From Nanobdellota archaeon (GTDB lineage Archaea; Nanobdellota; Nanobdellia; Pacearchaeales; GW2011-AR1), in NCBI GenBank assembly GCA_038045765.1, contig JBBSXN010000005.1, positions 136,218-200,217 on the forward strand: 64,000 bases of DNA, written 5' to 3'. The notes under the pieces are model-generated. The model ran no database searches. It saw nothing but the letters and a program-made list of their open reading frames with translations, and was not told the origin of the DNA. How positions within the stretch are numbered: the first letter of the stretch is position 1; every line of letters starts with the position of its first letter. The translations under genes were made by a program, and so were the position numbers. Below, in pieces: positions 1-64,000 of this stretch.

Positions 1-85
1 TGATGGAAATGGGAATAAGATTTCATCAAATTAGTATAATCTCTAGAGCAAAAAGATTTATAAACAATTGATTATTCTTTTGAAG

Positions 86-706
86 ATGGTGATGAATAAG
101 AGAGGAGCGGAAGCTGATTTAGGTTCAACTCTTTCCGTTATAGTTATTATAATTTTGAGTTTACTAGTTATCGGTGGCGCTGTTTATATGGTTGGACAAT
201 CTAATAAAGCGGTTTTCTCTCAAGCTCCTGATGATGTTAGTGCAATAGCTGCTTTTTGTAAAGGTGTTGCTGATGTTGATGCTGGTGCTGCTGCTGATTT
301 ATTACAGAGCCCTTATTGTAATCAAGCTAGAGAAGTTAATTATAAGGGATTTTTAGGTTTTATTGGTGGAAGTAAGCAGTTTGTTAATTGTGATTTCGCT
401 AAGGTTAATGGTTGGTTTACTCCTAAAGTAGGTGTAACTGCTCCATCATGTGATCAACAATGGGCATATAAATATTGTAATACTCTAAAAACTACACAAG
501 GTGTTAAGTATAAAGATACTGTAGTGGTAAATGGGCAGACCTGTTTATCTAGAACTGTTCCAGCTGATCCTAAACCTGTTGTTGCTTCTAATACTCCTCC
601 TGCTCCTATTGTGAAAGAACCTACAAATGATGCAGAAGCCGTTAAATTAGGTTTCACCGACTTAGCAGACTATAGGGCTAAGGGCGGAGTTAAGCCTACC
701 GATTAG
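86..706 (+). CDS. exported Cys-containing protein with pilin-like N-terminal signal/anchor
   Basis: Track ORF 68..706 starts on TTG. The first ATG (86) lies ~30 nt after TTTATAAA (53-60). N-terminus MVMNKRG-AEADLGSTLSVIVIIILSLLVIGGAVYMV is a basic K-R-G followed by ~20 hydrophobic residues. The rest is hydrophilic with six Cys and a Pro-rich tail. No family recognised. Confidence 0.5.
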   Translation: MVMNKRGAEADLGSTLSVIVIIILSLLVIGGAVYMVGQSNKAVFSQAPDDVSAIAAFCKGVADVDAGAAADLLQSPYCNQAREVNYKGFLGFIGGSKQFVNCDFAKVNGWFTPKVGVTAPSCDQQWAYKYCNTLKTTQGVKYKDTVVVNGQTCLSRTVPADPKPVVASNTPPAPIVKEPTNDAEAVKLGFTDLADYRAKGGVKPTD

Positions 707-752
707 TTTTTTCTGAAGATTTATAAATAGAGTTTGATTTTGTTTTATTGAT

Positions 753-905
753 ATGGCTGATGAATATGGCTTTAGTGAGAGAAGGAAGAATAAGAATGAT
801 AAACGTGCTAAAGGTAAGTTTAATAGATATAAGACTGGTGGGAAGCATAGAAGTGATGGTTTAGCTCAGGTTTCTGTTAGTAATGAGAATAATAGAAAGA
901 GTTAG
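753..905 (+). CDS. small basic protein (50 aa), hypothetical
   Basis: ATG at 753 about 25 nt after TTATAAATAG (721-730), TAG at 903-905. Translation MADEYGFSERRKNKNDKRAKGKFNRYKTGGKHRSDGLAQVSVSNENNRKS. Below the ORF-track length cutoff; no homology recognised. Confidence 0.25.
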   Translation: MADEYGFSERRKNKNDKRAKGKFNRYKTGGKHRSDGLAQVSVSNENNRKS

Positions 906-1052
906 TGATTCATTAGATTATTTTTAATTTAGGTATAATTGTGATAAAATAATTAGTTATCTATAATACGATATCAATATTGATTTATAAGATAATAGTT
1001 CTTTTTTAATTTTATTTTCTATTATTATGATATCTGTATATTAGTTTATATG

Positions 1053-1073
1053 ATGATTGATATTATCAATCAT
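1053..1073 (-). terminator. perfect 9-bp inverted repeat spanning the stop codon of the AI-2E transporter gene
   Basis: ATGATTGAT-att-ATCAATCAT, in the convergent gap after the transporter gene. Possible transcript-end hairpin. Confidence 0.25.
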
Positions 1074-2049
1074 CCATGGCTTCTTCTAATAGTTTTAGGG
1101 TGTAGATGAGTATAAGTGGACCGATTATAAATCCAAATACACCAAATAGAGTTATTCCTCCAAGAATACCTATAAGCATTATTAGTGGTTGCATTTTAGC
1201 TTGATCACCTAATATCTTTATTCTAAGAAGATTGTCTATGCCTACGCTTATTATTATTCCTATAACTAATGCTCCAATTGCTAGAGAGTATTGTTGTGTA
1301 ATTAGATAGTATAGTGCTACTGGTCCCCAGGCCATGGCTGGTCCGACGCCTGGAATGAATGCAAAGAAGAAGATAAGTGTAGCTAGAAGTAAAGAAATAC
1401 TTACTCCTAATAAACCAAATCCAATCATTGCAACTATTGCTTCAATAAATGCTAATAAGACTGTGCCGTAGACTAATCCCTTTGTTACGTCTCTAATATT
1501 GTTCATTGCTTTATTTTTATCTTTTACAGGAAGAAAGTCAGCTAGTTTAGAAGATAAGATTTCCCAATGAATTAAAATGTAATATATCCCTAAAATTAAT
1601 ATGAATAATGAGATTATGAATGCAGGAATATATGTTATTGAATTGGATAACATGGAGATAAGAAATTCTAATCCCTTTGATTTTATGCCATCTATATCAA
1701 TTTGTAAAGTATCAAATAATTTATAATCTGATATTTTTTCAAGTACTGCGCTTATTTTTTCATCATTTAGGGTAGAGTATGCTTGTTGTGTTATGCCTCC
1801 TAAAAGAACACCGATAGGTATTATTATTAGGATAAGAATGATTAGAACAGATATTATTGCAGATACTCTTTTATTTATTCCTTTAGAATTTAATATAGCA
1901 TAAATTGGTTTTATAAGAAATGCTAGGATAAATGCTGAGACTAAAGCAATTAAGTAAGGTTTTATTATAAAATAGGAGGAGATAAGAAGAAATAGAATGA
2001 CGCCCCAAAAGATGTATTTTCTTAAATCTGTTTTTGTCTCTTTTTGCAT
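1066..2049 (-). CDS. AI-2E (PerM/UPF0118) family membrane transporter
   Basis: 327 aa with about 7-8 hydrophobic spans. Central hydrophilic loop and FIPGVGPAMAWGPVAL-type segment are typical of UPF0118 permeases (recognised by eye). Confidence 0.6.
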   Translation of the reverse strand: MQKETKTDLRKYIFWGVILFLLISSYFIIKPYLIALVSAFILAFLIKPIYAILNSKGINKRVSAIISVLIILILIIIPIGVLLGGITQQAYSTLNDEKISAVLEKISDYKLFDTLQIDIDGIKSKGLEFLISMLSNSITYIPAFIISLFILILGIYYILIHWEILSSKLADFLPVKDKNKAMNNIRDVTKGLVYGTVLLAFIEAIVAMIGFGLLGVSISLLLATLIFFFAFIPGVGPAMAWGPVALYYLITQQYSLAIGALVIGIIISVGIDNLLRIKILGDQAKMQPLIMLIGILGGITLFGVFGFIIGPLILIYTLKLLEEAMDD

Positions 2050-2099
2050 AGAGTAACTAAAGAGAGAAGCTTAATAAATGTTATTTTCTTAAATTTAAT

Positions 2100-2957
2100 A
2101 TGTACGAATATCTCTTTTTATTTGCTGTTGCTTTGATTTGGATGATATTTGCTAGTGTGCAGGATTTGAAGGTTAGGGAAGTTGCTAATTGGCTTAACTT
2201 TTCATTGGTGTCTATTGCTTTAGCTTATAGACTATTTTATTCTATAGGAGTTGAGAATTATACTTTCTTTTTATCTGGAATTTTAGGAGTGTTGGTTTTT
2301 TTCCTAATTTCACAGGCATTTTACTACGGCAAGGTATTTGGAGGAGGAGATGCTAAATTACTTGTAGGTATGGGTGCAGTTTTACCTTTTAATAGTTTGA
2401 ATGAGTTTCTTTTACAAGGGTCTTTCTTTTTGTTATTGTTATTTTCTGTTGGTGCAGTTTACAGCTTAATTGCGAGTGTTGTATTTGCTTTTAAGAATAA
2501 AAATAAGTTTTTTAAGAGTTTTATGAAGTTTTTTAAGGAATTTGATTGGAGGTTTTATGGGCTTCTGTTTCTGTTTGTTTTTGGAATTGTTAGTTATGGA
2601 TATAAAGTAAGTTATGGCCTTATTTTTGCAGCAGTTTTATTAACATTAGCTCTTCTTTTTATTTACCTAAGAGCAGTTGATAAATCTTGTATGTTAGTTT
2701 ATGTTAAACCTAGAGATTTGAGAGAGGGAGATTGGATTGGTGAAGAGATAGTCATAAAAGGTAAAGAAATAGGAAATAGCGTTCATGGGTTGAGCTTGGA
2801 AGAGATAAAGAAATTGCTTAAACGTGGAAAGAGTGTTTTGATAAAGCAAGGAGTTCCATTTGTTCCTGTTTTCCTTATAGCATATATTATTACGCTATTC
2901 TTCTTTTTTTTGGAGGCAGATATTCTATCTCTTTTTCTTCGACTTTTTCAACTTTGA
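2100..2957 (+). CDS. A24-family prepilin/preflagellin aspartyl peptidase (PibD/FlaK-like)
   Basis: Polytopic membrane protein. First Asp lies in ASVQDLKVREVANW and the second in the GxGD-type motif FGGGDAKLLVGMG. Carries an extra C-terminal soluble extension. Confidence 0.7.
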   Translation: MYEYLFLFAVALIWMIFASVQDLKVREVANWLNFSLVSIALAYRLFYSIGVENYTFFLSGILGVLVFFLISQAFYYGKVFGGGDAKLLVGMGAVLPFNSLNEFLLQGSFFLLLLFSVGAVYSLIASVVFAFKNKNKFFKSFMKFFKEFDWRFYGLLFLFVFGIVSYGYKVSYGLIFAAVLLTLALLFIYLRAVDKSCMLVYVKPRDLREGDWIGEEIVIKGKEIGNSVHGLSLEEIKKLLKRGKSVLIKQGVPFVPVFLIAYIITLFFFFLEADILSLFLRLFQL

Positions 2958-3504
2958 TAGCTGGCTTTTTTTCAGGCCTTATTTTTTCAGCTACTTTTTC
3001 TAGATCTTCAGGAGAGGATTCTTTTCTTTCTGAGTGTAATGTTAAAGGTTCTTCATAACTAGGGATTATATGAATAATGTATTCTCCAAATTTCTTTTCT
3101 GTTTGAATTTCTACTGAAGAGGCATTAAGCTTTTTTTCTATTCTTTCAGCTATGCTTTGTGCAAGTATAAATGCTTCTGGAGAGATTTCTTTTGAAGTTG
3201 CAGAGAGTTTTTTAGGTATTACAATTGTATGGCCTTTTGAAATTGGGTTTATGTCTAGAACTGCTAGGGCTGATGGATTTTCTTCTATTTTAGTTGAAGA
3301 GATGTCTCCTGAAATTATCATTCTAAATATTGATTGTTTTGACTTTCCAGATGAAGTTTGCTCTTTTAACATATATTCAAGTGCATCTGGAGATAGAGAA
3401 TCTATCTGTTGTTGTGCTGCTTGTTTCTTTTCTGCTGGTAAGTTTTGAATTTGTTGAGACAATTGGAATTTGAGTTCTTTTATTTGTTCTTGTGTTAATG
3501 ACAT
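2890..3504 (-). CDS. HIT-like domain protein with degenerate histidine triad
   Basis: NPSALAVLDINPISKGHTIVIPKK matches the HIT-fold core, but the triad position reads EYIIHIIP (one His instead of HxHxH). Long charged N- and C-terminal extensions. The 3' end overlaps the convergent peptidase gene by ~68 nt. Confidence 0.5.
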   Translation of the reverse strand: MSLTQEQIKELKFQLSQQIQNLPAEKKQAAQQQIDSLSPDALEYMLKEQTSSGKSKQSIFRMIISGDISSTKIEENPSALAVLDINPISKGHTIVIPKKLSATSKEISPEAFILAQSIAERIEKKLNASSVEIQTEKKFGEYIIHIIPSYEEPLTLHSERKESSPEDLEKVAEKIRPEKKPAIKVEKVEEKEIEYLPPKKRRIA

Positions 3505-3544
3505 ATTAGTCTATGGGAAAATAGGTTTTTTATAGATTTAGGTT

Positions 3545-3817
3545 CTATCCGAAGGCTCTTCTATATTCTTCAATTGTAACTGAGGAAACTTCTGGGATGT
3601 TGGCTAGAAGGGATTCTACTGTATCTGTGCCTTTTTCCTCAGGCATATCCATCTTGATTATAACTGCTTTTAGACCAAAAGCAATAGGTCTTTCTTCAAA
3701 AGAGACATTTCTTGCTCCTTCTTTGTTTAGAATTACTGATGCATGATTTATTATCTTTGATAGATCTGCTTCAGGTGATGAAGGCATTAATTTTGTTACT
3801 ATAATTACTGTAGCCAT
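3545..3817 (-). CDS. ef1b: translation elongation factor aEF-1 beta
   Basis: 90 aa. MATVIIVTKLMPSSPEADL...FGLKAVIIKMDMPEEKGTDTVE...IPEVSSVTIEEYRR matches the archaeal EF-1beta length and pattern. Confidence 0.8.
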   Translation of the reverse strand: MATVIIVTKLMPSSPEADLSKIINHASVILNKEGARNVSFEERPIAFGLKAVIIKMDMPEEKGTDTVESLLANIPEVSSVTIEEYRRAFG

Positions 3818-3854
3818 CCTTGTTTTTATTTAGGACGGTTTATAAGTGTTTTGA

Positions 3855-4067
3855 TTATTTGCTTTTCTTCTTAGATTGTTTTTCATTCCAAATCATTCCG
3901 ACTAAAGCTAAAAGTGTAGGAATTAGTCCTTGGATTACATGTTCGTAATGTTCTGTTTCTTCTTCTACTCCAGTTATAGCTCCATGTGCTGCATGAGGGA
4001 GGAACATCCATAATAATCCTAGAAATAGGACTATTGTACAAATCCAGTATAATTTTTTAGAAAACAT
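3855..4067 (-). CDS. small membrane protein (2 TM), hypothetical
   Basis: 70 aa with two hydrophobic helices and a basic tail KQSKKKSK. Confidence 0.35.
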   Translation of the reverse strand: MFSKKLYWICTIVLFLGLLWMFLPHAAHGAITGVEEETEHYEHVIQGLIPTLLALVGMIWNEKQSKKKSK

Positions 4068-4097
4068 TAAAAAAAATAAAAATAAAAATTGGCAGAT

Positions 4098-4445
4098 TTA
4101 TTTATCTGCTGAGTAATACACGCCTAGTGCCACTACTCCAATTGCTAAGTGTAACCAAGTTGTAGCCATGTTTACATTTAATAGAGTGCCCAATAGAGCT
4201 GCTGTATAAGGTACGAAACCTAGAACTGCAAGAACTATTCCAATCCATCCAATTGATGAGTTGTAACCTGGACCCATTCCTTTAGTACCTACGTAGATAC
4301 CAAAGATACCAGCGATGACGTGTAAGACGCTTTGTGCTGCGTTTACTCCGATGCCTAATATGGAATCAGTAAAGAATCCCCAGACACCTACAAGAAGTAA
4401 AACAATACCTAGCACTAATGCGAAAGTCTTTTGTGTGTTTGCCAT
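4098..4445 (-). CDS. membrane protein (4 TM), hypothetical
   Basis: 115 aa with four Gly-rich hydrophobic helices. Confidence 0.45.
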   Translation of the reverse strand: MANTQKTFALVLGIVLLLVGVWGFFTDSILGIGVNAAQSVLHVIAGIFGIYVGTKGMGPGYNSSIGWIGIVLAVLGFVPYTAALLGTLLNVNMATTWLHLAIGVVALGVYYSADK

Positions 4446-4569
4446 TTTTTACCTCCTTTCATTAGATACAATAATCTATATTCTATACTAGGTTTTAGAG
4501 TATATAAATCTTTTTTAGAAAGTTAGGAGTATTATGCTGAAGAGGCATAATGCTTTTATAGTGTAGTTG

Positions 4570-5520
4570 ATGAAAAAGAGAATGGTGGACACATATATTC
4601 AACTGATTGATAGGATTGCTTTAGCTGCTGGATTACCTAAGGAAGATATTGAGAGAAAGATTGAAGCTAAAAGAGCTAAGTTATCTGGGCTTGTAAGCAA
4701 AGAAGGAGCTGCACAGATTGTTGCGGCTGAGCTAGGAATAAATTTTGAAAAAGAGAAATTGAAGATAAGCGAATTGTTACAAGGAATGAAGAGAGCAAAT
4801 GTTATTGCTAAGGTTATTGGTGTAGGAGCAGTTAGAGAGTTTAACAAAAATGGAAGAGAGGGGAAGGTTGCTAATTTAGTTTTAGCAGATGATAGTGGAA
4901 ATATCAAGACAGTTCTTTGGGATACTAATCATATTTCCTTAGTTGAGAAGGGAGAAGTCAAAGAAGGAGATGTTATAGAGATAAGTAATGGAAATATAAG
5001 AAATGGAGAACTTCATTTAGGAAGCTTTTCAGATATAAAAAAGAGTAAAGAAAAGATTGCAAATGTGCAGAGTGAGAAAGCATTTGAAAACAGGAAGCTT
5101 AATGATGCTAAATCAGGACAGAGTTTGAAGACAAGAGCATTTATTGTACAGATATTTGATCCTAGATATTTTGAAGTGTGCAAAGAGTGTGGAAAGAGAG
5201 TTGTTGAAGGAGAGTGTGCAAATCATGGTAAAACTGAGAGTGAGAAACGAGCTTTGTTGACCTTAGTTTTGGATGATGGAAATGAAAGTTTGAAAGCTGT
5301 CTTGTTTAAAGAACAGATAAAGATGCTAGGTATAAGTGAGGAAGAGGTAATGGCTATTGAAAATTTTGGAAGTGTTAAAAGTAAATATCTTGGTGAAGAA
5401 TTAGTATTTTCTGGAAGTATGAGAAGCAATCAATTATACAATACTAATGAAATGATGATTGAGAAGATTGAAAAGGTTATTACTGAAGAAATTATTAATT
5501 CTTTTCAGAAAACTGTTTAG
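4570..5520 (+). CDS. rpa: replication protein A-like ssDNA-binding protein (OB fold + Zn ribbon)
   Basis: Track start 4567 is TTG; ATG at 4570. The N-terminal segment GLVSKEGAAQIVAAELGINF is typical of archaeal RPA. OB-fold region (VIAKVIGV...GKVANLVLADDSGNIKTVLWD) and CKECGKRVVEGECANHG zinc ribbon. Confidence 0.7.
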   Translation: MKKRMVDTYIQLIDRIALAAGLPKEDIERKIEAKRAKLSGLVSKEGAAQIVAAELGINFEKEKLKISELLQGMKRANVIAKVIGVGAVREFNKNGREGKVANLVLADDSGNIKTVLWDTNHISLVEKGEVKEGDVIEISNGNIRNGELHLGSFSDIKKSKEKIANVQSEKAFENRKLNDAKSGQSLKTRAFIVQIFDPRYFEVCKECGKRVVEGECANHGKTESEKRALLTLVLDDGNESLKAVLFKEQIKMLGISEEEVMAIENFGSVKSKYLGEELVFSGSMRSNQLYNTNEMMIEKIEKVITEEIINSFQKTV

Positions 5521-5531
5521 TTTTTAATGAA

Positions 5532-5563
5532 CTAAAATACACTTTAGTGAAAGTGTATTTTAG
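5532..5563 (+). terminator. perfect 14-bp stem hairpin between RPA and radA
   Basis: CTAAAATACACTTT-agtg-AAAGTGTATTTTAG, 12 nt after the RPA stop and preceded by TTTTT. Confidence 0.35.
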
Positions 5564-5605
5564 AGTGCTGAAATATTTATATACTGGGTGAGAGGTATTT
5601 TTTAT

Positions 5606-6607
5606 ATGGCTAAGAAAGAAGAAGGTGAAAGCGAAAAGAAAGAAGAGAGTGATGGTCAGAAGTTAACTGATATTCCAGGTATTGGTCCAGGGATTGCGGT
5701 AAAATTAGAGGCTGCTGGTGTTTATGATTTAATGGGTTTAGCTGTTTTAAGTCCTAGTGCTTTATCTGAAATGGCTGGAGTTGGTGAAGCCGTTGCTAGA
5801 AAGGCTATTCAAGCTGCAAGAAGTATGATGAAGCTTGGTTTTGTTTCTGGAGATGAATTTGCAGAGCAAAGAAAAAATGTTCTTTATATTACTACAGGAA
5901 GTGCTAATTTGAATAATCTCTTGGGAGGAAAAGGTGTGGAAACTAAATCAATGACTGAGGCTTATGGGGCTTTCGGTTCTGGTAAAACGCAGTTAGGTTT
6001 GACTTTAGCTGTTAATGCTCAGATGCCTATTGAACAGGGCGGAGCAAATGGTAAAAGCGTGTGGATTGATACTGAAGGAACTTTTAGACCTGAGAGAATA
6101 AGGCAGATTGCTGAAGGTATTGGAGCAAATCCTGATAAAGTTTTAAAAAATATTTTAGTTGCAAGAGCTTTTAATTCAGATCATCAAATACTTCTTATTG
6201 ATAAGATAAATGAAATGATTAAAGATGGAGAGCCTATTAGGTTAGTTATTATAGATTCTTTAACTGCACATTTTAGAGCAGAATTTGCAGGAAGAGGACA
6301 GTTAGCTGATAGACAGCAAAAGTTGAATAAGTATTTACACAATTTGATTAAAATGGCCGAACAGCATAACATTGCAGTTTATGTTACTAACCAAGTTATG
6401 GCTAATCCTGCAATGATGTTTGGAGATCCAACTACAGCTATTGGTGGGAATATTGTTGGTCACGCATCTACTTATAGAATGTATTTGAGAAGAGGAAAAC
6501 AAGGAAGCAGAGTGGCAAAACTTATTGACTCACCTAACTTACCAGATAATGAATGTCAGTTTTATGTAACTATTAAAGGTGTTAGAGATGAAGAAGAAGC
6601 AGAATAA
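5606..6607 (+). CDS. radA: DNA repair and recombination protein RadA
   Basis: Track start 5588 is GTG; ATG 5606 lies ~30 nt after TATTTATATA. HhH N-domain (LTDIPGIGPGIAVKLEAAG), Walker A GAFGSGKTQ, and VIDSL...YVTNQV as in RecA/Rad51. Confidence 0.95.
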   Translation: MAKKEEGESEKKEESDGQKLTDIPGIGPGIAVKLEAAGVYDLMGLAVLSPSALSEMAGVGEAVARKAIQAARSMMKLGFVSGDEFAEQRKNVLYITTGSANLNNLLGGKGVETKSMTEAYGAFGSGKTQLGLTLAVNAQMPIEQGGANGKSVWIDTEGTFRPERIRQIAEGIGANPDKVLKNILVARAFNSDHQILLIDKINEMIKDGEPIRLVIIDSLTAHFRAEFAGRGQLADRQQKLNKYLHNLIKMAEQHNIAVYVTNQVMANPAMMFGDPTTAIGGNIVGHASTYRMYLRRGKQGSRVAKLIDSPNLPDNECQFYVTIKGVRDEEEAE

Positions 6608-6622
6608 GTCCAACTTAAGAGT

Positions 6623-7414
6623 TTAATTTTTTAAGCCAAAAGAACAGAATTTATTTTCATTACAAAGAGATCCATTTATATCGAGCCAGTAATCAAATTT
6701 TACAATAGACATTAAACTAGGGATCCTAATATCTATTTTATCTGAAGGAAGAGGACCTCTAAAATTATATCCTAATTTGAATTTTTTCACAGCTTCTTCA
6801 AGAAGAGATGCATTTTCTTCATTTCCAACTAAAGCAATAATGCCAGGATTTTGTGCAATAGAAATTTTTGATCGACCAAAGTATTTTCTAGATAAATTTG
6901 GAACAAATCTTATATCTCTATCTTCGCTGTGTAAAATTCCATTTTTATCTTGTGAAACTATTTGCCTATTTAGATTTTTTTCCATATCTATTACTTCTTT
7001 TGTATTTGTTTCAAAATAAGGGTTAGAGGGATAGTCTCTTCCAAGTAAAGAGATAATCTCTTTTCCAGGTTTATCAATAACATAAAAACCTTTTGGAGTC
7101 CAGACAGTTAATGTATTTCCAGTTATAGAATAATTATTAAGACTCTCAATAACTGGTTGTAAATCTTTATTTTTTATATTAATGACTGCAAATGATACGA
7201 GCCTCGCTATATCTGAAAATAGAGTTGTTTGCAATGATTTTTCTTCCCCAAATAGTTCATTGCTTATCTGAGTGGAGTCCACTATATCGTCTTTTTTCCA
7301 GTATCGTAGCCCTATCGGTTTTATGCCACCTATAGTAGCGTTTTTCCAGTGTAGTGGCCCTTTCGGTTTCAAGTCATAGATTATATTTCCATCTCGAAAT
7401 ATATTTTTTTCCAT
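6623..7414 (-). CDS. hypothetical protein (263 aa), translationally coupled to the upstream ORF
   Basis: Long clean ORF. ATG at 7414 shares one nt with the upstream TAA (TAATG); an alternative ATG at 7435 gives the track's 270 aa. No family recognised. Confidence 0.5.
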   Translation of the reverse strand: MEKNIFRDGNIIYDLKPKGPLHWKNATIGGIKPIGLRYWKKDDIVDSTQISNELFGEEKSLQTTLFSDIARLVSFAVINIKNKDLQPVIESLNNYSITGNTLTVWTPKGFYVIDKPGKEIISLLGRDYPSNPYFETNTKEVIDMEKNLNRQIVSQDKNGILHSEDRDIRFVPNLSRKYFGRSKISIAQNPGIIALVGNEENASLLEEAVKKFKLGYNFRGPLPSDKIDIRIPSLMSIVKFDYWLDINGSLCNENKFCSFGLKN

Positions 7415-8199
7415 TATATTTTTACACCAAACCATTTTCCAACAGATTCATCTTCTTTAGTAAGTTCTTTTTCTCCACCTAATTGAGAAAAAGCTAAACC
7501 TATGATATAAGATGTAGCAATTTGTCCTGCAATACCAAGTTTCATTATTTCTTCTTCTGATGTTTCAATTCCTCTTTCAATAAGCACAGCCTTTGCATCT
7601 TTAAGATTCTTAGGAATCCATTCACTTTGCAGATAGAAGGCAGGAAGTTCTTCTTTTAATTTTCTTAATCTATCAGTTAAATATCCTGCAGAATTAATAA
7701 ATGGCCATCCTGTAAATGGCAACCCTGGAAAAACAAGATTTCCCCTAATTTCAGGGCGCATAGCCATATCTTCATTATTTTGCATAGTATACCAGTCAGT
7801 AACAATACGAGATAAAGGTCTAAGAGAAGAGTTCTCGCAAAACCTCACACGAGGTTCATCCTCTCTCCAAGGTGTTCTGGATGATTCATAAACATGTGTT
7901 AGATAAGCCTCTCTGCTATAGCCAAAACTGCCCATTACTTTAATGCTAAACTCTTTTATTTCATTGAAATCAATTCCAAGAATATCAGTATTAACAAAGG
8001 CTCCTGAATAATTAATATAGTCTTCATCATACCGCTTTCTAAATAAATCCATAAAACAATCACTTAACGCTTTTGATACTATAGTCCCATCACGGCTAAT
8101 ACCTCCATCTCCATGTTTGATAAGAGAATTTTTCTGCCTATCTCTAGCTATATATCCTGCATTTATATTTCCTAAAGGTCTTTCTTGTTTATTTTCCAT
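7414..8199 (-). CDS. hypothetical protein (261 aa)
   Basis: Long clean ORF, divergent from the TrmB-like regulator gene. No motif recognised. Confidence 0.5.
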   Translation of the reverse strand: MENKQERPLGNINAGYIARDRQKNSLIKHGDGGISRDGTIVSKALSDCFMDLFRKRYDEDYINYSGAFVNTDILGIDFNEIKEFSIKVMGSFGYSREAYLTHVYESSRTPWREDEPRVRFCENSSLRPLSRIVTDWYTMQNNEDMAMRPEIRGNLVFPGLPFTGWPFINSAGYLTDRLRKLKEELPAFYLQSEWIPKNLKDAKAVLIERGIETSEEEIMKLGIAGQIATSYIIGLAFSQLGGEKELTKEDESVGKWFGVKI

Positions 8200-8292
8200 A
8201 GAATTCCTGCAAAAAGTAGATACTTAAAGTCTTGTCGTACAATAAAAAACGACAGTAGTAAAGATTAAAAATGAGGGTTTGTTTGATTATTC

Positions 8293-9027
8293 ATGGCAGA
8301 TGTACAGGAAATATTACGGAAGATTGGTCTTACTAATAATGAGATTTCTGTTTATTTGACTTTGCTTAGGATGGGTCCTTCAATTGTCTCTGATGTGGCT
8401 AAGAGTGCTGGATTGTATAGGCCTTACACTTATGATAATTTGAAGAAATTGCTTGAGAAAGGACTAGTTTCTTTTATAGTAAAAGATGGGAAAAATGTCT
8501 TTTCTGCTGTTGAACCTGAGAATTTGGTTGATGTACAGAAAAATAGACTTGAAGAGGTTAAGAGTATTTTACCTGAATTAAATAGTCTTAGTAGTAGTGT
8601 TAAGAATGAAGCTAAGGCAGAATTTTATCTCGGAAGTCAGGTTGTTAGAGTAGTTGTGGGAGATGTTTTTAGAACTTTAAAGAAAAAAGGTGGAGAGGCA
8701 TTAATAATTGGAGTTGATGAGAAGAAATTTATGGAAGCTGATGAATTGGCTATGCATAGATATTTCGAGGATATGAAGAAGAGTGGATTAAAGGAGAAAG
8801 TACTTGTAAGAGAAGGAGATAATTATTTACCTGCTCCAAGAAAGACAACCACTTATCGTTTTCTCTCTAAAGAGTTTTTTGAGCCTACTTCTACTATGAT
8901 TTATGGAAATAAAGTTGCGATTATTATATTTAGCCAACCTCTTCATGGAATTGTTATAGAAAATGAAGCACTGGCTAAAACATATAGAAAACAGTTTAAT
9001 GCTTTGTGGAAGATTGCTAAAGTTTAA
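8293..9027 (+). CDS. TrmB-family transcriptional regulator
   Basis: N-terminal wHTH LGLTNNEISVYLTLLRMGPSIVSDVAKSAGLYRPYTYDNLKKLLEKGLVS, followed by a coiled segment and a C-terminal effector-type domain. Confidence 0.75.
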   Translation: MADVQEILRKIGLTNNEISVYLTLLRMGPSIVSDVAKSAGLYRPYTYDNLKKLLEKGLVSFIVKDGKNVFSAVEPENLVDVQKNRLEEVKSILPELNSLSSSVKNEAKAEFYLGSQVVRVVVGDVFRTLKKKGGEALIIGVDEKKFMEADELAMHRYFEDMKKSGLKEKVLVREGDNYLPAPRKTTTYRFLSKEFFEPTSTMIYGNKVAIIIFSQPLHGIVIENEALAKTYRKQFNALWKIAKV

Positions 9028-9051
9028 ATCAGTTATTTTCTTCTTTAATTT

Positions 9052-9609
9052 ATGGATTTTGCTAAGAATATGCCTTTCCCCCATTTACTTATTGAAAGTT
9101 TTTTGGGTGAGAAAGAAGCTGAAAGATTGGCTTTGGCTTTGAAGAAAGAAGAATTTGAAGAGAAAGATAGCGATTTGTTTTCTTTTAAACAGACTCAAGA
9201 TTTACATTATAGTGAGAATAAGGAGATAAAGGAGTTTGTTAAGATGCTTGAAAGCAGGGAATTTGCAGAAAGGATTGAGAAGATTAGTGGAATTAAAGTT
9301 AAAAAAGGAGCCTTTGATTTGGCTGGTAGTTTGTATGAAAATACAGATTATCTTTTATGTCATGATGATGAACTTGAGGGGAGAAAGATAGCTTACGTAT
9401 ATTATTTATGTGAAGATTTCTCTGAAAAAGATGGAGGAGCTTTGGCTTTGCTTGAAGATGATAATGGAAAGCCTGGGAAGAGTGGAAAAAGATATTCTCC
9501 TAAATGGAATAGTTTAATGATTTTTGAAGTTTCAAAGAGGAGTTGGCATGAAGTTGAGGAAGTAATTGGTAAAAAGAAAAGGTATGCTATAGGGGGTTGG
9601 TTACATTGA
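9052..9609 (+). CDS. 2OG-Fe(II) oxygenase, Ofd1/Tpa1 (prolyl-hydroxylase)-like catalytic domain
   Basis: HxD in LLCHDDELEGRKIAYVYYL, distal His in SWHEVEEV, and Arg in RYAIGGWLH (compare R.S..GWFH of Tpa1/OGFOD1 N-domains). Confidence 0.7.
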   Translation: MDFAKNMPFPHLLIESFLGEKEAERLALALKKEEFEEKDSDLFSFKQTQDLHYSENKEIKEFVKMLESREFAERIEKISGIKVKKGAFDLAGSLYENTDYLLCHDDELEGRKIAYVYYLCEDFSEKDGGALALLEDDNGKPGKSGKRYSPKWNSLMIFEVSKRSWHEVEEVIGKKKRYAIGGWLH

Positions 9610-10172
9610 TTAATAAAAGTTATACTGATAAGGAAATTGTAGTGCAGATTAAAGATGCTTTTAGTGAAAATGGATTTGTTAGGTTGGAGAGTTTTATTGA
9701 TGTGAATGAGTATGGTAATTTGAATAGTAGGATAAATGATGAGGAAGGCGAAATTGCTAAAATTCCAGATAGATATTCTTATAGTTTGATTGATAACTTG
9801 GAAGTTGAAGGTTTATTTGCTAGCGATAAATTTAATGAATTCTTGGGAAAAGTTATTGGGAAGAAAGTTGGTAAGATGACTTTAAGTGTTAAAAGATTCG
9901 GGTGGAAAGATTATACTCTTGTTCATGATGATGAAGCTGGAAAGGAAGAAATTAGATTTTTCTTTATACTTACTGATAAATGGAATGTTGAATGGGGTGG
10001 AAATATTGTTTATTTGACTGATGATGGTGAAGGTCAACCTATTGTTTTTCCAATTACTGGAAATAGTTTTTGCATTGTGAAAAAGAGGAAGGATATGCAT
10101 TCATTTGTCAAGTATGTGAATAATCTGGCTGGAAAGAATAGTTTTGTGGTGGTTGAAGGGAAGATTAAATAG
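9597..10172 (+). CDS. second DSBH (2OG-oxygenase-like) domain protein, no ATG start
   Basis: YTLVHDDEAGKEEIRFFFIL and MHSFVKYV repeat the HxD...H pattern. Only TTG codons (9597, 9606) are available as starts. Frame is -1 relative to the preceding ORF and open from 9573. Confidence 0.55.
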   Translation: MVTLINKSYTDKEIVVQIKDAFSENGFVRLESFIDVNEYGNLNSRINDEEGEIAKIPDRYSYSLIDNLEVEGLFASDKFNEFLGKVIGKKVGKMTLSVKRFGWKDYTLVHDDEAGKEEIRFFFILTDKWNVEWGGNIVYLTDDGEGQPIVFPITGNSFCIVKKRKDMHSFVKYVNNLAGKNSFVVVEGKIK

Positions 10173-10206
10173 AGAATTTTATAAAGTCTAATTTGAAGCT
10201 ATTTTT

Positions 10207-11442
10207 ATGAGCAAAAAACATTTACCTAATCCTTTAAGTGATGATTTTGGAAAAGGAAGACCTGCTATAAGAATACTTAGTGATAGGGGAATAAAACAGG
10301 CAGTTAGAGAGGGTTTTTTGATTTTGAACCCTGCATTAGATTTTGATAATCTTGGAGAAAGATTGCAACCTGCTACTCTTGATCTTCGACTTAGGAAAAT
10401 TGATTCATACTTCAATCCTGGAACTGCGACAGGAGGTTATTGTGAAGATTTAACTTTGAGAGCAAATCAAGTTTCATGGGTAAGTTTTGTTGATGATATT
10501 AATTTTAGTGTAAAGAAAGGTATGACTCCACAAGGAAGTTGTTTTTTTGATAAATTCTTAGATGGTAGGAGTAGTCTATTGAGATTAGGAGGAGTAGTTT
10601 GCGGGAATCCAGATCCTTGTTATTTTTTAGGTTTAGAAAGCACTATATTTCATTATACTCCTAATGATTTACATTTTGATAGCGAAGAGAGAATTGCGCA
10701 GGCATTTATTAGAGTTGCGCCATTTGCTGAAACTTATTTAGTTCCATTTGATGTTGGAGATAAACCTCCATATACTAAACAAGGAGAAGCAGTTAGAGCA
10801 CTTGATATGGGCGTTCAGGCTAAAACTACTAGGCAGTTGAGAGGTTTAGCAGAAGCAGGATTAATGAAAGTTGAAAGAGGGAATGGGGGCGAATTTGATT
10901 CTTGGAACGGGCTTATTCTTTTACATGCTAAAGATGCCTTTAGAATGAAAAAAGTTGAGGGTGGAATTAAATTTTCAGAGAGATCAAAGTATAGTCATGA
11001 AAATTTATTTGAGCCAGTAGATATTAGAAATAAATATGACATAATAGAAGGAGAACATTTAGTTGTTGAAGTTGAGGAAAAATTTGAATTATCAGATAAA
11101 GTTGGAATCAGTGTTTTTAATAATCTGGTTGGAAGAAATGTTCCAGGTGCTCCAAAGTTAAGAGGATTTGCTCCCTTAGACTTAATTTCCGGTGATGAGA
11201 GGTTTAGACAAGGACAAGTTAATTTATCTTTAATTAATAAGAGAAATAGTTGGATAGATCCAGGATATAATGGAATGATGACTGCTTTTCCAAAATTGCT
11301 CGGTAAGAGTGTGCAAAGAGGAGATATTGTAGGTTATGGTCAAGTTTTCTACTTTCCAAAAGGTGTGGAAAGACCTTATGGAAATAAAGAATTAGGAAGT
11401 CAGTATCAGGGACAAGATAAATTTCAGGTTGCTGCTAAATAG
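10207..11442 (+). CDS. double-length dCTP deaminase/dUTPase-fold protein
   Basis: N-half has LQPATLDLRL, LDGRSSLLRLG and NPDP...GLESTIF, compare E. coli Dcd ATVDVRLG, LDGRSSLARLG and IDPGW...VLEF. C-half has SWIDPGYNGMMTAF plus YFPKGVERPYG...QYQGQ. Confidence 0.7.
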   Translation: MSKKHLPNPLSDDFGKGRPAIRILSDRGIKQAVREGFLILNPALDFDNLGERLQPATLDLRLRKIDSYFNPGTATGGYCEDLTLRANQVSWVSFVDDINFSVKKGMTPQGSCFFDKFLDGRSSLLRLGGVVCGNPDPCYFLGLESTIFHYTPNDLHFDSEERIAQAFIRVAPFAETYLVPFDVGDKPPYTKQGEAVRALDMGVQAKTTRQLRGLAEAGLMKVERGNGGEFDSWNGLILLHAKDAFRMKKVEGGIKFSERSKYSHENLFEPVDIRNKYDIIEGEHLVVEVEEKFELSDKVGISVFNNLVGRNVPGAPKLRGFAPLDLISGDERFRQGQVNLSLINKRNSWIDPGYNGMMTAFPKLLGKSVQRGDIVGYGQVFYFPKGVERPYGNKELGSQYQGQDKFQVAAK

Positions 11443-11902
11443 TCTTTTGAGAACTTTCCCAATTATTGATAATTTCAAGAGCTGATTCTTCTAAAGAAGG
11501 TATGTGTATTAATTCTATCTTGTTGTAATTCTTTTCATTTATTTCTTCTAGCTTTGTATCTCCTTGGAAATGTTGTTTTGAGACGCTTTCTTTTTTTACT
11601 GCATAGACTATTTTTTTTATTGACGCCCAGTTTGAAGCAGAGAAGCACATTAAGCAAGGTTCTAGTGAGGAGTATAATGTTAAATCTTTTAGGTTTCTTG
11701 TCTTTAACTTTTCACAGGCTTTTCTTATAGCATCTGTTTCTGCATGGCTTGTAGGATCATTAAGATTTTTTCCATTACTAATTCCTTCTGATATGATTTT
11801 ATTATCTTTAACTAAAATTGCTCCCACTGGAAAACCTTTTAGCCTTATCGAGTCTTTTGATTTACCTATTGCTATTTTTAGAAAATGTTTATCTTCTTTC
11901 AT
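11435..11902 (-). CDS. CMP/dCMP-type zinc deaminase (TadA/guanine-deaminase-like)
   Basis: HAETDAIRKA (H-A-E) and PCLMCFSA (PCxxC) zinc/catalytic motifs in 155 aa. Confidence 0.8.
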   Translation of the reverse strand: MKEDKHFLKIAIGKSKDSIRLKGFPVGAILVKDNKIISEGISNGKNLNDPTSHAETDAIRKACEKLKTRNLKDLTLYSSLEPCLMCFSASNWASIKKIVYAVKKESVSKQHFQGDTKLEEINEKNYNKIELIHIPSLEESALEIINNWESSQKTI

Positions 11903-11903
11903 T

Positions 11904-12155
11904 TTATTTATGATTTCCCCATTGCCATCTTGGCTTTTCTCCTTTGTAATATTGTATGAGCCAGGCTATTAGAGTTAATGTTAGTGCTGGAAGGACGAAA
12001 GAGTATAATGTGTCTGAGACTGAATGTGAGTTTTTGTCTATTTGTATGAATGTGAAAATGAGAGAAAATATCCAGATTGTTATAACTAAATAGGCTTGCC
12101 AAGTTGCTGGTTTCCAGCCCCAACCGTATGCTTTTCTTTTAAACCAATATTTCAC
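11904..12155 (-). CDS. small membrane protein, hypothetical
   Basis: 83 aa, two TM helices, Trp-rich ends. Abuts the deaminase gene. Confidence 0.4.
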   Translation of the reverse strand: MKYWFKRKAYGWGWKPATWQAYLVITIWIFSLIFTFIQIDKNSHSVSDTLYSFVLPALTLTLIAWLIQYYKGEKPRWQWGNHK

Positions 12156-12205
12156 CTAATATGAACCTCGGATAAATATAAATACTTTGTGGTTTTATAT
12201 AAAAT

Positions 12206-12934
12206 ATGTCTAGACTAAAATTTGAAGTTAAAAAGGAAATTATTGACTTGATTAAATCTGGTAGAAGTCTTAATCAAATTATTAAAGAAACAGGAATGGG
12301 AAAAACTACTATTTATTATTATATTAAGAAAATTAGAGGTAGGAAGTATAAATCTATAAAATTAAATCTAAGTAATGATGAATTAATTGGAGAAATTATC
12401 GGTCTTTTTGCTGGCGATGGTTACTATTTGAATAATGAAAATAGATACGATTACAGAATAAAGATATTCTTTAATTCTAAAGAAAATAAATTAATAGAAT
12501 ATTATCGAAATTCATTTTATAAGTTAACTGGTAAGTTTCCCGGAGTAGTGCGTAGTAGGTCTGTTAAGATTATGCAAATGTCTGGGAAGATTTTATGTAA
12601 TTTTGTTTTGGGTTATTTATCTTTTAGTAATAGAAAAACGGCCACAGTTGCTCTAAAAGATAAGTCTTACTATAAGAATAAAGAGTTTATGAGGGGTTTT
12701 TTGAGAGGTTTGGTAGATTCCGATGGTTACGTAAGAAAAGATAGAAAAGAAATTTATTATGGTTCTATTTCTAAAATGTTATTTAATGATTTTTTAAAAG
12801 GTTTAAATATTTTTAATTTTAAATATAAAACATATTTACAAAAAAGTAAATATTCTGATTTTTATAAAGTAAGAATTTCTGGAGATGAAGTTGATAGATT
12901 TAAATCTTTTATTAAGCCAGTAAAAAGATTATAA
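12206..12934 (+). CDS. free-standing LAGLIDADG-type homing endonuclease-like protein with N-terminal HTH
   Basis: Two LAGLIDADG motifs (IIGLFAGDGY, LRGLVDSDGYV). N-terminal HTH-like GRSLNQIIKETGMGKTTIYYYIKK. Confidence 0.7.
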   Translation: MSRLKFEVKKEIIDLIKSGRSLNQIIKETGMGKTTIYYYIKKIRGRKYKSIKLNLSNDELIGEIIGLFAGDGYYLNNENRYDYRIKIFFNSKENKLIEYYRNSFYKLTGKFPGVVRSRSVKIMQMSGKILCNFVLGYLSFSNRKTATVALKDKSYYKNKEFMRGFLRGLVDSDGYVRKDRKEIYYGSISKMLFNDFLKGLNIFNFKYKTYLQKSKYSDFYKVRISGDEVDRFKSFIKPVKRL

Positions 12935-12935
12935 A

Positions 12936-13012
12936 CGCCCCAGCTCGGATTTGAACCGAGGACCCCAACCTCCGCAAGGTTGTGCTCTAAATCCATGCTG
13001 AGCTACAGGGGC
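12936..13012 (-). tRNA. tRNA-Arg(GCG)
   Basis: Minus strand reads GCCCCTGTAGCTCAGCATGG.... Anticodon stem-loop CAACC-TTGCGGA-GGTTG, T-arm CTCGG-TTCAAAT-CCGAG, one U:U at 6:67. Confidence 0.85.
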
Positions 13013-13060
13013 ATATATAAGCTTAAGCAGAAAGAGGTATTAAAAATGTTGGGTTTTCAT

Positions 13061-14110
13061 TTAATGAAATGGGATAATTACTAATTCCTTTGTTGCTGTT
13101 GTTAAGACTTCTGCTTTGGCTTTTCTTATCACTATACAGTCTTCAATTCTTACTCCAAATTGGTTTTCTATATAACAGCCAGGTTCAACAGTTGTAAATA
13201 CATTTTCTTTTAAATTGTAGTCTATGGAACTCAATGTACTTGCTTCATGAACTTCATAACCTATTCCGTGTCCGAGAGAGTGGTTCATGACTCCTGGAGT
13301 GGTTTTTTCAATAGATTCCTTCGCATATTTGTAAATATCTTTGCCATTTCTACCTGGTTTTATCTTATTTATAGATTCTAGCTGAATGTTTTTAACAATG
13401 TTATAGACTTGCATGATTTCTTTATTCGGATTACCAAAGAAGAAGCATCTAGTCATATCCGAACAGATATTCTTGTATTTTGCTCCGAAGTCTATTAGTA
13501 TAATTTCATCTTTCTTTATTTTTCTGTCTGAAGTTGTGTGGTGTGGAACTGCTGAATTTTCTCCAAATGCTACTATTGTTTTGAAAGAAGGCTCACCTGA
13601 AAGGTCAATCATTCTTTTTTCTATTTCTTTTGCTAGAGATTTTTCAGTTAGGTCTTTATTTACCCAGGAAGGAATTTCCTTAGCTATTTGATTTACTATA
13701 TTGCATGCTTTTTTAAAGCGATGATATTCACTTTCATTCTTTTGGTCTAATATTTGAGAGATTAGTTTAGATATGTCAACTTTCTTAAAACGAAGTTTTT
13801 TGTTCCTAGATATGGAAATTAAGGAATAGTTTATACCTAAAGTTTTTATTTTTGGAAACTTTTTCTTTATATCTGATAGCTTTTTTATTACAAGATAGTT
13901 TAATCCAGTGCTTTTAGCTTCTAATTCTTCAAGTTCAGTTACTAAAAGTGTAGGTTTGTCTTTGTATAAAAGAAGACTAGAATATATGAATGAACCTTCT
14001 TCTATTCCTGAAAAAGCAAAGAAACTGCTATCTTTTAATGGTTCAATGTTCATTATTAAAACTGCATCAACTTTCGATTTAGAAAGAAGCTCTTTTATTC
14101 GATTCATCAA
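13061..14110 (-). CDS. M24 family Xaa-Pro aminopeptidase/dipeptidase
   Basis: Pita-bread motifs ILIDFGAKYKNICSDMTR, HSLGHGIGYEVHE and TVEPGCY...GVRIED. Confidence 0.85.
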   Translation of the reverse strand: MMNRIKELLSKSKVDAVLIMNIEPLKDSSFFAFSGIEEGSFIYSSLLLYKDKPTLLVTELEELEAKSTGLNYLVIKKLSDIKKKFPKIKTLGINYSLISISRNKKLRFKKVDISKLISQILDQKNESEYHRFKKACNIVNQIAKEIPSWVNKDLTEKSLAKEIEKRMIDLSGEPSFKTIVAFGENSAVPHHTTSDRKIKKDEIILIDFGAKYKNICSDMTRCFFFGNPNKEIMQVYNIVKNIQLESINKIKPGRNGKDIYKYAKESIEKTTPGVMNHSLGHGIGYEVHEASTLSSIDYNLKENVFTTVEPGCYIENQFGVRIEDCIVIRKAKAEVLTTATKELVIIPFH

Positions 14111-14129
14111 ACTTCAAACATTTTTAAGA

Positions 14130-14699
14130 TTAAAAATGTTTGTCTAATTCCTTTGAATATTTATGGAGTTCAGAATTATTAAACCAGACACTTATCTCTC
14201 TGTTTGCATTTTCTATAGTGTCTGAGGCATGAATTAGGTTTCTTAATACTCTTTTATTGTCATCTGCCAAAGTGTACGATTCGATCATTGCGTAATCTCC
14301 TCTTATTGTCCCTGGAGCTGCTTGTCTTGGTTCAGTATTACCTACTATCTTTCTTACTACTTCTATTGCATGAGGTCCTTCTAAGACTAAGGCTATTATC
14401 GGTCCTTCTTTTAAGAAAGTAACAAGCCAGGATTGAATTGTCTTACCCATTTCAATGTGATTTTTATAAGGCCAAGATTTACCTTTTTCATCATATACTA
14501 TTTTTGTTTTGTCATGGACTTTTTTAGCCCATTCTTCATCTAGTGGATAGTGATTTAGAGCAATTTCATCATCTGCCCAGATCATTTTCATTCCTGCAAG
14601 TTTTAATCCTGTCTCTTCAAAGCGAGTTATTATTTTTCCTACAAGATTTCTCTGAATGGCATCATGTTTCAATAAAACTAGTGTTTGTTCGTTGGCCAT
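14130..14699 (-). CDS. ndk: nucleoside diphosphate kinase (with insertion)
   Basis: TLVLLKHDAIQRNLVGKIITRFEETGLKLAGMKM and the active-site segment NLIHASD. Confidence 0.85.
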   Translation of the reverse strand: MANEQTLVLLKHDAIQRNLVGKIITRFEETGLKLAGMKMIWADDEIALNHYPLDEEWAKKVHDKTKIVYDEKGKSWPYKNHIEMGKTIQSWLVTFLKEGPIIALVLEGPHAIEVVRKIVGNTEPRQAAPGTIRGDYAMIESYTLADDNKRVLRNLIHASDTIENANREISVWFNNSELHKYSKELDKHF

Positions 14700-14751
14700 G
14701 ATTTATTTTAGAAAGGAAGGTTCATAAAGATTGTTGTAGTTTTAGATAAAT

Positions 14752-15354
14752 ATGGATAAAACACAATTATTGAAGGAAATAGAGTATAAATGCGGACAAG
14801 CAGATTTACCTTTAAAGCAAGGATCTACAAATCTAGTTTTTGGAAAGGGTAATCCTAAAGCTGAAATAATGTTTGTTGGGGAAGCGCCAGGTAATAATGA
14901 AGATTTACAGGGAATGCCTTTTGTTGGTGCCGCTGGTAAGAATCTCGATAAGTTGCTTGCCGGTGTGAGATTATCTATGGAAGATGTGTATATTGCAAAC
15001 ATATTGAAATATAGGCCTCCAGAGAATAGAGTGCCTTTAACTGAAGAGATAAAGGAGCATACTGTTTGGCTGTTAGAACAGATAAAATGTATAAAACCTA
15101 AAATTGTATGTTCCCTGGGAAATTATGCTACTAAGTTTTTTTTATCTCTGGGAGAGGTCGATAAAATGGATAAAGTTGAAGGAATTACTCAGTTGCATGG
15201 TGAAGTTAAAATTATTGATATGCAAGGGTTAAAGATAAAACTTATACCTTTATTTCATCCAGCAGCCATTATTTACAATAGAAAGTTGATAGGTTTATGG
15301 GAGGCAGATATGGAAATTGTTAAGAAAGAAATTGCGCAGGCGAGTTTAAGTTAA
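14752..15354 (+). CDS. udg: uracil-DNA glycosylase, family 4
   Basis: [27 protein letters not shown] and C-terminal HPAAIIYN motifs. Confidence 0.85.
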
Positions 15355-15466
15355 TTGATTTGATCTTTATGAATTTGTAATGTGCTGGTTTTGTTTCTTC
15401 TTTATCGATTTTATCTTTTAGAGTGTAGACTTTCTTATTATCTTTTAGATAGTATTTTAGGTTCAT
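15320..15466 (-). CDS. nop10: Nop10-like H/ACA RNP protein (48 aa, divergent C-terminus)
   Basis: Not in the ORF track (<60 aa). ATG overlaps the aIF2-alpha stop (ATGA). MNLKYYLKDNKKVYTLKDKIDKEETKPAHYKF... resembles Nop10 (YYL..g.rVYTLK....t.sAHPaRF). S27e-aIF2alpha-Nop10 gene order is conserved in archaea. Confidence 0.45.
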   Translation of the reverse strand: MNLKYYLKDNKKVYTLKDKIDKEETKPAHYKFIKIKSINLNSPAQFLS

Positions 15467-16161
15467 TTTAATTCAAAAGCCAATTTCTTTGATTTGGCGT
15501 TTGTGTTAATTCTAGAGGTTATTTCATTTAAAGTGATGTTTGCTTCTTTGAAATCTAGAGCCTTTACAGTAATTGAAAATTGAGATGAACCCAGGTATTT
15601 TATGTCTGCTTTTTTTGATTCAGGTGTTAATATTGATTTTATATCCTCTATTCCATTTGAAGAAAGTGATTTCAAGGTGAATACCTTTTTTACTTCTTTT
15701 TCTCTTGTTTCTTTTTCTTCTAAAAGAGGAATTAGCTTTTCAACTTCAGGCTTTGTGAAGAATTCTTCAAGCATTTTCTTATTCTTTCTTGATTCTTCAA
15801 TAAACTCTAATACAGTATATTTGGCCTTTATGTCTTTTATCTTTTTTTCAGGTTCTTTTGTAAATGTTTTAAATATACTAATAAGATTTCTTTCTTTTTT
15901 ATAATTCTCAAGAGCTTGTTCCCTTTCTTTACCCATAACTCTTCTTAGGCTTAATTGGACATGATCTTTATCTATGCTTAGCACTTTACAAACTACTTTT
16001 TTGTTAGGGGTGACATATTCTCTTATGTTTCTTATACGTCCAGCAGCTACTTCAGACATAGCCATGCTCCCTACTCCATGATCTTCTATTTGTAAGAATA
16101 CTGAGGCTCCTTCTACGCTTTTAACAGTACAAAGAACAATATCACTAACCTTTAATTGCAT
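15463..16161 (-). CDS. eif2a: translation initiation factor aIF2 alpha subunit
   Basis: S1 domain DIVLCTVKSVEGASVFLQIEDHGVGSMAMSEVAAGRIRNIREYV...KVLSIDKDHVQLSLRRV. I start at ATG 16161 because the track's 16257 start would overlap S27e. Confidence 0.85.
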   Translation of the reverse strand: MQLKVSDIVLCTVKSVEGASVFLQIEDHGVGSMAMSEVAAGRIRNIREYVTPNKKVVCKVLSIDKDHVQLSLRRVMGKEREQALENYKKERNLISIFKTFTKEPEKKIKDIKAKYTVLEFIEESRKNKKMLEEFFTKPEVEKLIPLLEEKETREKEVKKVFTLKSLSSNGIEDIKSILTPESKKADIKYLGSSQFSITVKALDFKEANITLNEITSRINTNAKSKKLAFELK

Positions 16162-16204
16162 AGTACAAACCTCCAGCGGGTTTCTACGAGTTCCAGCAAC
16201 CTTT

Positions 16205-16390
16205 CTAATTGCACAGTAGAACCTCCTTGATTGGGGCACGGATTTTAGCTTTTCCACCAGATGTTTTTGTTAAGAGATAATTGCATTTTGAGCATTTTTT
16301 ATTTGTAGAACATTTTCCATAGACTATTGTGCTAAAACTGCACCTTGGGCAGGTTATTTTGAGAAATGCAGTTCTTTTGGTTCTATCCAT
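16205..16390 (-). CDS. rps27e: ribosomal protein eS27 (S27e)
   Basis: 61 aa with C4 zinc ribbon FLKITCPRC...CSKCN. Confidence 0.85.
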   Translation of the reverse strand: MDRTKRTAFLKITCPRCSFSTIVYGKCSTNKKCSKCNYLLTKTSGGKAKIRAPIKEVLLCN

Positions 16391-16430
16391 AGTAGTGTAA
16401 TAAATACCTGTTTTTTAAAGGTTGTTGTGT

Positions 16431-16462
16431 CAAGATTCTGAAGAATCTTGAGCATCCTAAAA
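16431..16462 (+). repeat. hairpin (CAAGATTCT-ga-AGAATCTTG) + AGCATCCTAAAA motif, copy 1
   Basis: Perfect 9-bp arms followed by a 12-mer identical to 59508-59519, then a second small hairpin TATCAA-tttt-TTGATA. Lies between the RecJ-like stop and the S27e promoter. Confidence 0.4.
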
Positions 16463-16483
16463 TTTATCAATTTTTTGATATGT

Positions 16484-17803
16484 TTAAACTTGAATTAGTT
16501 CGGTTTCTAATTGTTTTTTTAGTTCTTCTATGAACAGAGATTCATGATCCTTTGAAATTAGGCAGCCGGCAGCGTTAGGATGCCCTCCAACTTCACCTCC
16601 AAGAGGGACAACTACTTTATGAAGGACTTCTCGAACATTTCTACCATTTTTCCCCGCTAACCTTGCTGAGACTTTTATTTTATCATTATTGTAAGCTAAA
16701 CCTATAAGTATTGTTCCTTCTTCATATGTAGAAGAGTGAGAAAGTATAGAAGTTACTGTTCCAATTATTGTGTCTTTTATTTGATCTTTTGCATTGAATA
16801 TAGTATAATTTTTACCAGATATTTTCTCATTTTCATTTACGTATTTTAATGCCGCTATTAGATGTTGTTTATATTGTATGTATATCTTTTCAGCTTCATC
16901 TTTAGAGTATTTATTTCCAAGACAGAGACCTAGAGCGGTTTGTGGAGAGTCCATTCTGCTACATGAATTTATAAGTGCGGAAAGTTCCCTTGCATCTTCT
17001 AGTCTATTAAAGAATTTTATCATGTATATGTTTCCAATTATATTTTGAGATTCTTTCCCATTTACACATCTTAACATAACTGCAGTTATTAGTGAAGACA
17101 TTTCTTCTTCTGTTAATTCATATAATGATTTGAACTTTCCATTTATTTTCTGAATATTTGCTTCTTTTAGAATTTCTATTACTCCTTTATATGAGCCTGA
17201 AACGCCTGGAATGTAAGGATTAGAGGAATATTCTAATGCTTTGTCTAAAGAACGTGTCGCAGGGTAAATTAGAAGACCTTTTTTTACTAGTGCTTCAGAT
17301 TCTGTTAAAACTGTATCATAGAACTTTCCTAAGTTTTTTTCAAACATATCTCCCACCATTCCGATTATTGCTAAATTTGCTAAATCTTTATTTTTTATAG
17401 ATAGAGTTTTTGCGAAGAGATAGCAAATTCCTGCTCCAGAAATTATTTCTTCTCTTGTTTTTATTGGATTTATCATCAATACGTTTTCAGGTATTTCTTG
17501 AACTATTTCATGATGATCAAAGATTATAATTGGGCATTTTTTATTTTTTAGGTAATCTAGAGAACCAGATGCAAGGTCTACAAAGATGAGAATATTATTT
17601 TCTGGAAGAGAGGCAATAAATTCTCCTTCAAGATTTTTTACAATGTTAAGAGAGAATCTTTTATTCCAGCGCTGTAATGTTCGAGACATAATTGCTGCAG
17701 AAGTTATGCCATCTGTATCAAAATGACTTATTACTTTGATAGGCATAGAATTAGATAATTCATCTATTTTTTTTATTGCTTCATTTATTGAATCTATTAG
17801 CAT
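16484..17803 (-). CDS. DHH-family RecJ/GAN (Cdc45-like) phosphoesterase
   Basis: DHH motifs HFDTDGITSAAI, FVDLASG, IIFDHHE; DHHA1-type GGHPNAAG near the C-terminus. Confidence 0.75.
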   Translation of the reverse strand: MLIDSINEAIKKIDELSNSMPIKVISHFDTDGITSAAIMSRTLQRWNKRFSLNIVKNLEGEFIASLPENNILIFVDLASGSLDYLKNKKCPIIIFDHHEIVQEIPENVLMINPIKTREEIISGAGICYLFAKTLSIKNKDLANLAIIGMVGDMFEKNLGKFYDTVLTESEALVKKGLLIYPATRSLDKALEYSSNPYIPGVSGSYKGVIEILKEANIQKINGKFKSLYELTEEEMSSLITAVMLRCVNGKESQNIIGNIYMIKFFNRLEDARELSALINSCSRMDSPQTALGLCLGNKYSKDEAEKIYIQYKQHLIAALKYVNENEKISGKNYTIFNAKDQIKDTIIGTVTSILSHSSTYEEGTILIGLAYNNDKIKVSARLAGKNGRNVREVLHKVVVPLGGEVGGHPNAAGCLISKDHESLFIEELKKQLETELIQV

Positions 17804-17856
17804 ATTTCCTCTTTTTCAAGCTGGAGAATGTAGAAATCTGGCTTTTTAAGTTTTAA

Positions 17857-18204
17857 CTATGCTTCAAGCTGTTTTTTTGCTCTATTTAAATCCCATAATT
17901 TTTTATGTAGGGTTTTTAGTGCAGTGTAATCGTGTTTGTTTTTTGCTATATGTCTTTCAAGATTTGCCTTGCTTTTTTCAATTTGAGGTACTTGAGTTTC
18001 AATAGTTTGTTTTTCTTCTTTTAGAAATGCAGTTATCTTCTTTCCAAGAAGCTTTGCTCTAGGAATTCCGTGTTGGTCTCTTAAAATTAATCCTATCTTA
18101 GCAGGAGAGTTACCTTCTTTATGCAGAGCTAAAATTATCTTAGATAATTCTGCTGGTTTTATTTTTACCCAATCAGGTTTTACTTTTTCTGTTTCTTTAC
18201 TCAT
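17857..18204 (-). CDS. rps15: ribosomal protein uS15 (S13e type), short N-terminus
   Basis: PDWVKIKPAELSKIILALHKEGNSPAKIGLILRDQHGIPRAK...HIAKNKHDYTALKTLHKK. Confidence 0.75.
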   Translation of the reverse strand: MSKETEKVKPDWVKIKPAELSKIILALHKEGNSPAKIGLILRDQHGIPRAKLLGKKITAFLKEEKQTIETQVPQIEKSKANLERHIAKNKHDYTALKTLHKKLWDLNRAKKQLEA

Positions 18205-18373
18205 GGTTTGTTGAGAAAAATAGGCATTAAAAAGGTTGTGGTTTTCTAAAAATGGATAGGAAGTAAAGATTTAAAAAGCGTTTTTCTTATGCATAATTGC
18301 TTAGACCCAGAACCACACTGGTCGGTGACTGGCGAGCACGAAGTTTTGACCTTACTATAATAGTACAAACAAA

Positions 18374-18703
18374 ATGAAGATACCAAAAGAAATGAATCGA
18401 TACTGCCCGTATTGCAGGAAGCATACATCTCAGACTGTGGCTACTGCTAAACAGCGTTCTAGATCGGCTACACACCCATTATCTAGAGGTTCAACGTCTA
18501 GACTTGAGTCAAGAGGATTAAGAGTAGGTTATGGTAACCAAGGAAGATATTCTAGAAAAGGTCCTAAAGACTGGAAGAGAAAGACTAAGATTACTAAGAG
18601 AATTACTTTAATGTATAAGTGTAAAACATGTAATAAGATGAAGGGTATAAAGAAAGCTATAAGAACAGGAAGAATTGAAATAGGAGATAAAATAAGTAAA
18701 TAA
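18374..18703 (+). CDS. rpl44e: ribosomal protein eL42 (L44e)
   Basis: MKIPKEMNRYCPYCRKHTSQTV...KCKTCNK zinc-ribbon pattern, very basic. Confidence 0.85.
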   Translation: MKIPKEMNRYCPYCRKHTSQTVATAKQRSRSATHPLSRGSTSRLESRGLRVGYGNQGRYSRKGPKDWKRKTKITKRITLMYKCKTCNKMKGIKKAIRTGRIEIGDKISK

Positions 18704-18704
18704 A

Positions 18705-19259
18705 ATGGCACAAGAAATAAAGAAAAAGAAAAATGTACAGAAACAGTTCTTCGAAGTGAAAGCTCCGTTAACTAGCACAAAGATAATGCTTTATGCAGCT
18801 TCTACTGAAGAGCTTGAAGGAAGAACTATAAAATTAGATATGACTAAAAATTTGAGAGGAAAGAATCTTGAATTGATTATGAAAGTGAAGAAGGGAGAAA
18901 ATGGATTGGAAGCTTATCCTGTTTCTAGCAGGTTAGTAAGCGCTTATATGAGAAGAATGGTTAGAAAGGGAACTGATTATGTAGAAGATTCTTTTACAAC
19001 TAAGTGTAAGGATTATGAACTTGTCGTAAAGCCATTTTTGATAACAAGAAAGAAAGTTTCAAGAGCAGTTAGAAATGAATTAAGAAAGAGCGCCCAAGAA
19101 TATCTTAAAGGAATTATGACTCCTAAGACTTCTCTAGAATTGTTTAGTGATATTATGGTTGGAAAGATACAGAAAGAATTGTCTTTGAGATTAAAGAAGA
19201 TTTATCCATTAGCTTTGTGCGAAATAAGAATCTTTGAGATAATTGATAAGAAAGATTAA
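18705..19259 (+). CDS. rps3ae: ribosomal protein eS1 (S3Ae)
   Basis: KKKKNVQKQFFEVKAPLTS...LEGRTIKLDMTKNL pattern; starts 2 nt after eL42. Confidence 0.8.
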   Translation: MAQEIKKKKNVQKQFFEVKAPLTSTKIMLYAASTEELEGRTIKLDMTKNLRGKNLELIMKVKKGENGLEAYPVSSRLVSAYMRRMVRKGTDYVEDSFTTKCKDYELVVKPFLITRKKVSRAVRNELRKSAQEYLKGIMTPKTSLELFSDIMVGKIQKELSLRLKKIYPLALCEIRIFEIIDKKD

Positions 19260-19268
19260 AATTTTAAA

Positions 19269-19421
19269 ATGAGCTCAACATATAACCCATGTCCAAAATG
19301 CAAGGGAACTAGGAGAATTATGAATTCTAAAGGTATTGTGCATCCATGTTGGGATTGCTTAAATGCTGGACAGATGGATCAACATGATAAAAACCCTAAA
19401 GATTCTGGGATAAAAATTTAG
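19269..19421 (+). CDS. small zinc-ribbon protein (50 aa), hypothetical
   Basis: MSSTYNPCPKCKGTRRIMNSKGIVHPCWDCLNAG... has CxxC...CxxC with a DnaJ-CR-like CPKCKGTR. Directly follows eS1; below the track cutoff. Confidence 0.35.
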   Translation: MSSTYNPCPKCKGTRRIMNSKGIVHPCWDCLNAGQMDQHDKNPKDSGIKI

Positions 19422-19501
19422 ATAATATCTTTTAGTGAATTAGATTAGTTTTTAAATAATATGTCTCTTTTACTTTGATAATAAACTAGTGAAATATCAA
19501 A

Positions 19502-20140
19502 ATGTTTTTACAACAACCTGCTGTAGCTATTACTGATTTTATTTTAACTTTAGAGACAATTATTTTAGCTTTTATTATATTAAATATATCTGTAAAAAGT
19601 AAATTAAAAGGAGTATCCTTTCTTTTTTATATTTCTCTAGCCTTAGGTTCTCTTATAGGTGGAATAGTTCATGGTTTCTTTCCTGACATAGGCTCTTTTT
19701 GGAATCTTATCTTATGGAAAGTTACTATGATCTCAATAGGTTTGGTAGCGCTCTTTGCTTGGTTAATAGCAGGAAACTTAGTTTTACCTAAATATAATAA
19801 ATTAATTTTATATGTTGCATCTTTAGAATTTATATTTTATTCTATTTTTGTACTATTTGTTGATAGTCAATTCAAAATTGCTATACTAAACTATTTTCCA
19901 GCAATTATCTTCCTTTTTATTTCTTTTGGGATTTTATGTTTTAGGAAGAATTATTCATCTTTATGGGGGTTAGCTGGAATCATATTAACCTTTGTAGCTG
20001 TTTGGATTCAAGAAGCCCAAATAAGTTTACACTCAATTTACTTTAATCATAACGCACTTTATCATTTAGTTCAAGGTATAGCTCTTTTACTAATATTTTT
20101 TGCTTTGAAGAGGATTATCTCGAAAAAGATAAAATCATAA
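19502..20140 (+). CDS. polytopic membrane protein (about 7 TM), hypothetical
   Basis: 212 aa, almost entirely hydrophobic helices. No motif recognised. Confidence 0.5.
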   Translation: MFLQQPAVAITDFILTLETIILAFIILNISVKSKLKGVSFLFYISLALGSLIGGIVHGFFPDIGSFWNLILWKVTMISIGLVALFAWLIAGNLVLPKYNKLILYVASLEFIFYSIFVLFVDSQFKIAILNYFPAIIFLFISFGILCFRKNYSSLWGLAGIILTFVAVWIQEAQISLHSIYFNHNALYHLVQGIALLLIFFALKRIISKKIKS

Positions 20141-20144
20141 TAAA

Positions 20145-20217
20145 TAGCCCCGCCCGGATTCGAACCGGGGTCCCGAGCGCCAAAGGCTCGTATCCTAGAC
20201 CGCTAGACTACGGGGCT
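20145..20217 (-). tRNA. tRNA-Gln(TTG)
   Basis: Minus strand AGCCCCGTAGTCTAGCGGTC.... Anticodon stem-loop CGAGC-CTTTGGC-GCTCG, T-arm CCCGG-TTCGAAT-CCGGG. Confidence 0.85.
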
Positions 20218-20273
20218 AATGATAATTAATGGCTTAAAAGGATTTAAAAGGGTTTGGATTTTTTGTATTAGAT

Positions 20274-20891
20274 ATGGGGAAGGTTATTCTTTTTGACTAT
20301 GATGGTACTATTTTGAATAGTATGGATGTAGTCTATAAAGAGTACAATAAGATTGCTGTCAAGTACAAAATGAAAAAAGTAGCTAGTTTTACGGATTTTA
20401 TGAACTTATACGATACTAATATTTATGATTCTTTTTTTAAACTAGGTTTAGATAAAAATAAGACGAAAGAATTTATATCTGATTTTAGAAGGCCTTTAAT
20501 AGAGGCAGATGATAAACTTCACTTATTTGATAAAATGGATGAAGTTGTTGAAAAGATTTCTAAAAAGCACTTAGTAATAGTCATAACTTCAAATGTGACT
20601 GAAGTAGTGGAGTATTCTATCAAAAATCATGCTGTTAAAGGTGTTAGTGAAGTTATTGGAGGCGATAAAGAGATAAGTAAAGTTAAGAAGATAAAATCTA
20701 TTATTGAAAAGTATCCTAAATCTCAGATTTATTATGTTGGAGATACAAAAGGAGACATTGTCGAGTCTAAAAAAATAGGAGCTATTGCAGTAGCAGTTAC
20801 TTGGGGGCATCATTCAAAGAAAAAATTAAGTGACGCTGGAGCAGATTATATTGTTGATAAGCCTGAGGAATTGTTGAATATCCTTTGCTAG
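20274..20891 (+). CDS. HAD-superfamily hydrolase (phosphoglycolate phosphatase-like)
   Basis: Motif I LFDYDGTILNS, motif II VITSN, motif IV YVGDTKGDI. Confidence 0.8.
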   Translation: MGKVILFDYDGTILNSMDVVYKEYNKIAVKYKMKKVASFTDFMNLYDTNIYDSFFKLGLDKNKTKEFISDFRRPLIEADDKLHLFDKMDEVVEKISKKHLVIVITSNVTEVVEYSIKNHAVKGVSEVIGGDKEISKVKKIKSIIEKYPKSQIYYVGDTKGDIVESKKIGAIAVAVTWGHHSKKKLSDAGADYIVDKPEELLNILC

Positions 20892-21514
20892 TATTGAGCT
20901 TTGTATCTTCCTCTAGATTCTACTTTATCCAATTGTTTTAGAACTGTTTTTGAGTTTGATGATGTTTTTTTGTATGCTTTAAGAATAGATTTCCAGACTT
21001 GATTTGCGTGTTTGTAATGTTTTGCTTCTAGGGCTTCTTTTAATACATGTAAGTCTGTGGCTTTATCTTCGGCTCTTTTGGATTCAAAACCTAGTCCAAA
21101 ATCTATGAAATACAAGTAAGGCACCAAGGTTCCTTTACATTCAACCTCCTTCAAAATCATATTACTAGTAGTTAAGTCTCCGTGAATTATATTTTTGTCA
21201 TGTAATTTTGCTAGATTTTCTCCTATTAGCTTTGCTATTTTCGATTTGTTTTTGGAAGTGTTTAGATATTGTGCAAGTTTCTTACCTTTTATGTATTCAA
21301 GTTCAATCTGACTAGAATTGTGTTTTATAACTTTTGGAACAGGAATTAGAAAAGATGCTTTTCCAAGAAGTTTAAATTCTTTTTTTGTTCTTATTCTTCT
21401 AAGCTTTTCATCTAATTCAGGTAATCTGTATGATTTTTTAATTCTATCTTTTAGAATTATATTCTTCTTTAAGGAGATGATTGCTTCTGCTCCTTGCGCT
21501 ATTACTTTTCCCAT
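20888..21514 (-). CDS. bud32: Bud32/PRPK-type KEOPS kinase
   Basis: GAEAII glycine loop, IIHGDLTTSNMIL catalytic loop, FIDFGL; 208 aa. Confidence 0.8.
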   Translation of the reverse strand: MGKVIAQGAEAIISLKKNIILKDRIKKSYRLPELDEKLRRIRTKKEFKLLGKASFLIPVPKVIKHNSSQIELEYIKGKKLAQYLNTSKNKSKIAKLIGENLAKLHDKNIIHGDLTTSNMILKEVECKGTLVPYLYFIDFGLGFESKRAEDKATDLHVLKEALEAKHYKHANQVWKSILKAYKKTSSNSKTVLKQLDKVESRGRYKAQY

Positions 21515-21900
21515 CTTGCTAGAATTATAATGAGGCCGATAACAAGCCCGATATCCACAACTATGCAGTATTTGCAGTACGCATTAAGAACAAATTGTTG
21601 TAAATATAGGAAATATATTGCGATTATTGCTCCAATAATTGTTCCGATTTGTATGGTGGCCTTTTTTATTTCATGAGGGTCTCTTATGTGAAGATATGTT
21701 AAAAGTGCAAGGAATGCGAAAATGAATATCCCATATTCGCTATTTTTTATTCCAAAGGTATAGGCATATTTTGAGCTGGTTACTAAATTGCATCCAGTTT
21801 CTTCTCCACAGAATAGTGGCGTTTCTTGTGTTGCAAGCATCACTGAGCTAATGAAGCTTATTACAAAAATTGCAAGTAATAAATGATATTTATGTTTCAT
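21502..21900 (-). CDS. VKOR-like (vitamin K epoxide reductase family) membrane thiol oxidoreductase
   Basis: Four TM helices, loop Cys pair FCGEETGC, and CKYC (CxxC) at the start of the last helix. Confidence 0.5.
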   Translation of the reverse strand: MKHKYHLLLAIFVISFISSVMLATQETPLFCGEETGCNLVTSSKYAYTFGIKNSEYGIFIFAFLALLTYLHIRDPHEIKKATIQIGTIIGAIIAIYFLYLQQFVLNAYCKYCIVVDIGLVIGLIIILARWEK

Positions 21901-21943
21901 GTTAATAATAAATAACTTAGGGTTTTAAACTCTTTCCAATCAC

Positions 21944-23314
21944 TTAAAATCTAGCTTTCTTGCTGAATTTCTTTGCAAGTTTCATCATTGTTTTTTGATC
22001 TAGTGAACCTGATTCAATTCCTTTCATAGAACCAGACATTGAAGTCATTTCCTTTAACATTTTGAATTGTTTTATTAAAGCACGAATGTCAGAAGTTGAA
22101 GTACCTGAGCCGTGAGAAATTCTTTGCAGTCTAGACGTTTGTTTTTCTATTATTTCAGGATTTTCTCTTTCCTCTTTAGTCATTGAGCTAATTGCGTGTT
22201 TCCAGCGTTTAGTCTTTTTTTCTTGCTGTTCCATCATTTCAGGCGACAGTTTATCCTTTATCTTTCCTAGACCAGGAATCATAGACATTATTTTATCCAT
22301 ACTACCCATTGAGCTCATTGATTCTAACTGAGTTGCTAAATCGTCTAGCGTGAATTTTCCTTCTGAAAGCCTTTGTTGCTGGGAAGCTATTTCATCTTTA
22401 TCCATTACTGAATGGATTTTTTCCATTAATGTTTTTAGATCGCCCATGCCTAGAAGCCTTGAAAGGAAAGATTCTGGATCGAATGATTCTAAGTCTGAAT
22501 TTTTCTCACCTGTTCCTAAGAAAATAACTGGAGCTTTAACTTCTGCACAAGCAGTTAATGCTCCTCCTGCTTTTGCAGTTGAGTCCATTTTGGTTATTAT
22601 TACTCCAGACATATCTACTGCTTCTTTGAATTTTGATGCTTGCGTTCTAGCTGTTTGTCCTACATCTGCAGACATTACAAGTATTGTTTCAGTAGGTTTT
22701 GAGAGTTTAGATATATCTTTTATTTCTTTTATCAAATCAGAGGAGAGCGCATCTCTTCCTGCTGTATCTACTAGAACTAAATCGTATTTATCTAAATCTT
22801 TTTGATATTTTTTCCAGATCTTAACTGCTGATTTTTCTTCTTTATCTATAAAAACTGGCAAATTTAATTTGTCAAATAATTGCTTTAACTGCTCTGAGGC
22901 TGCTGGGCGATGGACGTCTAGTCCTATTGCGCAGACCTTGCTTCCACGCTTTGCATAGTAACTAGCTAATTTACTTATAGTTGTAGTTTTTCCTTGACCA
23001 TATAAACCAAGCATAAGCCAAACATTATGTTTTTGCAATTGAATTTGCTTGCTTTCTCCCAGTATTTTGACAAGTTCATCATGTAATAATTTTATTATAT
23101 GTTCTTTCTTTTCAAGGCCTGAAATCCTTTCATCTAAAGCAGCTTGTTTTATCTTTTTTGTAATTTCAAGGACTAGTCTTACATTTACATCTGCCTCAAT
23201 TAAAGCCCTTTGAATGTCTTTTATTATTGAATCTACTAAATTCTTATCAAGAAATATAGCATTAGCTATCTTGTCTGTTGTTTTTCGTAATACTTCTGAT
23301 AACTTATCTAACAT
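21944..23314 (-). CDS. srp54: signal recognition particle protein SRP54
   Basis: GLYGQGKTTTISKLA, DTAGR, TKMDSTAKAGGAL and a Met-rich M domain. Confidence 0.95.
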   Translation of the reverse strand: MLDKLSEVLRKTTDKIANAIFLDKNLVDSIIKDIQRALIEADVNVRLVLEITKKIKQAALDERISGLEKKEHIIKLLHDELVKILGESKQIQLQKHNVWLMLGLYGQGKTTTISKLASYYAKRGSKVCAIGLDVHRPAASEQLKQLFDKLNLPVFIDKEEKSAVKIWKKYQKDLDKYDLVLVDTAGRDALSSDLIKEIKDISKLSKPTETILVMSADVGQTARTQASKFKEAVDMSGVIITKMDSTAKAGGALTACAEVKAPVIFLGTGEKNSDLESFDPESFLSRLLGMGDLKTLMEKIHSVMDKDEIASQQQRLSEGKFTLDDLATQLESMSSMGSMDKIMSMIPGLGKIKDKLSPEMMEQQEKKTKRWKHAISSMTKEERENPEIIEKQTSRLQRISHGSGTSTSDIRALIKQFKMLKEMTSMSGSMKGIESGSLDQKTMMKLAKKFSKKARF

Positions 23315-23353
23315 GAAAAAAGGAGTCTTATAAAGGTATTAAAGGTTTTGGGT

Positions 23354-23764
23354 TTAATTTTCTAGAGGCAAATTCTTTCCTTTCCAGATTTGATCTTTTT
23401 GTTTTCTAGTATCTATCATTATTTCTATACCGTTGTTGTCTGGGTCGGAAAAGTATATTGCTTTGCTTATTACATGATCTATTAAGCCATAATCTATGTT
23501 GTTTTCTTTTAGCTTTTTCATTATTTCTTGAAATTCTTTCTTAGTTTGCACTTCAAGTGCAAAATGGTATAGCCCTAGAGTATTTTCATCTACGGGATTT
23601 GCATCATCTCTTTCCTGTAATGCTAATGCATGATGTTCTTCTCCCAAATGTAAGAATAGAAAAGGACCTACTCTTTCTCTAACTTTAAAACCTAGAATAT
23701 TAATATAGAATGCTTCTGATTTCTTTAGACTTGAAATTTTGAGATGGATATGATTGAGTTTCAT
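23354..23764 (-). CDS. VOC/glyoxalase-bleomycin resistance family protein
   Basis: LNHIHLKISSLKKSEAFYINILGFKV...YHFALEV...DPDNNGIEI pattern. Confidence 0.7.
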   Translation of the reverse strand: MKLNHIHLKISSLKKSEAFYINILGFKVRERVGPFLFLHLGEEHHALALQERDDANPVDENTLGLYHFALEVQTKKEFQEIMKKLKENNIDYGLIDHVISKAIYFSDPDNNGIEIMIDTRKQKDQIWKGKNLPLEN

Positions 23765-23838
23765 TTAGATTAGATTTACTAATTGTTAATAAAGTTGTGG
23801 TTTAGGTATATTTAAAAGCACATTGTTTTGATAATTTT

Positions 23839-24414
23839 ATGATCCAACAAGATAATGTAATAAGCCATTTAACTGAGTTAGCTAAGCTTCCTCAGAGAGG
23901 AGTTATTGGTAGATTAAATGTTAATGATTTAGTTAATAAAAGTAGTGGACTTTCTTACAGTATAGATGATTTAGGTATTTCTAGAGTTCTTGGTAATTTT
24001 CCTTTAGATGCATTACCTTATGGACCAGTTTATCGTTCTTTTAGAAATCCAAAACAAGATATATTGGGCCTTTTTGGAAAAGATACAAATATTCCTTTTT
24101 CAAGAGCGGTTGAATCTAGCGTTGGAGAATGTTTAGAAAAAGCTACTTTGCTTCAATTGGCCGTTCAAGATAACATGCCCTCTTTTTTAGTTAACGGAGC
24201 TATGTCTGAAGGAGATTCTTTAGATGGTTATCACGCTTTTAATGTGGTTTTTTCTTCTGGAAAGCCTTTTCTAGTTGATGTACAAAATCCTTTAAGAAAA
24301 GAAGAAGCTGGAAAACCTATTCGCCCATTTGTAGCCCCTATTTTAGGTATTGAACATGACTGGTTTGAGTTACCTGAGAATTGGAGACAAGGTAGAGCAT
24401 ATTATTTATCTTAA
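23839..24414 (+). CDS. hypothetical protein, possible transglutaminase-like Cys-His-Asp fold
   Basis: GECLEKATLLQLAVQDNMPSFLVNG ... GYHAFNVVF ... FLVDVQNP matches the spacing of transglutaminase-core Cys/His/Asp segments. Weak, by eye. Confidence 0.4.
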   Translation: MIQQDNVISHLTELAKLPQRGVIGRLNVNDLVNKSSGLSYSIDDLGISRVLGNFPLDALPYGPVYRSFRNPKQDILGLFGKDTNIPFSRAVESSVGECLEKATLLQLAVQDNMPSFLVNGAMSEGDSLDGYHAFNVVFSSGKPFLVDVQNPLRKEEAGKPIRPFVAPILGIEHDWFELPENWRQGRAYYLS

Positions 24415-25388
24415 TTATGTATTATATTATGTTGTATAAATTCTAAAGTTTTAAGGTCAGACCAGTATCTCTCTTTCTTGCTTTTTCCTAAGAAACCTGC
24501 ATGGCCTCCATGATTAGTTATTATTAAATTAATATGTTTGTTTTTCCTTATATCTTTATTGTAGAATGAGTTAACTGGAACTAGAGGATCATCCTTAGAG
24601 GTAATTATAAGTGTTGGAATATGGATATTTTTTATATATTTGATAGCACTCGCTCTATCATAATAGTCTCTTATTGACATGTAGCCCGTGTTTTTTGTTT
24701 GATAAATAGAGTCGAAATCTTTTACTGATGAAATGTCTGATAAGGGTGTTAAATCGTATAGGTTTGGAAGATGAATGTGTTTTTGTTTTATCAGAGATTT
24801 TAAACTTAGAAGAATTTTAAGTTTGTATAGCCAGTTTTCAGTCTTTTCAGATGCCTTTCCTGCTTCTTCTAAGTCTATTGCTGGAGAGATTGCAGTAAGA
24901 GAAAATACTTGCTTTGGAGAGATATATTCTCCAGCCCACTTTAGAGCAAGATTTCCTCCAAGAGAGTATGATACTATTGAAATGTTATTGTGTTTATTTT
25001 TAATAAGGTAAGAAATAACTGCTTGTAAGTCTGAGCTTTGACCAGCATTATAAATTGAAGGAGTTAGATTAGCAGTATTTCCACATCCGCGCATATTCAT
25101 TCTTATTATATTAAATCCATCAGTATATGCATGGCGGCTCATGCGTTCTACATAGGCCGAATTACTGCTACCCGTTAAACCGTGAATAATAAGGAGAGTT
25201 GGAGAGTTTTTCTTTTTTTGAAATGTACAATCTATCGCTAGCTTTCCTTCTTTTATATTTATTAGAATTCTTTTATTTTTATAAGAATCAGGAGGCCTTG
25301 GGCCTTTAGCTATTAAACCTAAAATTGTTTGTATATGTCTATTATCGAATAAGGGTATAAATTTTGATGTTGGTTTATGAATGTGCAT
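24411..25388 (-). CDS. alpha/beta hydrolase (YheT/ABHD-type)
   Basis: LLIIHGLTGSSNS, nucleophile elbow VSYSLGG, C-terminal DPLVP and HGGH. I start at MHIHKP (25388); the track start 25451 would overlap the NUDIX gene. Confidence 0.75.
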   Translation of the reverse strand: MHIHKPTSKFIPLFDNRHIQTILGLIAKGPRPPDSYKNKRILINIKEGKLAIDCTFQKKKNSPTLLIIHGLTGSSNSAYVERMSRHAYTDGFNIIRMNMRGCGNTANLTPSIYNAGQSSDLQAVISYLIKNKHNNISIVSYSLGGNLALKWAGEYISPKQVFSLTAISPAIDLEEAGKASEKTENWLYKLKILLSLKSLIKQKHIHLPNLYDLTPLSDISSVKDFDSIYQTKNTGYMSIRDYYDRASAIKYIKNIHIPTLIITSKDDPLVPVNSFYNKDIRKNKHINLIITNHGGHAGFLGKSKKERYWSDLKTLEFIQHNIIHN

Positions 25389-25438
25389 TGTTATTTTTAA
25401 GTAGAAGGATTTTTTAATGGTTTGTGTTATTAGAATTA

Positions 25439-25906
25439 ATGAAAAAAACAAGTGCAGGTATTTTGATATATAAAATAGTTGAGGGGAAGTTGAAAGTTTT
25501 TATCGTTCATCCTGGAGGGCCTTTCTGGAAAGGTAAGGATGAGAAATCTTGGGATTTTCCTAAGGGAGAGTTAGATGAGGGAGAGGATTTACTTGAAGCA
25601 GGAATAAGGGAACTTAAAGAGGAGACTGGAATAGATTTTTCTAATAAAAAGAGGGAAGAATTTTTATCTTTGGGAAATATAGTTAGAAAAGATGGGAAGA
25701 CAGTCCATATTTTCGCAATTGAAGGAGACTGGTCAGGGATATTAATGGGAAGCAGTTATGTGACTGTTGTAGATGGGAAAAGCGGGAAACAAATAAGATT
25801 CTTAGAAGTTGATAATGCTGGTTTTTTCAGTGTTGAAGATGCAAGGAAGAAAGTTTTTGCTAGTTTAGTTGAATTTTTGGACAGATTGGAAGATAAGTTA
25901 AAGTGA
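25439..25906 (+). CDS. NUDIX hydrolase
   Basis: Nudix box GELDEGEDLLEAGIRELKEETGI. Track start 25424 is GTG; ATG at 25439. Confidence 0.8.
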   Translation: MKKTSAGILIYKIVEGKLKVFIVHPGGPFWKGKDEKSWDFPKGELDEGEDLLEAGIRELKEETGIDFSNKKREEFLSLGNIVRKDGKTVHIFAIEGDWSGILMGSSYVTVVDGKSGKQIRFLEVDNAGFFSVEDARKKVFASLVEFLDRLEDKLK

Positions 25907-27040
25907 TTATTCCAATCCTAGGTTTTTCAGGATTGTTTTCTTTGTAAAAGGCGTGAGATCTTTGTAATCTTGTCCGGTACCTAGGAAGTAAATTGGTTTT
26001 TTGGTTATGTGGGAGACTGATAGGATGGTACCTGCTTTCTTATCTATATCTGCTTTGCTCAAAATTATTCCATCAATTCCTGCGGTTTCATTGAATGTTC
26101 TTGCTTGTTCAATTGCATCATTTCCAGTTATTGATTCTCCTACAAATATTTTTAGATCTGGTTTTGAGACGCGTATAATTTTTTCCATTTCTTTTAATAA
26201 GTTTGATTTTGTGTACATTCTTCCTGCTGTGTCTATTAGAACACATTGTATCTTATGAGATTTTGCGTATGAAATTGCATCAAATGCTACTGAAGAAGGG
26301 TCTGAACCATATTGGCTTGAAACAATTGGAACTTTCAATTTGTTTGCGTGTGTTTGAAGCTGTTCTATGCTAGCTGCACGAAAAGTGTCTGCAGCTGCTA
26401 ATACGCATGAAATTTTCTCTTCTTTTAGATAATGTGCTAGTTTCGCAATGGAAGTTGTTTTTCCAGTTCCATTTATTCCAAAGAAGAGAATGACGAAGGG
26501 TCCATCTTTCTTTTCTTTTATTTGTTTTATAATACTCGGAGGTTCTTGCAGAAGAGAAAGAATTGCTTCCTTTAAGGCAGCTAAGATTCTTGCAGGTGCT
26601 TCTGTTTTCTTTATCTGTTGATCTACTAAAGATTGTGATAGAGAAGCACGAATAGCATCCACTGCTTCTAATGCTACATTGTTTTCTAGTAAAGTTATTT
26701 CTAGGTCCTCAAAGGCCTCATCAAAATCAGTTTGTGAAAGTTTTGATGTTGATATTTTCCTTAGAAGTTTAGTGAAGAAGTTGCCTGATTCTTTTTCAGT
26801 TTCCTGGCTTTTTTCTATTTTTTCTGTTTGAATGGGCGTTTCAGATTCGGTTATCAGTTGATCTACTTCTTTATCGAGTTTTCTTTCTGAATATGTTTGA
26901 GATTTTGAGCTTTTTACAGATTTCGGCTTTTCTTTAATGCTCTTGCTCTCTGCTTTAGCTTTCTTTTTAGGTTTTTTCTCTACTTTTTCAGGCTTATTAG
27001 CTACCCAGCCTTGAATCTTTTTCTTTAGGAAATCAAACAT
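25907..27040 (-). CDS. ftsY: SRP receptor FtsY
   Basis: Charged Lys/Glu-rich N-terminal region, then GINGTGKTTSIAKLA, DTAGR, SKADIDKKAGT. Confidence 0.9.
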   Translation of the reverse strand: MFDFLKKKIQGWVANKPEKVEKKPKKKAKAESKSIKEKPKSVKSSKSQTYSERKLDKEVDQLITESETPIQTEKIEKSQETEKESGNFFTKLLRKISTSKLSQTDFDEAFEDLEITLLENNVALEAVDAIRASLSQSLVDQQIKKTEAPARILAALKEAILSLLQEPPSIIKQIKEKKDGPFVILFFGINGTGKTTSIAKLAHYLKEEKISCVLAAADTFRAASIEQLQTHANKLKVPIVSSQYGSDPSSVAFDAISYAKSHKIQCVLIDTAGRMYTKSNLLKEMEKIIRVSKPDLKIFVGESITGNDAIEQARTFNETAGIDGIILSKADIDKKAGTILSVSHITKKPIYFLGTGQDYKDLTPFTKKTILKNLGLE

Positions 27041-27156
27041 ATTTGAGGATATGCACAGGGTTTTATAAATATAGAGAATTCAAGTAAATTGAGCCTTGAA
27101 GTTATCACCCATGAGAGTACAATCATTTTTATAAAGAGTTTTTGACCTCTTTTAAT

Positions 27157-27714
27157 ATGCTTAATTATAATGATGTTTACGAGATATTGAGAAAAGAAAA
27201 GTATAGTGAGATTCTACAGCCATTACCTAAGGATTTTCTTAAGGATGTTGGAGAGTACTTGAATGATAGGAAAGAACAGAGTGCAAAGGATGAGGATATG
27301 TTCAATGAAAGCGTTTTAAAGAATAAGAAACAGCTTGAGAATTCTATAGCTTTGTTTAAGGAGATTATACTTAGAAGGAAAAAGAAGCTATTGAATTTGG
27401 TCTTTGTGGCTACTGAAACGGGCATAATGAAGAGAGATTATGAGAATATGATGCCTTTTGAGAAGGAGATGTTTGATAATTTAGTAAGGGCTTTTGAAGA
27501 AGGAGATAAGATGCTTACTAGAATAATGCAGGGAAAGAATGAAACTTATAAAGAGGAAAATACTATGATCATCTTTAGCCAGAATGTTGATAAGTTCGTA
27601 GATATGTCTGGGAATACTATTGGGCCTTTTTCTTCTGGGGAACTAGCTAATTTAGATAGAGTTGTTTCAGAGATATTGATTTCAGATGGAAAGGCTAGAA
27701 AGGTTGATGATTAG
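27157..27714 (+). CDS. GINS-like replication complex subunit (Gins51-type), tentative
   Basis: The N-terminus YEILRKEKYSEILQPLPKDFLKDVGEYLNDRKEQ resembles archaeal GINS A-domains. ATG lies ~27 nt after TTTTATAAAG. Assigned by pattern only. Confidence 0.5.
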   Translation: MLNYNDVYEILRKEKYSEILQPLPKDFLKDVGEYLNDRKEQSAKDEDMFNESVLKNKKQLENSIALFKEIILRRKKKLLNLVFVATETGIMKRDYENMMPFEKEMFDNLVRAFEEGDKMLTRIMQGKNETYKEENTMIIFSQNVDKFVDMSGNTIGPFSSGELANLDRVVSEILISDGKARKVDD

Positions 27715-28325
27715 TTTCTTTTTGGGAATGCTTCTTTTCTATTTCTAATGAATATAGTTATTGCATAAATTATTGAGCCTATGTAACCCAGTATTAGGTC
27801 ATTCATTGTATCACTTAATGGTTCTTGAAGAAGGTTGAATTTTTCAAAACCTGCTAAATCTCTAATATATACTCCTTGAAGTTTTAGGTCAAATAGTCTG
27901 TCTAGTATAAATTCAGTTATTTCAAATAATCCTAAAATTCCCGCTGTTATGAAGAAAGTGTAGGTTATTTTCCATTTCAGTTCTAGATTTAATTTATCCA
28001 CCATATGGTATGTAATTATACTCATTAAAATTGGAATTATGAAGTGCTGTATTTTGTCATAATTAGGATATAAGTAATATAATGGACTTAGCATTAAAGT
28101 CACTAATGCAATTATAATAACTATTAGGTAATGATGCATTTTATATCTTAGATCAAAGAAATGGTCTATGAAGTAGAAAAATGAAAGAGCGAATATTGTG
28201 GCTATTACTCTTAATATAAATGATGCATTTTGGAAGAAATATATAGCAAGAAGAAGGGCAATTGATAAACCAATTACTGTTCTTCTTTTGTGCTGGTAAA
28301 TATAAGATTGTTTATTAGTGTGCAT
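27711..28325 (-). CDS. polytopic membrane protein, hypothetical
   Basis: 204 aa with about 6 TM helices. No motif recognised. Confidence 0.5.
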   Translation of the reverse strand: MHTNKQSYIYQHKRRTVIGLSIALLLAIYFFQNASFILRVIATIFALSFFYFIDHFFDLRYKMHHYLIVIIIALVTLMLSPLYYLYPNYDKIQHFIIPILMSIITYHMVDKLNLELKWKITYTFFITAGILGLFEITEFILDRLFDLKLQGVYIRDLAGFEKFNLLQEPLSDTMNDLILGYIGSIIYAITIFIRNRKEAFPKRN

Positions 28326-28364
28326 CTAATATATATGTTTGAGTGATATTAAATAGGTTATCAT

Positions 28365-28390
28365 TAGAACCAAGGTTCTAAGACTCCTTT
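28365..28390. repeat. 26-nt element TAGAACCAAGGTTCTAAGACTCCTTT, copy 1
   Basis: Contains the near-palindrome AGAACCAAGGTTCT (28366-28379). Lies just upstream of TTTTATAC and the ATG at 28438. Confidence 0.6.
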
Positions 28391-28437
28391 TTATACTGAA
28401 CCACAATCTTTAAGTATTATTTCTTGACCTAAATTTT

Positions 28438-29658
28438 ATGGATAGATTAAGACCCGTAACTCCAAGTTTTTCGCATGCATTTACAAGATTATTAAATGAT
28501 GTAGAGATAGAGAGAGCAATTAGAGATCGATCTATTTATTTAGACAGGCCGGAAGTTTATCTTGATAAACGCAGAAAAGATTTAATTCAGCCAGCAAGTA
28601 TGGATTTATTGCTTTTAAGAGAAGAAGAAACTGAGCCTATTTTATCTGAGGAATTTTTAGAATCTAGAGGAAGAAAAGAAGTTAAAGAACATTATGTTTG
28701 TGATGTTCATCCGAATTTAAGTAGAGATTTTATAACTTTTTGGCCAGGGCATCAAACAGAAGTGGCTGTAATGCATCTTCAAGATTGGAGTCATGATATT
28801 CTAGCTGCTGAAATAGAATTGAGAAGTACCTTAAGGAGAGCTGGATTAGATATAGGTTTTAACCCATTTGGATTAGGTAGGCAAGGTCTAAATGATTATT
28901 GCTTTTTCTCAATAAGAAATCCTCAGTCATATCCCGTTTCAATAGAAAAAGGAGCAAAAATCGCTCAATTATTATGGTTAGATAGGCGTTTACAAGATAA
29001 ACAAGATTTCGTTTTTGTTGATGGAGTAAATTATCTTAAAGATGTTTGTCCAATTAAATTTGGTTCTGGAATTCCAATTTGTAATAATCAAGGTCTATTA
29101 AAATTAATAGAATCAGGAGACTTAGGAATTTCACCTAGAGCTACACTAGAATCAGGAGTAGTCGTATTTCATTCGGGAAATATTGCAAGTTACAATGGAC
29201 AACAGCACGTAGTAATGAAAAGAGAAGGTAAGCCTGAAGGTATTTCTGTTGTTCAAAGAAATCAAGCCATTTTTAATATTGAGCCAGGTCAATTTGTAGA
29301 TATAGAAACAAGAGAAAAAATTAGACTGAGCAATAAGGTGGGAATGCATGTATATTATTCTTTTAATCAATCAAATGATATGTTAGAAGGTTGGAGTATT
29401 GAAGATGTAATAAATGATATTTCTACAAAATCCTCTTCTGGTGGTTGGGTAGATCCAGGTTATGGTTCAAAAACACCAGAGGGTGCAGTCTTCTCAGCTC
29501 AAAGAAAAGCATTTACAAAACCAATAACTATCAGAGAAGGAGATCCAATTGCAGTAGGTATTGTTTATTATTTTCCAAAGGGAGTTGGATTAGAATATGG
29601 GTGTGGAAGAGGATCACATTATGATGGTGCGAGCAAATTTCTAGCACCGAAAGGATAA
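28438..29658 (+). CDS. double-length dCTP deaminase/dUTPase-fold paralogue, catalytic Glu apparently absent
   Basis: IQPASMDLLL, ELRSTLRRAGL, FFSIRNPQSYP (Ser where Dcd has the LEF Glu). C-half GGWVDPGYGS...AVFSAQR and YYFPKGVGLEYG...HYDG parallel ORF 10207-11442. Confidence 0.6.
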   Translation: MDRLRPVTPSFSHAFTRLLNDVEIERAIRDRSIYLDRPEVYLDKRRKDLIQPASMDLLLLREEETEPILSEEFLESRGRKEVKEHYVCDVHPNLSRDFITFWPGHQTEVAVMHLQDWSHDILAAEIELRSTLRRAGLDIGFNPFGLGRQGLNDYCFFSIRNPQSYPVSIEKGAKIAQLLWLDRRLQDKQDFVFVDGVNYLKDVCPIKFGSGIPICNNQGLLKLIESGDLGISPRATLESGVVVFHSGNIASYNGQQHVVMKREGKPEGISVVQRNQAIFNIEPGQFVDIETREKIRLSNKVGMHVYYSFNQSNDMLEGWSIEDVINDISTKSSSGGWVDPGYGSKTPEGAVFSAQRKAFTKPITIREGDPIAVGIVYYFPKGVGLEYGCGRGSHYDGASKFLAPKG

Positions 29659-29668
29659 TCAGATTTAT

Positions 29669-30172
29669 TTAATTTTCTATTTTAGGCAGGCGATTTAAAA
29701 TTTCCTTTACAACTTGGTTTTTATTTTTTCTATTAGTATCTATTACGATGCCGTAATTAAATCGAGATACAAGATTATAGACTGCGTGTGCGGCTCCTTG
29801 ACCATAAACTTTACTTCTTTTACTATCTCTATTTATACAAACTTCAACAGGAGCTTTTAAGTCAAAAACAATTTGCTTAAATTTCAAGCTTTTCTCTAAA
29901 TGGGAGATTTGTTCTTTATGATAAAAGCAACCGTCCAAAATAACGATTTTCTTATTTTTTAGAGCTTTTTTTATTTCAGGAAGAATGATATTATTAGCTT
30001 TAATAAAATTCCTTACGGGAATGCAAGGCTCTTTTCCTCTTTTGTCTAAGTTATTATCTGAGAGGATTTTATCCATAGAGAAATATTTCGCTTTTAACTG
30101 TTTGCTTAAAAGTTTAGAGATTGTAGTCTTACCAATTCCTAATGGTCCTCTAATTATAATATAATATGACAT
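29669..30172 (-). CDS. P-loop NTPase / small-molecule kinase-like protein
   Basis: Walker A IIIRGPLGIGKTTISKLL at the extreme N-terminus, Walker-B-like IVILDGCF, 167 aa. Confidence 0.6.
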   Translation of the reverse strand: MSYYIIIRGPLGIGKTTISKLLSKQLKAKYFSMDKILSDNNLDKRGKEPCIPVRNFIKANNIILPEIKKALKNKKIVILDGCFYHKEQISHLEKSLKFKQIVFDLKAPVEVCINRDSKRSKVYGQGAAHAVYNLVSRFNYGIVIDTNRKNKNQVVKEILNRLPKIEN

Positions 30173-30216
30173 ATAAGAAGATATTCTGCTTTAATTTTAA
30201 ATCTATTTAAAATAAA

Positions 30217-30306
30217 AGCCTCCAGGGGGAATCGAACCCCCGACCCCTAGTTTTTTTGGTCGATTCTTACAAAACTAGTGCTCTAAGCCAACTGAGCTAT
30301 GGAGGC
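30217..30306 (-). tRNA. tRNA-Thr(TGT) with 15-nt intron at 37/38
   Basis: Minus strand GCCTCCATAGCTCAGTTGGCTTAGAGCA-CTAGT-TTTGTA[agaatcgaccaaaaa]A-ACTAG-GGGTC-GGGGGTTCGATTCCCCC-TGGAGGC-T. Intron CAAAA can pair with the TTTTG of the anticodon region. Confidence 0.8.
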
Positions 30307-30310
30307 AAAC

Positions 30311-30350
30311 TAGAACCAAGGTTCTAAGGTTTTTATCCTAAGACTCCTTT
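30311..30350. repeat. 26-nt element, copy 2 (with 14-nt internal insertion)
   Basis: TAGAACCAAGGTTCTAAG[gtttttatcctaag]ACTCCTTT; begins 5 nt upstream of the tRNA-Thr 5' end. Confidence 0.6.
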
Positions 30351-30432
30351 ATTCCAACTATTATATTGATTATAATGCTATTAAAAAGGTTTTGATTAAG
30401 CTTAAATAGACTTTAATTGTGGTAAAATAGTT

Positions 30433-30504
30433 GGCACTATAGTCTATCGGTTAGGACACATCTTTGACGTGGATGGAGGCCCAGTTCAACTCTGGGTAGT
30501 GCCA
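30433..30504 (+). tRNA. tRNA-Val(GAC)
   Basis: GGCACTATAGTCTATCGGTTAGGAC..., anticodon stem-loop CATCT-TTGACGT-GGATG, T-arm CCCAG-TTCAACT-CTGGG, 3' strand TAGTGCC-A. Confidence 0.85.
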
Positions 30505-30564
30505 TTTTCCTCTTTTGCGAAAATTTATATACTAGAAAGGTGTTGTTGTAGGATATACATTAGT

Positions 30565-31062
30565 ATGAGTTGGAAAGAGTTTTACTTTATAGGGTGTATG
30601 TTTCTTTTAGTTGTTGGAGTGTTTGTTTTTTCATCTTTTAGCTTTGTTAGTGCTGTGAGCAATAGTACTATCAATTTTAAAGTGGATATATTTGCTCCAC
30701 CTGCACCTGTTGTTAGGTTATCTTTGCCAGATAATATATATCTTGGAAATGTTTCTAAGGGAACGGAAACTGAGAAAGTGAAAGTTGAGTTTAATAATAC
30801 TGGAACTGTAGCAATTATAATAACTCCGCAGTTGAATGATAATAGTGAAAATATATTCAATTATACCTATTTTGCTAGAAGAACAACAGATAGTTATCAG
30901 AGAATAGGTCTTTGGAGCATGAATGTATCTGCTCCAGGTACTTCAGGTATCGAGGGAGATTACTTTTATGCTAAATTAGATTTAAGAAACTATCCTGGAA
31001 ACTTTACATCTGATTTAATCGCATATACAGTACCAATTAAGATATTAGCTGTTTCACAATGA
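30565..31062 (+). CDS. exported beta-rich protein (165 aa), first gene of surface operon A
   Basis: The track ORF starts at 30469 inside tRNA-Val. ATG 30565 gives Sec-type signal MSWKEFYFIGCMFLLVVGVFVFSSFSFVSA. Several NxS/T sequons; no family recognised. Confidence 0.55.
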   Translation: MSWKEFYFIGCMFLLVVGVFVFSSFSFVSAVSNSTINFKVDIFAPPAPVVRLSLPDNIYLGNVSKGTETEKVKVEFNNTGTVAIIITPQLNDNSENIFNYTYFARRTTDSYQRIGLWSMNVSAPGTSGIEGDYFYAKLDLRNYPGNFTSDLIAYTVPIKILAVSQ

Positions 31063-31622
31063 GATTATTTGTTTTTTTGGTTGCTTTTTTATTAATGATT
31101 GGATTTGTTTCTGGAGTTGAAATAGGAGTTAGTCCACCTGAACTGATATTTTCAGATAGTGTAGGGGAGAGTTGTCAGGAAATTAAGATAATGTCTGAAG
31201 ATAAGCTATTGTTTAATCTTGAAGATAAGTGGAATACTATTTCTAATAGTAGAAGTCCGGTATTTTATACTGGAAATAGTGATGAGGCTGGAGTGGTCGT
31301 TAGTTATGAAAGACAAGTTGTTGTTAGTGATGGCTTTAAGATTGTGAAAGTATGTTTAAAGAGTGTTGAAGAGGGTAAAAAGCACGGAATTTTGATATTT
31401 GAGAGTAATGGAGCAAGTTTGGGAGTTAGAATTCAGGTCAAAAGTGAGGAAAATAAGGAAATTGAAAGATTAATTGGAATTACTGGGGGCGTTGTTAATA
31501 ATGATGGAGATAATATCTTCTTTGAAGGTAATAGGATAGTTTTATACCTCTTATTGTTTGACTTGGTTTTATTTGTAGTATTAATATATCTACTTTATAT
31601 GCTAAATAGAAGAAAGACTTAG
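31059..31622 (+). CDS. exported protein with C-terminal TM anchor (187 aa)
   Basis: ATGA overlap with the previous gene. Signal MRLFVFLVAFLLMIGFVSG, beta-rich body, C-terminal IVLYLLLFDLVLFVVLIYLLYML-NRRKT anchor. Confidence 0.55.
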   Translation: MRLFVFLVAFLLMIGFVSGVEIGVSPPELIFSDSVGESCQEIKIMSEDKLLFNLEDKWNTISNSRSPVFYTGNSDEAGVVVSYERQVVVSDGFKIVKVCLKSVEEGKKHGILIFESNGASLGVRIQVKSEENKEIERLIGITGGVVNNDGDNIFFEGNRIVLYLLLFDLVLFVVLIYLLYMLNRRKT

Positions 31623-31693
31623 TTACTTAGTAAGTAATTAAGTTAATAAGCAAGATTTATATAGAGTTATTGATTTGTTTGCTGATAGTTATT

Positions 31694-31828
31694 ATGAAGA
31701 AATATTTACTTTTAATAGAGGATGAGAAGCTTTGGGAGAGATTTAAAGAGAATAATCAGAGTGATTTAAACACTGAGATAATTGATTTAATTAAAAGAAG
31801 AGTGGAGAGTAGAAATGTTAAGAAATAA
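31694..31828 (+). CDS. 44-aa ORF, possible ribbon-helix-helix-like mini-protein
   Basis: MKKYLLLIEDEKLWERFKENNQSDLNTEIIDLIKRRVESRNVKK. Overlaps the start of the 611-aa ORF; preceded by palindrome TTACTTAGTAAGTAA and GATTTATATAG. Speculative. Confidence 0.2.
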   Translation: MKKYLLLIEDEKLWERFKENNQSDLNTEIIDLIKRRVESRNVKK

Positions 31829-33650
31829 TTTAATAGGTAAAAAAGGACAGGTGAGTTTATTTGTAGTTGTGGCTTTAGTGTTGGTAATTGGTGTGGGAGT
31901 TTATTTTGGGATAAGCAAAGGAATATTCTCTTTTGATGAAAGTGAGAGTTTTACAGAAGTTTACAATTATTATGATGAATGTGTGAAACAAGATGGATTG
32001 AAGGCGTTAGATATAGCTGGAAGTCAGGGTGGGAGAATAGAGGTTGGAGAGTATGTGCCTGGAAGTGATTATGCTCCATTTTCTTCTCAGTTGAATTTTC
32101 TTGGTTTTCCTGTTCCTTACTGGTATTATATAGGTGGAAATGGGCTCGTAAAAGAGAATGTTCCAAGCAAGGCAGATGTTGAAAAAGAAATTGAAAATTA
32201 TCTTGTGCAGAGAACATTAGATTGTGATTTTACCCCTTTAGCTGAGAGAGGATTTAGTGTTGGTTTGAATGATGTAGATTTTGATGTTAGTATTAATGAT
32301 GATTTTATTCAGGTTAAGTCTAATACTGTATTAAATGTTGAGAAGGATGGGAAAAGTGCAGAGACAAAAGGAAGAACTTTGCAGATAAATAGTAATTTTG
32401 GTAAAATGCTAACTACTGCTCAGGATTTATATGAAAAACAGATAAATGAAGCAATACTTGAAAATTATAGCGTGGATGTTTTGAGACTTTATGCTCCTGT
32501 TGATGGGGTAGAAATACAATGCAGTCCTAAAATATGGAAAGCACAAGAAGTTGTTGATGAATTGCAAAATGCTTTGCAGAGTAATATTAATAGCATAAAA
32601 TTTAATACTGAGAAAGATAGTTATTTCTCTGTTAATTATCAGAGCGAATTTGAGATAAATACTCTTTACTCAAGACAGTGGCCTTGGAAAGTAGAGGTAT
32701 ATGGTGCTGAAGATGGCTTAATGATTGCTGAACCTGTCGGAAATCAGAATGGAATGGGTTTAATGGGCTTTTGTTATGTTCCATATCATTATGTCTATGA
32801 TGTAAGTTATCCTGTGATGTTTCAGATAAGTTCTGGAGAGGAATTATTTCAATTTCCAGTTGCTGTTGTAATAGATAAAAATGTTCCTAGGCAAGCTGAG
32901 CAGGTTGAGTTATTTGATGATAATTCTAACTTCGATTTGTGTAAGGATAAAACTCAAGACATTCAGATAAGAACTTTTGATAGTAATTTGAATAGTGTTG
33001 AGGCTGATTTAAGTTATGAATGCTTTAATCAGAAGTGTGCTTTAGGAAAGACGAATAATGGTGTGTTTAGTGGTAAATCTCCTGCATGTGTAAATGGAAG
33101 GATAATTGCAAAAGCTGAAGGTTATCAGGATTATAGTGAATTGTTTTCAAGTAATGAAGAAAGTAGTAAGGATTTGATTATGGATAAATTGTATGATGTA
33201 GATATTGAAGTTAGTGTTTCGGGTAAGAATGTAAATGATATGGCTATAGTAGTATTTAATGGAAAGAGGACTGCTTTTGCTTCTCTTCCAGATAATAATA
33301 AAGTTAGAATTGCTGAAGGATCGTATAATGTAAGTGTGTATATTTATTCTAATTCAAGTTTGAAGATACCTGAAAGTAAGAAAACTGAATGCAGGGAAGT
33401 TTTTAAGTCAGGAATACAAGGAGCGCTTGGATTTACAGAAGAGAAGTGCTTTGATATTGTAATTCCAGCTACTAATCTTGATTTTGCTTTGGTTGGAGGT
33501 GGAAAATCGGAAAGCTATGTTCTTGCTTCACAATTGGAAAGTGGAAAGATAAAAATAGATGCTGATAGTTTACCTTTGCCTGATTCAATTGAGAAATTGC
33601 AACAGAATTATGCTACTTTTGAAACTTTGAATTTGGAGGTTGGAGCATGA
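31815..33650 (+). CDS. large exported protein (611 aa) with type-IV-pilin-like (class III) signal
   Basis: MLRNNLIGKKGQ-VSLFVVVALVLVIGVGVYFGI has K-G-Q followed by a ~20-residue hydrophobic helix. The rest is hydrophilic with scattered Cys. No family recognised. Confidence 0.6.
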   Translation: MLRNNLIGKKGQVSLFVVVALVLVIGVGVYFGISKGIFSFDESESFTEVYNYYDECVKQDGLKALDIAGSQGGRIEVGEYVPGSDYAPFSSQLNFLGFPVPYWYYIGGNGLVKENVPSKADVEKEIENYLVQRTLDCDFTPLAERGFSVGLNDVDFDVSINDDFIQVKSNTVLNVEKDGKSAETKGRTLQINSNFGKMLTTAQDLYEKQINEAILENYSVDVLRLYAPVDGVEIQCSPKIWKAQEVVDELQNALQSNINSIKFNTEKDSYFSVNYQSEFEINTLYSRQWPWKVEVYGAEDGLMIAEPVGNQNGMGLMGFCYVPYHYVYDVSYPVMFQISSGEELFQFPVAVVIDKNVPRQAEQVELFDDNSNFDLCKDKTQDIQIRTFDSNLNSVEADLSYECFNQKCALGKTNNGVFSGKSPACVNGRIIAKAEGYQDYSELFSSNEESSKDLIMDKLYDVDIEVSVSGKNVNDMAIVVFNGKRTAFASLPDNNKVRIAEGSYNVSVYIYSNSSLKIPESKKTECREVFKSGIQGALGFTEEKCFDIVIPATNLDFALVGGGKSESYVLASQLESGKIKIDADSLPLPDSIEKLQQNYATFETLNLEVGA

Positions 33651-36600
33651 AAATAATTTATTTATTGGTTTTAGCTGGATTGGTATTTGCTAGTATTGCT
33701 GGTGTTTATGCACAATCAACTGGATTTTATGGTGGAGTTGGAAGCAGTTCCTTTGTGAATCAACAGCTTTCTAGACCTAGTTTTCAAACATATTACGGAG
33801 AAGATAATCGATTAGGAACTTACTGGCCTATTTTGAATGATAAGGCTAGTTGTGAAGGAAGAGAAGATTTCATATTACAAGTTTCTCCAGGTGGTTGCCA
33901 GCCAGCAGTTGTTAGAAGCGATTTACTAGAAGATCAGAACGTTCCAGTATTTTGTCAAGTAGATGCTTTACAAATTAATCCTTTAATCGATGTTAAGGAA
34001 ATAAGAAATATAAGATTTAGTGGAAAGTATCCTGATAATGTTGCAGGTGTTGGTTTTCATCCTGCTAAGGCTGCTTTGAGAACAAACGATATATTGCTAG
34101 GAAGCCCAGTAATAAATAATATTGGATATGTGGTTGTTGTTTTGAAGAGAGTGCAGAATGAATCTTCTATAAAAGATGTATTAAATATGAATTTAACTGC
34201 ACAGTTAGATTATCAAGCAGGAAATGCTTATGGAATTGGAAAGAGCGAGTATTATTTAGAACCTAGTGATGATAAATCTTGGAACGAGAATAGACATAAG
34301 CAAGGATTTTTCCAAGGACAGTATTTTGTAAGATTAGATGATGTAGATGCTAATTTTGCACAAGTTTCTTTGTATAAGGGAGATGTTAGAATAACAAGTA
34401 CTAAGGTACAATTAGGAAGAGAATCTGCAGATATATTTTTACCAGGATTTTATTGTGGTGCAGGTTTGAAAGTTGCTTATGATGGTTTTGTTGCTAAGCA
34501 AGATAAAGCAAGAATTGAAATAAGAGATGAGAGAGGAGTTGATAGTTTCGATGCTTACAGAGGAAGCACATTTTTAGATGGTAATTGCAGAGTTGATAAT
34601 TTGAATGTTAATGGTGATGGAAGTACAGGTATTTTAGAAGCAAGTTGTTATGGTAAGAGATTTGTTTTGAGTTTAGGTGTGAAAGATCCTCTTAATAAGA
34701 CTGGCGAGTCAAATGTTAAGAATGATGATAAGATTAGACCAGAAGTATTAAATTATTTAACTGAGACTTTGAAAGCTTATGAAAATGTTGCTGATGATTA
34801 TCCTCAGGAAACTAAAAAGGATAGTGCAGGAGTTAGGACTTATGGAGAAGCAGCACTTAGTCAAGCTATCCAAATAGCTAATGATAATAAGCAGTTTAGT
34901 ACTGAAGTAAGATTGAGAAATAAGTTTATTGAATTGTATCCTAATTCATTAGAAGCTGATGGTTATAAGAAAATTGTGCAAGATAGATTGAATTTTGATT
35001 ATGTTGATGCTGTTAAAGTTATTGATATTGGAAGTAGGCCTAGAACTGTGAGTTTAATTAGATTTGAGAAATTACAGAGTCAAGAGAGTAAGGCTAAAGC
35101 ATTATTTTTAATTGGAGGAAGTCAAAGGACATTAAGACTTGGAGAGGAAAGCAAAGAGGGAGATAAAACATTAAGATTAGTTTATATTGATTCGAGCAAT
35201 GCTAAAATTGATTGTAGCAGTGTTAAAAATAATAATGTGGTGAAGAGTCCTACTCTTTCTTTGAGAATTGGGCAGAATGGTAATTTATGTGGAGATGCAG
35301 GTAATAAGATTACATTATTAGAAGTTCAGGATGTGGATAGAGTAGCAAGAATAAGATTAATTCCACATGCAAAGAATCCTACTACTCAAACTAACTTAAG
35401 TTTAAGTATTGGAATTGAGAAAAGAGCAATTCAGTTGAGTCCTGAGAAAACTGAATTAAAGATAAAGAATTTAAATAAGAGCATTGAGAATTGGGAAAAG
35501 ATTTCTAAGAGTCTTGGAAAAGTAGTTACTGGATTGAAAACAGCTTGTTTTGCTACTGCTGGAGTTTTAACTATAAAGAATTTGCTTGATGGTGTTGGAG
35601 GAGAAGCACTTGCTAGACAACAGACAATGACTGGACCTGGAGGATGGACTGAGAAGTGCGGACAGATGGTTGCTAAGAAAGAGAAAGGATATACTAGTAT
35701 GACTCAATGTTATAATGGTGAAGCTGATAAAATAAATGCAGATGTTAAAACTAGAACAGATGCTTTGACGAAAGTTAATGAGAATATAGCTCAAGTAGAA
35801 AAAGATCCTAGTATTGTTACTAAGGGTGTTTTGGAATCAACTGTTAATGTTGATAAGGCTAAATTAGCTTATGCTCAAAAGTTGAAGAATCAAGGATTGG
35901 ATGTTCCAACTGATGAGAAGACTTTGAAATATATTACCTATAGTGATTTAAGGGAACTAGAATATAATTCAATATTAAAGAGTAAAGGTCTTTCTGTTAA
36001 TCAAGATAAAGTTAATAGTGATTATGATTTAGTCAGTAATAAAATTAAAGCTAGTAGAGAAATGACTGAGCTCGCTAGTCAATCTCAACTTGTTAGTAAT
36101 AGTCTTACTGGTGATAGTGCTGGTAAAATTGGTGATTTACCTAATGCGAATGTTGCAAGAACAAGAGTTTACAAGTTGTCTGATGGCAAAGTTGAAGGAA
36201 AAGAAATTAAGGCTTTACCTGTTGATGTTAAACCTAGCGCAGTTTCATTTTTAATAGGAAGTAAAGCTATATATGACAAAAATGGAAATTCTGAAGGGTA
36301 TACAAATCCTCAGAAATTTATGGTTGTTGGAACTCTAGATGGCAAAGGAGTTTTACAAGGACAACAAGTCTACAATATTACTGAAACTAATGATAAAATA
36401 GAAATAACTGGTCAACCTAAAGACGGTAATAATGTAAATGCATTTTTAGCTAGTTATAAAGTAGCACAGATAAAAGATACTGGTGCGCAGAAGTTTGGAA
36501 ATCCAATTATATCTGCGAATCAAGAAGTTAGATATTTTGGAAGTGGGACTTATGATGGTTTTGCTGCTACAGTTCCATTTGATATAATAGAGGGTTGGTA

Positions 36601-38854
36601 TGTTAATGTTAAACCTACTCTTGGAGTTGGTAATCAGCAAGTGAATTATGATAAATCTGGAGCACCAAGAGTATTTGATATATGTAATGTTGGAGATGAT
36701 TCTACTATTGATTCTAAAGATGAATGTCAGACAATCCATGTCGGAGTTAATGATAATGAACCTGTTCTTGGATTGGCTGCAGATAAATCGAGAAGTTTAA
36801 TTTCTAAAGCTAAACAAGCACTTATTGAGGCTGCTAGTCAGAGAGGAAGTAGTGTTGTAAGTGTTAATGGCCAGAAGATGAGAGTTGGAGAAAGAATGGC
36901 TGCTGTTTCAGGAATGCAGTGTCAAGACTTTATGAAACCTGAAGATTGTAAGTTATTGTTTAATGTTTGTGATCCAGTTATATGTCCTGCAAGTAGATGT
37001 AATTTTGGAGGGAAGTATCAAGTTGATGATGTAATTCAGACCGGAATTGTTGGAGGAGCATTGCTATGTTTACCAAATGCTCAAGAAGGAATAATTGCAC
37101 CCGTTTGTTTATCAGGTATACAGGCAGGTGTTGATGGATATTTGAGCGTTATGAAATCTTATAGAAGTTGTTTGCAGGAGAACTTGAAGACTGGAAAGTT
37201 GATTGGAGTTTGTGATCAGATACATTCTATTTATATGTGTGATTTCTTCTGGAGACAGTTTAGTCCATTAGCTAATGTTTTAGTTCCTAAAGTAGTTGAA
37301 TCGCTTTATTCAGGAAAAGCTGGAGGAGAAGTAAGAAATGGTGGAGAGTATCTTACTACTAAAACTGCTTTTGATAATACTAAGAAATCAGTAGACTTCT
37401 TTACTCAGAGCTATGCAGTTAATTCATTAAAAGCATTTCAAGCAAGATCAAGTGTGGAAGTTGGTGCTTTGGTTTGTAAGAGTTTTGTTTCTTCACAGTC
37501 TCCTAAGTCCTTTAAGAATTTAGTTGAGCCAGATAGTCCTCCTCAGTTTTTCGCACAGTTTGATTCAATTAGATTTACAGATACTACCATTCCTCCAACT
37601 GCACAGTATAAAGTATTTTATCATATATTTGCAGGAAAGGATAGGGGAGTTCAGTATAATATTTATTTGAAGAATCCTCCTACATCTAGTGAATATTTTG
37701 CAAATCCAACTATACAAGTTGAATCTGGTTTTATTGGATTAGGGCAGACAGTAGATAAAGCAAAAGACTTTACAGCTCCAGAAGGATATAAAGAGTTGTG
37801 TGTAAGAATAAATGATAGAGAGTATTGCGGATTTAAGCAAGTTACAACTGATTTTGGTTTGAATTATCTTAAGGATGAGTATGTTAAAGATCAGCTTCAA
37901 AATACAAATATTCAGAATGCTGAAGAGTGTATATACGGAACTCCTGATTTGAAAGGCGCATTAGCAAATACAAATCCTCAATTTGCTGGAGAAGAAGCAG
38001 GACTACCTCAAATATACAAGAGAGGAATAGTTAGGATATGTGCAAGTAGTAATCCAGGTGCTTCAACTAATTCTGAAAGATATCAAGCAGTAGGAAAGTG
38101 TGATGATAATAAGCAGTGCTGGCTTGATAAGCAGAGCGTAAATAATGCTTTGATAGATACAAACGCAGTTAAGAATATTGGCGCAAGGAATGAAACTTTG
38201 GATAAATTAAGTAAAGAACAGATTGCAAATCTCGGAAAGGATAATGCTGAACTTTATATAAAAGCTGAAGATAGTGAGAAAATAAAATTGAAAGTTAACG
38301 ATATAAAGACAAATACTAATGCTTTAGTAGATAACGGTGATTTGAAAAATATAGTTAAAAAAATAGTTGACGATATTGATTCATTTGTTGTAAAACATTT
38401 ATTTTATAACGAACATAAAGCTGAGTTTCTTTATTTGAAAGCTGAAGTTTATGGAAAAGCATTGAGTATTGTTAATCCAAAGAAAGCAGATGCTCAACTT
38501 TCAGCAACTGGTTCAACTATTGATTCTACGTCTGCTAGTAATAATCAAGTTAGTAATGTTCCTGTCGTTGAGGATAAATTAAGTTTTGATGAGGAATTTA
38601 GTTTGAGTGGAGGGAAGTCATATTTAGTATATTTAAATGATAAAGAATCAGGAGTATTAATAAATAATAAAGGAGTTTATTTTAATGCGAACAAGATTGG
38701 TAGTTTTAAAGTATCTGGAGATTTACTTATAATAAATCTTGATTATGATCTAGATGATGTTGTTCTTGTTTCTTTAGGATTAGACCAAAGAGTTGGAAAG
38801 CTGTTAGAAGGCGCAACAATTAAGCTTGGAAGTAAAGAGATCGTTAAGAAATAA
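33647..38854 (+). CDS. giant secreted Cys-rich protein (1735 aa)
   Basis: Uninterrupted 5.2-kb ORF with ATGA overlap to the previous gene. Signal MKIIYLLVLAGLVFASIAGVYA-Q. Roughly thirty Cys, including the cluster CQDFMKPEDCKLLFNVCDPVICPASRC. No family recognised. Confidence 0.75.
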   Translation: MKIIYLLVLAGLVFASIAGVYAQSTGFYGGVGSSSFVNQQLSRPSFQTYYGEDNRLGTYWPILNDKASCEGREDFILQVSPGGCQPAVVRSDLLEDQNVPVFCQVDALQINPLIDVKEIRNIRFSGKYPDNVAGVGFHPAKAALRTNDILLGSPVINNIGYVVVVLKRVQNESSIKDVLNMNLTAQLDYQAGNAYGIGKSEYYLEPSDDKSWNENRHKQGFFQGQYFVRLDDVDANFAQVSLYKGDVRITSTKVQLGRESADIFLPGFYCGAGLKVAYDGFVAKQDKARIEIRDERGVDSFDAYRGSTFLDGNCRVDNLNVNGDGSTGILEASCYGKRFVLSLGVKDPLNKTGESNVKNDDKIRPEVLNYLTETLKAYENVADDYPQETKKDSAGVRTYGEAALSQAIQIANDNKQFSTEVRLRNKFIELYPNSLEADGYKKIVQDRLNFDYVDAVKVIDIGSRPRTVSLIRFEKLQSQESKAKALFLIGGSQRTLRLGEESKEGDKTLRLVYIDSSNAKIDCSSVKNNNVVKSPTLSLRIGQNGNLCGDAGNKITLLEVQDVDRVARIRLIPHAKNPTTQTNLSLSIGIEKRAIQLSPEKTELKIKNLNKSIENWEKISKSLGKVVTGLKTACFATAGVLTIKNLLDGVGGEALARQQTMTGPGGWTEKCGQMVAKKEKGYTSMTQCYNGEADKINADVKTRTDALTKVNENIAQVEKDPSIVTKGVLESTVNVDKAKLAYAQKLKNQGLDVPTDEKTLKYITYSDLRELEYNSILKSKGLSVNQDKVNSDYDLVSNKIKASREMTELASQSQLVSNSLTGDSAGKIGDLPNANVARTRVYKLSDGKVEGKEIKALPVDVKPSAVSFLIGSKAIYDKNGNSEGYTNPQKFMVVGTLDGKGVLQGQQVYNITETNDKIEITGQPKDGNNVNAFLASYKVAQIKDTGAQKFGNPIISANQEVRYFGSGTYDGFAATVPFDIIEGWYVNVKPTLGVGNQQVNYDKSGAPRVFDICNVGDDSTIDSKDECQTIHVGVNDNEPVLGLAADKSRSLISKAKQALIEAASQRGSSVVSVNGQKMRVGERMAAVSGMQCQDFMKPEDCKLLFNVCDPVICPASRCNFGGKYQVDDVIQTGIVGGALLCLPNAQEGIIAPVCLSGIQAGVDGYLSVMKSYRSCLQENLKTGKLIGVCDQIHSIYMCDFFWRQFSPLANVLVPKVVESLYSGKAGGEVRNGGEYLTTKTAFDNTKKSVDFFTQSYAVNSLKAFQARSSVEVGALVCKSFVSSQSPKSFKNLVEPDSPPQFFAQFDSIRFTDTTIPPTAQYKVFYHIFAGKDRGVQYNIYLKNPPTSSEYFANPTIQVESGFIGLGQTVDKAKDFTAPEGYKELCVRINDREYCGFKQVTTDFGLNYLKDEYVKDQLQNTNIQNAEECIYGTPDLKGALANTNPQFAGEEAGLPQIYKRGIVRICASSNPGASTNSERYQAVGKCDDNKQCWLDKQSVNNALIDTNAVKNIGARNETLDKLSKEQIANLGKDNAELYIKAEDSEKIKLKVNDIKTNTNALVDNGDLKNIVKKIVDDIDSFVVKHLFYNEHKAEFLYLKAEVYGKALSIVNPKKADAQLSATGSTIDSTSASNNQVSNVPVVEDKLSFDEEFSLSGGKSYLVYLNDKESGVLINNKGVYFNANKIGSFKVSGDLLIINLDYDLDDVVLVSLGLDQRVGKLLEGATIKLGSKEIVKK

Positions 38855-38870
38855 TTCTTAGAAATTAAAA

Positions 38871-38954
38871 TGCGGGGACAAGGATTCGAACCTTGGAAGG
38901 CACTAAGCCATGGGAGCCTAAATCCCACCCGTTAGACCACTCCGGCATCCCCGC
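38871..38954 (-). tRNA. tRNA-Leu(TAG)
   Basis: Minus strand GCGGGGATGCCGGAGTGGTCTAACGG..., anticodon stem-loop TGGGA-TTTAGGC-TCCCA, long variable arm, T-arm CAAGG-TTCGAAT-CCTTG. Confidence 0.85.
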
Positions 38955-39013
38955 ACAATTAAGGTGAGATTAGAAGTATTTTAAATGTTTAGATTAAAGT
39001 AAAAGCAATTAGA

Positions 39014-39733
39014 TTATCTCTTTGGAGAAATCGTTGTTCCTCGGTATGCTCTTCCAGAAAGAATAGCTTCAAGATTACTAAGGTTTTTTCCGTCTGCTAT
39101 TATTACAGTCATATTATGTTCTTCTGCTAATATACTTGCTATGGGGTCGAAAGGAGTATTCATCCCTGGTATCCATTTATCTCCAACTATTTTTCTAAAA
39201 TCTCCCCAATGAATATCTATTAATCTTTTGGCATCAGTATGTTTTTTTGGGTCTTTATCATAGGCGTAAGGAATATTACTTAAGTTAATAACTCTCTTAA
39301 CTCCATTTACCTGGGCCATCTTTACAGCTATGTAATCTGTGCTGTTTCCAGGTTTATAACCTGCTCCAACAACTACTGGATAATTTGTTTCTAATTTTCT
39401 TCCAGGGAAAGTTACTATTTCAGGTCTAGCTATATCTTGAAATATTGTTCTTACAAATTGCGCATTGTTTCTTGTCGCATGAATACCTATCCAATCTTCA
39501 TCTTCTTTAGTTATATTAGGGTTTACCAATTTAGCTGCATTAATGTAGCTTCTAGCAGTTATACCTCCACCAGCTATTAAGTAGAATTGTTGATCTTTAG
39601 TATACCTCCTTATTAATGTACTAAACTCTTTTAGATATTCGAAATCAACATTTGTCCCTGAGTCTGGAACGATTTCACCTAGAACTGGTACGATCAAAGA
39701 ACCGCCTAGACTAATGACTGTTTTATCTTTCAT
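39014..39733 (-). CDS. pyrH: archaeal-type UMP kinase (amino-acid kinase fold)
   Basis: VISLGGSLIVP N-terminus and IAGGGITARSYINAAK, as in archaeal PyrH (GGG..AR.YI). Confidence 0.7.
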   Translation of the reverse strand: MKDKTVISLGGSLIVPVLGEIVPDSGTNVDFEYLKEFSTLIRRYTKDQQFYLIAGGGITARSYINAAKLVNPNITKEDEDWIGIHATRNNAQFVRTIFQDIARPEIVTFPGRKLETNYPVVVGAGYKPGNSTDYIAVKMAQVNGVKRVINLSNIPYAYDKDPKKHTDAKRLIDIHWGDFRKIVGDKWIPGMNTPFDPIASILAEEHNMTVIIADGKNLSNLEAILSGRAYRGTTISPKR

Positions 39734-39782
39734 TTCGTTAAGCTGGCAAATAAACTGTTATAAACTTTTAGGTGGTGTAATT

Positions 39783-40718
39783 TCACTCTTTTTTCTTTGT
39801 CTTATCAACTGCTAGAACCTTTGCTTTTAACTTATCTTCAAGTTTTAATCTGTCTATTAATTCTTTGTATCTGTTTCTTATTGTGACTTCAGTTATGCCT
39901 GCTACATCGGCTACTTCTCTTTGTGTTTTCTTTTCATCATTGATTAAGGCTGCTACGTATAGTGCTGCTGCTGCTATTCCTGCAGGTCCACGGCCGGAGG
40001 TTAATTCAGATACATCTGCTCTTTTTAAGATTTTAAGGGCTTCATTTTGTGCTTTTGGAGATAAGTGTAAGATTGAAGAGAAACGAGAGATATAGTCTTT
40101 TGGAGAGCTAGGCGTGACTTTTATTTTTATCTTTCTTACTATGAAACGATATGTTCTACCTATTTCTTTTCTTTCTACATCGGATGCTGAAGCGATTTCA
40201 TCTAATGTTCTAGGAATGTTATATGAACGACAGGCTGCATAAATACAAGCAGCAATTACTGATTCCATAGATCTTCCTCTTACGAGACCTCTTTGCAAAA
40301 CATAGTTGTATACTCTCGATGCTTCATCTCTTACTACTGATGGTAGGCTTAGGAATGAGGCTACACGTCTTAATTCAGCCATTGCTAATCTAAGGTTTCT
40401 TTCAATAGAAGTTGATACTCTTTCCTGCCATTTCTTTAAACGAAGGAATTTTCTTGTTTGACCTGCTTCTAATCTGTAAATGTCCGAGATTTCTCCTACG
40501 TTTGTTGTAAGACCCTTATCGAATTTTTGCATAGACATAGGAGCACCACCACGACCTTTCTTGTCAGATTTGTCAAATTGCCCACCCATATCCTGGCCAG
40601 TGTCAACCATTTTTTCTTCTACAATAAGTCCGCATTCATTACAAATTATTTCTCCTTTGTGATCGTCGTAAGTTAAGTTTACGCTTCCACATTCAGGGCA
40701 TCTTTTTACATAGCTCAT
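39783..40718 (-). CDS. tfb: transcription initiation factor TFB (TFIIB)
   Basis: N-terminal Zn ribbon CPECGS...CNECG, B-finger/linker, two cyclin-fold repeats, C-terminal HTH QREVADVAGITEVTIRNRYKEL. Confidence 0.95.
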   Translation of the reverse strand: MSYVKRCPECGSVNLTYDDHKGEIICNECGLIVEEKMVDTGQDMGGQFDKSDKKGRGGAPMSMQKFDKGLTTNVGEISDIYRLEAGQTRKFLRLKKWQERVSTSIERNLRLAMAELRRVASFLSLPSVVRDEASRVYNYVLQRGLVRGRSMESVIAACIYAACRSYNIPRTLDEIASASDVERKEIGRTYRFIVRKIKIKVTPSSPKDYISRFSSILHLSPKAQNEALKILKRADVSELTSGRGPAGIAAAALYVAALINDEKKTQREVADVAGITEVTIRNRYKELIDRLKLEDKLKAKVLAVDKTKKKE

Positions 40719-40805
40719 AGAATTTTTACCAAAAGGTTTAAAAGCTTATGTCAAAGGAGAGTATTTAAGGCTTTCGGTAGGTGTTTTTAGATATAGACGA
40801 GAAAA

Positions 40806-41138
40806 TTATCGAGAGTCTAACAATTCATCTCCAAATTTACGATATATAGTAGGATTAATTAGCATATCTTCAAAGGTTGTTAATATTCCAGTCCATGCTT
40901 CCAGTAATGATTTTGCATTATATGTTGATGCTTGATAAGTATTAAATTTTCTCCCAGTTGTATGGAAGTTTACACAATACGGTTTACCAGTATGATCTGC
41001 TAAAACTTCTAATTTAGAATTTATTGGTTTGAATCCCTCATTTCCTGCTTTTTGAATTGGAAGATTTGTAATTTGAGCAGGGCTTACCATTTCACCTGTT
41101 AATTCAGATATTCTAGAGGCTATTTGTTCTATGTTCAT
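40806..41138 (-). CDS. hypothetical protein (110 aa) co-transcribed with eS8
   Basis: ATGA-type 4-nt overlap with the eS8 stop. No family recognised. Confidence 0.45.
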   Translation of the reverse strand: MNIEQIASRISELTGEMVSPAQITNLPIQKAGNEGFKPINSKLEVLADHTGKPYCVNFHTTGRKFNTYQASTYNAKSLLEAWTGILTTFEDMLINPTIYRKFGDELLDSR

Positions 41139-41497
41139 TCTTTTATTAAGATGCCGTTAATTTGACCTTCTTGATTTGGACGATTGGTTATTCTAGCTTT
41201 TCCTAGAGATGTTTCAATTATTGCTGATTTTAAAAGCCTGTTTTGTCTTGAAAAGAATTTGTTTTGAGGAGTTTCTATTACATTGATTATTTTTGCTTGT
41301 TTAGATTTACCATTTTCCATAATGTTAATTGTATCTGCTTTAAGAGTAATTGTTTTCATTTTTCCAGATCTTATTCTTATTTGCTTTGTTTTAGGCTCGC
41401 CTAATGTTGCATGTCTTGCTTGACCTGATCTAGCATAGAGCTTACTCTTCTTCTGCTTATGATATCTTCCGCCTGATATTTTTCTTCCTCGGTTCAT
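41135..41497 (-). CDS. rps8e: ribosomal protein eS8 (S8e)
   Basis: MNRGRKISGGRYHKQKKSKLYARSGQARHATLGE... is the typical S8e N-terminus. Confidence 0.9.
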   Translation of the reverse strand: MNRGRKISGGRYHKQKKSKLYARSGQARHATLGEPKTKQIRIRSGKMKTITLKADTINIMENGKSKQAKIINVIETPQNKFFSRQNRLLKSAIIETSLGKARITNRPNQEGQINGILIKE

Positions 41498-41523
41498 AAA
41501 TATGAGTTAGAAATATGGTATAT

Positions 41524-41547
41524 AAAGATTTCCCTAGGGAAATCTTT
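41524..41547. promoter_or_regulatory. perfect 24-bp palindrome fused to the TATA box of the eS8 promoter
   Basis: AAAGATTTCCCT|AGGGAAATCTTT. Module TATAAAGATTTCC recurs at 41575-41587, followed by hairpin ATTTCC-ttc-GGAAAT. Confidence 0.4.
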
Positions 41548-41675
41548 AACCTTCTATTCTCATGAATCTTCAAGTATAAAGATTTCCTTCGGAAATATTT
41601 GAGTATTTTTCTCCAGTGGAAAAATAGGTATTTTAGTTGCGATAAGTTTAAATATGAATGAAATGAAAAAGAAAT

Positions 41676-41930
41676 ATGGCCACAAAAATTGAGAGACCTC
41701 TAGACCTTTTGAACGCATCAAAGGGAAAAGAAGTCCTTGTTCAATTAAAAGGTGACAAGCAGTTTGTAGGCACATTGATGGCGTTTGATATACACATCAA
41801 TGTTGTTCTTGACAACGCTAAAGAACTAGAAAATGGAGGAGTAAAGAAAAATATTGGTATAACCTTCTTAAGAGGCGATACAATAATCTTTATCTCACCT
41901 GCTTCAACTTCTCACTCGCTGAACAAGTAA
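41676..41930 (+). CDS. Sm-like archaeal protein (SmAP/LSm)
   Basis: Sm1/Sm2 motifs: PLDLLNASKGKEVLVQLKGDKQFVGTLMAFDIHINVVLDNA ... FLRGDTIIFISP. Confidence 0.9.
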   Translation: MATKIERPLDLLNASKGKEVLVQLKGDKQFVGTLMAFDIHINVVLDNAKELENGGVKKNIGITFLRGDTIIFISPASTSHSLNK

Positions 41931-42033
41931 TTTAGGTTTATTATTGATTTACCTGTAAGTTCAACTTATATGGGTTTTAGATTAGTTTGGACTTTGCAAT
42001 AATACTTAAATAGCCTTTTATGAATATTTTTTT

Positions 42034-42531
42034 ATGCATGAAAATGTAAGAAGAGATTGTTTAACTTTAATGAGAAAATATCCTTCTTTAGAAGAATTTG
42101 CTCGAAGTTTTGGTCAAGTAAAAGAATTGCCTTCTTCAGATGAGTTAGCTAGATTAGTTAATTCTAGAATTAAATATGTTGATTTTTCAGGACTTTCCAA
42201 GTTAGGAAGCCATATCGGATTTATTATTCAAGATGAAGCAGATTTTAGAGAAGAATGGGGATATATTAGCAACCATTCTGGAGAACTTTTCGGTATTATT
42301 CGCCTTTCTCTTAAATCCAGGTTAAGAGAATATGTATTAGCACACGAATTAGGTCATGTAATTGTACCTGCTTTGGCCGTTGTTAATAATTTTATTTATT
42401 TTCCAGATAAATTAGATATGATGAGCAGGGATTATAATGAAGAAAGATATTTGCATCAATTTGCCGCGAAATTGACTAAAACTCCTTTAGAGAGTTTGCC
42501 TAAAGACTTCCAAGATAATTATTTTAAATAG
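42034..42531 (+). CDS. zincin-like protein with HExxH (ImmA/IrrE-like), tentative
   Basis: REYVLAHELGHVIVP motif in a 165-aa soluble protein. No partner HTH gene adjacent. Confidence 0.45.
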   Translation: MHENVRRDCLTLMRKYPSLEEFARSFGQVKELPSSDELARLVNSRIKYVDFSGLSKLGSHIGFIIQDEADFREEWGYISNHSGELFGIIRLSLKSRLREYVLAHELGHVIVPALAVVNNFIYFPDKLDMMSRDYNEERYLHQFAAKLTKTPLESLPKDFQDNYFK

Positions 42532-43432
42532 TAATGACTTCCAGGTCATGTGCGATTTCAGTGTTTTTGAAGACTTTCTTTGCTTCTTCTTTTAGTGGTT
42601 GTGAATCATTACTGTGTCTTTCAGAAATATGTGTTAAAATTAATTTCTTTGATTTTGATTGTTTCGCTATAGTTGCTGACTGTTTTGCAGTTAAGTGTTT
42701 GTAATCATTTGCTAGTTTTGCTCCTTTTTCCGAACTTTCTAAAAAGCTTGATTCAGCTATCAGTAGGTCTGAATCTTTTGCAATACTTATGGCATTTTTA
42801 TTGAATAGAGTGTCTAGAATAATTGTTAATTTCTTTCCTTTTTCTTTGTAAGTTACTTGCTTAGATTTAATTGTTTTATTTTCTATCTTTATGTTTTTTC
42901 CTTTCAATAATTCCCTCATTATTGGAGAATTTGGAATTTTTAGCTTTTTTAGCTTGTTTTTGTCTAGTCTTAATTTGTCTTTTAAAACTATAGAATATGC
43001 TAGAGAAGGAGTGCCATGAGACATAGCAGAAGCTTCAATAAAGTAGTTTTCATTTTCAAATATCTTGCCAGGATTTACTTCGTGCAATTTATATGCTATT
43101 TTATGATGTCCTAAAAGAATGTTAATGCTATTCATAAAATCTTTTGAGCCTTTTGGTCCATATATCTCTAATGTCTTTGAATAATCTGATAATGCTAGTG
43201 TTTGAAATAAACCTGGGATTCCTAGGATGTGGTCTCCGTGCCAGTGTGTGATAAGTAGTTTTGTTAGTTTATGAGGACTAATGGCTGCTTTTCTAAATTG
43301 AATCTGAGTTCCTTCTCCACAATCAATTAGAATTGATTCATTTAGTAGTTGAGCTAAGATTGCTGTGTGGTTTCTTGTAGGACTAGGCACCGCGCTTCCT
43401 GTTCCTAAGAAGGTTACTTTTATATCTTCCAT
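42524..43432 (-). CDS. rnz: ribonuclease Z (tRNA 3' endonuclease, metallo-beta-lactamase)
   Basis: VTFLGTGSAVPS...NHTAI, LIDCGEGTQ, ITHWHGDH, C-terminal LTHIS. Confidence 0.85.
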   Translation of the reverse strand: MEDIKVTFLGTGSAVPSPTRNHTAILAQLLNESILIDCGEGTQIQFRKAAISPHKLTKLLITHWHGDHILGIPGLFQTLALSDYSKTLEIYGPKGSKDFMNSINILLGHHKIAYKLHEVNPGKIFENENYFIEASAMSHGTPSLAYSIVLKDKLRLDKNKLKKLKIPNSPIMRELLKGKNIKIENKTIKSKQVTYKEKGKKLTIILDTLFNKNAISIAKDSDLLIAESSFLESSEKGAKLANDYKHLTAKQSATIAKQSKSKKLILTHISERHSNDSQPLKEEAKKVFKNTEIAHDLEVITI

Positions 43433-43470
43433 TATTGAATTAAGAAACTAGCTTTTATATAGATTCCGAG

Positions 43471-44145
43471 ATGCTTACGCATAAGGTTTATAAGAAACTT
43501 AATCTATTTATAATAATGGTAAGAGAAAGAGTTATAGCTATATTTTTAGGCCTTATGTTATTTACTGGAGCTATTTTTTTCATTCAGTTAAATACTGAAC
43601 AAGGTTTTACTGGTTCTATAGTTCAGGATGCTAGATTAAAGCTGAGCGATAGTAAAGATGTTGGAGAGGGTTTTTCTTTAGATATAAATAGTTATGATAT
43701 TAGGTCTAACTTTATCGATGTTAGTTATAGTATTAAAGATAATTCTGGTGATAATCATGAATTAGAAATAAATTATTTTATCCATGATGAAGCTACAAAG
43801 GTAATCAAATCTGGAAGGGAAAGCGTAATTCTTCAAGCTGGAAAGGAAATGGATTATACATTATCAATTCCATTTAATAAAGAGGTAAAAGATAGTTTAT
43901 TTCTCACAATATTAGCAGATGATGGAATTAATGAGCGAAGAGCTAGAGTTCCTATTACTGTCTCATCGGGAAGTATTACTGGTAGTACAATAGGAGAAGA
44001 TAAAATCACTGCAACAAATTACTTTTTTATTATGTTTATTGCTTTGGCAGTTTTATTTTATTGTGTAAGAGCAATTTATTCTTATAGGCTGGGAAAGAAG
44101 ATTTCTAATAATGGTAATGATAGGTTCATATCTATACATCATTAA
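43471..44145 (+). CDS. bitopic envelope protein (N-terminal and C-terminal TM), hypothetical
   Basis: N-terminal helix VIAIFLGLMLFTGAIFFIQL, beta-rich middle, C-terminal helix YFFIMFIALAVLFYCV. The real start may be the ATG at 43516. Confidence 0.45.
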   Translation: MLTHKVYKKLNLFIIMVRERVIAIFLGLMLFTGAIFFIQLNTEQGFTGSIVQDARLKLSDSKDVGEGFSLDINSYDIRSNFIDVSYSIKDNSGDNHELEINYFIHDEATKVIKSGRESVILQAGKEMDYTLSIPFNKEVKDSLFLTILADDGINERRARVPITVSSGSITGSTIGEDKITATNYFFIMFIALAVLFYCVRAIYSYRLGKKISNNGNDRFISIHH

Positions 44146-44249
44146 GCATATAGGTAATTCTAAAGATTATAAATAATCTTTAGCCCATTTAGCTTCAAGG
44201 AAGCTAAAGTTTTAAATAACGTCTTTTTGTGATTATAGAGTTAGGCTAT

Positions 44250-44324
44250 GCTCCCGTAGCTCAGCCTGGATAGAGCATCAGACTTCTAATCTGAGGGTCG
44301 CAGGTTCAAATCCTGTCGGGAGCG
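44250..44324 (+). tRNA. tRNA-Arg(TCT)
   Basis: GCTCCCGTAGCTCAGCCTGGATAGAGCA-TCAGA-CTTCTAA-TCTGA-GGGTC-GCAGGTTCAAATCCTGT-CGGGAGC-G. Confidence 0.9.
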
Positions 44325-44408
44325 CTTCGTTTTATAGGATTTGAATATCTCTTGCTTTTATGCTTGGAGTAAATATTTATAAGTCATTAGTATTAAACTC
44401 AGATGTAC

Positions 44409-44481
44409 GCACAGGTGGCGAAGTGGTTAACGCGCTCGGCTGCAACCCGAGTATTCGGGGGTTCAATTCCCTCCCTGTGCT
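44409..44481 (+). tRNA. tRNA-Cys(GCA)
   Basis: GCACAGGTGGCGAAGTGGTTAACGCG-CTCGG-CTGCAAC-CCGAG-..-GGGGGTTCAATTCCCTC-CCTGTGC-T. Confidence 0.85.
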
Positions 44482-45311
44482 TTTTGTATATTAAGATATC
44501 TATCAATTATTCCAAGATCATGTCTATCTACATCATCTTGTTTTTTCCTTTTTTCCTTTACTAGTCTTATCCAAGGTAACCCTGCGATTCTGATTGTGAA
44601 GTAACCTATTTTTAATTCAATTGGTGAGTACAGACTTGCCGGTAGGCTTAAATCTTGTTTATCCCAAGAAGTTACTTTTACTTCACTAGCTGATAAAATT
44701 TTATGATCTTCCATTATTGCAAACTGATTATTATGCCAGGGAGTTACTTTTTTTCCTTCTCTTGTTTCATAGAAAAATGGATAAACATCAAGATAGCTTA
44801 GTCTTGTTTTATGAGGCCAGAGGATATCTCCCGCTTTATCTATTTCTACAAACCTTAAATTATGGACTTTTTCATCAATAGCTTGCTTTGCAGTTATTTT
44901 TTCATATCTATCAACTTTCCAATGTATTGCTTTTAAACCAGTACTAAATAAGTGAGTTACTAAGGTATATTTACTTGGAGTATGAGAAGGATTTGTTAAA
45001 ACTCTTTCAAGATTTAAAAGTTCTGGAGCATACATACTCAAATGAAATGCATTATGATTTCTATAAATTCCTTTTTGTTCAACCGGAAGACCTAAAAATT
45101 TAGAAATATCTGGACTTTGAGAGATAGTTAGAGGGATTGCTAAACCTCCAGATAACTCTACTTTCAATTGCTTATTGTCTAATTTTATATGCGTTCCTAC
45201 TCTTCTTGAGAGTATTTCTATATCTTTTAGAATTTCTAAAGCTTTTTTTTGTTCGATAACTCTTCCATTTTCTAAAGCTTTTCTATGAATCTGATTAAAT
45301 GTCAGAACCAT
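44463..45311 (-). CDS. hypothetical protein (282 aa); 3' end overlaps tRNA-Cys
   Basis: Clean ORF with no recognised motif. The last ~6 codons plus stop are antisense to the 3' 19 nt of tRNA-Cys. Confidence 0.5.
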   Translation of the reverse strand: MVLTFNQIHRKALENGRVIEQKKALEILKDIEILSRRVGTHIKLDNKQLKVELSGGLAIPLTISQSPDISKFLGLPVEQKGIYRNHNAFHLSMYAPELLNLERVLTNPSHTPSKYTLVTHLFSTGLKAIHWKVDRYEKITAKQAIDEKVHNLRFVEIDKAGDILWPHKTRLSYLDVYPFFYETREGKKVTPWHNNQFAIMEDHKILSASEVKVTSWDKQDLSLPASLYSPIELKIGYFTIRIAGLPWIRLVKEKRKKQDDVDRHDLGIIDRYLNIQKAQGGN

Positions 45312-45421
45312 AAAAATTCATCATTTACCTCTTTTTAAGCTTATATCTCCTATTTTCTCGAGTGAATAAGTTTATAAGGGTGGAATTTTATCTCTATATA
45401 GGAAGGTATAAGGAGGTTAAA

Positions 45422-45571
45422 ATGGCAACACAAGGTTATTGCGTAAAGTGCAAGAAGAAAGTTGACATCAAGAATCCTGTAGAATCTAAGACTTCAAAAG
45501 GCACTAAAATTGCAAAAGGAAAGTGTCCTGACTGCGGAACAACTGTTTGTAGAATGGGCGGATTGAAGTAA
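45422..45571 (+). CDS. small zinc-ribbon protein (49 aa)
   Basis: AAGGAGG 6 nt upstream of ATG 45422. MATQGYCVKCKKKVDIKNPVESKTSKGTKIAKGKCPDCGTTVCRMGGLK has CxxC...CxxC. Confidence 0.55.
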   Translation: MATQGYCVKCKKKVDIKNPVESKTSKGTKIAKGKCPDCGTTVCRMGGLK

Positions 45572-45608
45572 CTTCACACTTTTATTTTTTATACTTTTAA
45601 ATATTATT

Positions 45609-47255
45609 TTATTTTTTCTTTAGAATTCTTATTAGTATTAATCCGATTATTATAAGGGAAATAATGGTTAGGAGAGGTATTTTTAATCTCTCCAGAGTTA
45701 TCTCCTTTTGACTTTTGACTGTAAACCAGACACTACTGCTAGCAATTTCTTGGTCATATTCAATGGTCACATATAATATATGCTGCCCAGACCTAACATT
45801 ATCTGGAAGTTTGAATACCTTTTCTAAAGATAATTCTTTATTTACATAGAGAGTTTCATTTTCAGTTAGTATGATTTTATTATACTGATCTTTGAGGTAG
45901 TAAGTTGCTTTAACTTGAGTTTCTTTTTCACCTAAATTATATAATTTTAATGAAGAGATAAGGTCTTCTCCAGGAGATGCAGTAAGATGGCTATTTTTGA
46001 TACTTATTTTAACATCAAATAAAGACTTTACCGAACTGATAGTTATAGAAACCGGTACACTAATATCTGCAATTCTAGATTTTATTAGTATATTTCCTAT
46101 GTAGTTATCTTCTGATAAGTTTTCACCAGCTATGAAATTTAAGTTAATCTCTTTTGATTGCCCTTTTGTTAAGTTAAATGATTTTTCATTAATTACCAGT
46201 ATATTTTCTAAGTTGGAGGATAATTCGATAGAAATATCTGATCTGTTGGAATTAATTATAGTTAAATTATATTTAGTTAATTCTCCTTTCTTTAAATTAA
46301 CAGCTAGATTATCTGGTTGGACTGTAAATGGAGGGTTTTGTGCTATTCCTCCTGCTCCAGAACCCTCTGAAGAACTACCAGAACTGCTGCTAGAGGAGCT
46401 ACTTCCTCCTGAATCTCCACTTCCTGAAGATGAAGTAGTTTCTTCTGCAGAATATGTCGAGAATGAAGTTACATTAAAGGTTAATGTTCCTGAAGAATAA
46501 GTTATCTTTGCACATTCACTTGATGAACATAAAGACCCATCTTTTAGTATTCTCGGGTTTGAAAAAGTTAAGTTATATAGCGTTAGAATTGCCGATTTGT
46601 TGAAGTTAGGCAAGGCTGAGGAGTTTAATTCAATTCTATTAAAACTTATATTCACATTATTTGATAGGTCGCATAAGTTATTAGAGCATTGTGTAAGATT
46701 GATTGTTTCCTGGAAATTAATCTTCCCAAAATTGCTTTTTTCTAAAGATATATTGCTTAAATTTTGAATTTCTTCATAACCGTAGTCATAAAAATCAGTT
46801 GTTTCTCCTTCAGTTATAAATTCATTATAACTAACATTAAATCTAGTATTATTTATTGTAAAATTAATATTTTTAACAACAACATTATTATCAGTATCAT
46901 TGGCATAGATGCGTAGGGAATGAGCGCCATTTGAAGATATATTAAATAAAATCGGAGCAGTGATAGTTATGTTTGTACCACCATCTAAAGCATACCAAAA
47001 AGCCATTTCATTAACTGAAGTATAATTTAGAAGGATGTTCTCTTTCGTAAAATAAGTCACGTTTCTCGGGCTTATTAGAGCAGTATTTGGTAAAAGAGCA
47101 GTAATTTGAACAGATATAGAAGCATATTGTACTGTTGCTTTGCCCGTAATGGCCTTTCCAGTAATAGTATTATTTGAAGAAGAGATACTAGATGAATTTG
47201 TAGATAATATTATAATCAATAGTAATATTATCAGACAATTAGTATATTGTTTCAT
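45609..47255 (-). CDS. NxS/T-rich surface protein (548 aa) with Ig-like domain, Ser/Gly linker and C-terminal TM anchor
   Basis: Signal MKQYTNCLIILLLIIILS. Domain NVTYFTKENILLNYTSVNE..YALDGGTN...HSLRIYANDTDNN is related to the Ig-like repeats of the giant. Linker SSSGSGDSGGSSSSSSSSGSSSEGSGAGG. Anchor IPLLTIISLIIIGLILIRIL-KKK. Confidence 0.65.
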   Translation of the reverse strand: MKQYTNCLIILLLIIILSTNSSSISSSNNTITGKAITGKATVQYASISVQITALLPNTALISPRNVTYFTKENILLNYTSVNEMAFWYALDGGTNITITAPILFNISSNGAHSLRIYANDTDNNVVVKNINFTINNTRFNVSYNEFITEGETTDFYDYGYEEIQNLSNISLEKSNFGKINFQETINLTQCSNNLCDLSNNVNISFNRIELNSSALPNFNKSAILTLYNLTFSNPRILKDGSLCSSSECAKITYSSGTLTFNVTSFSTYSAEETTSSSGSGDSGGSSSSSSSSGSSSEGSGAGGIAQNPPFTVQPDNLAVNLKKGELTKYNLTIINSNRSDISIELSSNLENILVINEKSFNLTKGQSKEINLNFIAGENLSEDNYIGNILIKSRIADISVPVSITISSVKSLFDVKISIKNSHLTASPGEDLISSLKLYNLGEKETQVKATYYLKDQYNKIILTENETLYVNKELSLEKVFKLPDNVRSGQHILYVTIEYDQEIASSSVWFTVKSQKEITLERLKIPLLTIISLIIIGLILIRILKKK

Positions 47256-47305
47256 ATCTTTTTATGAGGCCATTTATATTTAAATGTGTTTAGAATAGAA
47301 TATAA

Positions 47306-47866
47306 TTATTTATTCTTTGACTTTCTAACAAACCAAATAATTATTGCAATCAAAATTATTATTCCCACTAACATGTAAATATAAGAATTATTAGATTTTA
47401 CTGGTTTTTCTTCTATGATTGTTTTTTCTGTTGGCACTACTATATCGAATGACTTGTCAAATACGCTTCCTAAGCTAAATCCAGAGGCTGAAGGGTTTAC
47501 TGCTGAGAAAGATAAGATAACATTATGTCTCTCTCCTATTTTGGCTGTTGCAGGCATAGTAACTTTTATATTTACTTTGATGTTTTGAGTTTGTGCTGGG
47601 ACATTGTAAACTTCATTTGAATCAATTAATTCAATAAATTCAGCTCCTTTAGTTATACTTACTTTAAAATTAAGATCATCAGTCCCAACCATGTTCTGCA
47701 ATTCAAAAAATATTTCCTTTGATTCTCCTGGTTGAAGGTAAAGTGGTCTTTCGTTATCTCCATCCCAGTAAAATGAAGTGACTCCTGATGCTGAAACAAA
47801 TGAGAGTGTTAAAGCTAGAGCTAAAAGAGAAAACAATGCAAGATTTATTGATTTATTGATTTCCAT
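47306..47866 (-). CDS. surface beta-sandwich protein (186 aa) with C-terminal TM anchor
   Basis: Signal ...LALTLSFVSASG; C-terminal YIYMLVGIIILIAIIIWFV-RKSKNK. Same architecture as ORF 31059-31622. Confidence 0.6.
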   Translation of the reverse strand: MEINKSINLALFSLLALALTLSFVSASGVTSFYWDGDNERPLYLQPGESKEIFFELQNMVGTDDLNFKVSITKGAEFIELIDSNEVYNVPAQTQNIKVNIKVTMPATAKIGERHNVILSFSAVNPSASGFSLGSVFDKSFDIVVPTEKTIIEEKPVKSNNSYIYMLVGIIILIAIIIWFVRKSKNK

Positions 47867-47868
47867 TT

Positions 47869-48831
47869 TTAAACTATTTTAATTGTCCAAGGACCTTGAG
47901 TAGTATTTGTTGTATAAGCTTGAGAGATTATTTCAGTTCCAATTGTTCTTATACAGAAGTATAGCTGTTCTTGACCTGTTGAACCATCATTAGCAGAATG
48001 ATTTCCTATAAGGAGTCTTGATTGATTTATACTAGTAAATATGCTTTTATTCATACTAGTTGCGTTGTTTAATCCGCCAGAAATATCACATTCTCCACTA
48101 CTTCCAGTTGTAACTCCTACAGATATATTAGCAGCCCAAATACCATATACTGCGTTTGTTTCTCCTATCAAGTCTGTTGCGTTAATTTGAACATTACCTG
48201 CAGTAATGTTCTTGTTACCTGTGTTGTTTAAAAGAAGAGGATCGTTATTTGAAGTCTGGTTAGATGAACCTCTAGATAGTGTTGCGAAAGTCAAGTTACC
48301 TGGACTAGATACAAAGGCAGAAGTTTGACCAAGAGTGAATGTTGCTGTATGATTAACTACGTTTGTACTACTTAAGTCTCCTGCAGACACATTAACAGAC
48401 CAAAGTCCAGATGCGTCAAAATAGTTAATTGCTATAGAACAAGTAAAGTTTGCATAGTCGGTTGAAAAATTAGCAGTGCCTACGCAACCAGTTGAATTTG
48501 ATTGTCTAGTTACTTCATTTGTTTTATTGAACTGTGCTTTAGCGTTAGTTCCATTAATATTGGTAAAACCATCTACATCGTGTACAGTGAAATTTAACAT
48601 TACTAATGTAACTCCATTTTCAGTAATAGAAGGAGCTGCATTAATAATCACCATAGTTATATTTGGAGGAGTACCTGCTATGCTAATATTTAATCCAACA
48701 TTTTGACTTGTTGCTCTACCCGTTATAGAACTAAAAAAATCTGATAAATCTGCTGAAACGAATGAAATCATTAAAATTGAAAATAGTAAAAATCCAAAAA
48801 TAAAACTAGCTCCTCTTTTTTTGTTTTCCAT
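47869..48831 (-). CDS. surface protein paralogous to the C-terminal ectodomain module of the 2210-aa giant
   Basis: Track start 48846 is GTG. ATG 48831 lies ~25 nt after TTTAAATATAAAA. N-terminus MENKKRG-ASFIFGFLLFSILMISFV is pilin-like K-R-G-A-S. Shares long identical runs with the giant (NDPLLLNNTGNKNITAGNVQINATDLIGETNA; NDGSTGQEQLYFCIRTIGTE) and ends ...GPWTIKIV-stop. Confidence 0.65.
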   Translation of the reverse strand: MENKKRGASFIFGFLLFSILMISFVSADLSDFFSSITGRATSQNVGLNISIAGTPPNITMVIINAAPSITENGVTLVMLNFTVHDVDGFTNINGTNAKAQFNKTNEVTRQSNSTGCVGTANFSTDYANFTCSIAINYFDASGLWSVNVSAGDLSSTNVVNHTATFTLGQTSAFVSSPGNLTFATLSRGSSNQTSNNDPLLLNNTGNKNITAGNVQINATDLIGETNAVYGIWAANISVGVTTGSSGECDISGGLNNATSMNKSIFTSINQSRLLIGNHSANDGSTGQEQLYFCIRTIGTEIISQAYTTNTTQGPWTIKIV

Positions 48832-48865
48832 CACTCCATTAATCACATATTTTTATATTTAAACC

Positions 48866-51800
48866 TTACTGTGGTGCGATGTATTCTTTTTCTTCTCTAT
48901 TTTCTGTTGCTTTTTTGTATGTTGTCCAAATATTTCTTTGATCCCTATTCAATAACTTAGCAATTTCCACATATTTTAGACCTTTTTCTTTAAGATATAT
49001 TATAGATGATTCAATTATAGTATGATCTCTATTTCCAATGAATGAAAGTGGAAGTAATGGAGTGTTTTCATTTATCTCTAAGCTATAACTTATCTTTTTA
49101 CTCGCTTTATTATATGCAGTCCAGATAGTTCTTTGATCTCTATTCAACAATCTAGCAATTTCCACATAACTTAGACCTTTGTTTTCTTTAAGATATTTAC
49201 ATACTGCTTCTAATCCTCCAAGACCTTTTGTAAATATACTTACAGGAATAGTATCATTTATATTTTCATTTATAATTTGAAGTAATTCTTGTTTGGTAAT
49301 GGAGTATTTCTTTTGTATTTCTTCAAATAAGATATTTATTACTTCAGATTGTGGAACTGATTCTTTAATTGTTATTTCTGTTTTAGTTATTAATAATGCT
49401 TTTAGCAATTTATCTTTAGTTATTTTCTTCTTCTTTCTTGAAAGAGAGCCAAATGCAAATGCTACTGCTAATATTTTTATTGTCCAAGGACCTTGAGTGG
49501 TGTTTGTAGAATACGCTTGTCCTATGTTTTCAGTTCCAATTGTTCTTATGCAGAAGTACAATTGTTCTTGGCCTGTTGAACCATCATTAGTAGAATGATT
49601 ACCTACAAGAAGAATAGATTGGTTTACGGCGTTAAAATAGCTTTTATTCATACTTGAAGCGTTCCCATTAATTCCAATATCGCATTCTTTATTGCTTCCA
49701 GTGAAGATTCCTACAGAGATATTAGCCGCATAGATTCTATAGGCTGCATTCGTTTCTCCTATCAAGTCTGTTGCATTAATCTGAACATTACCTGCAGTAA
49801 TGTTCTTGTTACCAGTATTATTCAAAAGAAGAGGATCGTTTGATGCTGTTTGGTTAGATGCCCCCCTAGATAATGTTCCAAATGTTAAATTACCCGGACT
49901 AGTTACAAATGCTGAAGTTTGACCTAGAGTGAATAATCCAGTTTGATTAACTGCATTCGCACTGCTTAAATCGCCGATAGATGCATTAACTGTCCAATCA
50001 CCAGAACCATCAAAATACCATATATTAACTGTACATGAGAAATTAGCATAGTTTGTTGACCAATTAGCAGTGTTTATACATGAAGGATCTTTTCTTGTTG
50101 TTTCAAGAGTTCTATTAAATGAAGCTTTAGCGTTGCTTCCATTTATATCTGTAAAACCGTCAGCATCATAGACTGTAAAGTTTAATTTTGCAGAAGTGAA
50201 AGAGTTTTCAGTTATTGAGAATGAGGAAGAGATAGTAACATTTGTTATAACTGGTGCAGTATTACCTGAACTTATTGTTACAGTTCTTGATCTGCTGTTT
50301 CTATTTGCTGCTGAATCAACTGCATAAGATGTGAATGAATGGGAACCAGTTGATAGGTTTGTGAAGTTATTATAATATTTATTTGCAGAAGCATTGTATA
50401 ATGACTTTATTTCTGCTAAGGATAAAGATCTATTGAAAATCATAATTTCATCCATCGAACCATTGAAATACTCCACTGCTCTTCCTGGGCTGTTGATAGA
50501 TATGACATTAAAACTCGATGTTCTTGTTGGATTAATACTAGATTTAATACCATTTAAATAAGCACTACTTACATTACTGCTATTCTGACTTATAACTATA
50601 TGAAACCAATTAGTAGTATCAATCGTGAGATCGGTGTACGTAGTTGGCGAAGAACTCTCAAAATAGAGTTTATTTGTAGTTTGAGTAATAAAAATACCAT
50701 CTCCTCCTCCGAAACCTATTAAAGTTTTCCAGTTATTAGATGTTAATTCATTTCTTTTTATCCAAAAAGAAAAAGTAAATTCTTGTGGAGGAGCAAGGGA
50801 AATAGCGGGGACGCTAACCCAATCATCGCCACCATCAAATACAAAACTTTTTCCGAATCTTCCAGAACCTTGGCTTGAGTTCTGTGAAGCTCCATTTTTA
50901 GCAGAACCATTATTTATTCCAGTTAAATCAATGGGATCGCTGCTCGCATTTAAATCATCCATTGTCCACCAGCCTACAAGTGAATTGTCAAAGTTTGTTA
51001 CGACATAGTGGTCTGGGTCTGATAAGCCTGACAATGAACCATTAGATGAAACATTTACTACTATTGCTGTTGCTGATTGCGAAGAAGCATCTGCAGGAGT
51101 ATTTCCTATAAATGAAATTGCAGGTTTTGTTGTATCTACATAGAAAGTAATATTTGATGTTAAATTAGTATTTCCAGCAGTATCATTTGAATATACTTTG
51201 AAGTTATATGTTCCATCAGCTATTGAAGTATTTGTTGCATTGAAGCCTGTTCCGGATGCATTTCCAGTCATAGAATAGTTTGTTAATCCATTATCTAATG
51301 AATATCTAACAGAACCATTTTCATTCAGACTTACATTGAAAGTTATAGAGGATGAATTGTAAAATGCAGTCTGTGGATTTATTATTGTAACAATTGGGCT
51401 TGTTAAGTCTATACTGAATGTAACATTCGCTGTATTGTTATTATTTCCAGCAGTGTCATTAGCATAAACTTTGAAAGTGTAGCTTCCTGCAGCTATGCTT
51501 CCATTGCTTCTGTTAAGCATTGATCCTATTGTTCCTCCAGTAGAATTTAGAAGAGTATAATTATTCAATCCATTATCTAAAGAATATTTTGCTGAACCTT
51601 GCTCATTCAAGCTCACATTGAACATTAGAGGTAGATGAATTGTGCTGTAAGTAGTGTTGGCTGGGAAGTTTATTGTTATTACTGGTGAGGTTGTGTCTGG
51701 TGTTATTAGATAGTCTGTTGTTGCATTAGCAGGATTTGTTGTTGTTGCTTGCAGTATCGGAGTGAAGAATCTATTTGAATCTGATGTTAAAAGAAAGTTT

Positions 51801-54800
51801 GGAAGGACATGAGTTGCTGTTGTGGGAATTGTAAAATTGTTTAATGACCAGTTATCGTTACTATTTCTTGCAGTAATGTTTTGATAGTCTGTAAAAGTCC
51901 AGAGTGCACGTCCTTTAACATAAATCTCTGAAACTTCTCCAGCTGTTAAAGAACGATTGAAAATCATAACTTCGTCGATTGATCCTTGGAAATCTTTTGC
52001 TGTTGCGCCAGGAGATACTCCATCTGTTCCTATTTTTACTGCTGTTGATGAAGAGTCCCAAGTTGCTTTTGTATCTGAAGCAACAACTGAACCATCTAAA
52101 TATATTGTAACATTACCTGCATTTATTGTACACACAACATGCTGCCAGACACCTGCAGTGACTGTTCCGCCAAGTAATTCATCTATTCCATATTTTCCAC
52201 AGCTTATAGCTTGAGCAGTATCAATTCCAAAAGCGTAACTGTTTGTTGTCCTTTCAATTATTCCTTCTCTTTGTGCGCCTAAAGAGGAAGGTTTTATCCA
52301 AGCCATTAGTGTCCCTTGAGTCATTAAGTTAAGTCTTGAATCTGAAGAAGCCGGAACGTTAACATAATCTCCTGAGCCGTCAAATTGCAATGCTCTGTCA
52401 TAAACAGAATCAGTTATTGTTGTGTTGCCTCCAATTATTGTCCCGTTGTGAAGACTTCTTCTGTCTACTGCAAGAGTTTGATTTTCATTTAAATTTGAAC
52501 GATTATCAAAATTGAAATATGCTCCAAGCAAATTTAAAGATGAATCTATATCTGAAGTGTTGTAGTCATATGAAATGTCCCAAGTTCCTATTCTAGCGCT
52601 GATATTGGTTCCAAATTTTCTATTATAGTTTTGAAGAGAAAGGTTGAAATTATTTACATTTGAGGTTATGTTGAAAGCTCTTATTTCCTGAATACCTGAT
52701 GAGACATATCTTCTTGAAGTGTTTTGATATATTTGAGAAACTTGGGTATCATTTAATGAAATGTTTAGGAACATAAATTCATCAATGGCTCCTTTCCAGG
52801 TTTGACCACCGTTAAACCAGTCACCAATACTTATCAATGTGTCTGGAGCTCCTATGCTTCCAGGAGTGTTTGTTAAATGATAATATGTTGTGTTTATGTA
52901 TAGGCCCAGACCCGAATCATTTTTTACTAAAGTATAATATTGCCAGCCAGTCCCTGCAGGATTTATAGTTGTATCTATTTGACCTATACCATTACCCAGT
53001 TCAACTCCTATAAAATTTTGAGAGGTATAACCTAAAGTAACCCATTCAGCATTTCCAGGTCTATTTGTAAAGATACCTATTCCGGCAGCTGCATCTGCAT
53101 CTAGTCTTGCCCAGACACTCGCTGACCAGTTTCTATTTGTCCAGTCTATAGGAATAAGGTCTACACTTATATAATCCCCTGCTCCGTTTAATTGGAAGCA
53201 ATTATTAATTACACAGTTTGTTGAGTTAGTTATATTGTTAGCTATAAATGTACCATTGTAATTATTTGCAAAATCATATGAAGTGGTTGCATCATCTTTG
53301 TCAAAAGGATAGTAGGCAATTATATTATCGCTTATTTCATGAACAGAAGATGTTTTATCAGTAGATAAGTGGGAATATTGGGAATTGGCTAAGCCTTCGA
53401 TGCTAATATTATTTCCAGGTGTTGAACTATTTTCTCTTGAGAAAATAAGAGTGAATGTTTGATTTGATAAATGTGGAACTACCCATTCAATGTAATCAAG
53501 GTTTCCATTTCCATCTAAGTCGTAAGAATCAAAAGGCATTTCCTGTAGAATGTAATTTTGGTTTTGTATTGAGTTTGTTAAATTTGTAAAATTATTTTCT
53601 AAATTGATGTAAGGTATGTTTGAAACTGGTATTTCAGAGTTTTCTATTAGATTTGTTTCTGAAATATTATTAACTTCTTTTAATTGAATTGAATTGTTTT
53701 CATAGTTGTGCCAGAAAAGCTTAATGTTTTCAGAAGAGCTAATCGGAATAGAATTTGGTATATTTGTTGAAGCTATTACGTCTGTGTAATGTAAAGAATC
53801 TGGACCAGAAATTAAGATTTCTTTTCCTGCTTCAGTTTCTTTTTCTTGTGAAGTTGGAGCTTCGGTTTCGTATTCAATTGTATAATCCTTGGAATTGTCA
53901 TCAAGAATTATATTAACTTCAGGATTGACTTGTTCTGAAGAGTCAGATATAGCATATCCTGTGAATGCGCTTCTTAATTTATTAAAGAAGTTTTTGAAGA
54001 AGCTAGGTTTGTTCGAGTTGAAATTACTTATTACATTACCAGTTATTGTATTTGAAACTCTTTGAGAATTTTCTTCTTTGGAAGTTTCAGTGACTTTGAT
54101 ATTTTCAGCATTTTCAGGCAAAGAAAGAGTTAAGTTTTCTACATCATCAAATGAAATATTCTTTTCCCATTTGACTGGTTCTCCAACAGTTATTTTACTT
54201 CTTGTTGTTGAAATGCTGACTGTGTTAGAAGAGATTAAAACTAGGAATTCATTGCTTTCTAGACTTTCATTTTCTCTGTAGGCAATTATCTTTCCCTTTG
54301 TTGCACCTTTGAAGTTTTCTAAAGGAGTTAATGATATGATGTCTCCAGTGATGGAAGAGTTTAGATTATTACCTATAAATTCATAGAAGTAAGAATTTTC
54401 AAAGTAATCAGTCAGAGTGAGATTAATTGTTTGGTTTATTGATATTCTTTGAGTAGGTATTTCTTTTATTAGTTTTAAGGTGGAATTTGATATTTCAGTT
54501 ATATTAGATATAGTTTCATTTAGTATTGTTTCGTTTGTTTGTGTTTGGTTAAATGTATCTGTAAGGTTTAAGATTTCTGAGTTGTTTAGTAAATCTTCTG
54601 TTTGGTTGAGTTCTTGCTCAATATTGTCTAATTCTATTATTTGATAGTTTAATGAATCGATGTTTATTTCAGAATTGTCTAATTCTATTCTTATTGTGTA
54701 GATTGATTTGTTTAAGTTTAAATTTTCTAAGTCGCAAGTATCTTGACAGTAATCTGTGAAAGTTATCTCATTTAAAATCTCATTAGGAGCGGAGGTAGAG

Positions 54801-55498
54801 TCGCTTGGGGAAGGGCTCACTTCCTCTTTTGGGCTATCTACCTCCTTCTCCTTGGTTTGAGTGGGATTTGTGATGTCTTCAGTTACTTCAGAATTGTAGC
54901 CTGTTTGAACTGCGAAACCTGTTAAGAAACTATTTTTATTTTTTTCGGCTTTGAGAGAATTTGAATCAAGAATCAAAATGTCATCTAAGTATATTTTTGC
55001 TGAACCAGAATCCAACATTTTTCCAGAAATCTTTAGAGAAGTTAATTGACCTAGATTCTTTATTTGCCAGGCATAACTTGAAGAATTTCCTAAATTAAGA
55101 TTTATATCTTCAGTATAAGTTTGAGAGTTATCTTGCGTAGCGAAACCAATTATTTTCCCGCCTTGCGTTGCAAATAATAATATGAAAATGGAAATAAAAA
55201 AGAAACTTGCGAGAGAAGAAATTATATTGCTTCTTTTTATTATACCTCTTTCGCTTTCAATTATATTTTTACATTCTAAAATATAGTTGTCGTAATATTT
55301 AATCCATTCTTCAAAGGTCTTTTCGCCTTGTTTTTTTGAAGCTAAATTTTCGTATTCTTCGTAAGAAATTTCTCGGTTAAGACATTTATTTTTTAGTACT
55401 TGTAATTGATTTACAAAGTGCTTTCTATAACCTTCACAAGTCTTAATTCTGCTTTCGTAACTAACAATCCTACGTCTAGCAAGGTGAGCCCTTCCCAT
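48866..55498 (-). CDS. giant (2210 aa) membrane-anchored surface protein: 3x LamG/ConA-like lectin modules, Ig-like repeats, C-terminal tandem HTH tail
   Basis: Uninterrupted 6.6-kb ORF. N-terminal ~90 hydrophilic aa, then TM IISSLASFFFISIFILLFA. Three Laminin_G_3-like signatures: CFQLNGAGDYISV...WKGAIDEFMFLNISL; ALQFDGSGDYVNVP...FQGSIDEVMIFNRSL; SFVFDGGDDWVSVP...FNGSMDEIMIFNRSL. Tail after ILAVAFAFGSLS-RKKKK has two LSYVEIARLLNRDQRTIWTAYNKA-type HTH motifs. Confidence 0.8.
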   Translation of the reverse strand: MGRAHLARRRIVSYESRIKTCEGYRKHFVNQLQVLKNKCLNREISYEEYENLASKKQGEKTFEEWIKYYDNYILECKNIIESERGIIKRSNIISSLASFFFISIFILLFATQGGKIIGFATQDNSQTYTEDINLNLGNSSSYAWQIKNLGQLTSLKISGKMLDSGSAKIYLDDILILDSNSLKAEKNKNSFLTGFAVQTGYNSEVTEDITNPTQTKEKEVDSPKEEVSPSPSDSTSAPNEILNEITFTDYCQDTCDLENLNLNKSIYTIRIELDNSEINIDSLNYQIIELDNIEQELNQTEDLLNNSEILNLTDTFNQTQTNETILNETISNITEISNSTLKLIKEIPTQRISINQTINLTLTDYFENSYFYEFIGNNLNSSITGDIISLTPLENFKGATKGKIIAYRENESLESNEFLVLISSNTVSISTTRSKITVGEPVKWEKNISFDDVENLTLSLPENAENIKVTETSKEENSQRVSNTITGNVISNFNSNKPSFFKNFFNKLRSAFTGYAISDSSEQVNPEVNIILDDNSKDYTIEYETEAPTSQEKETEAGKEILISGPDSLHYTDVIASTNIPNSIPISSSENIKLFWHNYENNSIQLKEVNNISETNLIENSEIPVSNIPYINLENNFTNLTNSIQNQNYILQEMPFDSYDLDGNGNLDYIEWVVPHLSNQTFTLIFSRENSSTPGNNISIEGLANSQYSHLSTDKTSSVHEISDNIIAYYPFDKDDATTSYDFANNYNGTFIANNITNSTNCVINNCFQLNGAGDYISVDLIPIDWTNRNWSASVWARLDADAAAGIGIFTNRPGNAEWVTLGYTSQNFIGVELGNGIGQIDTTINPAGTGWQYYTLVKNDSGLGLYINTTYYHLTNTPGSIGAPDTLISIGDWFNGGQTWKGAIDEFMFLNISLNDTQVSQIYQNTSRRYVSSGIQEIRAFNITSNVNNFNLSLQNYNRKFGTNISARIGTWDISYDYNTSDIDSSLNLLGAYFNFDNRSNLNENQTLAVDRRSLHNGTIIGGNTTITDSVYDRALQFDGSGDYVNVPASSDSRLNLMTQGTLMAWIKPSSLGAQREGIIERTTNSYAFGIDTAQAISCGKYGIDELLGGTVTAGVWQHVVCTINAGNVTIYLDGSVVASDTKATWDSSSTAVKIGTDGVSPGATAKDFQGSIDEVMIFNRSLTAGEVSEIYVKGRALWTFTDYQNITARNSNDNWSLNNFTIPTTATHVLPNFLLTSDSNRFFTPILQATTTNPANATTDYLITPDTTSPVITINFPANTTYSTIHLPLMFNVSLNEQGSAKYSLDNGLNNYTLLNSTGGTIGSMLNRSNGSIAAGSYTFKVYANDTAGNNNNTANVTFSIDLTSPIVTIINPQTAFYNSSSITFNVSLNENGSVRYSLDNGLTNYSMTGNASGTGFNATNTSIADGTYNFKVYSNDTAGNTNLTSNITFYVDTTKPAISFIGNTPADASSQSATAIVVNVSSNGSLSGLSDPDHYVVTNFDNSLVGWWTMDDLNASSDPIDLTGINNGSAKNGASQNSSQGSGRFGKSFVFDGGDDWVSVPAISLAPPQEFTFSFWIKRNELTSNNWKTLIGFGGGDGIFITQTTNKLYFESSSPTTYTDLTIDTTNWFHIVISQNSSNVSSAYLNGIKSSINPTRTSSFNVISINSPGRAVEYFNGSMDEIMIFNRSLSLAEIKSLYNASANKYYNNFTNLSTGSHSFTSYAVDSAANRNSRSRTVTISSGNTAPVITNVTISSSFSITENSFTSAKLNFTVYDADGFTDINGSNAKASFNRTLETTRKDPSCINTANWSTNYANFSCTVNIWYFDGSGDWTVNASIGDLSSANAVNQTGLFTLGQTSAFVTSPGNLTFGTLSRGASNQTASNDPLLLNNTGNKNITAGNVQINATDLIGETNAAYRIYAANISVGIFTGSNKECDIGINGNASSMNKSYFNAVNQSILLVGNHSTNDGSTGQEQLYFCIRTIGTENIGQAYSTNTTQGPWTIKILAVAFAFGSLSRKKKKITKDKLLKALLITKTEITIKESVPQSEVINILFEEIQKKYSITKQELLQIINENINDTIPVSIFTKGLGGLEAVCKYLKENKGLSYVEIARLLNRDQRTIWTAYNKASKKISYSLEINENTPLLPLSFIGNRDHTIIESSIIYLKEKGLKYVEIAKLLNRDQRNIWTTYKKATENREEKEYIAPQ
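49469..50265 (-). repeat. about 0.8-kb coding segment duplicated in neighbouring gene (47872-48675)
   Basis: Nucleotide and protein similarity is visible over the whole module. Mismatches are spread over all four bases. Confidence 0.7.
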
Positions 55499-55500
55499 TA

Positions 55501-55548
55501 CTTATCTTATATGTAAAAGAGCTTATAAATCTTATCTAATATGTAAAA
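55501..55548. promoter_or_regulatory. two 18-nt direct repeats bracketing the TATA box of the giant gene
   Basis: CTTATCTTATATGTAAAA (55501-55518) and CTTATCTAATATGTAAAA (55531-55548) are 17/18 identical and 30 nt apart. ATTTATAAG lies between them on the gene strand. Repeat 1 ends 3 nt from the ATG. Confidence 0.5.
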
Positions 55549-55580
55549 TAATACTTACTATTTATGTAATTAGAAAGGTA

Positions 55581-55663
55581 AAGTAGTGCCTAATTTGTTT
55601 ATTTTTTAAGTTTATGTAGTGGGTAATTGGGAAGATTTATAAATTTATAAGTAGTGCCTAATT
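55581..55663. promoter_or_regulatory. three spaced copies of GTAGTG-NN-TAATT upstream of ORF 55665
   Basis: AAGTAGTGCCTAATT at 55581-55595 and 55649-55663 (identical); degenerate TATGTAGTGGGTAATT at 55613-55628. The last copy ends 1 nt before the ATG. Confidence 0.45.
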
Positions 55664-55664
55664 C

Positions 55665-55895
55665 ATGGAGATAAAAAAGAAAATTTTGAAAGGTTTCTTT
55701 GAGAATCTTTTAAGTGGTAAAAAGAAGTTTGAAATTAGATTAAATGATGAAGATTTTAAAGGAGTTAAAGAAGGAGATTTTCTTATTCTAGAAGAATGGG
55801 ATGAAATTAATAAAAAATACACTGGAAGAAAGCTTAGAAAGAAGATTAGCTATTTTTTAAGATCTAAAGATTTGACTTTTTTTAGTCAAAAATAA
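55665..55895 (+). CDS. ASCH/DUF3850-like small protein
   Basis: FFENLLSGKKKFEIRLNDEDFKGVKEGDFLILEEWD resembles the DUF3850 pattern (sGkKtfEiRkND.df.vGD.l.L.E). From memory. Confidence 0.5.
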   Translation: MEIKKKILKGFFENLLSGKKKFEIRLNDEDFKGVKEGDFLILEEWDEINKKYTGRKLRKKISYFLRSKDLTFFSQK

Positions 55896-55939
55896 GTTAA
55901 TGAAAAAGGATTTATTGTTATGTCTTTGGAGGATTGTTG

Positions 55940-57655
55940 ATGGCATTCATAGTTAAGAAAAAAATAAATGGAAATGAATACTTTTACTTAAGAGAAAGTG
56001 TTAGAACTGGAAACAAAGTTAAGGCGCGGACGATTGCTTATTTAGGGAAAGATAAAGTTGAAGCTGAAAAAAAGGCTAACTTATTTTTGAAAATACCTGA
56101 GAAGAAAGATTTAAAGGTGGAAGTTGTTGAGTTAAATAATATGGATAAAAGTCAATCAAAAGAAAATATGGAAAAGAAAGAATCCAGTGAATTAACAATT
56201 GAAGAATTGGCTGTTTTTTGTAAGAGAAAGGGATTCGTTTTTAGAAGTAGTGAGGTTTATGGAGGTTTTTCAGGATTTTGGGATTATGGTCCGTTAGGTT
56301 CAGAATTATTTAATAATATCAAGCAAGACTTTTGGAAGTTTTTTGTTCATCAGAAAGATAATATGGTGGGAATAGAAGCTTCAATTATTTCTCATCCTAA
56401 AACTTGGAAGGCTTCTGGACATTTGGCTTCTTTTTCAGATATCGCAGTTACTTGTAAAAAATGTAAAAAAGCTACTAAGATAGATAAATCTGAACTTGGA
56501 AAAGTTAAGTGTGAATGTGGTGGCGAATATGAATCGCAGGGAGAATTTAATTTAATGTTTAAGACGAGTGTTGGAGCTTTGAATCCTGTTGATGCTTATT
56601 TGCGTGGAGAGACTGCACAAGCAATGTTTATGGATTTTAAGTTGGTTCATGAAACTGCAAGAAAGCAATTACCTTTTGGAATTTTACAAGTTGGAAGATG
56701 CTTTAGAAATGAGATTGCTCCTAGAGATTTTATTTTTAGATTAAGAGAGTTAACAATTGGAGAATTTGAATTTTTCATTCATCCAGAAGAAAAGAATTGT
56801 AATTTATTAGATAGTGAGCATAAAAATGTTAAGCTTAGATTGCTTGATGCTGAAAATCAGGTAAAAGGAAAAAATAATCTTAAAGAAATTACAATTGGAG
56901 AAATGGTAAAAGAAAATAAATTAGATGAATGGCATGCTTATTGGCTAGCTGAACAAGTTTTATGGTTTAAGAGACTTGGATTGGAAAAAGAAATAAAAAT
57001 TAGAGAGCATATGAAAGATGAACTTAGTCATTATTCTTCTGCAACTTTTGATTTAGATTATGAATATCCTTTTGGAAGTAAGGAAGTTGGAGGTAATGCT
57101 AATCGTGGTCAATATGATTTAGGACAGCATGCAAAAGAATCTGGTGCAAATTTTGAGATTTTTGATGAAAAGAGTAAAAAGATGATTTTACCGAAGGTAA
57201 TTGAACCTACTTTCGGAATGGATAGAGTTTTTCTCGCTATGCTTTGTAAAGCGTATCATAAAGATGCTAAGAGAGAGAATATTGTTTTAAGATTGCCTGC
57301 AAGATATGCTCCAGTGAAAGCAGCAGTTTTTCCAATAATTAAAAGTGAAGAGTATGAATTAATTGCTGAGAAAATTGTAAAAGACTTAAGAGAAGAGTGG
57401 AATGTAAATTATGATAAGTCTGGAAGCATTGGAAAGAGATATGCAAGAAATGATGAGATTGGAACTCCTATGTGCATTACAATTGATGAAGAAACTTTGA
57501 AAGATGAAAGTGTTACAATAAGAGATAGAGATACGACACAACAGGTTAGAGTTAAGATTAAAGATTTAAGAGAGGTAATGTGGAAAGTTGTAAATGAAGG
57601 GAAAAATGTTTTGGATTTTGGTAAGAAGGTTGAGACTAGAGTTAAAGAAAAATGA
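55940..57655 (+). CDS. glyS: glycyl-tRNA synthetase (archaeal/eukaryotic alpha2 type) with ~85-aa N-terminal extension
   Basis: Class II motifs FRSSEVYGGFSGFWDYGPLG, YLRGETAQ, GRCFRNEIAPR, FGMDR; anticodon-binding C-domain. ATG 55940 is preceded by GGAGG; the track start is TTG at 55934. Confidence 0.9.
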   Translation: MAFIVKKKINGNEYFYLRESVRTGNKVKARTIAYLGKDKVEAEKKANLFLKIPEKKDLKVEVVELNNMDKSQSKENMEKKESSELTIEELAVFCKRKGFVFRSSEVYGGFSGFWDYGPLGSELFNNIKQDFWKFFVHQKDNMVGIEASIISHPKTWKASGHLASFSDIAVTCKKCKKATKIDKSELGKVKCECGGEYESQGEFNLMFKTSVGALNPVDAYLRGETAQAMFMDFKLVHETARKQLPFGILQVGRCFRNEIAPRDFIFRLRELTIGEFEFFIHPEEKNCNLLDSEHKNVKLRLLDAENQVKGKNNLKEITIGEMVKENKLDEWHAYWLAEQVLWFKRLGLEKEIKIREHMKDELSHYSSATFDLDYEYPFGSKEVGGNANRGQYDLGQHAKESGANFEIFDEKSKKMILPKVIEPTFGMDRVFLAMLCKAYHKDAKRENIVLRLPARYAPVKAAVFPIIKSEEYELIAEKIVKDLREEWNVNYDKSGSIGKRYARNDEIGTPMCITIDEETLKDESVTIRDRDTTQQVRVKIKDLREVMWKVVNEGKNVLDFGKKVETRVKEK

Positions 57656-57954
57656 TTTTGATTTATTGTCCTTGCAAGAATAATAAAGAAGCTGATAAAA
57701 TTTCTAGACATTTGTTAAAAATGAAATTAATTGCATGCTCTAATTTATTTCCAATTAAGAGTTTATATAATTGGAAAGGTAAAATAAAGAATTCTAAGGA
57801 AATTGTTATGCTTGCTAAAACTAATAATAAGAATTTTGTTGGTTGTGTTAAAGAGATAAAGAAATTACATTCTTATGAAATTCCATGTATAATAAAGTTA
57901 GATGTTAAGTCCAATAGAGAATATTTTAATTGGGTTGAAAATGAACTGAGTTAG
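57652..57954 (+). CDS. cutA: CutA1 divalent-cation tolerance protein
   Basis: LIACSNLFPIKSLYNWKGKI...HSYEIPCII...YFNWV pattern; ATGA overlap with glyS. Confidence 0.8.
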   Translation: MILIYCPCKNNKEADKISRHLLKMKLIACSNLFPIKSLYNWKGKIKNSKEIVMLAKTNNKNFVGCVKEIKKLHSYEIPCIIKLDVKSNREYFNWVENELS

Positions 57955-57984
57955 TTTTATATACTTCTTTTACATGTAATAAAT

Positions 57985-58227
57985 ATGATGGATAGTATAT
58001 TTTGGTTTCCTTTTATGGCAGCTGGATTTGGACTTATGATGATATTAGGAATATTAGTAGTTCTTTTCTGGCTTTGGATGATAGTAGATTGTGCAAAAAG
58101 AAGTTTCCAAAATGATGTTGAAAAAATAATATGGTTAGTTGTGATTGTATTTGGAAGTTGGATTGGAGCACTTGTTTATTTTATAGTTGTTAGAAGTATA
58201 AACCATAAAGGTTTGTTTAAGAAGTAA
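57985..58227 (+). CDS. small membrane protein, PLD-N-terminal-domain-like
   Basis: Two TM helices with WMIVDCAKR...KIIWLVVIVFGSWIGALVYFIV. Confidence 0.5.
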   Translation: MMDSIFWFPFMAAGFGLMMILGILVVLFWLWMIVDCAKRSFQNDVEKIIWLVVIVFGSWIGALVYFIVVRSINHKGLFKK

Positions 58228-58230
58228 GAT

Positions 58231-58602
58231 TTATTTTTTACATTTATCACAAATTCCAGTTATATCGATTTGAAAGTGGCAAATCTCTCCAGATATATTG
58301 TTTTTTAAGAAGTCTATTTTGTCTATATCTATATGCTCTGTTTTTCCGCATTTTTCACAGATAAAATGGCAGTGATTCTTTTTTGATAGAGAGTAGAGAG
58401 TTTTTCTATTGCATAAATAGTGGTGTATCTCTCTTTTATTCCTTAATTCTTTAAGGAAACGATATATCGTGGCTATGCCTATTTCAGGATTTTTTATCTT
58501 TATTTTTTTAAATAAGTCTTCCCCCGTAAAGAAAGAGGGCTGATTTTCTATTTCTTTTCTAATTATCTGCTTTTGAATAGTATTTCTTGATAGTTTAGCC
58601 AT
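58231..58602 (-). CDS. Fur-family metal-responsive regulator (probably Zur)
   Basis: wHTH IATIYRFLKEL, CxxC pairs CEKCGK and CDKC. I start at MAKLS (58602) so that the Fur-box-like palindrome is intergenic; the track start is 58626. Confidence 0.75.
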   Translation of the reverse strand: MAKLSRNTIQKQIIRKEIENQPSFFTGEDLFKKIKIKNPEIGIATIYRFLKELRNKREIHHYLCNRKTLYSLSKKNHCHFICEKCGKTEHIDIDKIDFLKNNISGEICHFQIDITGICDKCKK

Positions 58603-58609
58603 TTTCTTA

Positions 58610-58626
58610 TTGATAATTACAATCAA
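58610..58626. promoter_or_regulatory. Fur-box-like inverted repeat between the Fur-family gene and the ZIP transporter gene
   Basis: TTGATAATTACAATCAA (TTGAT...ATCAA arms, GATAAT core) in the short divergent region. Confidence 0.3.
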
Positions 58627-58660
58627 TTAGGTTTTTAAATTAGCTTTAGTTAACTTGATT

Positions 58661-59425
58661 ATGCAAATAAGTGGCGCTTTTTTTTATACGATTGTTAGTG
58701 TGTTAATTGTTAGCTTAGTCAGTTTAGTCGGAGTTATTGGGTTAAGTGTGAAGCATGAAAAGCTGAGCAAGGTTTTAATTTATCTTATAAGTTTTAGTGC
58801 AGGTGCTTTGCTTGGTGATGCATTCATACATTTACTTCCAGAAGTTGTAGAGAAGAACGGCCTGACCTTAAGTATTAGCTTTTCAATTCTTGGAGGTATA
58901 TTAATATTTTTTATCCTTGAAAAGCTAATTCATTGGAATCATTGTCATACTGAAATTATAAGCGATAAGAAACATATACATCCTTTTACCTATACTAACT
59001 TAGTAGGTGATGGTTTACATAATTTTATTGATGGAACGATTATTGCTGCAAGTTACTTGATAAGCTTTGAAGCAGGTTTAGCTACAACTATTGCTGTAGT
59101 CTTACATGAAATACCTCAGGAGATAGGAGATTTCGCAGTTTTATTACATGGAGGATTTTCTAAAGGTAAAGCATTGTTTGCTAATTTCCTTTCTGCGCTT
59201 TTAGCTTTGGTTGGAGCTTTGCTAGTTTTCTTTGTTCAAGGATTTATGGAAAGCATAGAATTTATATTGGTTCCGATAGCTGCAGGAGGATTCATTTATA
59301 TTGCAAGTAGTGATTTAATTCCTGAATTACATAAACATTCCCATAAGTTCTCAAGAAATATTTTACAGTTGATTGCATTTGTGGCAGGTATTGCAGTAAT
59401 GTGTTTACTTCTTTTGTTAGAATGA
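58661..59425 (+). CDS. ZIP-family zinc/metal transporter
   Basis: HNFIDG and HEIPQEIGDFAVLL signature helices; about 8 TM. ATG 58661 (track TTG 58655). Confidence 0.85.
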   Translation: MQISGAFFYTIVSVLIVSLVSLVGVIGLSVKHEKLSKVLIYLISFSAGALLGDAFIHLLPEVVEKNGLTLSISFSILGGILIFFILEKLIHWNHCHTEIISDKKHIHPFTYTNLVGDGLHNFIDGTIIAASYLISFEAGLATTIAVVLHEIPQEIGDFAVLLHGGFSKGKALFANFLSALLALVGALLVFFVQGFMESIEFILVPIAAGGFIYIASSDLIPELHKHSHKFSRNILQLIAFVAGIAVMCLLLLLE

Positions 59426-59458
59426 TAAATTTATAATGCTAATTTTTTCTAATTGTGT

Positions 59459-59545
59459 CAAGGAACTTGAAAGAAAAACCTGCCTTTTAAGGCGTGTTAG
59501 TTCCTTGAGCATCCTAAAAACGAGTGTCTAACACATCGTTTTTTT
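59459..59545 (+). ncRNA. candidate structured RNA element: long-range stem + AGCATCCTAAAA motif (copy 2) + terminator-like hairpin/U-tract
   Basis: CAAGGAACT (59459-67) pairs with AGTTCCTTG (59499-507). This is followed by AGCATCCTAAAA (59508-19), then stem ACGAGTGT/ACACATCGT and T7 (59539-45). Lies between the ZIP gene and tRNA-Ala. Confidence 0.3.
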
Positions 59546-59552
59546 GATTTAA

Positions 59553-59623
59553 GGGCCTGTGTTTCAATGGTAGAATTTTTCCATGGCATGGAAGAGATCC
59601 GAGTTCGATTCTCGGCAGGTCCA
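59553..59623 (+). tRNA. tRNA-Ala(GGC)
   Basis: GGGCCTG...CAGGTCC-A with the G3:U70 Ala identity pair. Anticodon stem-loop TTTCC-ATGGCAT-GGAAG, T-arm CCGAG-TTCGATT-CTCGG. Confidence 0.85.
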
Positions 59624-59627
59624 TTCA

Positions 59628-59652
59628 AGAACCAAGGTTCTTCTGAACTCCT
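59628..59652. repeat. palindrome element, copy 3 (AGAACCAAGGTTCT + ..ACTCCT)
   Basis: AGAACCAAGGTTCT at 59628-59641, 4 nt after the tRNA-Ala 3' end, followed by TCTGAACTCCT. TTTTATAC and ATG 59719 lie downstream. Confidence 0.55.
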
Positions 59653-59718
59653 AAAGTCATAATTAAATTTAGAAACGCTTTTATACTACTTTAAACTTAC
59701 AACTTTCAAGAGGAAAAG

Positions 59719-60564
59719 ATGAGCAAGACATTAGGAATAATTTCTATAAAAGGAGGAGTAGGCAAGACTAGTGTAGCTAGTTCGCTTGCTACTGATTTGG
59801 TTAATAATTATGGTAAAAGAGTTTTGTTGGTTGATGCAAATTATTCTGCTCCTAATTTAGGATTACATATGGATATTGTTGAACCTGAGAAGACAATTCA
59901 TGAGGTTTTGGCTGGAAAGGTAAGAATTGAGAGTGCAATACATAGTAAGTATGGTGTTGATGTTATTCCTGGAAGTTATTTACATCATGGTGAAATTGAT
60001 TGTATGAAGTTGAAAGATAGAATAAACAAGATAAAAAACAATTATGATTATGTAGTGATTGATTCTTCTCCTAATTTGAATGATGAGGTTTTGAGTGCTA
60101 TGGTGGCTTCAGATGCTTTATTTGTTGTTACAACTGGAGATTATCCTACTCTTTCGTGTAGTTTGAAAGCTGCTGAATTAGCTAGAAATAGAGGTAAGCC
60201 AATTGCTGGATTGATATTAAATAAAATAAGAAATCCAGATTATGAAATGAGTGTTAAGGAGATTGAGAACATATCTGGAATTCCTGTGGTTGCGAAAATT
60301 CCTGATGAAGGAGATCATGTAAAATCAGTATTTACAAGAATACCTATGAGTATTTACAATAGAAATAGTAAATTTTCAAGAGAGATAAATGATTTATCCG
60401 GAGCTATCACTGGAGAGAAGAAAAGTTTAAGGTGGTTTCATAAATTGTTACCTTTAGATTTGAAGAGAGAGAAAGTTAATAGAGAAATTATGAAACAAAA
60501 ATTTTATAATTCAGTATTTAGTAATAAGATTGATTTGTCCGAGGAGATGGGAAGTAATGAGTGA
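59719..60564 (+). CDS. MinD/ParA-family P-loop ATPase
   Basis: Deviant Walker A ISIKGGVGKTSVAS, VLLVDAN, VVIDSSP. Confidence 0.8.
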   Translation: MSKTLGIISIKGGVGKTSVASSLATDLVNNYGKRVLLVDANYSAPNLGLHMDIVEPEKTIHEVLAGKVRIESAIHSKYGVDVIPGSYLHHGEIDCMKLKDRINKIKNNYDYVVIDSSPNLNDEVLSAMVASDALFVVTTGDYPTLSCSLKAAELARNRGKPIAGLILNKIRNPDYEMSVKEIENISGIPVVAKIPDEGDHVKSVFTRIPMSIYNRNSKFSREINDLSGAITGEKKSLRWFHKLLPLDLKREKVNREIMKQKFYNSVFSNKIDLSEEMGSNE

Positions 60565-61021
60565 TAAGTGTATTTTCTGTGAGATTGTTGCAGGGAAAAT
60601 ACCTAGTTTTAAGATTTGGGAAGATGATAAGCATTTGGCTTTTTTATCTATATTTCCTAATACTGAAGGATTTAGTGTTGTAATACCAAAAAAACATTAC
60701 TCTAGTTATTTTGGAGATTTAGAGGATAATGTATTGAAAGATTTGATAATCGCTAGTAAGAAAGTTGCTAAATTAATTGACAATAAGTTGGAGGATGTTG
60801 GAAGAACTGGATTAATATTCGAAGGTTTTGGTGTTGATCATATACATGTTAAATTATTTCCAATGCATGGAACAAAAGATGTGAAGAAGTGGAAACCTCT
60901 TAAATCTAATATTGATAAATACTTTGAAAAATATGAAGGATATATTTCAAGTCACGATTATAAGAGGGCAGATGATAAAGATTTAGCTAAATTAGCCGAG
61001 AAGATAAAGGGTAAGAAATAA
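60557..61021 (+). CDS. HIT-family hydrolase
   Basis: CIFCEIVAGKIPS...DDKHLAFLSIFPNTEGFSVVIPKKH and VDHIHVKLFP. ATG 60557 overlaps the ParA-like stop by 8 nt. Confidence 0.8.
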   Translation: MSDKCIFCEIVAGKIPSFKIWEDDKHLAFLSIFPNTEGFSVVIPKKHYSSYFGDLEDNVLKDLIIASKKVAKLIDNKLEDVGRTGLIFEGFGVDHIHVKLFPMHGTKDVKKWKPLKSNIDKYFEKYEGYISSHDYKRADDKDLAKLAEKIKGKK

Positions 61022-61022
61022 A

Positions 61023-61898
61023 ATGGAGCAGTGGGTAATATTTATTCTTATAGCAACTGTTTTTACAGCTTTTGAGTCTTTAATTTCTAAAAAAATATTA
61101 TATAAAGAACATGCTATGGAGTTTACTGCTGTTTTTGGATTGTTTTTTCTTGTGGTCTCAGCCCCATTATTCTTTTTTGTAGATTATGATATAATAAATT
61201 TTAAAGTTCTTGCTTTGGTATTTATAGCAACGCTCTTATCAGTTATGGGTTCCATATTTATGCATAAAAGCATGAGGCATACTGATGTTGGAACTGTAAT
61301 GTCTTTGTGGGTATTAGGTCCTGGTTTTGCGGCTTTATCAGCATTTATTTTTCTTGGAGAAAAATTAAGTTATGTACAAATGAGCGGTATAGCTTTATTG
61401 ATAGTAGGTGCTTATATATTAGAATCTAAGAATCATCAAAGAATTTTTGATCCTTTCAAAATGTTATTTAAAAAGAAATATCTTAGATATGTATTAATTG
61501 CTTTAGTTATTTATGCTTTTGCAGCTACTCTTAATAGATATCTTCTTTCTGATTTAAACATGCAAGTAGAAAGCTTTATCGCTTTTTCGGCTTTATTTTA
61601 TGCTTTCTTTGGTTTCACAGCTCTTAATTTATTTCATAATGGTCTTAAAGGAATGAAAAATGGTATTAGTAATGTTGGATGGTGGGTTTTGATAGTTGCT
61701 TTATTTTCTTTGTTGACTTCATATTATCAGGCTGAAGCTATGGTACTTGCACCAGTAGGACTTGTTTTAACTGTTAAAAGGTTGGCTACGTTAATTGTTA
61801 TTGTAATTGGTGGAGAGATGTTCCATGAAAAAGATCTACTAAAGAAATGTATTTCTGCAGTAATAATGATTGCTGGTGTTTTGTTAATTGTAAGTTGA
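61023..61898 (+). CDS. EamA/DMT-superfamily transporter
   Basis: 10 TM helices in two 5-TM halves, 291 aa. Confidence 0.7.
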   Translation: MEQWVIFILIATVFTAFESLISKKILYKEHAMEFTAVFGLFFLVVSAPLFFFVDYDIINFKVLALVFIATLLSVMGSIFMHKSMRHTDVGTVMSLWVLGPGFAALSAFIFLGEKLSYVQMSGIALLIVGAYILESKNHQRIFDPFKMLFKKKYLRYVLIALVIYAFAATLNRYLLSDLNMQVESFIAFSALFYAFFGFTALNLFHNGLKGMKNGISNVGWWVLIVALFSLLTSYYQAEAMVLAPVGLVLTVKRLATLIVIVIGGEMFHEKDLLKKCISAVIMIAGVLLIVS

Positions 61899-61932
61899 TT
61901 ATATTTAAATAGAAGATTTATTAGTGTTTTTT

Positions 61933-62433
61933 ATGTATAATTCTGAGAAAGCACATTATATTGCAGTTACTGGAATAATTTTGAAAGATGGTAAATATCT
62001 TATTGCTAAAAGAGCTGAATGGGAGCCTGATTTTCCTGGAAAGTGGACTGTGCCTGGAGGAAAAGTAAGTATGACAGATTATTCTCATAGAAAGCCAGAC
62101 ACTGAAGGCGGTAAACAATGGTATAATGTACTTGAAGAAGCTTTGAGAAGAGAAGTAAGAGAGGAAGTAGGATTAGAGATAAGAGATATAGGTTATGTTA
62201 CAAATTTAGTCTTTATTAGGAAAGATAATATTCCATGCATGGTTGTAAGTTTGTTTGGTTATGCTGTTTCTGATGATGTTAAATTGAATAAAGATTTGTC
62301 TGAATATAAATGGGTAAGTGTTGAAGAAGCTAAGAAGTATGATATGATTGAAGGAATTGCTGAAGAGATCGAAATGGTCGATAATTTTCTTAAAACTGGA
62401 AAAGTTCCTGAGTGGAAGAGTTTGAGGAAATAG
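61933..62433 (+). CDS. NUDIX hydrolase
   Basis: Nudix box GGKVSMTD...EEALRREVREEVGLE. ATG 61933 (track GTG 61924). Confidence 0.8.
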   Translation: MYNSEKAHYIAVTGIILKDGKYLIAKRAEWEPDFPGKWTVPGGKVSMTDYSHRKPDTEGGKQWYNVLEEALRREVREEVGLEIRDIGYVTNLVFIRKDNIPCMVVSLFGYAVSDDVKLNKDLSEYKWVSVEEAKKYDMIEGIAEEIEMVDNFLKTGKVPEWKSLRK

Positions 62434-62490
62434 CACTAACTACTTTAGAATTAAAATAAAAGTATAAAAATAATCTTGCAGTTTATTATT

Positions 62491-63312
62491 ATGGATTTTA
62501 AAATAGACAAAGATTTTGCATTACTGTATGGAATAATGCTGGGAGATGGGTGCTTGTCTTTATGTAATAGAAAAAATAGACGAACTAAAATGAAGATTCT
62601 CACAATTACTGGTTCTTCTATTGATGATGTTCCTTTCTTTGAAAATGTTATTCATCCCATCTTGCGAAGACTTCGAGGTAAGGATACAAATATAAAATTT
62701 GTAAAAAATGAAAATACTATTACTTTTAACTTTAGTGACGAGAAACTTTTTGATTTCTTATCTCAGACTGGTTTTCCGATAGGAAAAAAGCTAGATAGAT
62801 TATTTATTCCTAAAATCTTTTATGATATGAATTTAGTTAAATATGTTGTTGCAGGATTCTTTGCTACTGATGGAAGTTTAGTTTTAACTAAAAATCCAAA
62901 TAAATATTATCCTCGACTTGAAATTCATGTAATCTCAAAGATTTTACTTAAAGAAGTTTATGACTATCTTTTATCTCTCGGTTTTAAAGGAGCTTTATAT
63001 AAATGCAAGAGAGTGAATGTATCTCCAGGAGCTTATAGAGAAATGAATCAAAAATATAGAGTACAATTTAACGGTAAAGATAATCTTTTATTATTTGAAA
63101 ATAAAATTGGATTTGTAAATCCTAAATATAAGGAAAAGTTTGATAATTTTTTATTATATGATCAAGATTATGATTTACTATCTCTTAATTTAACTAAAGA
63201 AAATCTTAAATCTGCTAAATTGAAAGTTAATAGTATTTACGGAAATAAAATGGCACTGGGGAGAATTGAACTCCCGACCCCTAGCTTTCTCAAGCCTTCT
63301 TCATCTCCATGA
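62491..63312 (+). CDS. free-standing LAGLIDADG-type homing endonuclease-like protein
   Basis: Motifs LLYGIMLGDGCL and VVAGFFATDGSL. The last ~20 codons run antisense through tRNA-Met. Confidence 0.7.
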   Translation: MDFKIDKDFALLYGIMLGDGCLSLCNRKNRRTKMKILTITGSSIDDVPFFENVIHPILRRLRGKDTNIKFVKNENTITFNFSDEKLFDFLSQTGFPIGKKLDRLFIPKIFYDMNLVKYVVAGFFATDGSLVLTKNPNKYYPRLEIHVISKILLKEVYDYLLSLGFKGALYKCKRVNVSPGAYREMNQKYRVQFNGKDNLLLFENKIGFVNPKYKEKFDNFLLYDQDYDLLSLNLTKENLKSAKLKVNSIYGNKMALGRIELPTPSFLKPSSSP

Positions 63313-63343
63313 GACTAGTGCTCTACCACTGAGCTACAGTGCC
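63251..63343 (-). tRNA. tRNA-Met/CAT-anticodon tRNA with ~21-nt intron
   Basis: Minus strand GGCACTGTAGCTCAGTGGTAGAGCA-CTAGT-CTCATG[gagatgaagaaggcttgagaa]A-GCTAG-GGGTC-GGGAGTTCAATTCTCCC-CAGTGCC-A. Intron ATGA can pair with the TCAT of the anticodon loop. Confidence 0.8.
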
Positions 63344-63393
63344 GAAAGTTGGAAAATAAGAAGATTTATAAGTTTACTGGAAAGTTGAATTTT

Positions 63394-63732
63394 ATGGACT
63401 TGAATGGAGTTATATCTGATATGGCTAGAGATATAAGAGAAGTTGAACCTAGACTATTAGAATATTGGGAGCAATGTGACTATTTAATGGCAAGAGCAGA
63501 ATTTCTTGGTTTTTTAGCAAGGAGCAATTATCATCATTTTGCAACAAGGATTTCAGAAGGATTTGACAGAGGTGTTGCTGTTGTTGGTAGTATAACTTAT
63601 ATTAGTGATCTTTTAAATCGAGGTAAAGATTTTTCTACTAGAAGTGTTGAAAGCTCTTTGAAACAACTGAAAGCAAGTTTAGCACAGACTGCTTTGTCTG
63701 ATGGGCCTAGAGATTTAACAATAAAATTATAA
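63394..63732 (+). CDS. hypothetical protein (112 aa)
   Basis: ATG 63394 lies ~28 nt after GATTTATAAG; the track TTG start is 63349. No family recognised. Confidence 0.4.
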   Translation: MDLNGVISDMARDIREVEPRLLEYWEQCDYLMARAEFLGFLARSNYHHFATRISEGFDRGVAVVGSITYISDLLNRGKDFSTRSVESSLKQLKASLAQTALSDGPRDLTIKL

Positions 63733-63754
63733 ACTGATTTATCTTGTTTTATTT

Positions 63755-63985
63755 ATGGTTGTTGAAATAGCTCAGAATGTTTCTAATTTGCCTGGGATAA
63801 TTGGAAGTATAGGTGGAATCGCTTTATGGCTGCAGGCTGTTGGAGTTGTAGTAATTTTATGGATGATATTTGAAGCTTTCGCCCTTTATTTTGCTACTAA
63901 GAGGATGAAGGAAATTCACGTTATAAAGAAAGATATGGCTAGAATAGAAGGTAAGATTGATAGGATATTGAGTAGGAAGAAATAG
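63755..63985 (+). CDS. small membrane protein with C-terminal amphipathic helix
   Basis: One or two TM helices (GIIGSIGGIALWLQAVGVVVILWMIFEAFALYF) followed by a charged helix. Confidence 0.4.
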   Translation: MVVEIAQNVSNLPGIIGSIGGIALWLQAVGVVVILWMIFEAFALYFATKRMKEIHVIKKDMARIEGKIDRILSRKK

Positions 63986-64000
63986 TAAAATATTAATTGC

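Follow-up and report, generated by a model that had tools for sequence, protein, structure and literature searches.

In the two-component S-layers of the Sulfolobales, a large anchorless secreted protein, SlaA, is paired with a smaller membrane-anchored stalk, SlaB, which has beta-sandwich domains and is encoded by an adjacent gene and made together with it; slaA is the first gene of the pair in Sulfolobus, and the SlaB anchor lies at the C-terminus. In bacterial type IVb pili, the tip-located large minor pilins CofB and TcpB, pilin-like proteins of about 500 aa with beta-rich C-terminal domains, each have a secreted partner (CofJ and TcpF) encoded in the same operon, within complete pilus operons. 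Large functional proteins may also carry a prepilin-type N-terminus, as in the bindosome, where there is a basic residue at −2 and processing depends on prepilin peptidase (PMC3387779). Among DPANN archaea, the candidate S-layer proteins NEQ300, Micr_00292 and MJ1_0160 are lineage-restricted, secreted, large 'hypothetical' envelope proteins, described as having many Ig-like folds and N-glycosylation sites and as the products of the most highly expressed genes (10.1101/2023.10.27.564410).

The locus considered here lies in a 64-kb window, the whole stretch of DNA that was analysed, between tRNA-Val(GAC) (30432–30505, + strand) and tRNA-Leu(TAG) (38870–38955, − strand), both identified with ARAGORN and Rfam. 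ORF calling gave five ORFs between them, all on the + strand: ORF1 of 165 aa (30565–31062), ORF2 of 187 aa (31059–31622), a mini-ORF of 44 aa (31694–31828), a 611-aa gene (31815–33650) and a 1735-aa gene (33647–38854) encoding a secreted protein of 190 kDa, hereafter the giant. ATGA stop/start overlaps can be read directly from the sequence at 31059–31062 and 33647–33650, and the mini-ORF and the 611-aa gene overlap by 14 nt. The first-pass annotation had placed these ORFs, both ATGA overlaps and the tRNA frame correctly, as it had the signal and anchor features described below, a palindrome, TTACTTAGTAAGTAA, at 31623–31637 and a TATA element, TTTATATA, at 31656–31663. Its view of a single operon of five tightly coupled genes, however, was overstated: ORF2 and the mini-ORF are separated by a 71-nt spacer that contains its own TATA, and ORF1 and ORF2 have a TATA of their own, while of 84 related loci only 15 contain ORF1 and only 12 ORF2. 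The region is predicted to form two transcription units, an accessory pair (ORF1–ORF2) and a core trio (mini-ORF, 611-aa gene and giant). The candidate function of the core, to which we give about an even chance, is that of a self-regulated, membrane-anchored two-protein envelope complex. An ORF1 start at GTG 30469, given in the ORF list, was rejected because it falls within tRNA-Val; the length of 165 aa is also that of the public annotation.

ORF1 encodes a small secreted protein with a hydrophobic signal at its N-terminus and an excess of N-x-S/T sequons (6 observed versus 2.1 expected). Its homologs stand at the same position in the 15 loci, and only 10 were found in a large database, none of them with a Pfam domain. 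ORF2, ATGA-coupled to ORF1, has a signal and a TM segment near the C-terminus followed by NRRKT, and no match was found for it in Pfam or NCBIfam. Sequence reading revealed a TATA-like box, TTTATATA, at 30524–30531 (+ strand), 33 nt before the ORF1 ATG, a spacing that agrees with that of the core-unit promoter; this box is the putative promoter of the pair. ORF1 and ORF2 may be optional surface accessories under their own promoter.

The 611-aa and giant genes, whose co-occurrence the first-pass annotation had proposed to check, are inherited together and, in most loci, overlap. In 82 of 84 loci the next gene downstream of the 611-aa gene is the giant, and the remaining two loci stop at a contig edge; the 611-aa stop overlaps the giant start in 66 of 77 loci (exactly ATGA in 49). 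The same gene order is kept in relatives at only 25–37% identity. The 611-aa gene has relatives in 572 species genomes, which without exception carry the label Pace-, Woese- or Nanoarchaeota or unclassified archaeon, and the family comprises 6455 clusters at 50% identity. The core module is nearly always single-copy and located among housekeeping genes, with tRNA-Val(GAC) upstream and tRNA-Leu (mostly TAG) downstream in most of 38 related loci and TFB also among the conserved flanks. The core three-gene unit is vertically inherited across Pace-/Woesearchaeota-type Nanoarchaeota. Flanking tRNA genes on both sides might otherwise suggest an integrated mobile element or virus with the locus as its cargo, but this explanation is effectively refuted by the conserved synteny, the same tRNA-Val/tRNA-Leu frame and housekeeping neighbours recurring in most loci. 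Also against it, the GC content of the locus is that of the rest of the window, where the flanking genes encode a dCTP deaminase-like protein, a kinase-like NTPase, an amino-acid-kinase-family protein and TFB; a search of viral contigs (IMG/VR) gave no relatives, and seven neighbourhood gene tables list no integrase family.

The core unit would be transcribed from its own BRE/TATA promoter, the sequence of which is conserved. This extended BRE/TATA-like motif, TAATAAGCAAGATTTATATA (31644–31663, + strand), ends 30 nt before the mini-ORF ATG. With up to 3 mismatches allowed, 54 of 72 loci have it upstream of the mini-ORF, against a background of 0.005 per 150 nt. A tandem [C/G]T[A/T]A tract of five tetramers, CTTAGTTACTTAGTAAGTAA (31618–31637, no strand assigned), encloses the palindrome noted earlier and is a candidate operator. 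It is the sole such cluster in the window, versus 0.05 expected, and the tetramer pattern is present in 63 of 88 related loci. A regex scan of 84 loci for four or more tetramers returned 64 tracts, each of which directly precedes either the mini-ORF or the 611-aa gene. Tract and mini-ORF were both present in 60 loci and both missing from 11, and the two seeming exceptions are masked sequence; deletion of one cassette could be a simple cause of the joint loss.

The mini-ORF, present in 71 of 84 loci by tblastn, encodes a basic protein (pI 9.2) whose first 35 aa are nearly invariant. Although it had been taken for a component of the surface operon, its product is most likely a small, putative DNA-binding regulator; in distant loci its position is occupied by a true RHH (56B_RHH, 31.4 bits) or wHTH (FeoC, 27.7 bits) gene. 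The mini-ORF itself gave no match to RHH/HTH profiles (hhalign probabilities 7% and 1%), and Pfam and PDB profile searches with it were empty. Its predicted beta-strand, YLLLI, is hydrophobic beyond the usual for a DNA-reading strand. The 44-aa basic protein may bind the [C/G]T[A/T]A array by the promoter, leading to autoregulation of the core unit.

The 611-aa protein begins with a class III (prepilin-type) signal, MLRNNLIGKKG/QVSLFVVVALVLVIGVGVYF (31815–31916, + strand), with predicted cleavage at G11/Q12; the rules for this motif and the bindosome precedent are described in PMC3387779. The only TM segment is N-terminal, after KKG/Q. The class III N-terminus, recognized in the first pass, is borne out by its conservation: among close homologs 115 of 120, and among distant ones 73 of 82, have [KR][GA]Q immediately ahead of the hydrophobic core, the median length of the leader is 8 aa, and an N-terminal TM segment is present in 120/120 proteins. 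All 10 Cys of the protein are also invariant. A prepilin peptidase (Peptidase_A24; Pfam PF01478, 53.4 bits versus a cutoff of 26.5) encoded elsewhere in the window (2100–2957, + strand) is a candidate in-trans processing enzyme, and an adjoining 212-aa ORF (68–706) has a KRG/A motif followed by a hydrophobic N-terminus. The 611-aa protein would be exported by Sec, the A24 peptidase would trim its short leader at KKG/Q, and the N-terminal hydrophobic helix would retain it in the membrane; an uncleaved signal-anchor would also explain this retention. An AF2 model of moderate quality (pLDDT 78, pTM about 0.5) suggests an N-terminal anchor, an alpha/beta domain and then three C-terminal beta-sandwich domains, which may form a stalk. 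Foldseek returned only generic beta-sandwich matches for this model, with no match to the type IV pilin fold and none for the conserved N-terminal alpha/beta domain. The best were Gram-positive pilins and adhesins (E down to 7e-8), and their TM-scores of ≤0.15 imply that they reflect generic tandem beta-sandwiches.

These features bear on whether the 611-aa protein is a type IV filament accessory, that is, a large minor pilin in or on a pilus, with the giant displayed as the adhesin at the tip. Some archaeal type IV filament loci do carry large adhesin-like proteins (10.64898/2026.04.22.720090), and the conserved class III motif, the A24 peptidase beside the KRG/A-bearing ORF and the identity of the top Foldseek matches all fit such a role. 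We nevertheless consider it quite unlikely, given the low TM-scores of those matches, the lack of a matched type IV pilin fold and the absence of any type IV filament ATPase or platform gene from the seven neighbourhoods with gene tables. Filament-forming archaeal pilins are, moreover, far smaller than 611 aa. The earlier proposal of a pilin-like-anchored or filament-associated machine therefore survives in part: an extracellular complex held by an anchor is plausible, since members of the giant family lack a membrane anchor themselves, while with no filament ATPase or platform gene in those seven neighbourhoods the filament association is unsupported. The adhesion or host interaction put forward there is a hypothetical role.

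The giant has a Sec signal (aa 1–22) and no membrane anchor, and none of 120 giants has a TM segment beyond the signal peptide. Its description as Cys-rich holds in one respect only: the amount is modest (30 Cys, 1.73% versus 0.89% for the window ORFs), but 30/30 are invariant. A VKOR homolog (21502–21900, − strand; Pfam PF07884, 66.1 bits versus a cutoff of 27.5) is a candidate in-trans oxidant for extracytoplasmic disulfides at these Cys. The giant would be secreted with its Sec signal cleaved, and as many as 15 disulfides would lock it, VKOR being a possible oxidant. Its most conserved core by conservation profile (aa 950–1500; 36494–38146, + strand) consists of blocks whose average identity to the window protein is 60–77%. 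In an AF2 model of moderate quality spanning aa 545–1640 (pLDDT 70, pTM about 0.5), this core is helix-rich and appears to comprise a beta region, a Cys-cluster/helical domain, a beta-sandwich and an alpha/beta domain; searched against PDB and BFVD with Foldseek, the model had no match at E ≤1e-3. Conservation and hydropathy together delineate a cluster of 10 invariant Cys (aa 1092–1198; 36920–37240, + strand), with an average identity of 66–77% to the window protein in a 39-sequence family sample, that encloses the two most hydrophobic internal segments of the giant (aa 1129–1143 and 1148–1162).

If this hydrophobic hairpin entered a host membrane, the module could be a membrane-active host-contact device, serving as a pore, a bridge or a route of lipid uptake. 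Host dependence is common among DPANN archaea, the hairpin sits in the most conserved block, inside a putative disulfide cluster and a helical domain, the depletion of sequons in the giant would suit a surface needing to stay bare, and there are weak Foldseek matches to diphtheria toxin. The toxin matches are, however, insignificant (E 0.06–0.3, probability ≤0.28), and the hairpin, with a hydropathy of 1.65–1.74 over 15-residue windows, has no 19-residue window above the TM cutoff of 1.5. With pLDDT only 56–75 across the hairpin and <50 directly after it (aa 1184–1233), and with no known host for these organisms, such a device seems quite improbable. More doubtful still, and in our judgement highly improbable, is that the module belongs to an unrecognised family of enzymes or nutrient-scavenging complexes acting outside the cell. 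Nutrient scavenging is necessary for genome-reduced organisms, both proteins have many invariant polar residues, and the N-terminal alpha/beta domain of the 611-aa protein is conserved without a fold match; yet Pfam, NCBIfam, PDB profiles and Foldseek gave no catalytic family, and the lists of invariant residues contain no recognisable metal-binding or nucleophile motif.

Consistent with the first-pass annotation, no known family was found for any of the five products in Pfam or NCBIfam, or for the giant, the 611-aa protein and the mini-ORF among PDB sequence profiles. The fold check it had suggested, a Foldseek search with both AF2 models, yielded nothing specific, only generic beta-sandwiches. 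No characterised homolog was thus found for a module with strongly conserved synteny. Hundreds of small uncultured archaea keep the gene order of the module, and its lack of a known protein family or fold makes it a good candidate for a cell-surface machine that has yet to be described.

In the membrane-anchored two-protein complex that we propose, the overlapping stop and start, which are conserved, would couple synthesis of the giant to that of the 611-aa protein. The latter would hold the giant at the cell surface, because the giant has no anchor of its own. The invariant core of the giant, including the buried-looking hydrophobic hairpin, may be the working part, with the variable middle region and the C-terminal tail facing outward.

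This arrangement recalls a two-component S-layer of the SlaA/SlaB type, in which the giant would be the outer lattice and the 611-aa protein the membrane stalk. As in the Sulfolobales pair, adjacent, coupled genes encode a mid-size protein with an anchor and a large secreted one without, and the beta-sandwich domains of the 611-aa protein are stalk-like; the module is nearly always single-copy amid housekeeping genes, and no S-layer protein is known to have been established for this clade. Unlike SlaA/SlaB, the anchor gene comes first here, and the anchor is prepilin-like and lies at the N-terminus instead of the C-terminus. Neither PDB profiles nor Foldseek gave a sequence or fold match to SlaA/SlaB, and no S-layer protein is among the Foldseek matches of either model. 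The giant also differs in its helix-rich core, conserved Cys and paucity of sequons (observed/expected 0.49, family median 0.50), in contrast to 1.8–2.35 for the neighbouring operon-B surface proteins of the same window, and the identity of its core blocks is unusually high for lattice proteins. With NEQ300, Micr_00292 and MJ1_0160 the giant shares being a lineage-restricted, secreted, large 'hypothetical' envelope protein, but those candidates are reported to combine high expression with many Ig folds and heavy N-glycosylation (10.1101/2023.10.27.564410), whereas the giant is sequon-depleted, with its Cys kept, a helical core and no Ig-fold array. An S-layer pair is thus a credible but unlikely account, and a classical glycosylated S-layer is unlikely to be the identity of the module. 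A lattice-forming S-layer or a simple repeat adhesin fits less well; the likely role is in the envelope or in contact, as a compact non-glycosylated machine.

The proposed complex can be compared with three further systems. It resembles the bindosome (PMC3387779) in that a prepilin-type motif and a peptidase gene are both present, but differs in having no substrate-binding-protein fold, no ABC transporter and no pilus-assembly genes close to the module; peculiar to the 611-aa family are its invariant Gln at +1 and its coupling to a partner of 190 kDa. The combination of a pilin-like, beta-rich protein with a secreted partner from the same operon also recalls CofB–CofJ and TcpB–TcpF. Those pairs are, however, bacterial and belong to complete pilus operons, the 611-aa model gave no fold match to them in Foldseek, and the partner here is ten times larger. 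For the putative regulator, the nearest parallel is with RHH repressors that act on tandem-repeat operators (MetJ, omega, CopG/ParG). The repeat period at this locus differs, at 4 bp, and the mini-ORF family of the window has no significant RHH profile match. As in those systems, nevertheless, the first gene of the unit encodes its putative regulator, a beta-alpha-alpha-like protein of some 45 aa, a short tandem-repeat array abuts the promoter, and one relative (L085) has a true RHH gene at the mini-ORF position.

Five co-directional open reading frames on the forward strand make up operon A, and the coordinates proposed for them in the first-pass annotation are borne out: ORF1 (30565–31062), ORF2 (31059–31622), a 44-aa mini-ORF (31694–31828), a 611-aa gene (31815–33650) and the gene for a giant protein of 1735 aa (33647–38854). 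Direct reading of the sequence confirms both ATGA overlaps (31059–31062 and 33647–33650), and 14 nt are shared by the mini-ORF and the 611-aa gene. The start of ORF1 is most likely ATG 30565, since the alternative GTG start found in the ORF listing of the window would place it within tRNA-Val, and the product annotated publicly for the identical contig is likewise 165 aa long. The proposed tRNA frame was recovered by ARAGORN and Rfam, with tRNA-Val(GAC) at 30432–30505 and tRNA-Leu(TAG) at 38870–38955. Hydropathy likewise agrees with the signal and anchor pattern first described: a signal in ORF1; a signal in ORF2 together with a C-terminal TM segment that has NRRKT behind it; one N-terminal TM segment, located after KKG|Q, in the 611-aa protein; and in the giant nothing beyond an N-terminal signal. 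The window has a GC content of ∼32% and encodes TFB, S8e, RadA and SRP54, and is therefore archaeal; an identical copy of the giant is annotated on a 468-kb contig of a 'Nanoarchaeota archaeon' MAG. Two further tRNA genes in the window are longer than usual and probably contain introns, namely tRNA-Tyr (30217–30306, 90 nt) and an ARAGORN-called tRNA-His (63251–63343, 93 nt) whose anticodon call, 'atg', looks unreliable. A free-standing 242-aa ORF at 12206–12934 carries a LAGLIDADG_3 domain, and a similar LAGLIDADG ORF lies directly upstream of tRNA-Val in the related locus L001.

The arrangement had been described as a single operon of five genes. ORF1 has its own TATA-like box, TTTATATA, 33 nt before its ATG, so the genes are instead predicted to form two units, of two and three genes, the second served by a promoter in the 71-nt spacer before the mini-ORF. 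Among 84 fetched loci, the giant directly follows the 611-aa gene in 82, the remaining two stopping at a contig edge, and the mini-ORF directly precedes the 611-aa gene in 71, while ORF1 and ORF2 are present in only 15 and 12, respectively. The suggested check on co-occurrence of the two large genes thus came out in favour of a fixed pair. The stop codon of the 611-aa gene overlaps the start of the giant in 66 of 77 loci (exactly ATGA in 49), and the frame of tRNA-Val upstream with tRNA-Leu and TFB downstream recurs across loci. Distant relatives of the 611-aa protein, with a mean identity of 20–35% depending on region, retain both the order of 611-like before giant-like gene and the overlapping codons.

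Both large families are widespread. Relatives of the 611-aa gene occur in at least 572 species genomes (pattern scan, one genome per species), all labelled Pace-, Woese- or Nanoarchaeota or unclassified archaeon, and a full HMM search returned 6455 clusters (50% identity) at E ≤ 1e-3 and 833 at E ≤ 1e-30. At 45–55% identity and a constant length of ∼615 aa, this family is more conserved than that of the giant, a large family at 37–52% identity except for the nearest relatives, in which every named member is annotated as 'hypothetical protein'. The module is nearly always single-copy and syntenic, and no relatives were found in viral contigs (IMG/VR). Judged from gene order, it is a vertically inherited core-genome unit and not an island. 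A viral or mobile origin was rejected on the same conserved synteny and the lack of IMG/VR relatives, and the synteny effectively excludes the reading of the module as mobile-element cargo, which we find scarcely credible. SRP54, RIO kinase and a DHH/Cdc45-like gene lie within 10–15 kb of the module in the window (16484–27040) and in two distant loci, L085 and L086, with FtsY also in the shared neighbourhood of L086; synteny therefore reaches well beyond the module itself. Directly after the giant, three of the distant loci encode a homologous protein of ∼216–280 aa (L085 16462–17205, L086 16512–17354 and L088 12171–12821; mutual blastp E 1e-6 to 1e-18) with a hydrophobic N-terminus. It has no counterpart in the window and may be an extra component in the distant lineage.

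The view that none of the five products could be assigned to a known family also held. Searches of Pfam and NCBIfam with all five gave nothing above noise, profiles from family alignments of the mini-ORF and the two large proteins retrieved nothing meaningful from PDB sequences, and AlphaFold models of the 611-aa protein and of giant residues 545–1640 had no specific match in Foldseek. Literature searches turned up no account of the module, nor of the promoter tract and small first gene that belong to it. Lineage-specific modules of Pacearchaeota are on record as lacking a predicted function, many of them being membrane-bound or extracellular (PMC8204110; PMC9258230), and the same is reported of lineage-specific protein families of Pace- and Woesearchaeota, which are often membrane-bound or extracellular (PMC8204110).

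The N-terminus of the 611-aa protein, KKG|Q followed by 22 hydrophobic residues, conforms to the archaeal class III rule, under which a short leader ends in a basic residue (−2) and G or A (−1), the identity of +1 also counts, and ∼20 hydrophobic aa come after the cut (PMC3387779). The class III (type IV pilin-like) signal first noted in this single protein is a property of the family: among close homologues 115 of 120, and among distant ones 73 of 82, have [KR][GA]Q directly before the hydrophobic core, leaders are 8 aa long at the median, and an N-terminal TM segment is present in all 120 family members. The leader is predicted to be cleaved at KKG|Q, and the window encodes a prepilin peptidase (2100–2957; Peptidase_A24, 53.4 bits against a cutoff of 26.5). 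Some 1.4 kb upstream of the peptidase gene, beyond an opposite-strand gene for an AI-2E-family transporter, lies a 212-aa ORF (68–706) whose N-terminus, NKRG|AEADLGSTLSVIVIIILSLLV, resembles a class III signal; it has 6 Cys (2.8%) and no match in Pfam, and may be another prepilin-type substrate. In the AF2 model of the 611-aa protein (pLDDT 78), a TM helix (aa 10–34) and a second helix (aa 43–70) are followed by a conserved alpha/beta domain and then three C-terminal beta-sandwich domains. Foldseek against the PDB returned only generic tandem beta-sandwich proteins (TM-score ≤0.15) and no type IV pilin. All 10 Cys are invariant in close and distant relatives.

These observations bear on whether the signal belongs to a filament. 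The T2SSE and T2SSF families, which would mark the assembly ATPase and platform protein of a type IV filament, are absent from seven annotated neighbourhoods of the module, and with no pilin fold in evidence the earlier 'filament-associated' reading is not upheld. A pilus-tip adhesin, for which the pilin-like N-terminus would serve, is distinctly unlikely given that no filament assembly genes lie near the module in those neighbourhoods.

The giant combines a rigidly conserved cysteine pattern with variable regions. All 30 Cys are invariant in a 39-sequence sample, and a set of 120 giants shows no TM segment beyond the signal peptide. The window encodes a VKOR homologue, a 132-aa VKOR-family membrane protein (21502–21900, minus strand; 66 bits), and disulfide formation outside the cytoplasm is plausible for that reason. 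The gene for this homologue adjoins those for RIO kinase and SRP54, and its presence would imply extracytoplasmic disulfide formation in this small-genome archaeon. Conserved blocks of the giant span aa 51–350, 551–700 and 950–1500, with variation in the middle (aa 700–950) and the tail. Homologues carry long C-terminal extensions, and a Pfam scan of long homologues recognized a single TSP_3 repeat there. The AF2 model of aa 545–1640 (pLDDT 70) is largely helical and comprises, in order, long helices, a beta region, a Cys-cluster/helical domain, a beta-sandwich, an alpha/beta domain and a helical tail; Foldseek against the PDB and BFVD gave no match at E ≤ 1e-3. The two most hydrophobic internal segments, aa 1129–1143 and aa 1148–1162, are enclosed in a cluster of 10 Cys within the most conserved block. 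This conserved hydrophobic hairpin makes a membrane-active host-contact device an attractive reading, yet the evidence for it is weak and we rate it as improbable, at least as much so as the pilus-tip adhesin. Nor did the model show significant similarity to a diphtheria T-domain-like pore-forming or translocation fold, in which a hydrophobic hairpin is buried by a helical bundle, the best matches to diphtheria toxin having E-values of 0.06–0.3 and a Foldseek probability of at most 0.28. That the module is an unrecognized extracellular enzyme is very improbable, as no catalytic family or motif was found.

A large secreted protein encoded together with a membrane-anchored partner is also what would be expected of a classical two-component (SlaA/SlaB-like) S-layer. 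Against this, and against the heavy N-glycosylation to be expected of such a layer, the giant has only about half the expected number of N-x-S/T sequons (7 found, 14 expected, observed/expected 0.49; family median 0.50) and the 611-aa protein is depleted too (0.61), whereas sequons are enriched elsewhere in the window, 2.9-fold in ORF1 and 1.8- to 2.35-fold in the surface proteins of operon B, the other surface-gene cluster (45609–55498, minus strand). The helical core, fixed Cys and high conservation argue in the same direction, as do the facts that no S-layer protein appeared in the PDB profile or Foldseek searches and that Ig-like arrays were not matched, the modelled giant being largely helical; these features contrast with descriptions of DPANN S-layer candidates (10.1101/2023.10.27.564410). 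We therefore regard an S-layer as unlikely. Operon B had been likened to operon A in architecture but described as unrelated in sequence, and indeed no homology was found between the two, so that a common origin by homology was rejected. The operon-B giant (2210 aa) contains three Laminin_G_3 domains together with Big_13 domains and is therefore assignable to known domain families. Being strongly enriched in sequons, the operon-B proteins are better candidates for S-layer or adhesin glycoproteins than the operon-A giant.

The third member of the core module is the mini-ORF, in which residues 1–35 are almost invariant across the family. The spacer before it holds a conserved extended promoter, TAATAAGNAAGRTTTWTATA, which 54 of 72 loci share, the background rate being 0.005 per 150 nt; between the TATA box, measured from its end, and the start codon lies a median of 36 nt. 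Directly upstream of this promoter runs a tract of [C/G]T[A/T]A tetramers, tract and BRE/TATA-like motif together occupying 31618–31663 in the window. The palindrome reported here earlier is part of this longer tetramer run. A four-tetramer run occurs at a single site in the 64-kb window (0.05 expected by chance), the pattern is carried by 63 of 88 loci, and the consensus keeps a strict 4-bp period across ∼32 bp. When at least four tetramers are required, the first 84 loci contain 64 tracts, every one of them situated immediately ahead of the mini-ORF or of the 611-aa gene. The tract next to its BRE/TATA-like motif is a non-coding element conserved across hundreds of species, where it stands upstream of this module only, and its 4-bp period is unusual. 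Where the mini-ORF is present, 60 loci have the tract and 11 lack it, several of the latter carrying an interrupted version; where it is absent, 11 loci lack the tract and only two, L037 and L057, have it. Both of these are masked at the position of the mini-ORF, N runs starting directly after the tract (L037 at about 213–290, L057 from 9780), where the mini-ORF would be.

The mini-ORF was not classified by homology. Pfam scans of the mini-ORF and 21 homologues gave no RHH match, PDB profile searches found neither RHH nor HTH, and hhalign probabilities were 7% for a hand-typed RHH set and 1% for the RHH of L085; assignment as an RHH protein by homology was rejected on the scans and both comparisons. 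Its INSEI segment may resemble Arc. The setting fits an RHH-type regulator: a 44-aa first gene with tract and conserved promoter directly upstream. In distant loci the same position is held by a true RHH gene (L085 8871–9014; 56B_RHH 31.4 bits, ParG 26.9 bits) or a winged-helix gene (L088 2372–2557; FeoC 27.7 bits). In L087 (9001–9195) a winged-helix-like segment related to the latter, with Pfam scores below cutoff, extends a 706-aa ORF in frame at its N-terminus, through either a fusion or a merge in gene calling. The position is therefore repeatedly taken by a small DNA-binding first gene, with the type of protein differing. From this arrangement we infer that the 44-aa protein is a putative autoregulator that would bind the tetramer tract.

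The best-supported reading of the module, whose chances we put at about even, is a self-regulated, membrane-anchored heteromeric envelope complex, in keeping with the synteny, the coupled codons, the distribution of anchors and the conserved Cys. In such a complex, the 611-aa protein would provide the anchor and stalk and the disulfide-locked giant the distal working part. A bolder proposal sees in the 611-aa and 1735-aa proteins an extracellular machine that defines the clade and is made of previously unseen folds. With it, Pace-/Woesearchaeota would engage the envelope or membrane of another cell through an invariant, disulfide-caged hydrophobic hairpin, and a 44-aa DNA-binding protein of a new kind, reading a 4-bp-period array, would act as its switch; this we consider doubtful.

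Pace- and Woesearchaeota are abundant, uncultured archaea with tiny genomes. With relatives of the 611-aa gene in at least 572 species genomes and every Cys fixed, the module is among the most conserved of their lineage-specific features that lack a predicted function, and the promoter and repeat tract that go with it are conserved as well. Concrete targets follow from it, namely two proteins for structure and localization and one predicted processing site, together with a pair, the 44-aa protein and its DNA tract, for which in vitro tests need no culture of the organism. A surface complex with a prepilin-type anchor would be of a known kind, while the protein families, the modelled folds and the regulatory element appear to be new.

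Follow-up and report, generated by a model that had tools for sequence, protein, structure and literature searches.

The four genes described here form an operon that is a conserved, hitherto unnamed hallmark of Woesearchaeota and Pacearchaeota (the records are labelled Woese-, Pace- or Nanoarchaeota). We lean, with modest confidence, towards an explanation in which they encode a surface receptor or adhesin complex whose giant first protein may be a membrane-tethered transcription factor that autoregulates its own operon. A signalling or regulatory role appears no less well supported than a purely structural one, because the best conserved part of the operon is a cytoplasmic helix-turn-helix (HTH) tail and because its two-box promoter is nearly exclusive to it.

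Organization and conservation of the operon

The operon lies on the minus strand of a 64-kb window, the whole stretch of DNA that was analysed, and all features given below are on that strand. ORF coordinates bear out the four co-directional reading frames and the gaps of 19, 2 and 50 nt that a previous sequence-only reading had claimed. Gene 1 (family code G; 48866..55498), delimited by its ORF and by the full-length relatives P0002-P0007, encodes a 2210-aa double-pass membrane protein, referred to here as the giant. Gene 2 (S; 47869..48846) encodes 325 aa from a GTG start or 320 aa from an ATG at 48831, and the ORFs of gene 3 (A; 47306..47866) and gene 4 (B; 45609..47255) encode 186 and 548 aa, respectively.

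A synteny search for the four-gene block in Woese-/Pace-/Nanoarchaeota MAGs revealed conservation of both order and spacing. The order giant, paralog, 186-like, 548-like was kept in 50 of the 64 testable cassettes, drawn from 80 species-level MAG loci, and the median intergenic gaps were 45, 1 and 39 nt. Nearly the whole clade possesses the operon, whose neighbours are housekeeping genes. The core idea of the sequence-only reading, a dedicated and linked cell-surface system of a Woese-/Pace-/Nanoarchaeota-type archaeon, thus holds. Consistent with its remark on characterised S-layer, archaellum and pilus families, none of the four components matched any of these, and we found neither homology of all four proteins to known S-layer or generic adhesin families without linkage nor a lack of conservation of the block.

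The giant protein and its partners

The giant is predicted to consist of a cytoplasmic N-domain, a first transmembrane helix (TM1), a sequon-rich ectodomain of ~1890 aa, a second helix (TM2) followed by RKKKK, and a tail in the cytoplasm that bears two HTH units; domain HMMs map to residues 1-110 (nterm), 116-700 (necto), 1738-2009 (prox) and 2033-2205 (tail). The N-domain (aa 1-91; 55226..55498) is conserved, lacks sequons and carries the motif ISYxEY...EW..YYD.Y..C. It was found in 57 complete representatives and co-occurs with the HTH tail across relatives, being present in all 7 tail-bearing giants, whereas its motif is missing from all 16 tail-less ones. TM1 (aa 92-113; 55160..55225), with a hydropathy peak of 2.54 at aa 92-110, would act as a signal-anchor. 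N-terminal signals had been proposed for all four proteins; they are present in the 325-, 186- and 548-aa proteins, but the giant has its 91-aa cytoplasmic domain and then this signal-anchor instead.

The ectodomain begins with a conserved region (aa 116-700; 53399..55153) that the necto HMM recognises in most relatives and for which a Pfam search gave no match. The middle of the giant, in contrast to this region and the membrane-proximal module, is lineage-variable. Here it holds three Laminin_G_3 (LamG) domains (E 2e-52) and two Big_13 domains: LamG 1 (aa 738-924; 52727..53287), matched by Pfam in three stretches; LamG 2 (aa 1001-1200; 51899..52498), with its best PF13385 stretch at aa 1040-1190; the tandem Ig-like Big_13 pair (aa 1291-1462; 51113..51628; PF19077, 51.3 bits), within which DNA repeats D3 and D6 map; and LamG 3 (aa 1522-1701; 50396..50935), supported by Pfam and self-BLAST. 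Coordinates of the first three features are likewise from self-BLAST. Across the family, the ectodomain loop ranges from 1000 to >4000 aa with swappable modules, and one relative (P0006) lacks LamG altogether.

The membrane-proximal two-Ig module (aa 1735-2010; 49469..50296) is paralogous to gene 2 and leads into TM2 (PWTIKILAVAFAFGSLS) with its polybasic RKKKK stop-transfer (aa 2004-2026; 49421..49489), delineated from the sequence and the alignment of relatives. TM2 is short, ~16 residues, and falls under a standard hydropathy threshold; from one side of it to the other, the density of sequons declines from 5.1 to 0.5 per 100 aa. The giant has 97 NxS/T sequons (51.9 expected from composition, z 7.7), of which the ectodomain holds 96, the tail 1 and the N-domain none; other ORFs of the window mostly have 0-1 per 100 aa (maximum 3.0). 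The description of the giant as an anchored lectin was correct as to its LamG domains but missed that it is a double-pass protein whose best-conserved part is the cytoplasmic tandem HTH tail.

This tail (aa 2027-2210; 48869..49420) contains two HTH units of sigma-70-region-4/LuxR type, HTH1 (49079-49246) and HTH2 (48884-49051), and matches PF08281 at 27.8-35.5 bits, above the Pfam gathering cut-off of 25.7. The same family matched 26/26 family tails. Structure prediction returned two confident units of a beta strand and three helices (pLDDT above 90), and a Foldseek search with this model retrieved sigma region 4 domains (probability 0.97-0.99) and RcsB, with weak E-values (0.02-0.6) that reflect the shortness of the domains and a partly disordered model. 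The best PDB sequence match of the tail, to HTH2, is EnfR (8hno; E 1.3e-3, over 38 residues only). EnfR (TON_1525) is an archaeal DNA-binding HTH repressor (PMC10570040); unlike the giant, it is a soluble 152-aa protein and has just one HTH. No other part of the operon is as well conserved as the HTH units of the giant, whose mean pairwise identity of 57% compares with 30-40% for all other modules, and the C-terminal module of the giant occurs in at least 3673 protein clusters, none of them named. Both this tail and the paralogy of gene 2 with the giant had been overlooked in the sequence-only reading.

The gene 2 product is a copy of the two-Ig module that lies next to the membrane in the giant, and is predicted to be secreted without an anchor. 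It shares 71% amino-acid and ~80% DNA identity with giant residues 1735-2010, its structure model shows two beta-sandwiches (pLDDT 82.5), and its relatives carry a signal peptide in 69/69 cases and a C-terminal TM in 0/69. Within a genome, the two copies are 66% identical, compared to ~37% between genomes, a likeness that we attribute to gene conversion. Among three close relatives, the conversion tracts are mosaic and run both ways, with the small-gene allele sitting in the giant of locus L001 and the giant allele in the small gene of L002.

Genes 3 and 4 appear to encode type-I, C-terminally anchored Ig membrane proteins. The gene 3 product has a signal peptide, one Ig-like domain, a C-terminal TM (found in 71/75 relatives) and the tail RKSKNK, and is homologous to the last Ig and TM of gene 4 (hhalign probability 93%). 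The gene 4 product consists of a signal peptide, a Big_13-like Ig, a middle domain, the Ser/Gly linker already noted, two Ig domains, a C-terminal TM and KKK; its Ig domains weakly match Cep192/HYDIN-type Ig families. The motifs quoted in favour of Ig-like modules shared with the giant are present, but the match of the N-terminal Ig of the 548-aa protein to the giant's Big_13 is weak (27% identity, E 0.002). Of three proposed C-terminal helices with basic tails, those of the 186- and 548-aa proteins stand; the 325-aa protein has none, and the giant's helix and RKKKK precede 184 further residues. The claimed sequon richness likewise extends beyond the giant to the 325-aa (21 vs 8.9 expected, z 4.9) and 548-aa proteins (23 vs 12.9, z 3.6) but not to the 186-aa protein, in which enrichment was absent (2 vs 2.0 expected; family median 0.5 per 100 aa).

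The two-box promoter

Two identical 16-bp boxes (ACAYA.ATARTAAGTA) stand on either side of the giant's TATA box. The distal box, ACATAAATAGTAAGTA (-69 to -54 from the ATG; 55552..55567), coincides with a family-wide peak at ~-70, and the proximal box, ACATATAAGATAAGTA (-16 to -1; 55499..55514), abuts the ATG. Between them lie a degenerate middle box seen in the sequence, ACATATTAGATAAGA (-46 to -32; 55530..55544), and the TATA-like element TTTATAAG (-31 to -24; 55522..55529), which is conserved between the boxes in 25 aligned promoters. The half-sites ACAYA and TAAGT of each box are about one helical turn apart, and the box-TATA-box layout is conserved across species. General archaeal promoter geometry predicts a transcription start that would leave the operon mRNA leaderless or nearly so. 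Further upstream, between the boxes and a divergent DUF3850 gene, the direct repeat AATTAGGCACTACTT occurs twice (55581-55595 and 55649-55663; 0.38 expected by chance); it is kept in L001 and L002, with variants in L064 and L031.

In the 64-kb window, the only strict matches to the box motif are the distal and proximal boxes of the giant promoter; the strict scan covered part of the source genome, and other box-bearing genes are possible. Across 1.3 Mb of loci, 66 of 89 single-box matches fell no more than 200 nt upstream of the annotated start of a giant, and most of the other 23 precede giants whose start was wrongly set. The two-box arrangement is almost exclusive to the operon, accounting for at least 72 of 87 metagenome matches: 66 stand directly before a giant N-terminus and 6 before a free-standing tandem-HTH protein of 185-232 aa, while 9 others have no recognisable downstream ORF. 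In these split-gene forms, which occur in some lineages, the free HTH gene is followed directly by a gene with the N-domain, TM and N-terminal ectodomain, and the fused giant and this gene pair represent a fusion/fission pair. Since both forms have the boxes in front of the HTH gene, the boxes travel with the HTH module. Box sequence showed no clear covariation with recognition-helix subtype: near-canonical boxes, located further upstream, also occur in lineages with ...NY.NA.../KDPRN helices.

A proposed membrane-tethered regulator and its alternatives

Taken together, these features suggest how the complex might work. The lineage-variable middle of the giant would be the binding region, and the secreted gene 2 protein presumably pairs with the giant's own two-Ig module. 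A ligand or host surface on the ectodomain could alter the availability of the tail for DNA. A conformational change or proteolytic release might be the means, with the partner proteins and the cytoplasmic N-domain possibly relaying the signal. The tandem HTH tail would bind the two boxes and, since these flank the TATA of the operon's own promoter, would autoregulate the operon. We infer tail-box binding, the sign of regulation and the nature of the signal from sequence features. Sequon density, taxonomy and domain types similarly point to glycosylation, episymbiosis and host attachment as putative attributes. Weighing against a tethered regulator, a 2000-aa ectodomain anchored at both ends would have to sit near one chromosomal site; the weak Foldseek E-values of the tail, the shortness of TM2, the lack of clear covariation and the nine two-box matches with no recognisable ORF behind them count against it as well.

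It is possible, though rather unlikely, that the operon encodes a purely structural envelope or attachment complex, such as an S-layer-like canopy, in which the free two-Ig protein forms the bulk lattice, the giant inserts via its matching module and the 186- and 548-aa proteins serve as membrane stalks; the HTH tail would not regulate transcription and could serve to attach the complex to the nucleoid or a cytoplasmic protein. Four Ig-rich surface proteins, three of them heavily sequon-rich in the manner of archaeal S-layer glycoproteins, agree with such a complex, as do the operon's near-universality, its setting among housekeeping genes and the concerted evolution of free and fused modules, which fits lattice compatibility. 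SlaA/SlaB, an S-layer pair, has a similar anchored and unanchored design. However, no S-layer family matched, conservation within the operon peaks in a cytoplasmic HTH pair rather than in a surface module, the two-box promoter follows the HTH module even when this is a separate soluble protein, and second place behind a 6.6-kb gene would be odd for a very abundant lattice subunit. Less probable still is a real surface complex whose boxes are bound by some other, unlinked regulator or represent unusual core-promoter or 5' leader elements, the tail having other DNA or protein targets. The missing covariation would fit, and an A/T-rich box at the predicted transcription start occupies the place of initiator-like elements; against this stand the near-exclusivity of the arrangement (1.3 Mb of genomes and the metagenome scan), its position before the HTH gene in fused and split forms, and bipartite, non-palindromic half-sites one helical turn apart, which suit two non-identical tandem HTH units.

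We consider it very unlikely that the 325-aa gene is a donor cassette for antigenic or phase variation, rewriting the giant's membrane-proximal module. The two-way conversion tracts and the alleles exchanged between giant and small gene in L001 and in L002 are what such a cassette could produce, yet all 69 of 69 loci have an intact small gene that encodes a signal peptide, there is a single donor copy, conversion raises the likeness of the copies rather than their diversity, and the giant varies in its middle, not in this module. That generic adhesins came to lie side by side by chance, or that the cluster is a mobile element or viral insertion, is barely credible: LamG and Ig are generic domain types, but order and spacing are conserved over ~80 species-level genomes, L001-L003 share a GlyRS flank, GC content is uniform across the region, and 2.9 million viral contigs yielded no relatives.

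A membrane-tethered regulator would have precedents. Transmembrane transcription regulators, which combine a DNA-binding HTH and a membrane span in one polypeptide (PMC10269533), are recognised as a class in archaea (PMC10269533; PMC6396743), and ArnR illustrates that membrane-bound HTH factors exist there (PMC6396743). Like the bacterial ToxR/ToxS, TcpP/TcpH and CadC and ArnR/ArnR1 of Sulfolobus, the giant combines HTH and membrane span, and it too is encoded with its likely target operon. ToxS and TcpH are extracytoplasmic partners of their sensors, and extracytoplasmic partners also accompany the giant. In contrast to these regulators, its HTH is C-terminal, tandem and of sigma-region-4 type rather than an N-terminal winged helix; it spans the membrane twice with both ends cytoplasmic; its predicted sensor is an adhesin-like loop of swappable modules; and one partner duplicates the stalk of the sensor itself, the likeness of the two being maintained by gene conversion.

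The arrangement also recalls pairs of an ECF sigma factor and a membrane anti-sigma factor such as SigI/RsgI of Clostridium thermocellum, whose anti-sigma factor carries extracellular carbohydrate-binding modules. In both, a sigma-4-like HTH is associated with a membrane protein of cytoplasmic N-domain, TM and carbohydrate-binding-type ectodomain; the split forms reproduce the sigma-then-anti-sigma gene order, and an operon behind its own specific promoter suggests autoregulation. To our knowledge, however, archaea have no sigma factors. The Pfam search recognised neither a sigma-2 nor an anti-sigma domain here, and there are two tandem sigma-4-like units, fused to their partner in most lineages. 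Notch-type receptors and others that work by regulated intramembrane proteolysis share a large modular LamG/Ig adhesive ectodomain, a membrane span and a transcription-regulating tail, but the giant is prokaryotic and non-homologous, and this purely functional analogy does not imply cleavage. Among surface proteins, SPEARE of Ca. Nanohaloarchaeum antarcticus is a giant DPANN example (PMC6642349), and the function of Laminin_G_3-rich archaeal 'huge proteins' has been called 'not understood' (PMC11573180). The giant resembles both as a very large LamG-containing predicted surface protein of small symbiotic archaea; unlike theirs, its family is defined by conserved ends (N-domain, membrane-proximal module, TM and tandem HTH), three partner genes and a promoter, not by LamG. 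Overall, our results suggest that tiny symbiotic archaea may couple the surfaces they touch directly to gene control, through a giant that carries its own putative DNA-binding tail.

The four-gene block and its predicted surface proteins

The four co-directional minus-strand ORFs described in the sequence-only reading were borne out: a giant protein of 2210 aa (48866-55498), a 325-aa protein (47869-48846), a 186-aa protein (47306-47866), and a 548-aa protein (45609-47255), separated by gaps of 19, 2, and 50 nt. Its neighbours are, on the upstream side, a DUF3850/ASCH gene (76 aa, divergent) and GlyRS and, on the downstream side, a convergent gene for a DUF5679 zinc ribbon; GC content is even throughout the region. 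None of the four proteins matched an S-layer, archaellin, or pilin family in Pfam or NCBIfam, in agreement with the earlier statement that no characterised S-layer, archaellum, or pilus protein could be recognised. The lectin-type and Ig-like modules reported for the giant were recovered by Pfam as three Laminin_G_3 and two Big_13 domains, with the LamG match (PF13385, E 2e-52, 177.8 bits) falling in three stretches and lying above the curated threshold. A TafC match is confined to the LamG part and scores 73 bits against a cut-off of 410.

The N-terminal signal attributed to the giant was not found. Instead, the protein opens with a conserved 91-aa cytoplasmic domain (N-domain), followed by a signal-anchor (aa 92-113) that contains a first transmembrane segment (TM1, aa 92-110, hydropathy 2.54). 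A second hydrophobic segment (TM2, aa 2004-2021) is followed by RKKKK, the whole spanning aa 2004-2026, and C-terminal to it lies a 184-aa tail (aa 2027-2210) with two helix-turn-helix (HTH) repeats. The giant carries 97 sequons against 51.9 expected (z 7.7). Of these, 96 fall in the ectodomain (5.1 per 100 aa) and one in the tail (0.5 per 100 aa); the N-domain has none. This split across the three compartments points independently to an in-out-in topology. The extreme sequon density claimed for the operon likewise exceeds composition in the 325-aa (21 versus 8.9 expected) and 548-aa (23 versus 12.9) proteins; it fails for the 186-aa protein (2 versus 2.0). Family medians are 5.4, 3.0, and 0.5 sequons per 100 aa for the 325-, 548-, and 186-types, respectively.

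The 325-aa protein is a free paralog of the membrane-proximal module of the giant, being 71% identical to giant residues 1735-2010 (about 80% in DNA). It carries a signal peptide of its own and lacks an anchor, and the same holds across its family (signal peptide in 69/69, C-terminal anchor in 0/69). Its structure model (pLDDT 82.5) consists of a signal helix and two beta-sandwich domains, for which Foldseek returned only generic tandem-Ig matches (Fabs, RbmA, the Ig and lectin part of a sialidase) at TM-scores of 0.2-0.3; because these matches are generic, we make no functional assignment.

A C-terminal helix with a basic tail, claimed for three of the proteins, is present in the 186- and 548-aa proteins only and not in the giant or the 325-aa protein. 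Among relatives taken from the fetched metagenome-assembled genome (MAG) loci, the anchor occurs in 71/75 members of the 186-like family. By hhalign (93% probability), this family is homologous to the final Ig and TM of the 548-aa family. The 186-aa protein came close to the cut-off of the LPXTG Pfam profile (19 bits versus 20) and slightly passed that of TIGR01167 (16.3 versus 15.9). These matches span the helix and basic tail alone (profile positions 15-41 of 43 and 8-34 of 34), and the sequence (...EEKPVKSNNSYIYMLVG...) has no LPXTG motif, so sortase anchoring was rejected. A weak Nup98 autopeptidase match in the 548-aa protein, found in 2/15 members at E ~1e-3, was judged to be due to chance.

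An I/V-T-G-x-A-T/V motif follows the N-terminal hydrophobic segment in three of the four proteins and is kept in their families: giant aa 116-121 (IIGFAT), 325-aa protein aa 37-44 (ITGRATSQ), and 548-aa protein aa 40-50 (ITGKAITGKAT). It falls within a disordered stretch of the structure model and could be a processing or docking site.

The layout of the 186-aa protein recurs in a 224-aa protein (43471-44145, plus strand), in which a beta-rich middle lies between an N-terminal hydrophobic segment and a C-terminal TM; the two proteins have no HMM or Pfam similarity. Proteins of 611 and 1735 aa (31815-38854, plus strand), probably the other surface operon of the sequence-only reading, each carry a hydrophobic segment at the N-terminus and are rich in Cys (10 and 30 residues). 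Since they have few sequons (0.4-0.5 per 100 aa) and show no relation to the giant, the window holds a contrasting, apparently non-glycosylated surface system. Kinship of the giant with the other large surface genes (33647-38854) was rejected, as there is no similarity between them. Finally, the GlyRS ORF starts with about 90 extra residues (55934-56230, plus strand) bearing the motif FIVKKKINGNEYFYLRESVRTGNKVKARTIAYLGK, which by eye resembles the MVYKRYIKKNGK.YGPY.Y..R..GKV...YLG that opens other, tail-less giant DPANN surface proteins; the N-termini concerned are those of P0008, P0009, P0012, P0013, P0017, P0019, P0020, and P0022. The extension has no Pfam match, and the GlyRS genes of relatives are equally long.

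Distribution and synteny of the family

Full-length relatives of the giant (P0002-P0007, 1866-3687 aa) resemble one another at the two cytoplasmic ends as well as in the membrane-proximal module and the N-terminal ectodomain. They vary in the middle: several contain LamG and Big_13, P0005 and P0007 have repeats judged by eye to be beta-helix-like, and P0006 is without LamG, which is thus not universal in the family. An intein-like insertion suspected by eye in P0007 found no support in Pfam. Run against 1.84 billion representatives, a profile of the C-terminal module matched at least 3673 clusters at E <=1e-3. In almost all cases the module sits at the C-terminus of its protein; the lengths of complete giants run from 1025 to 4280 aa. 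In the source databases these proteins are labelled 'hypothetical', and fragments are auto-labelled 'sigma24', 'CsgD', or 'NarL/FixJ'.

Relatives are encoded in 315 stretches from species-representative genomes. Of the 80 fetched loci, two are probably mis-binned; all others belong to MAGs of Woese-, Pace-, or Nanoarchaeota or of unclassified archaea. Near-identical contigs occur in Hainich groundwater samples (ERZ1292619 and related). The synteny search proposed earlier bore out conservation of the block: by HMM mapping, the order giant, free paralog, 186-like, 548-like is retained in 50 of the 64 cassettes with enough downstream DNA, and the first three genes are kept in at least 58 of the 64, with median gaps of 45, 1, and 39 nt. 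Clustering of the four genes by chance is poorly supported. In the window all six HMMs match in order behind a promoter with two 16-bp boxes flanking a TATA element, so it fits the proposed family definition: such a promoter, then a giant with N-domain, TM1, N-terminal ectodomain, variable middle, membrane-proximal module, TM2, and tandem HTH, then the paralog and the 186-like and 548-like genes. A viral or mobile origin of the cassette was rejected, given that viral contigs held no relatives of the giant family and that GC content does not shift. A few genomes have two adjacent copies of the cassette: locus L011 has two cassettes in tandem, and L082 a second giant downstream.

The HTH tail and the promoter boxes

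Several lines of evidence point to a DNA-binding fold in the tail. Pfam PF08281 (Sigma70_r4_2) scored 27.8 bits with the entire giant and 35.5 with the tail alone (gathering cut-off 25.7) and matched 26/26 family tails. The tail was modelled as two units at pLDDT >90, each a beta strand and three helices, with high-probability Foldseek matches to sigma region 4 (SigR, sigma-E on -35 DNA, SigC) and RcsB, at weak E-values. Among solved structures, the nearest by sequence is EnfR, an archaeal repressor, which was reached by a family profile search alone; a PDB search with the single tail sequence gave no match. The two HTH units are the best-conserved modules of the operon, with a mean pairwise identity of 57%, compared with 31% for the tail linker, 30% for the N-domain, 32% for the N-terminal ectodomain, 38-40% for the proximal module, and 30% for the 186-aa family. 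In some giants, among them those of L035, L036, L042, L056, and L081 and P0028, P0039, P0122, P0171, and P0179, the tail module is doubled (four HTH units); this holds for 16/147 representatives scanned with our own HMMs.

Membership in the ECF sigma or anti-sigma families was considered and rejected. No sigma-2 or anti-sigma domain was matched by Pfam, only region-4-type HTH units being present, and TIGR02937 scored 13.9 bits against a cut-off of 42.9. Sigma factors are not known from archaea, which together with the lack of these domains places the giant outside both families.

The promoter of the giant contains, relative to its ATG, a distal 16-bp box (ACATAAATAGTAAGTA, -69 to -54), a degenerate box copy (-46 to -32), a TATA element (TTTATAAG, -31 to -24), and a second 16-bp box (-16 to -1). 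The boxes (ACAYA.ATARTAAGTA) are bipartite and non-palindromic, with the half-sites ACAYA and TAAGT spaced about one helical turn. The order box, TATA, box recurs in other species, and box starts are 51-53 nt apart in most aligned promoters. The single-box motif matched 89 times in the fetched loci (1.3 Mb): 66 of these matches are <=200 nt upstream of annotated giant starts, and most of the other 23 precede giants with a mis-set start. A metagenome scan for two boxes gave 87 matches in 79 loci. An ORF with the giant N-terminus begins at offset -1 or 0 in 66/87 matches; in 6/87 the boxes precede the gene of a free-standing tandem-HTH protein (185-232 aa, no TM), and this gene adjoins one for an N-domain, TM, and N-terminal ectodomain. 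A natural free-standing homologue is the 185-aa protein of L118. The boxes thus accompany the HTH module in both its fused and its split form, and the N-domain is linked to it too. As judged from these scans, the two-box arrangement appears almost exclusive to this operon.

A comparison of HTH recognition-helix subtypes with box variants gave no clear covariation that would link tail and boxes: in lineages with divergent helices the boxes stay near-canonical and are moved upstream by a structured leader. In the HTH1 ...NY.NA... sub-lineage (L075, L076, L079, L082, L061, L048), where box, TATA, box lie further upstream, this leader sits about 40-150 nt upstream of the giant ATG and comprises a GC-rich hairpin with CACACCCTAG in its loop, followed by a U-run and by GGAGGT, which resembles a Shine-Dalgarno site. 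Such a leader might act as an attenuator or as an RNA element that binds a protein. Separately, an exact 15-nt direct repeat (AATTAGGCACTACTT, 55581-55595 and 55649-55663, minus strand, 68 nt apart) lies between the boxes and the divergent DUF3850 gene, with one copy abutting the DUF3850 ATG. L001 and L002 keep this repeat, and L064 and L031 have variants of it; it may be a second operator or a promoter element of the divergent gene.

Concerted evolution and a predicted membrane-tethered regulator

The best-supported reading of these sequence comparisons is a conserved surface receptor or adhesin complex whose giant subunit is also a predicted membrane-tethered transcription factor. Transmembrane transcription regulators combine at least one predicted TM with a predicted DNA-binding domain in one polypeptide and act on transcription from the membrane (Demey et al., 2023; PMC10269533); the giant has TM1 and TM2 together with an HTH predicted by Pfam, structure model, and Foldseek. 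The tandem HTH is predicted to bind the boxes and autoregulate the operon, with indirect support from the conservation of the boxes, their almost exclusive pairing at this operon, and their association with the HTH module. By general archaeal promoter geometry, the proximal box would cover the predicted start site, a repressor position, and the distal box would lie upstream of BRE/TATA, an activator position. Such a design would work like ToxR-type transmembrane regulators with partner proteins, and its split form like an ECF sigma/anti-sigma or SigI/RsgI pair.

The partner gene shows an unusual evolutionary pattern that merits explanation, namely order-wide concerted evolution of a domain of one gene with a separate gene next to it. 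The median identity between a free paralog and the module of its own giant is 66% across species, and between genomes paralog-paralog, paralog-giant, and giant-giant comparisons all average 37-40%. Paralogs and giant modules are unseparated in a neighbour-joining tree, in which 39 paralogs pair with their own giant, and mosaic tracts in the window and two close relatives indicate conversion both ways. Most plausibly, the free paralog pairs with the matching stalk of the giant, and gene conversion would preserve a quasi-homotypic interface between them. Antigenic variation, with the paralog as a silent donor cassette, is poorly supported: systems of the pilE/pilS type have multiple donors that are promoterless, truncated, or silent, whereas here there is one donor-like gene, intact and with a signal peptide in 69/69 loci.

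The main rival is a purely structural, S-layer-like complex, which would account for concerted evolution and the sequons but leaves unexplained both the dominance of HTH conservation and the link between boxes and HTH module. The boxes might instead be bound by another factor. Extending the receptor-regulator reading, we consider it possible, though rather doubtful, that the giant is a Notch-like single molecule with which Woese-/Pacearchaeota detect host or substrate contact, in which the adhesin signals through the stalk-copy co-receptor, maintained by gene conversion, and the N-domain to a built-in tandem HTH that switches the attachment operon. The giant would then be a rapidly diversifying adhesin, and the HTH may perhaps switch a wider regulon too. 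If true, this would be the first proposed contact-to-transcription pathway for DPANN archaea and a new class of prokaryotic receptor-transcription-factor fusion.

Published work describes transmembrane regulators in archaea (PMC10269533, PMC6396743) as well as archaeal giants that are rich in LamG and whose function is not understood (PMC11573180); our literature search returned no account of the giant family, its partner genes, its promoter, or DPANN membrane-tethered regulators. What was an anonymous 'LamG hypothetical protein' is now a defined clade-wide system with testable parts: a soluble 184-aa HTH tail, a putative operator of 16 bp that occurs twice within a ~70-bp promoter, a secreted partner with two Ig domains, and natural split-gene variants. 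Because Woese- and Pacearchaeota are uncultivated, hypotheses drawn from genomes offer the chief route to how ultrasmall DPANN archaea recognise their hosts and respond to them. Should the tail bind the boxes, the giant would be a membrane-tethered, adhesin-coupled archaeal transcription factor and would offer a direct handle on contact-dependent gene control.
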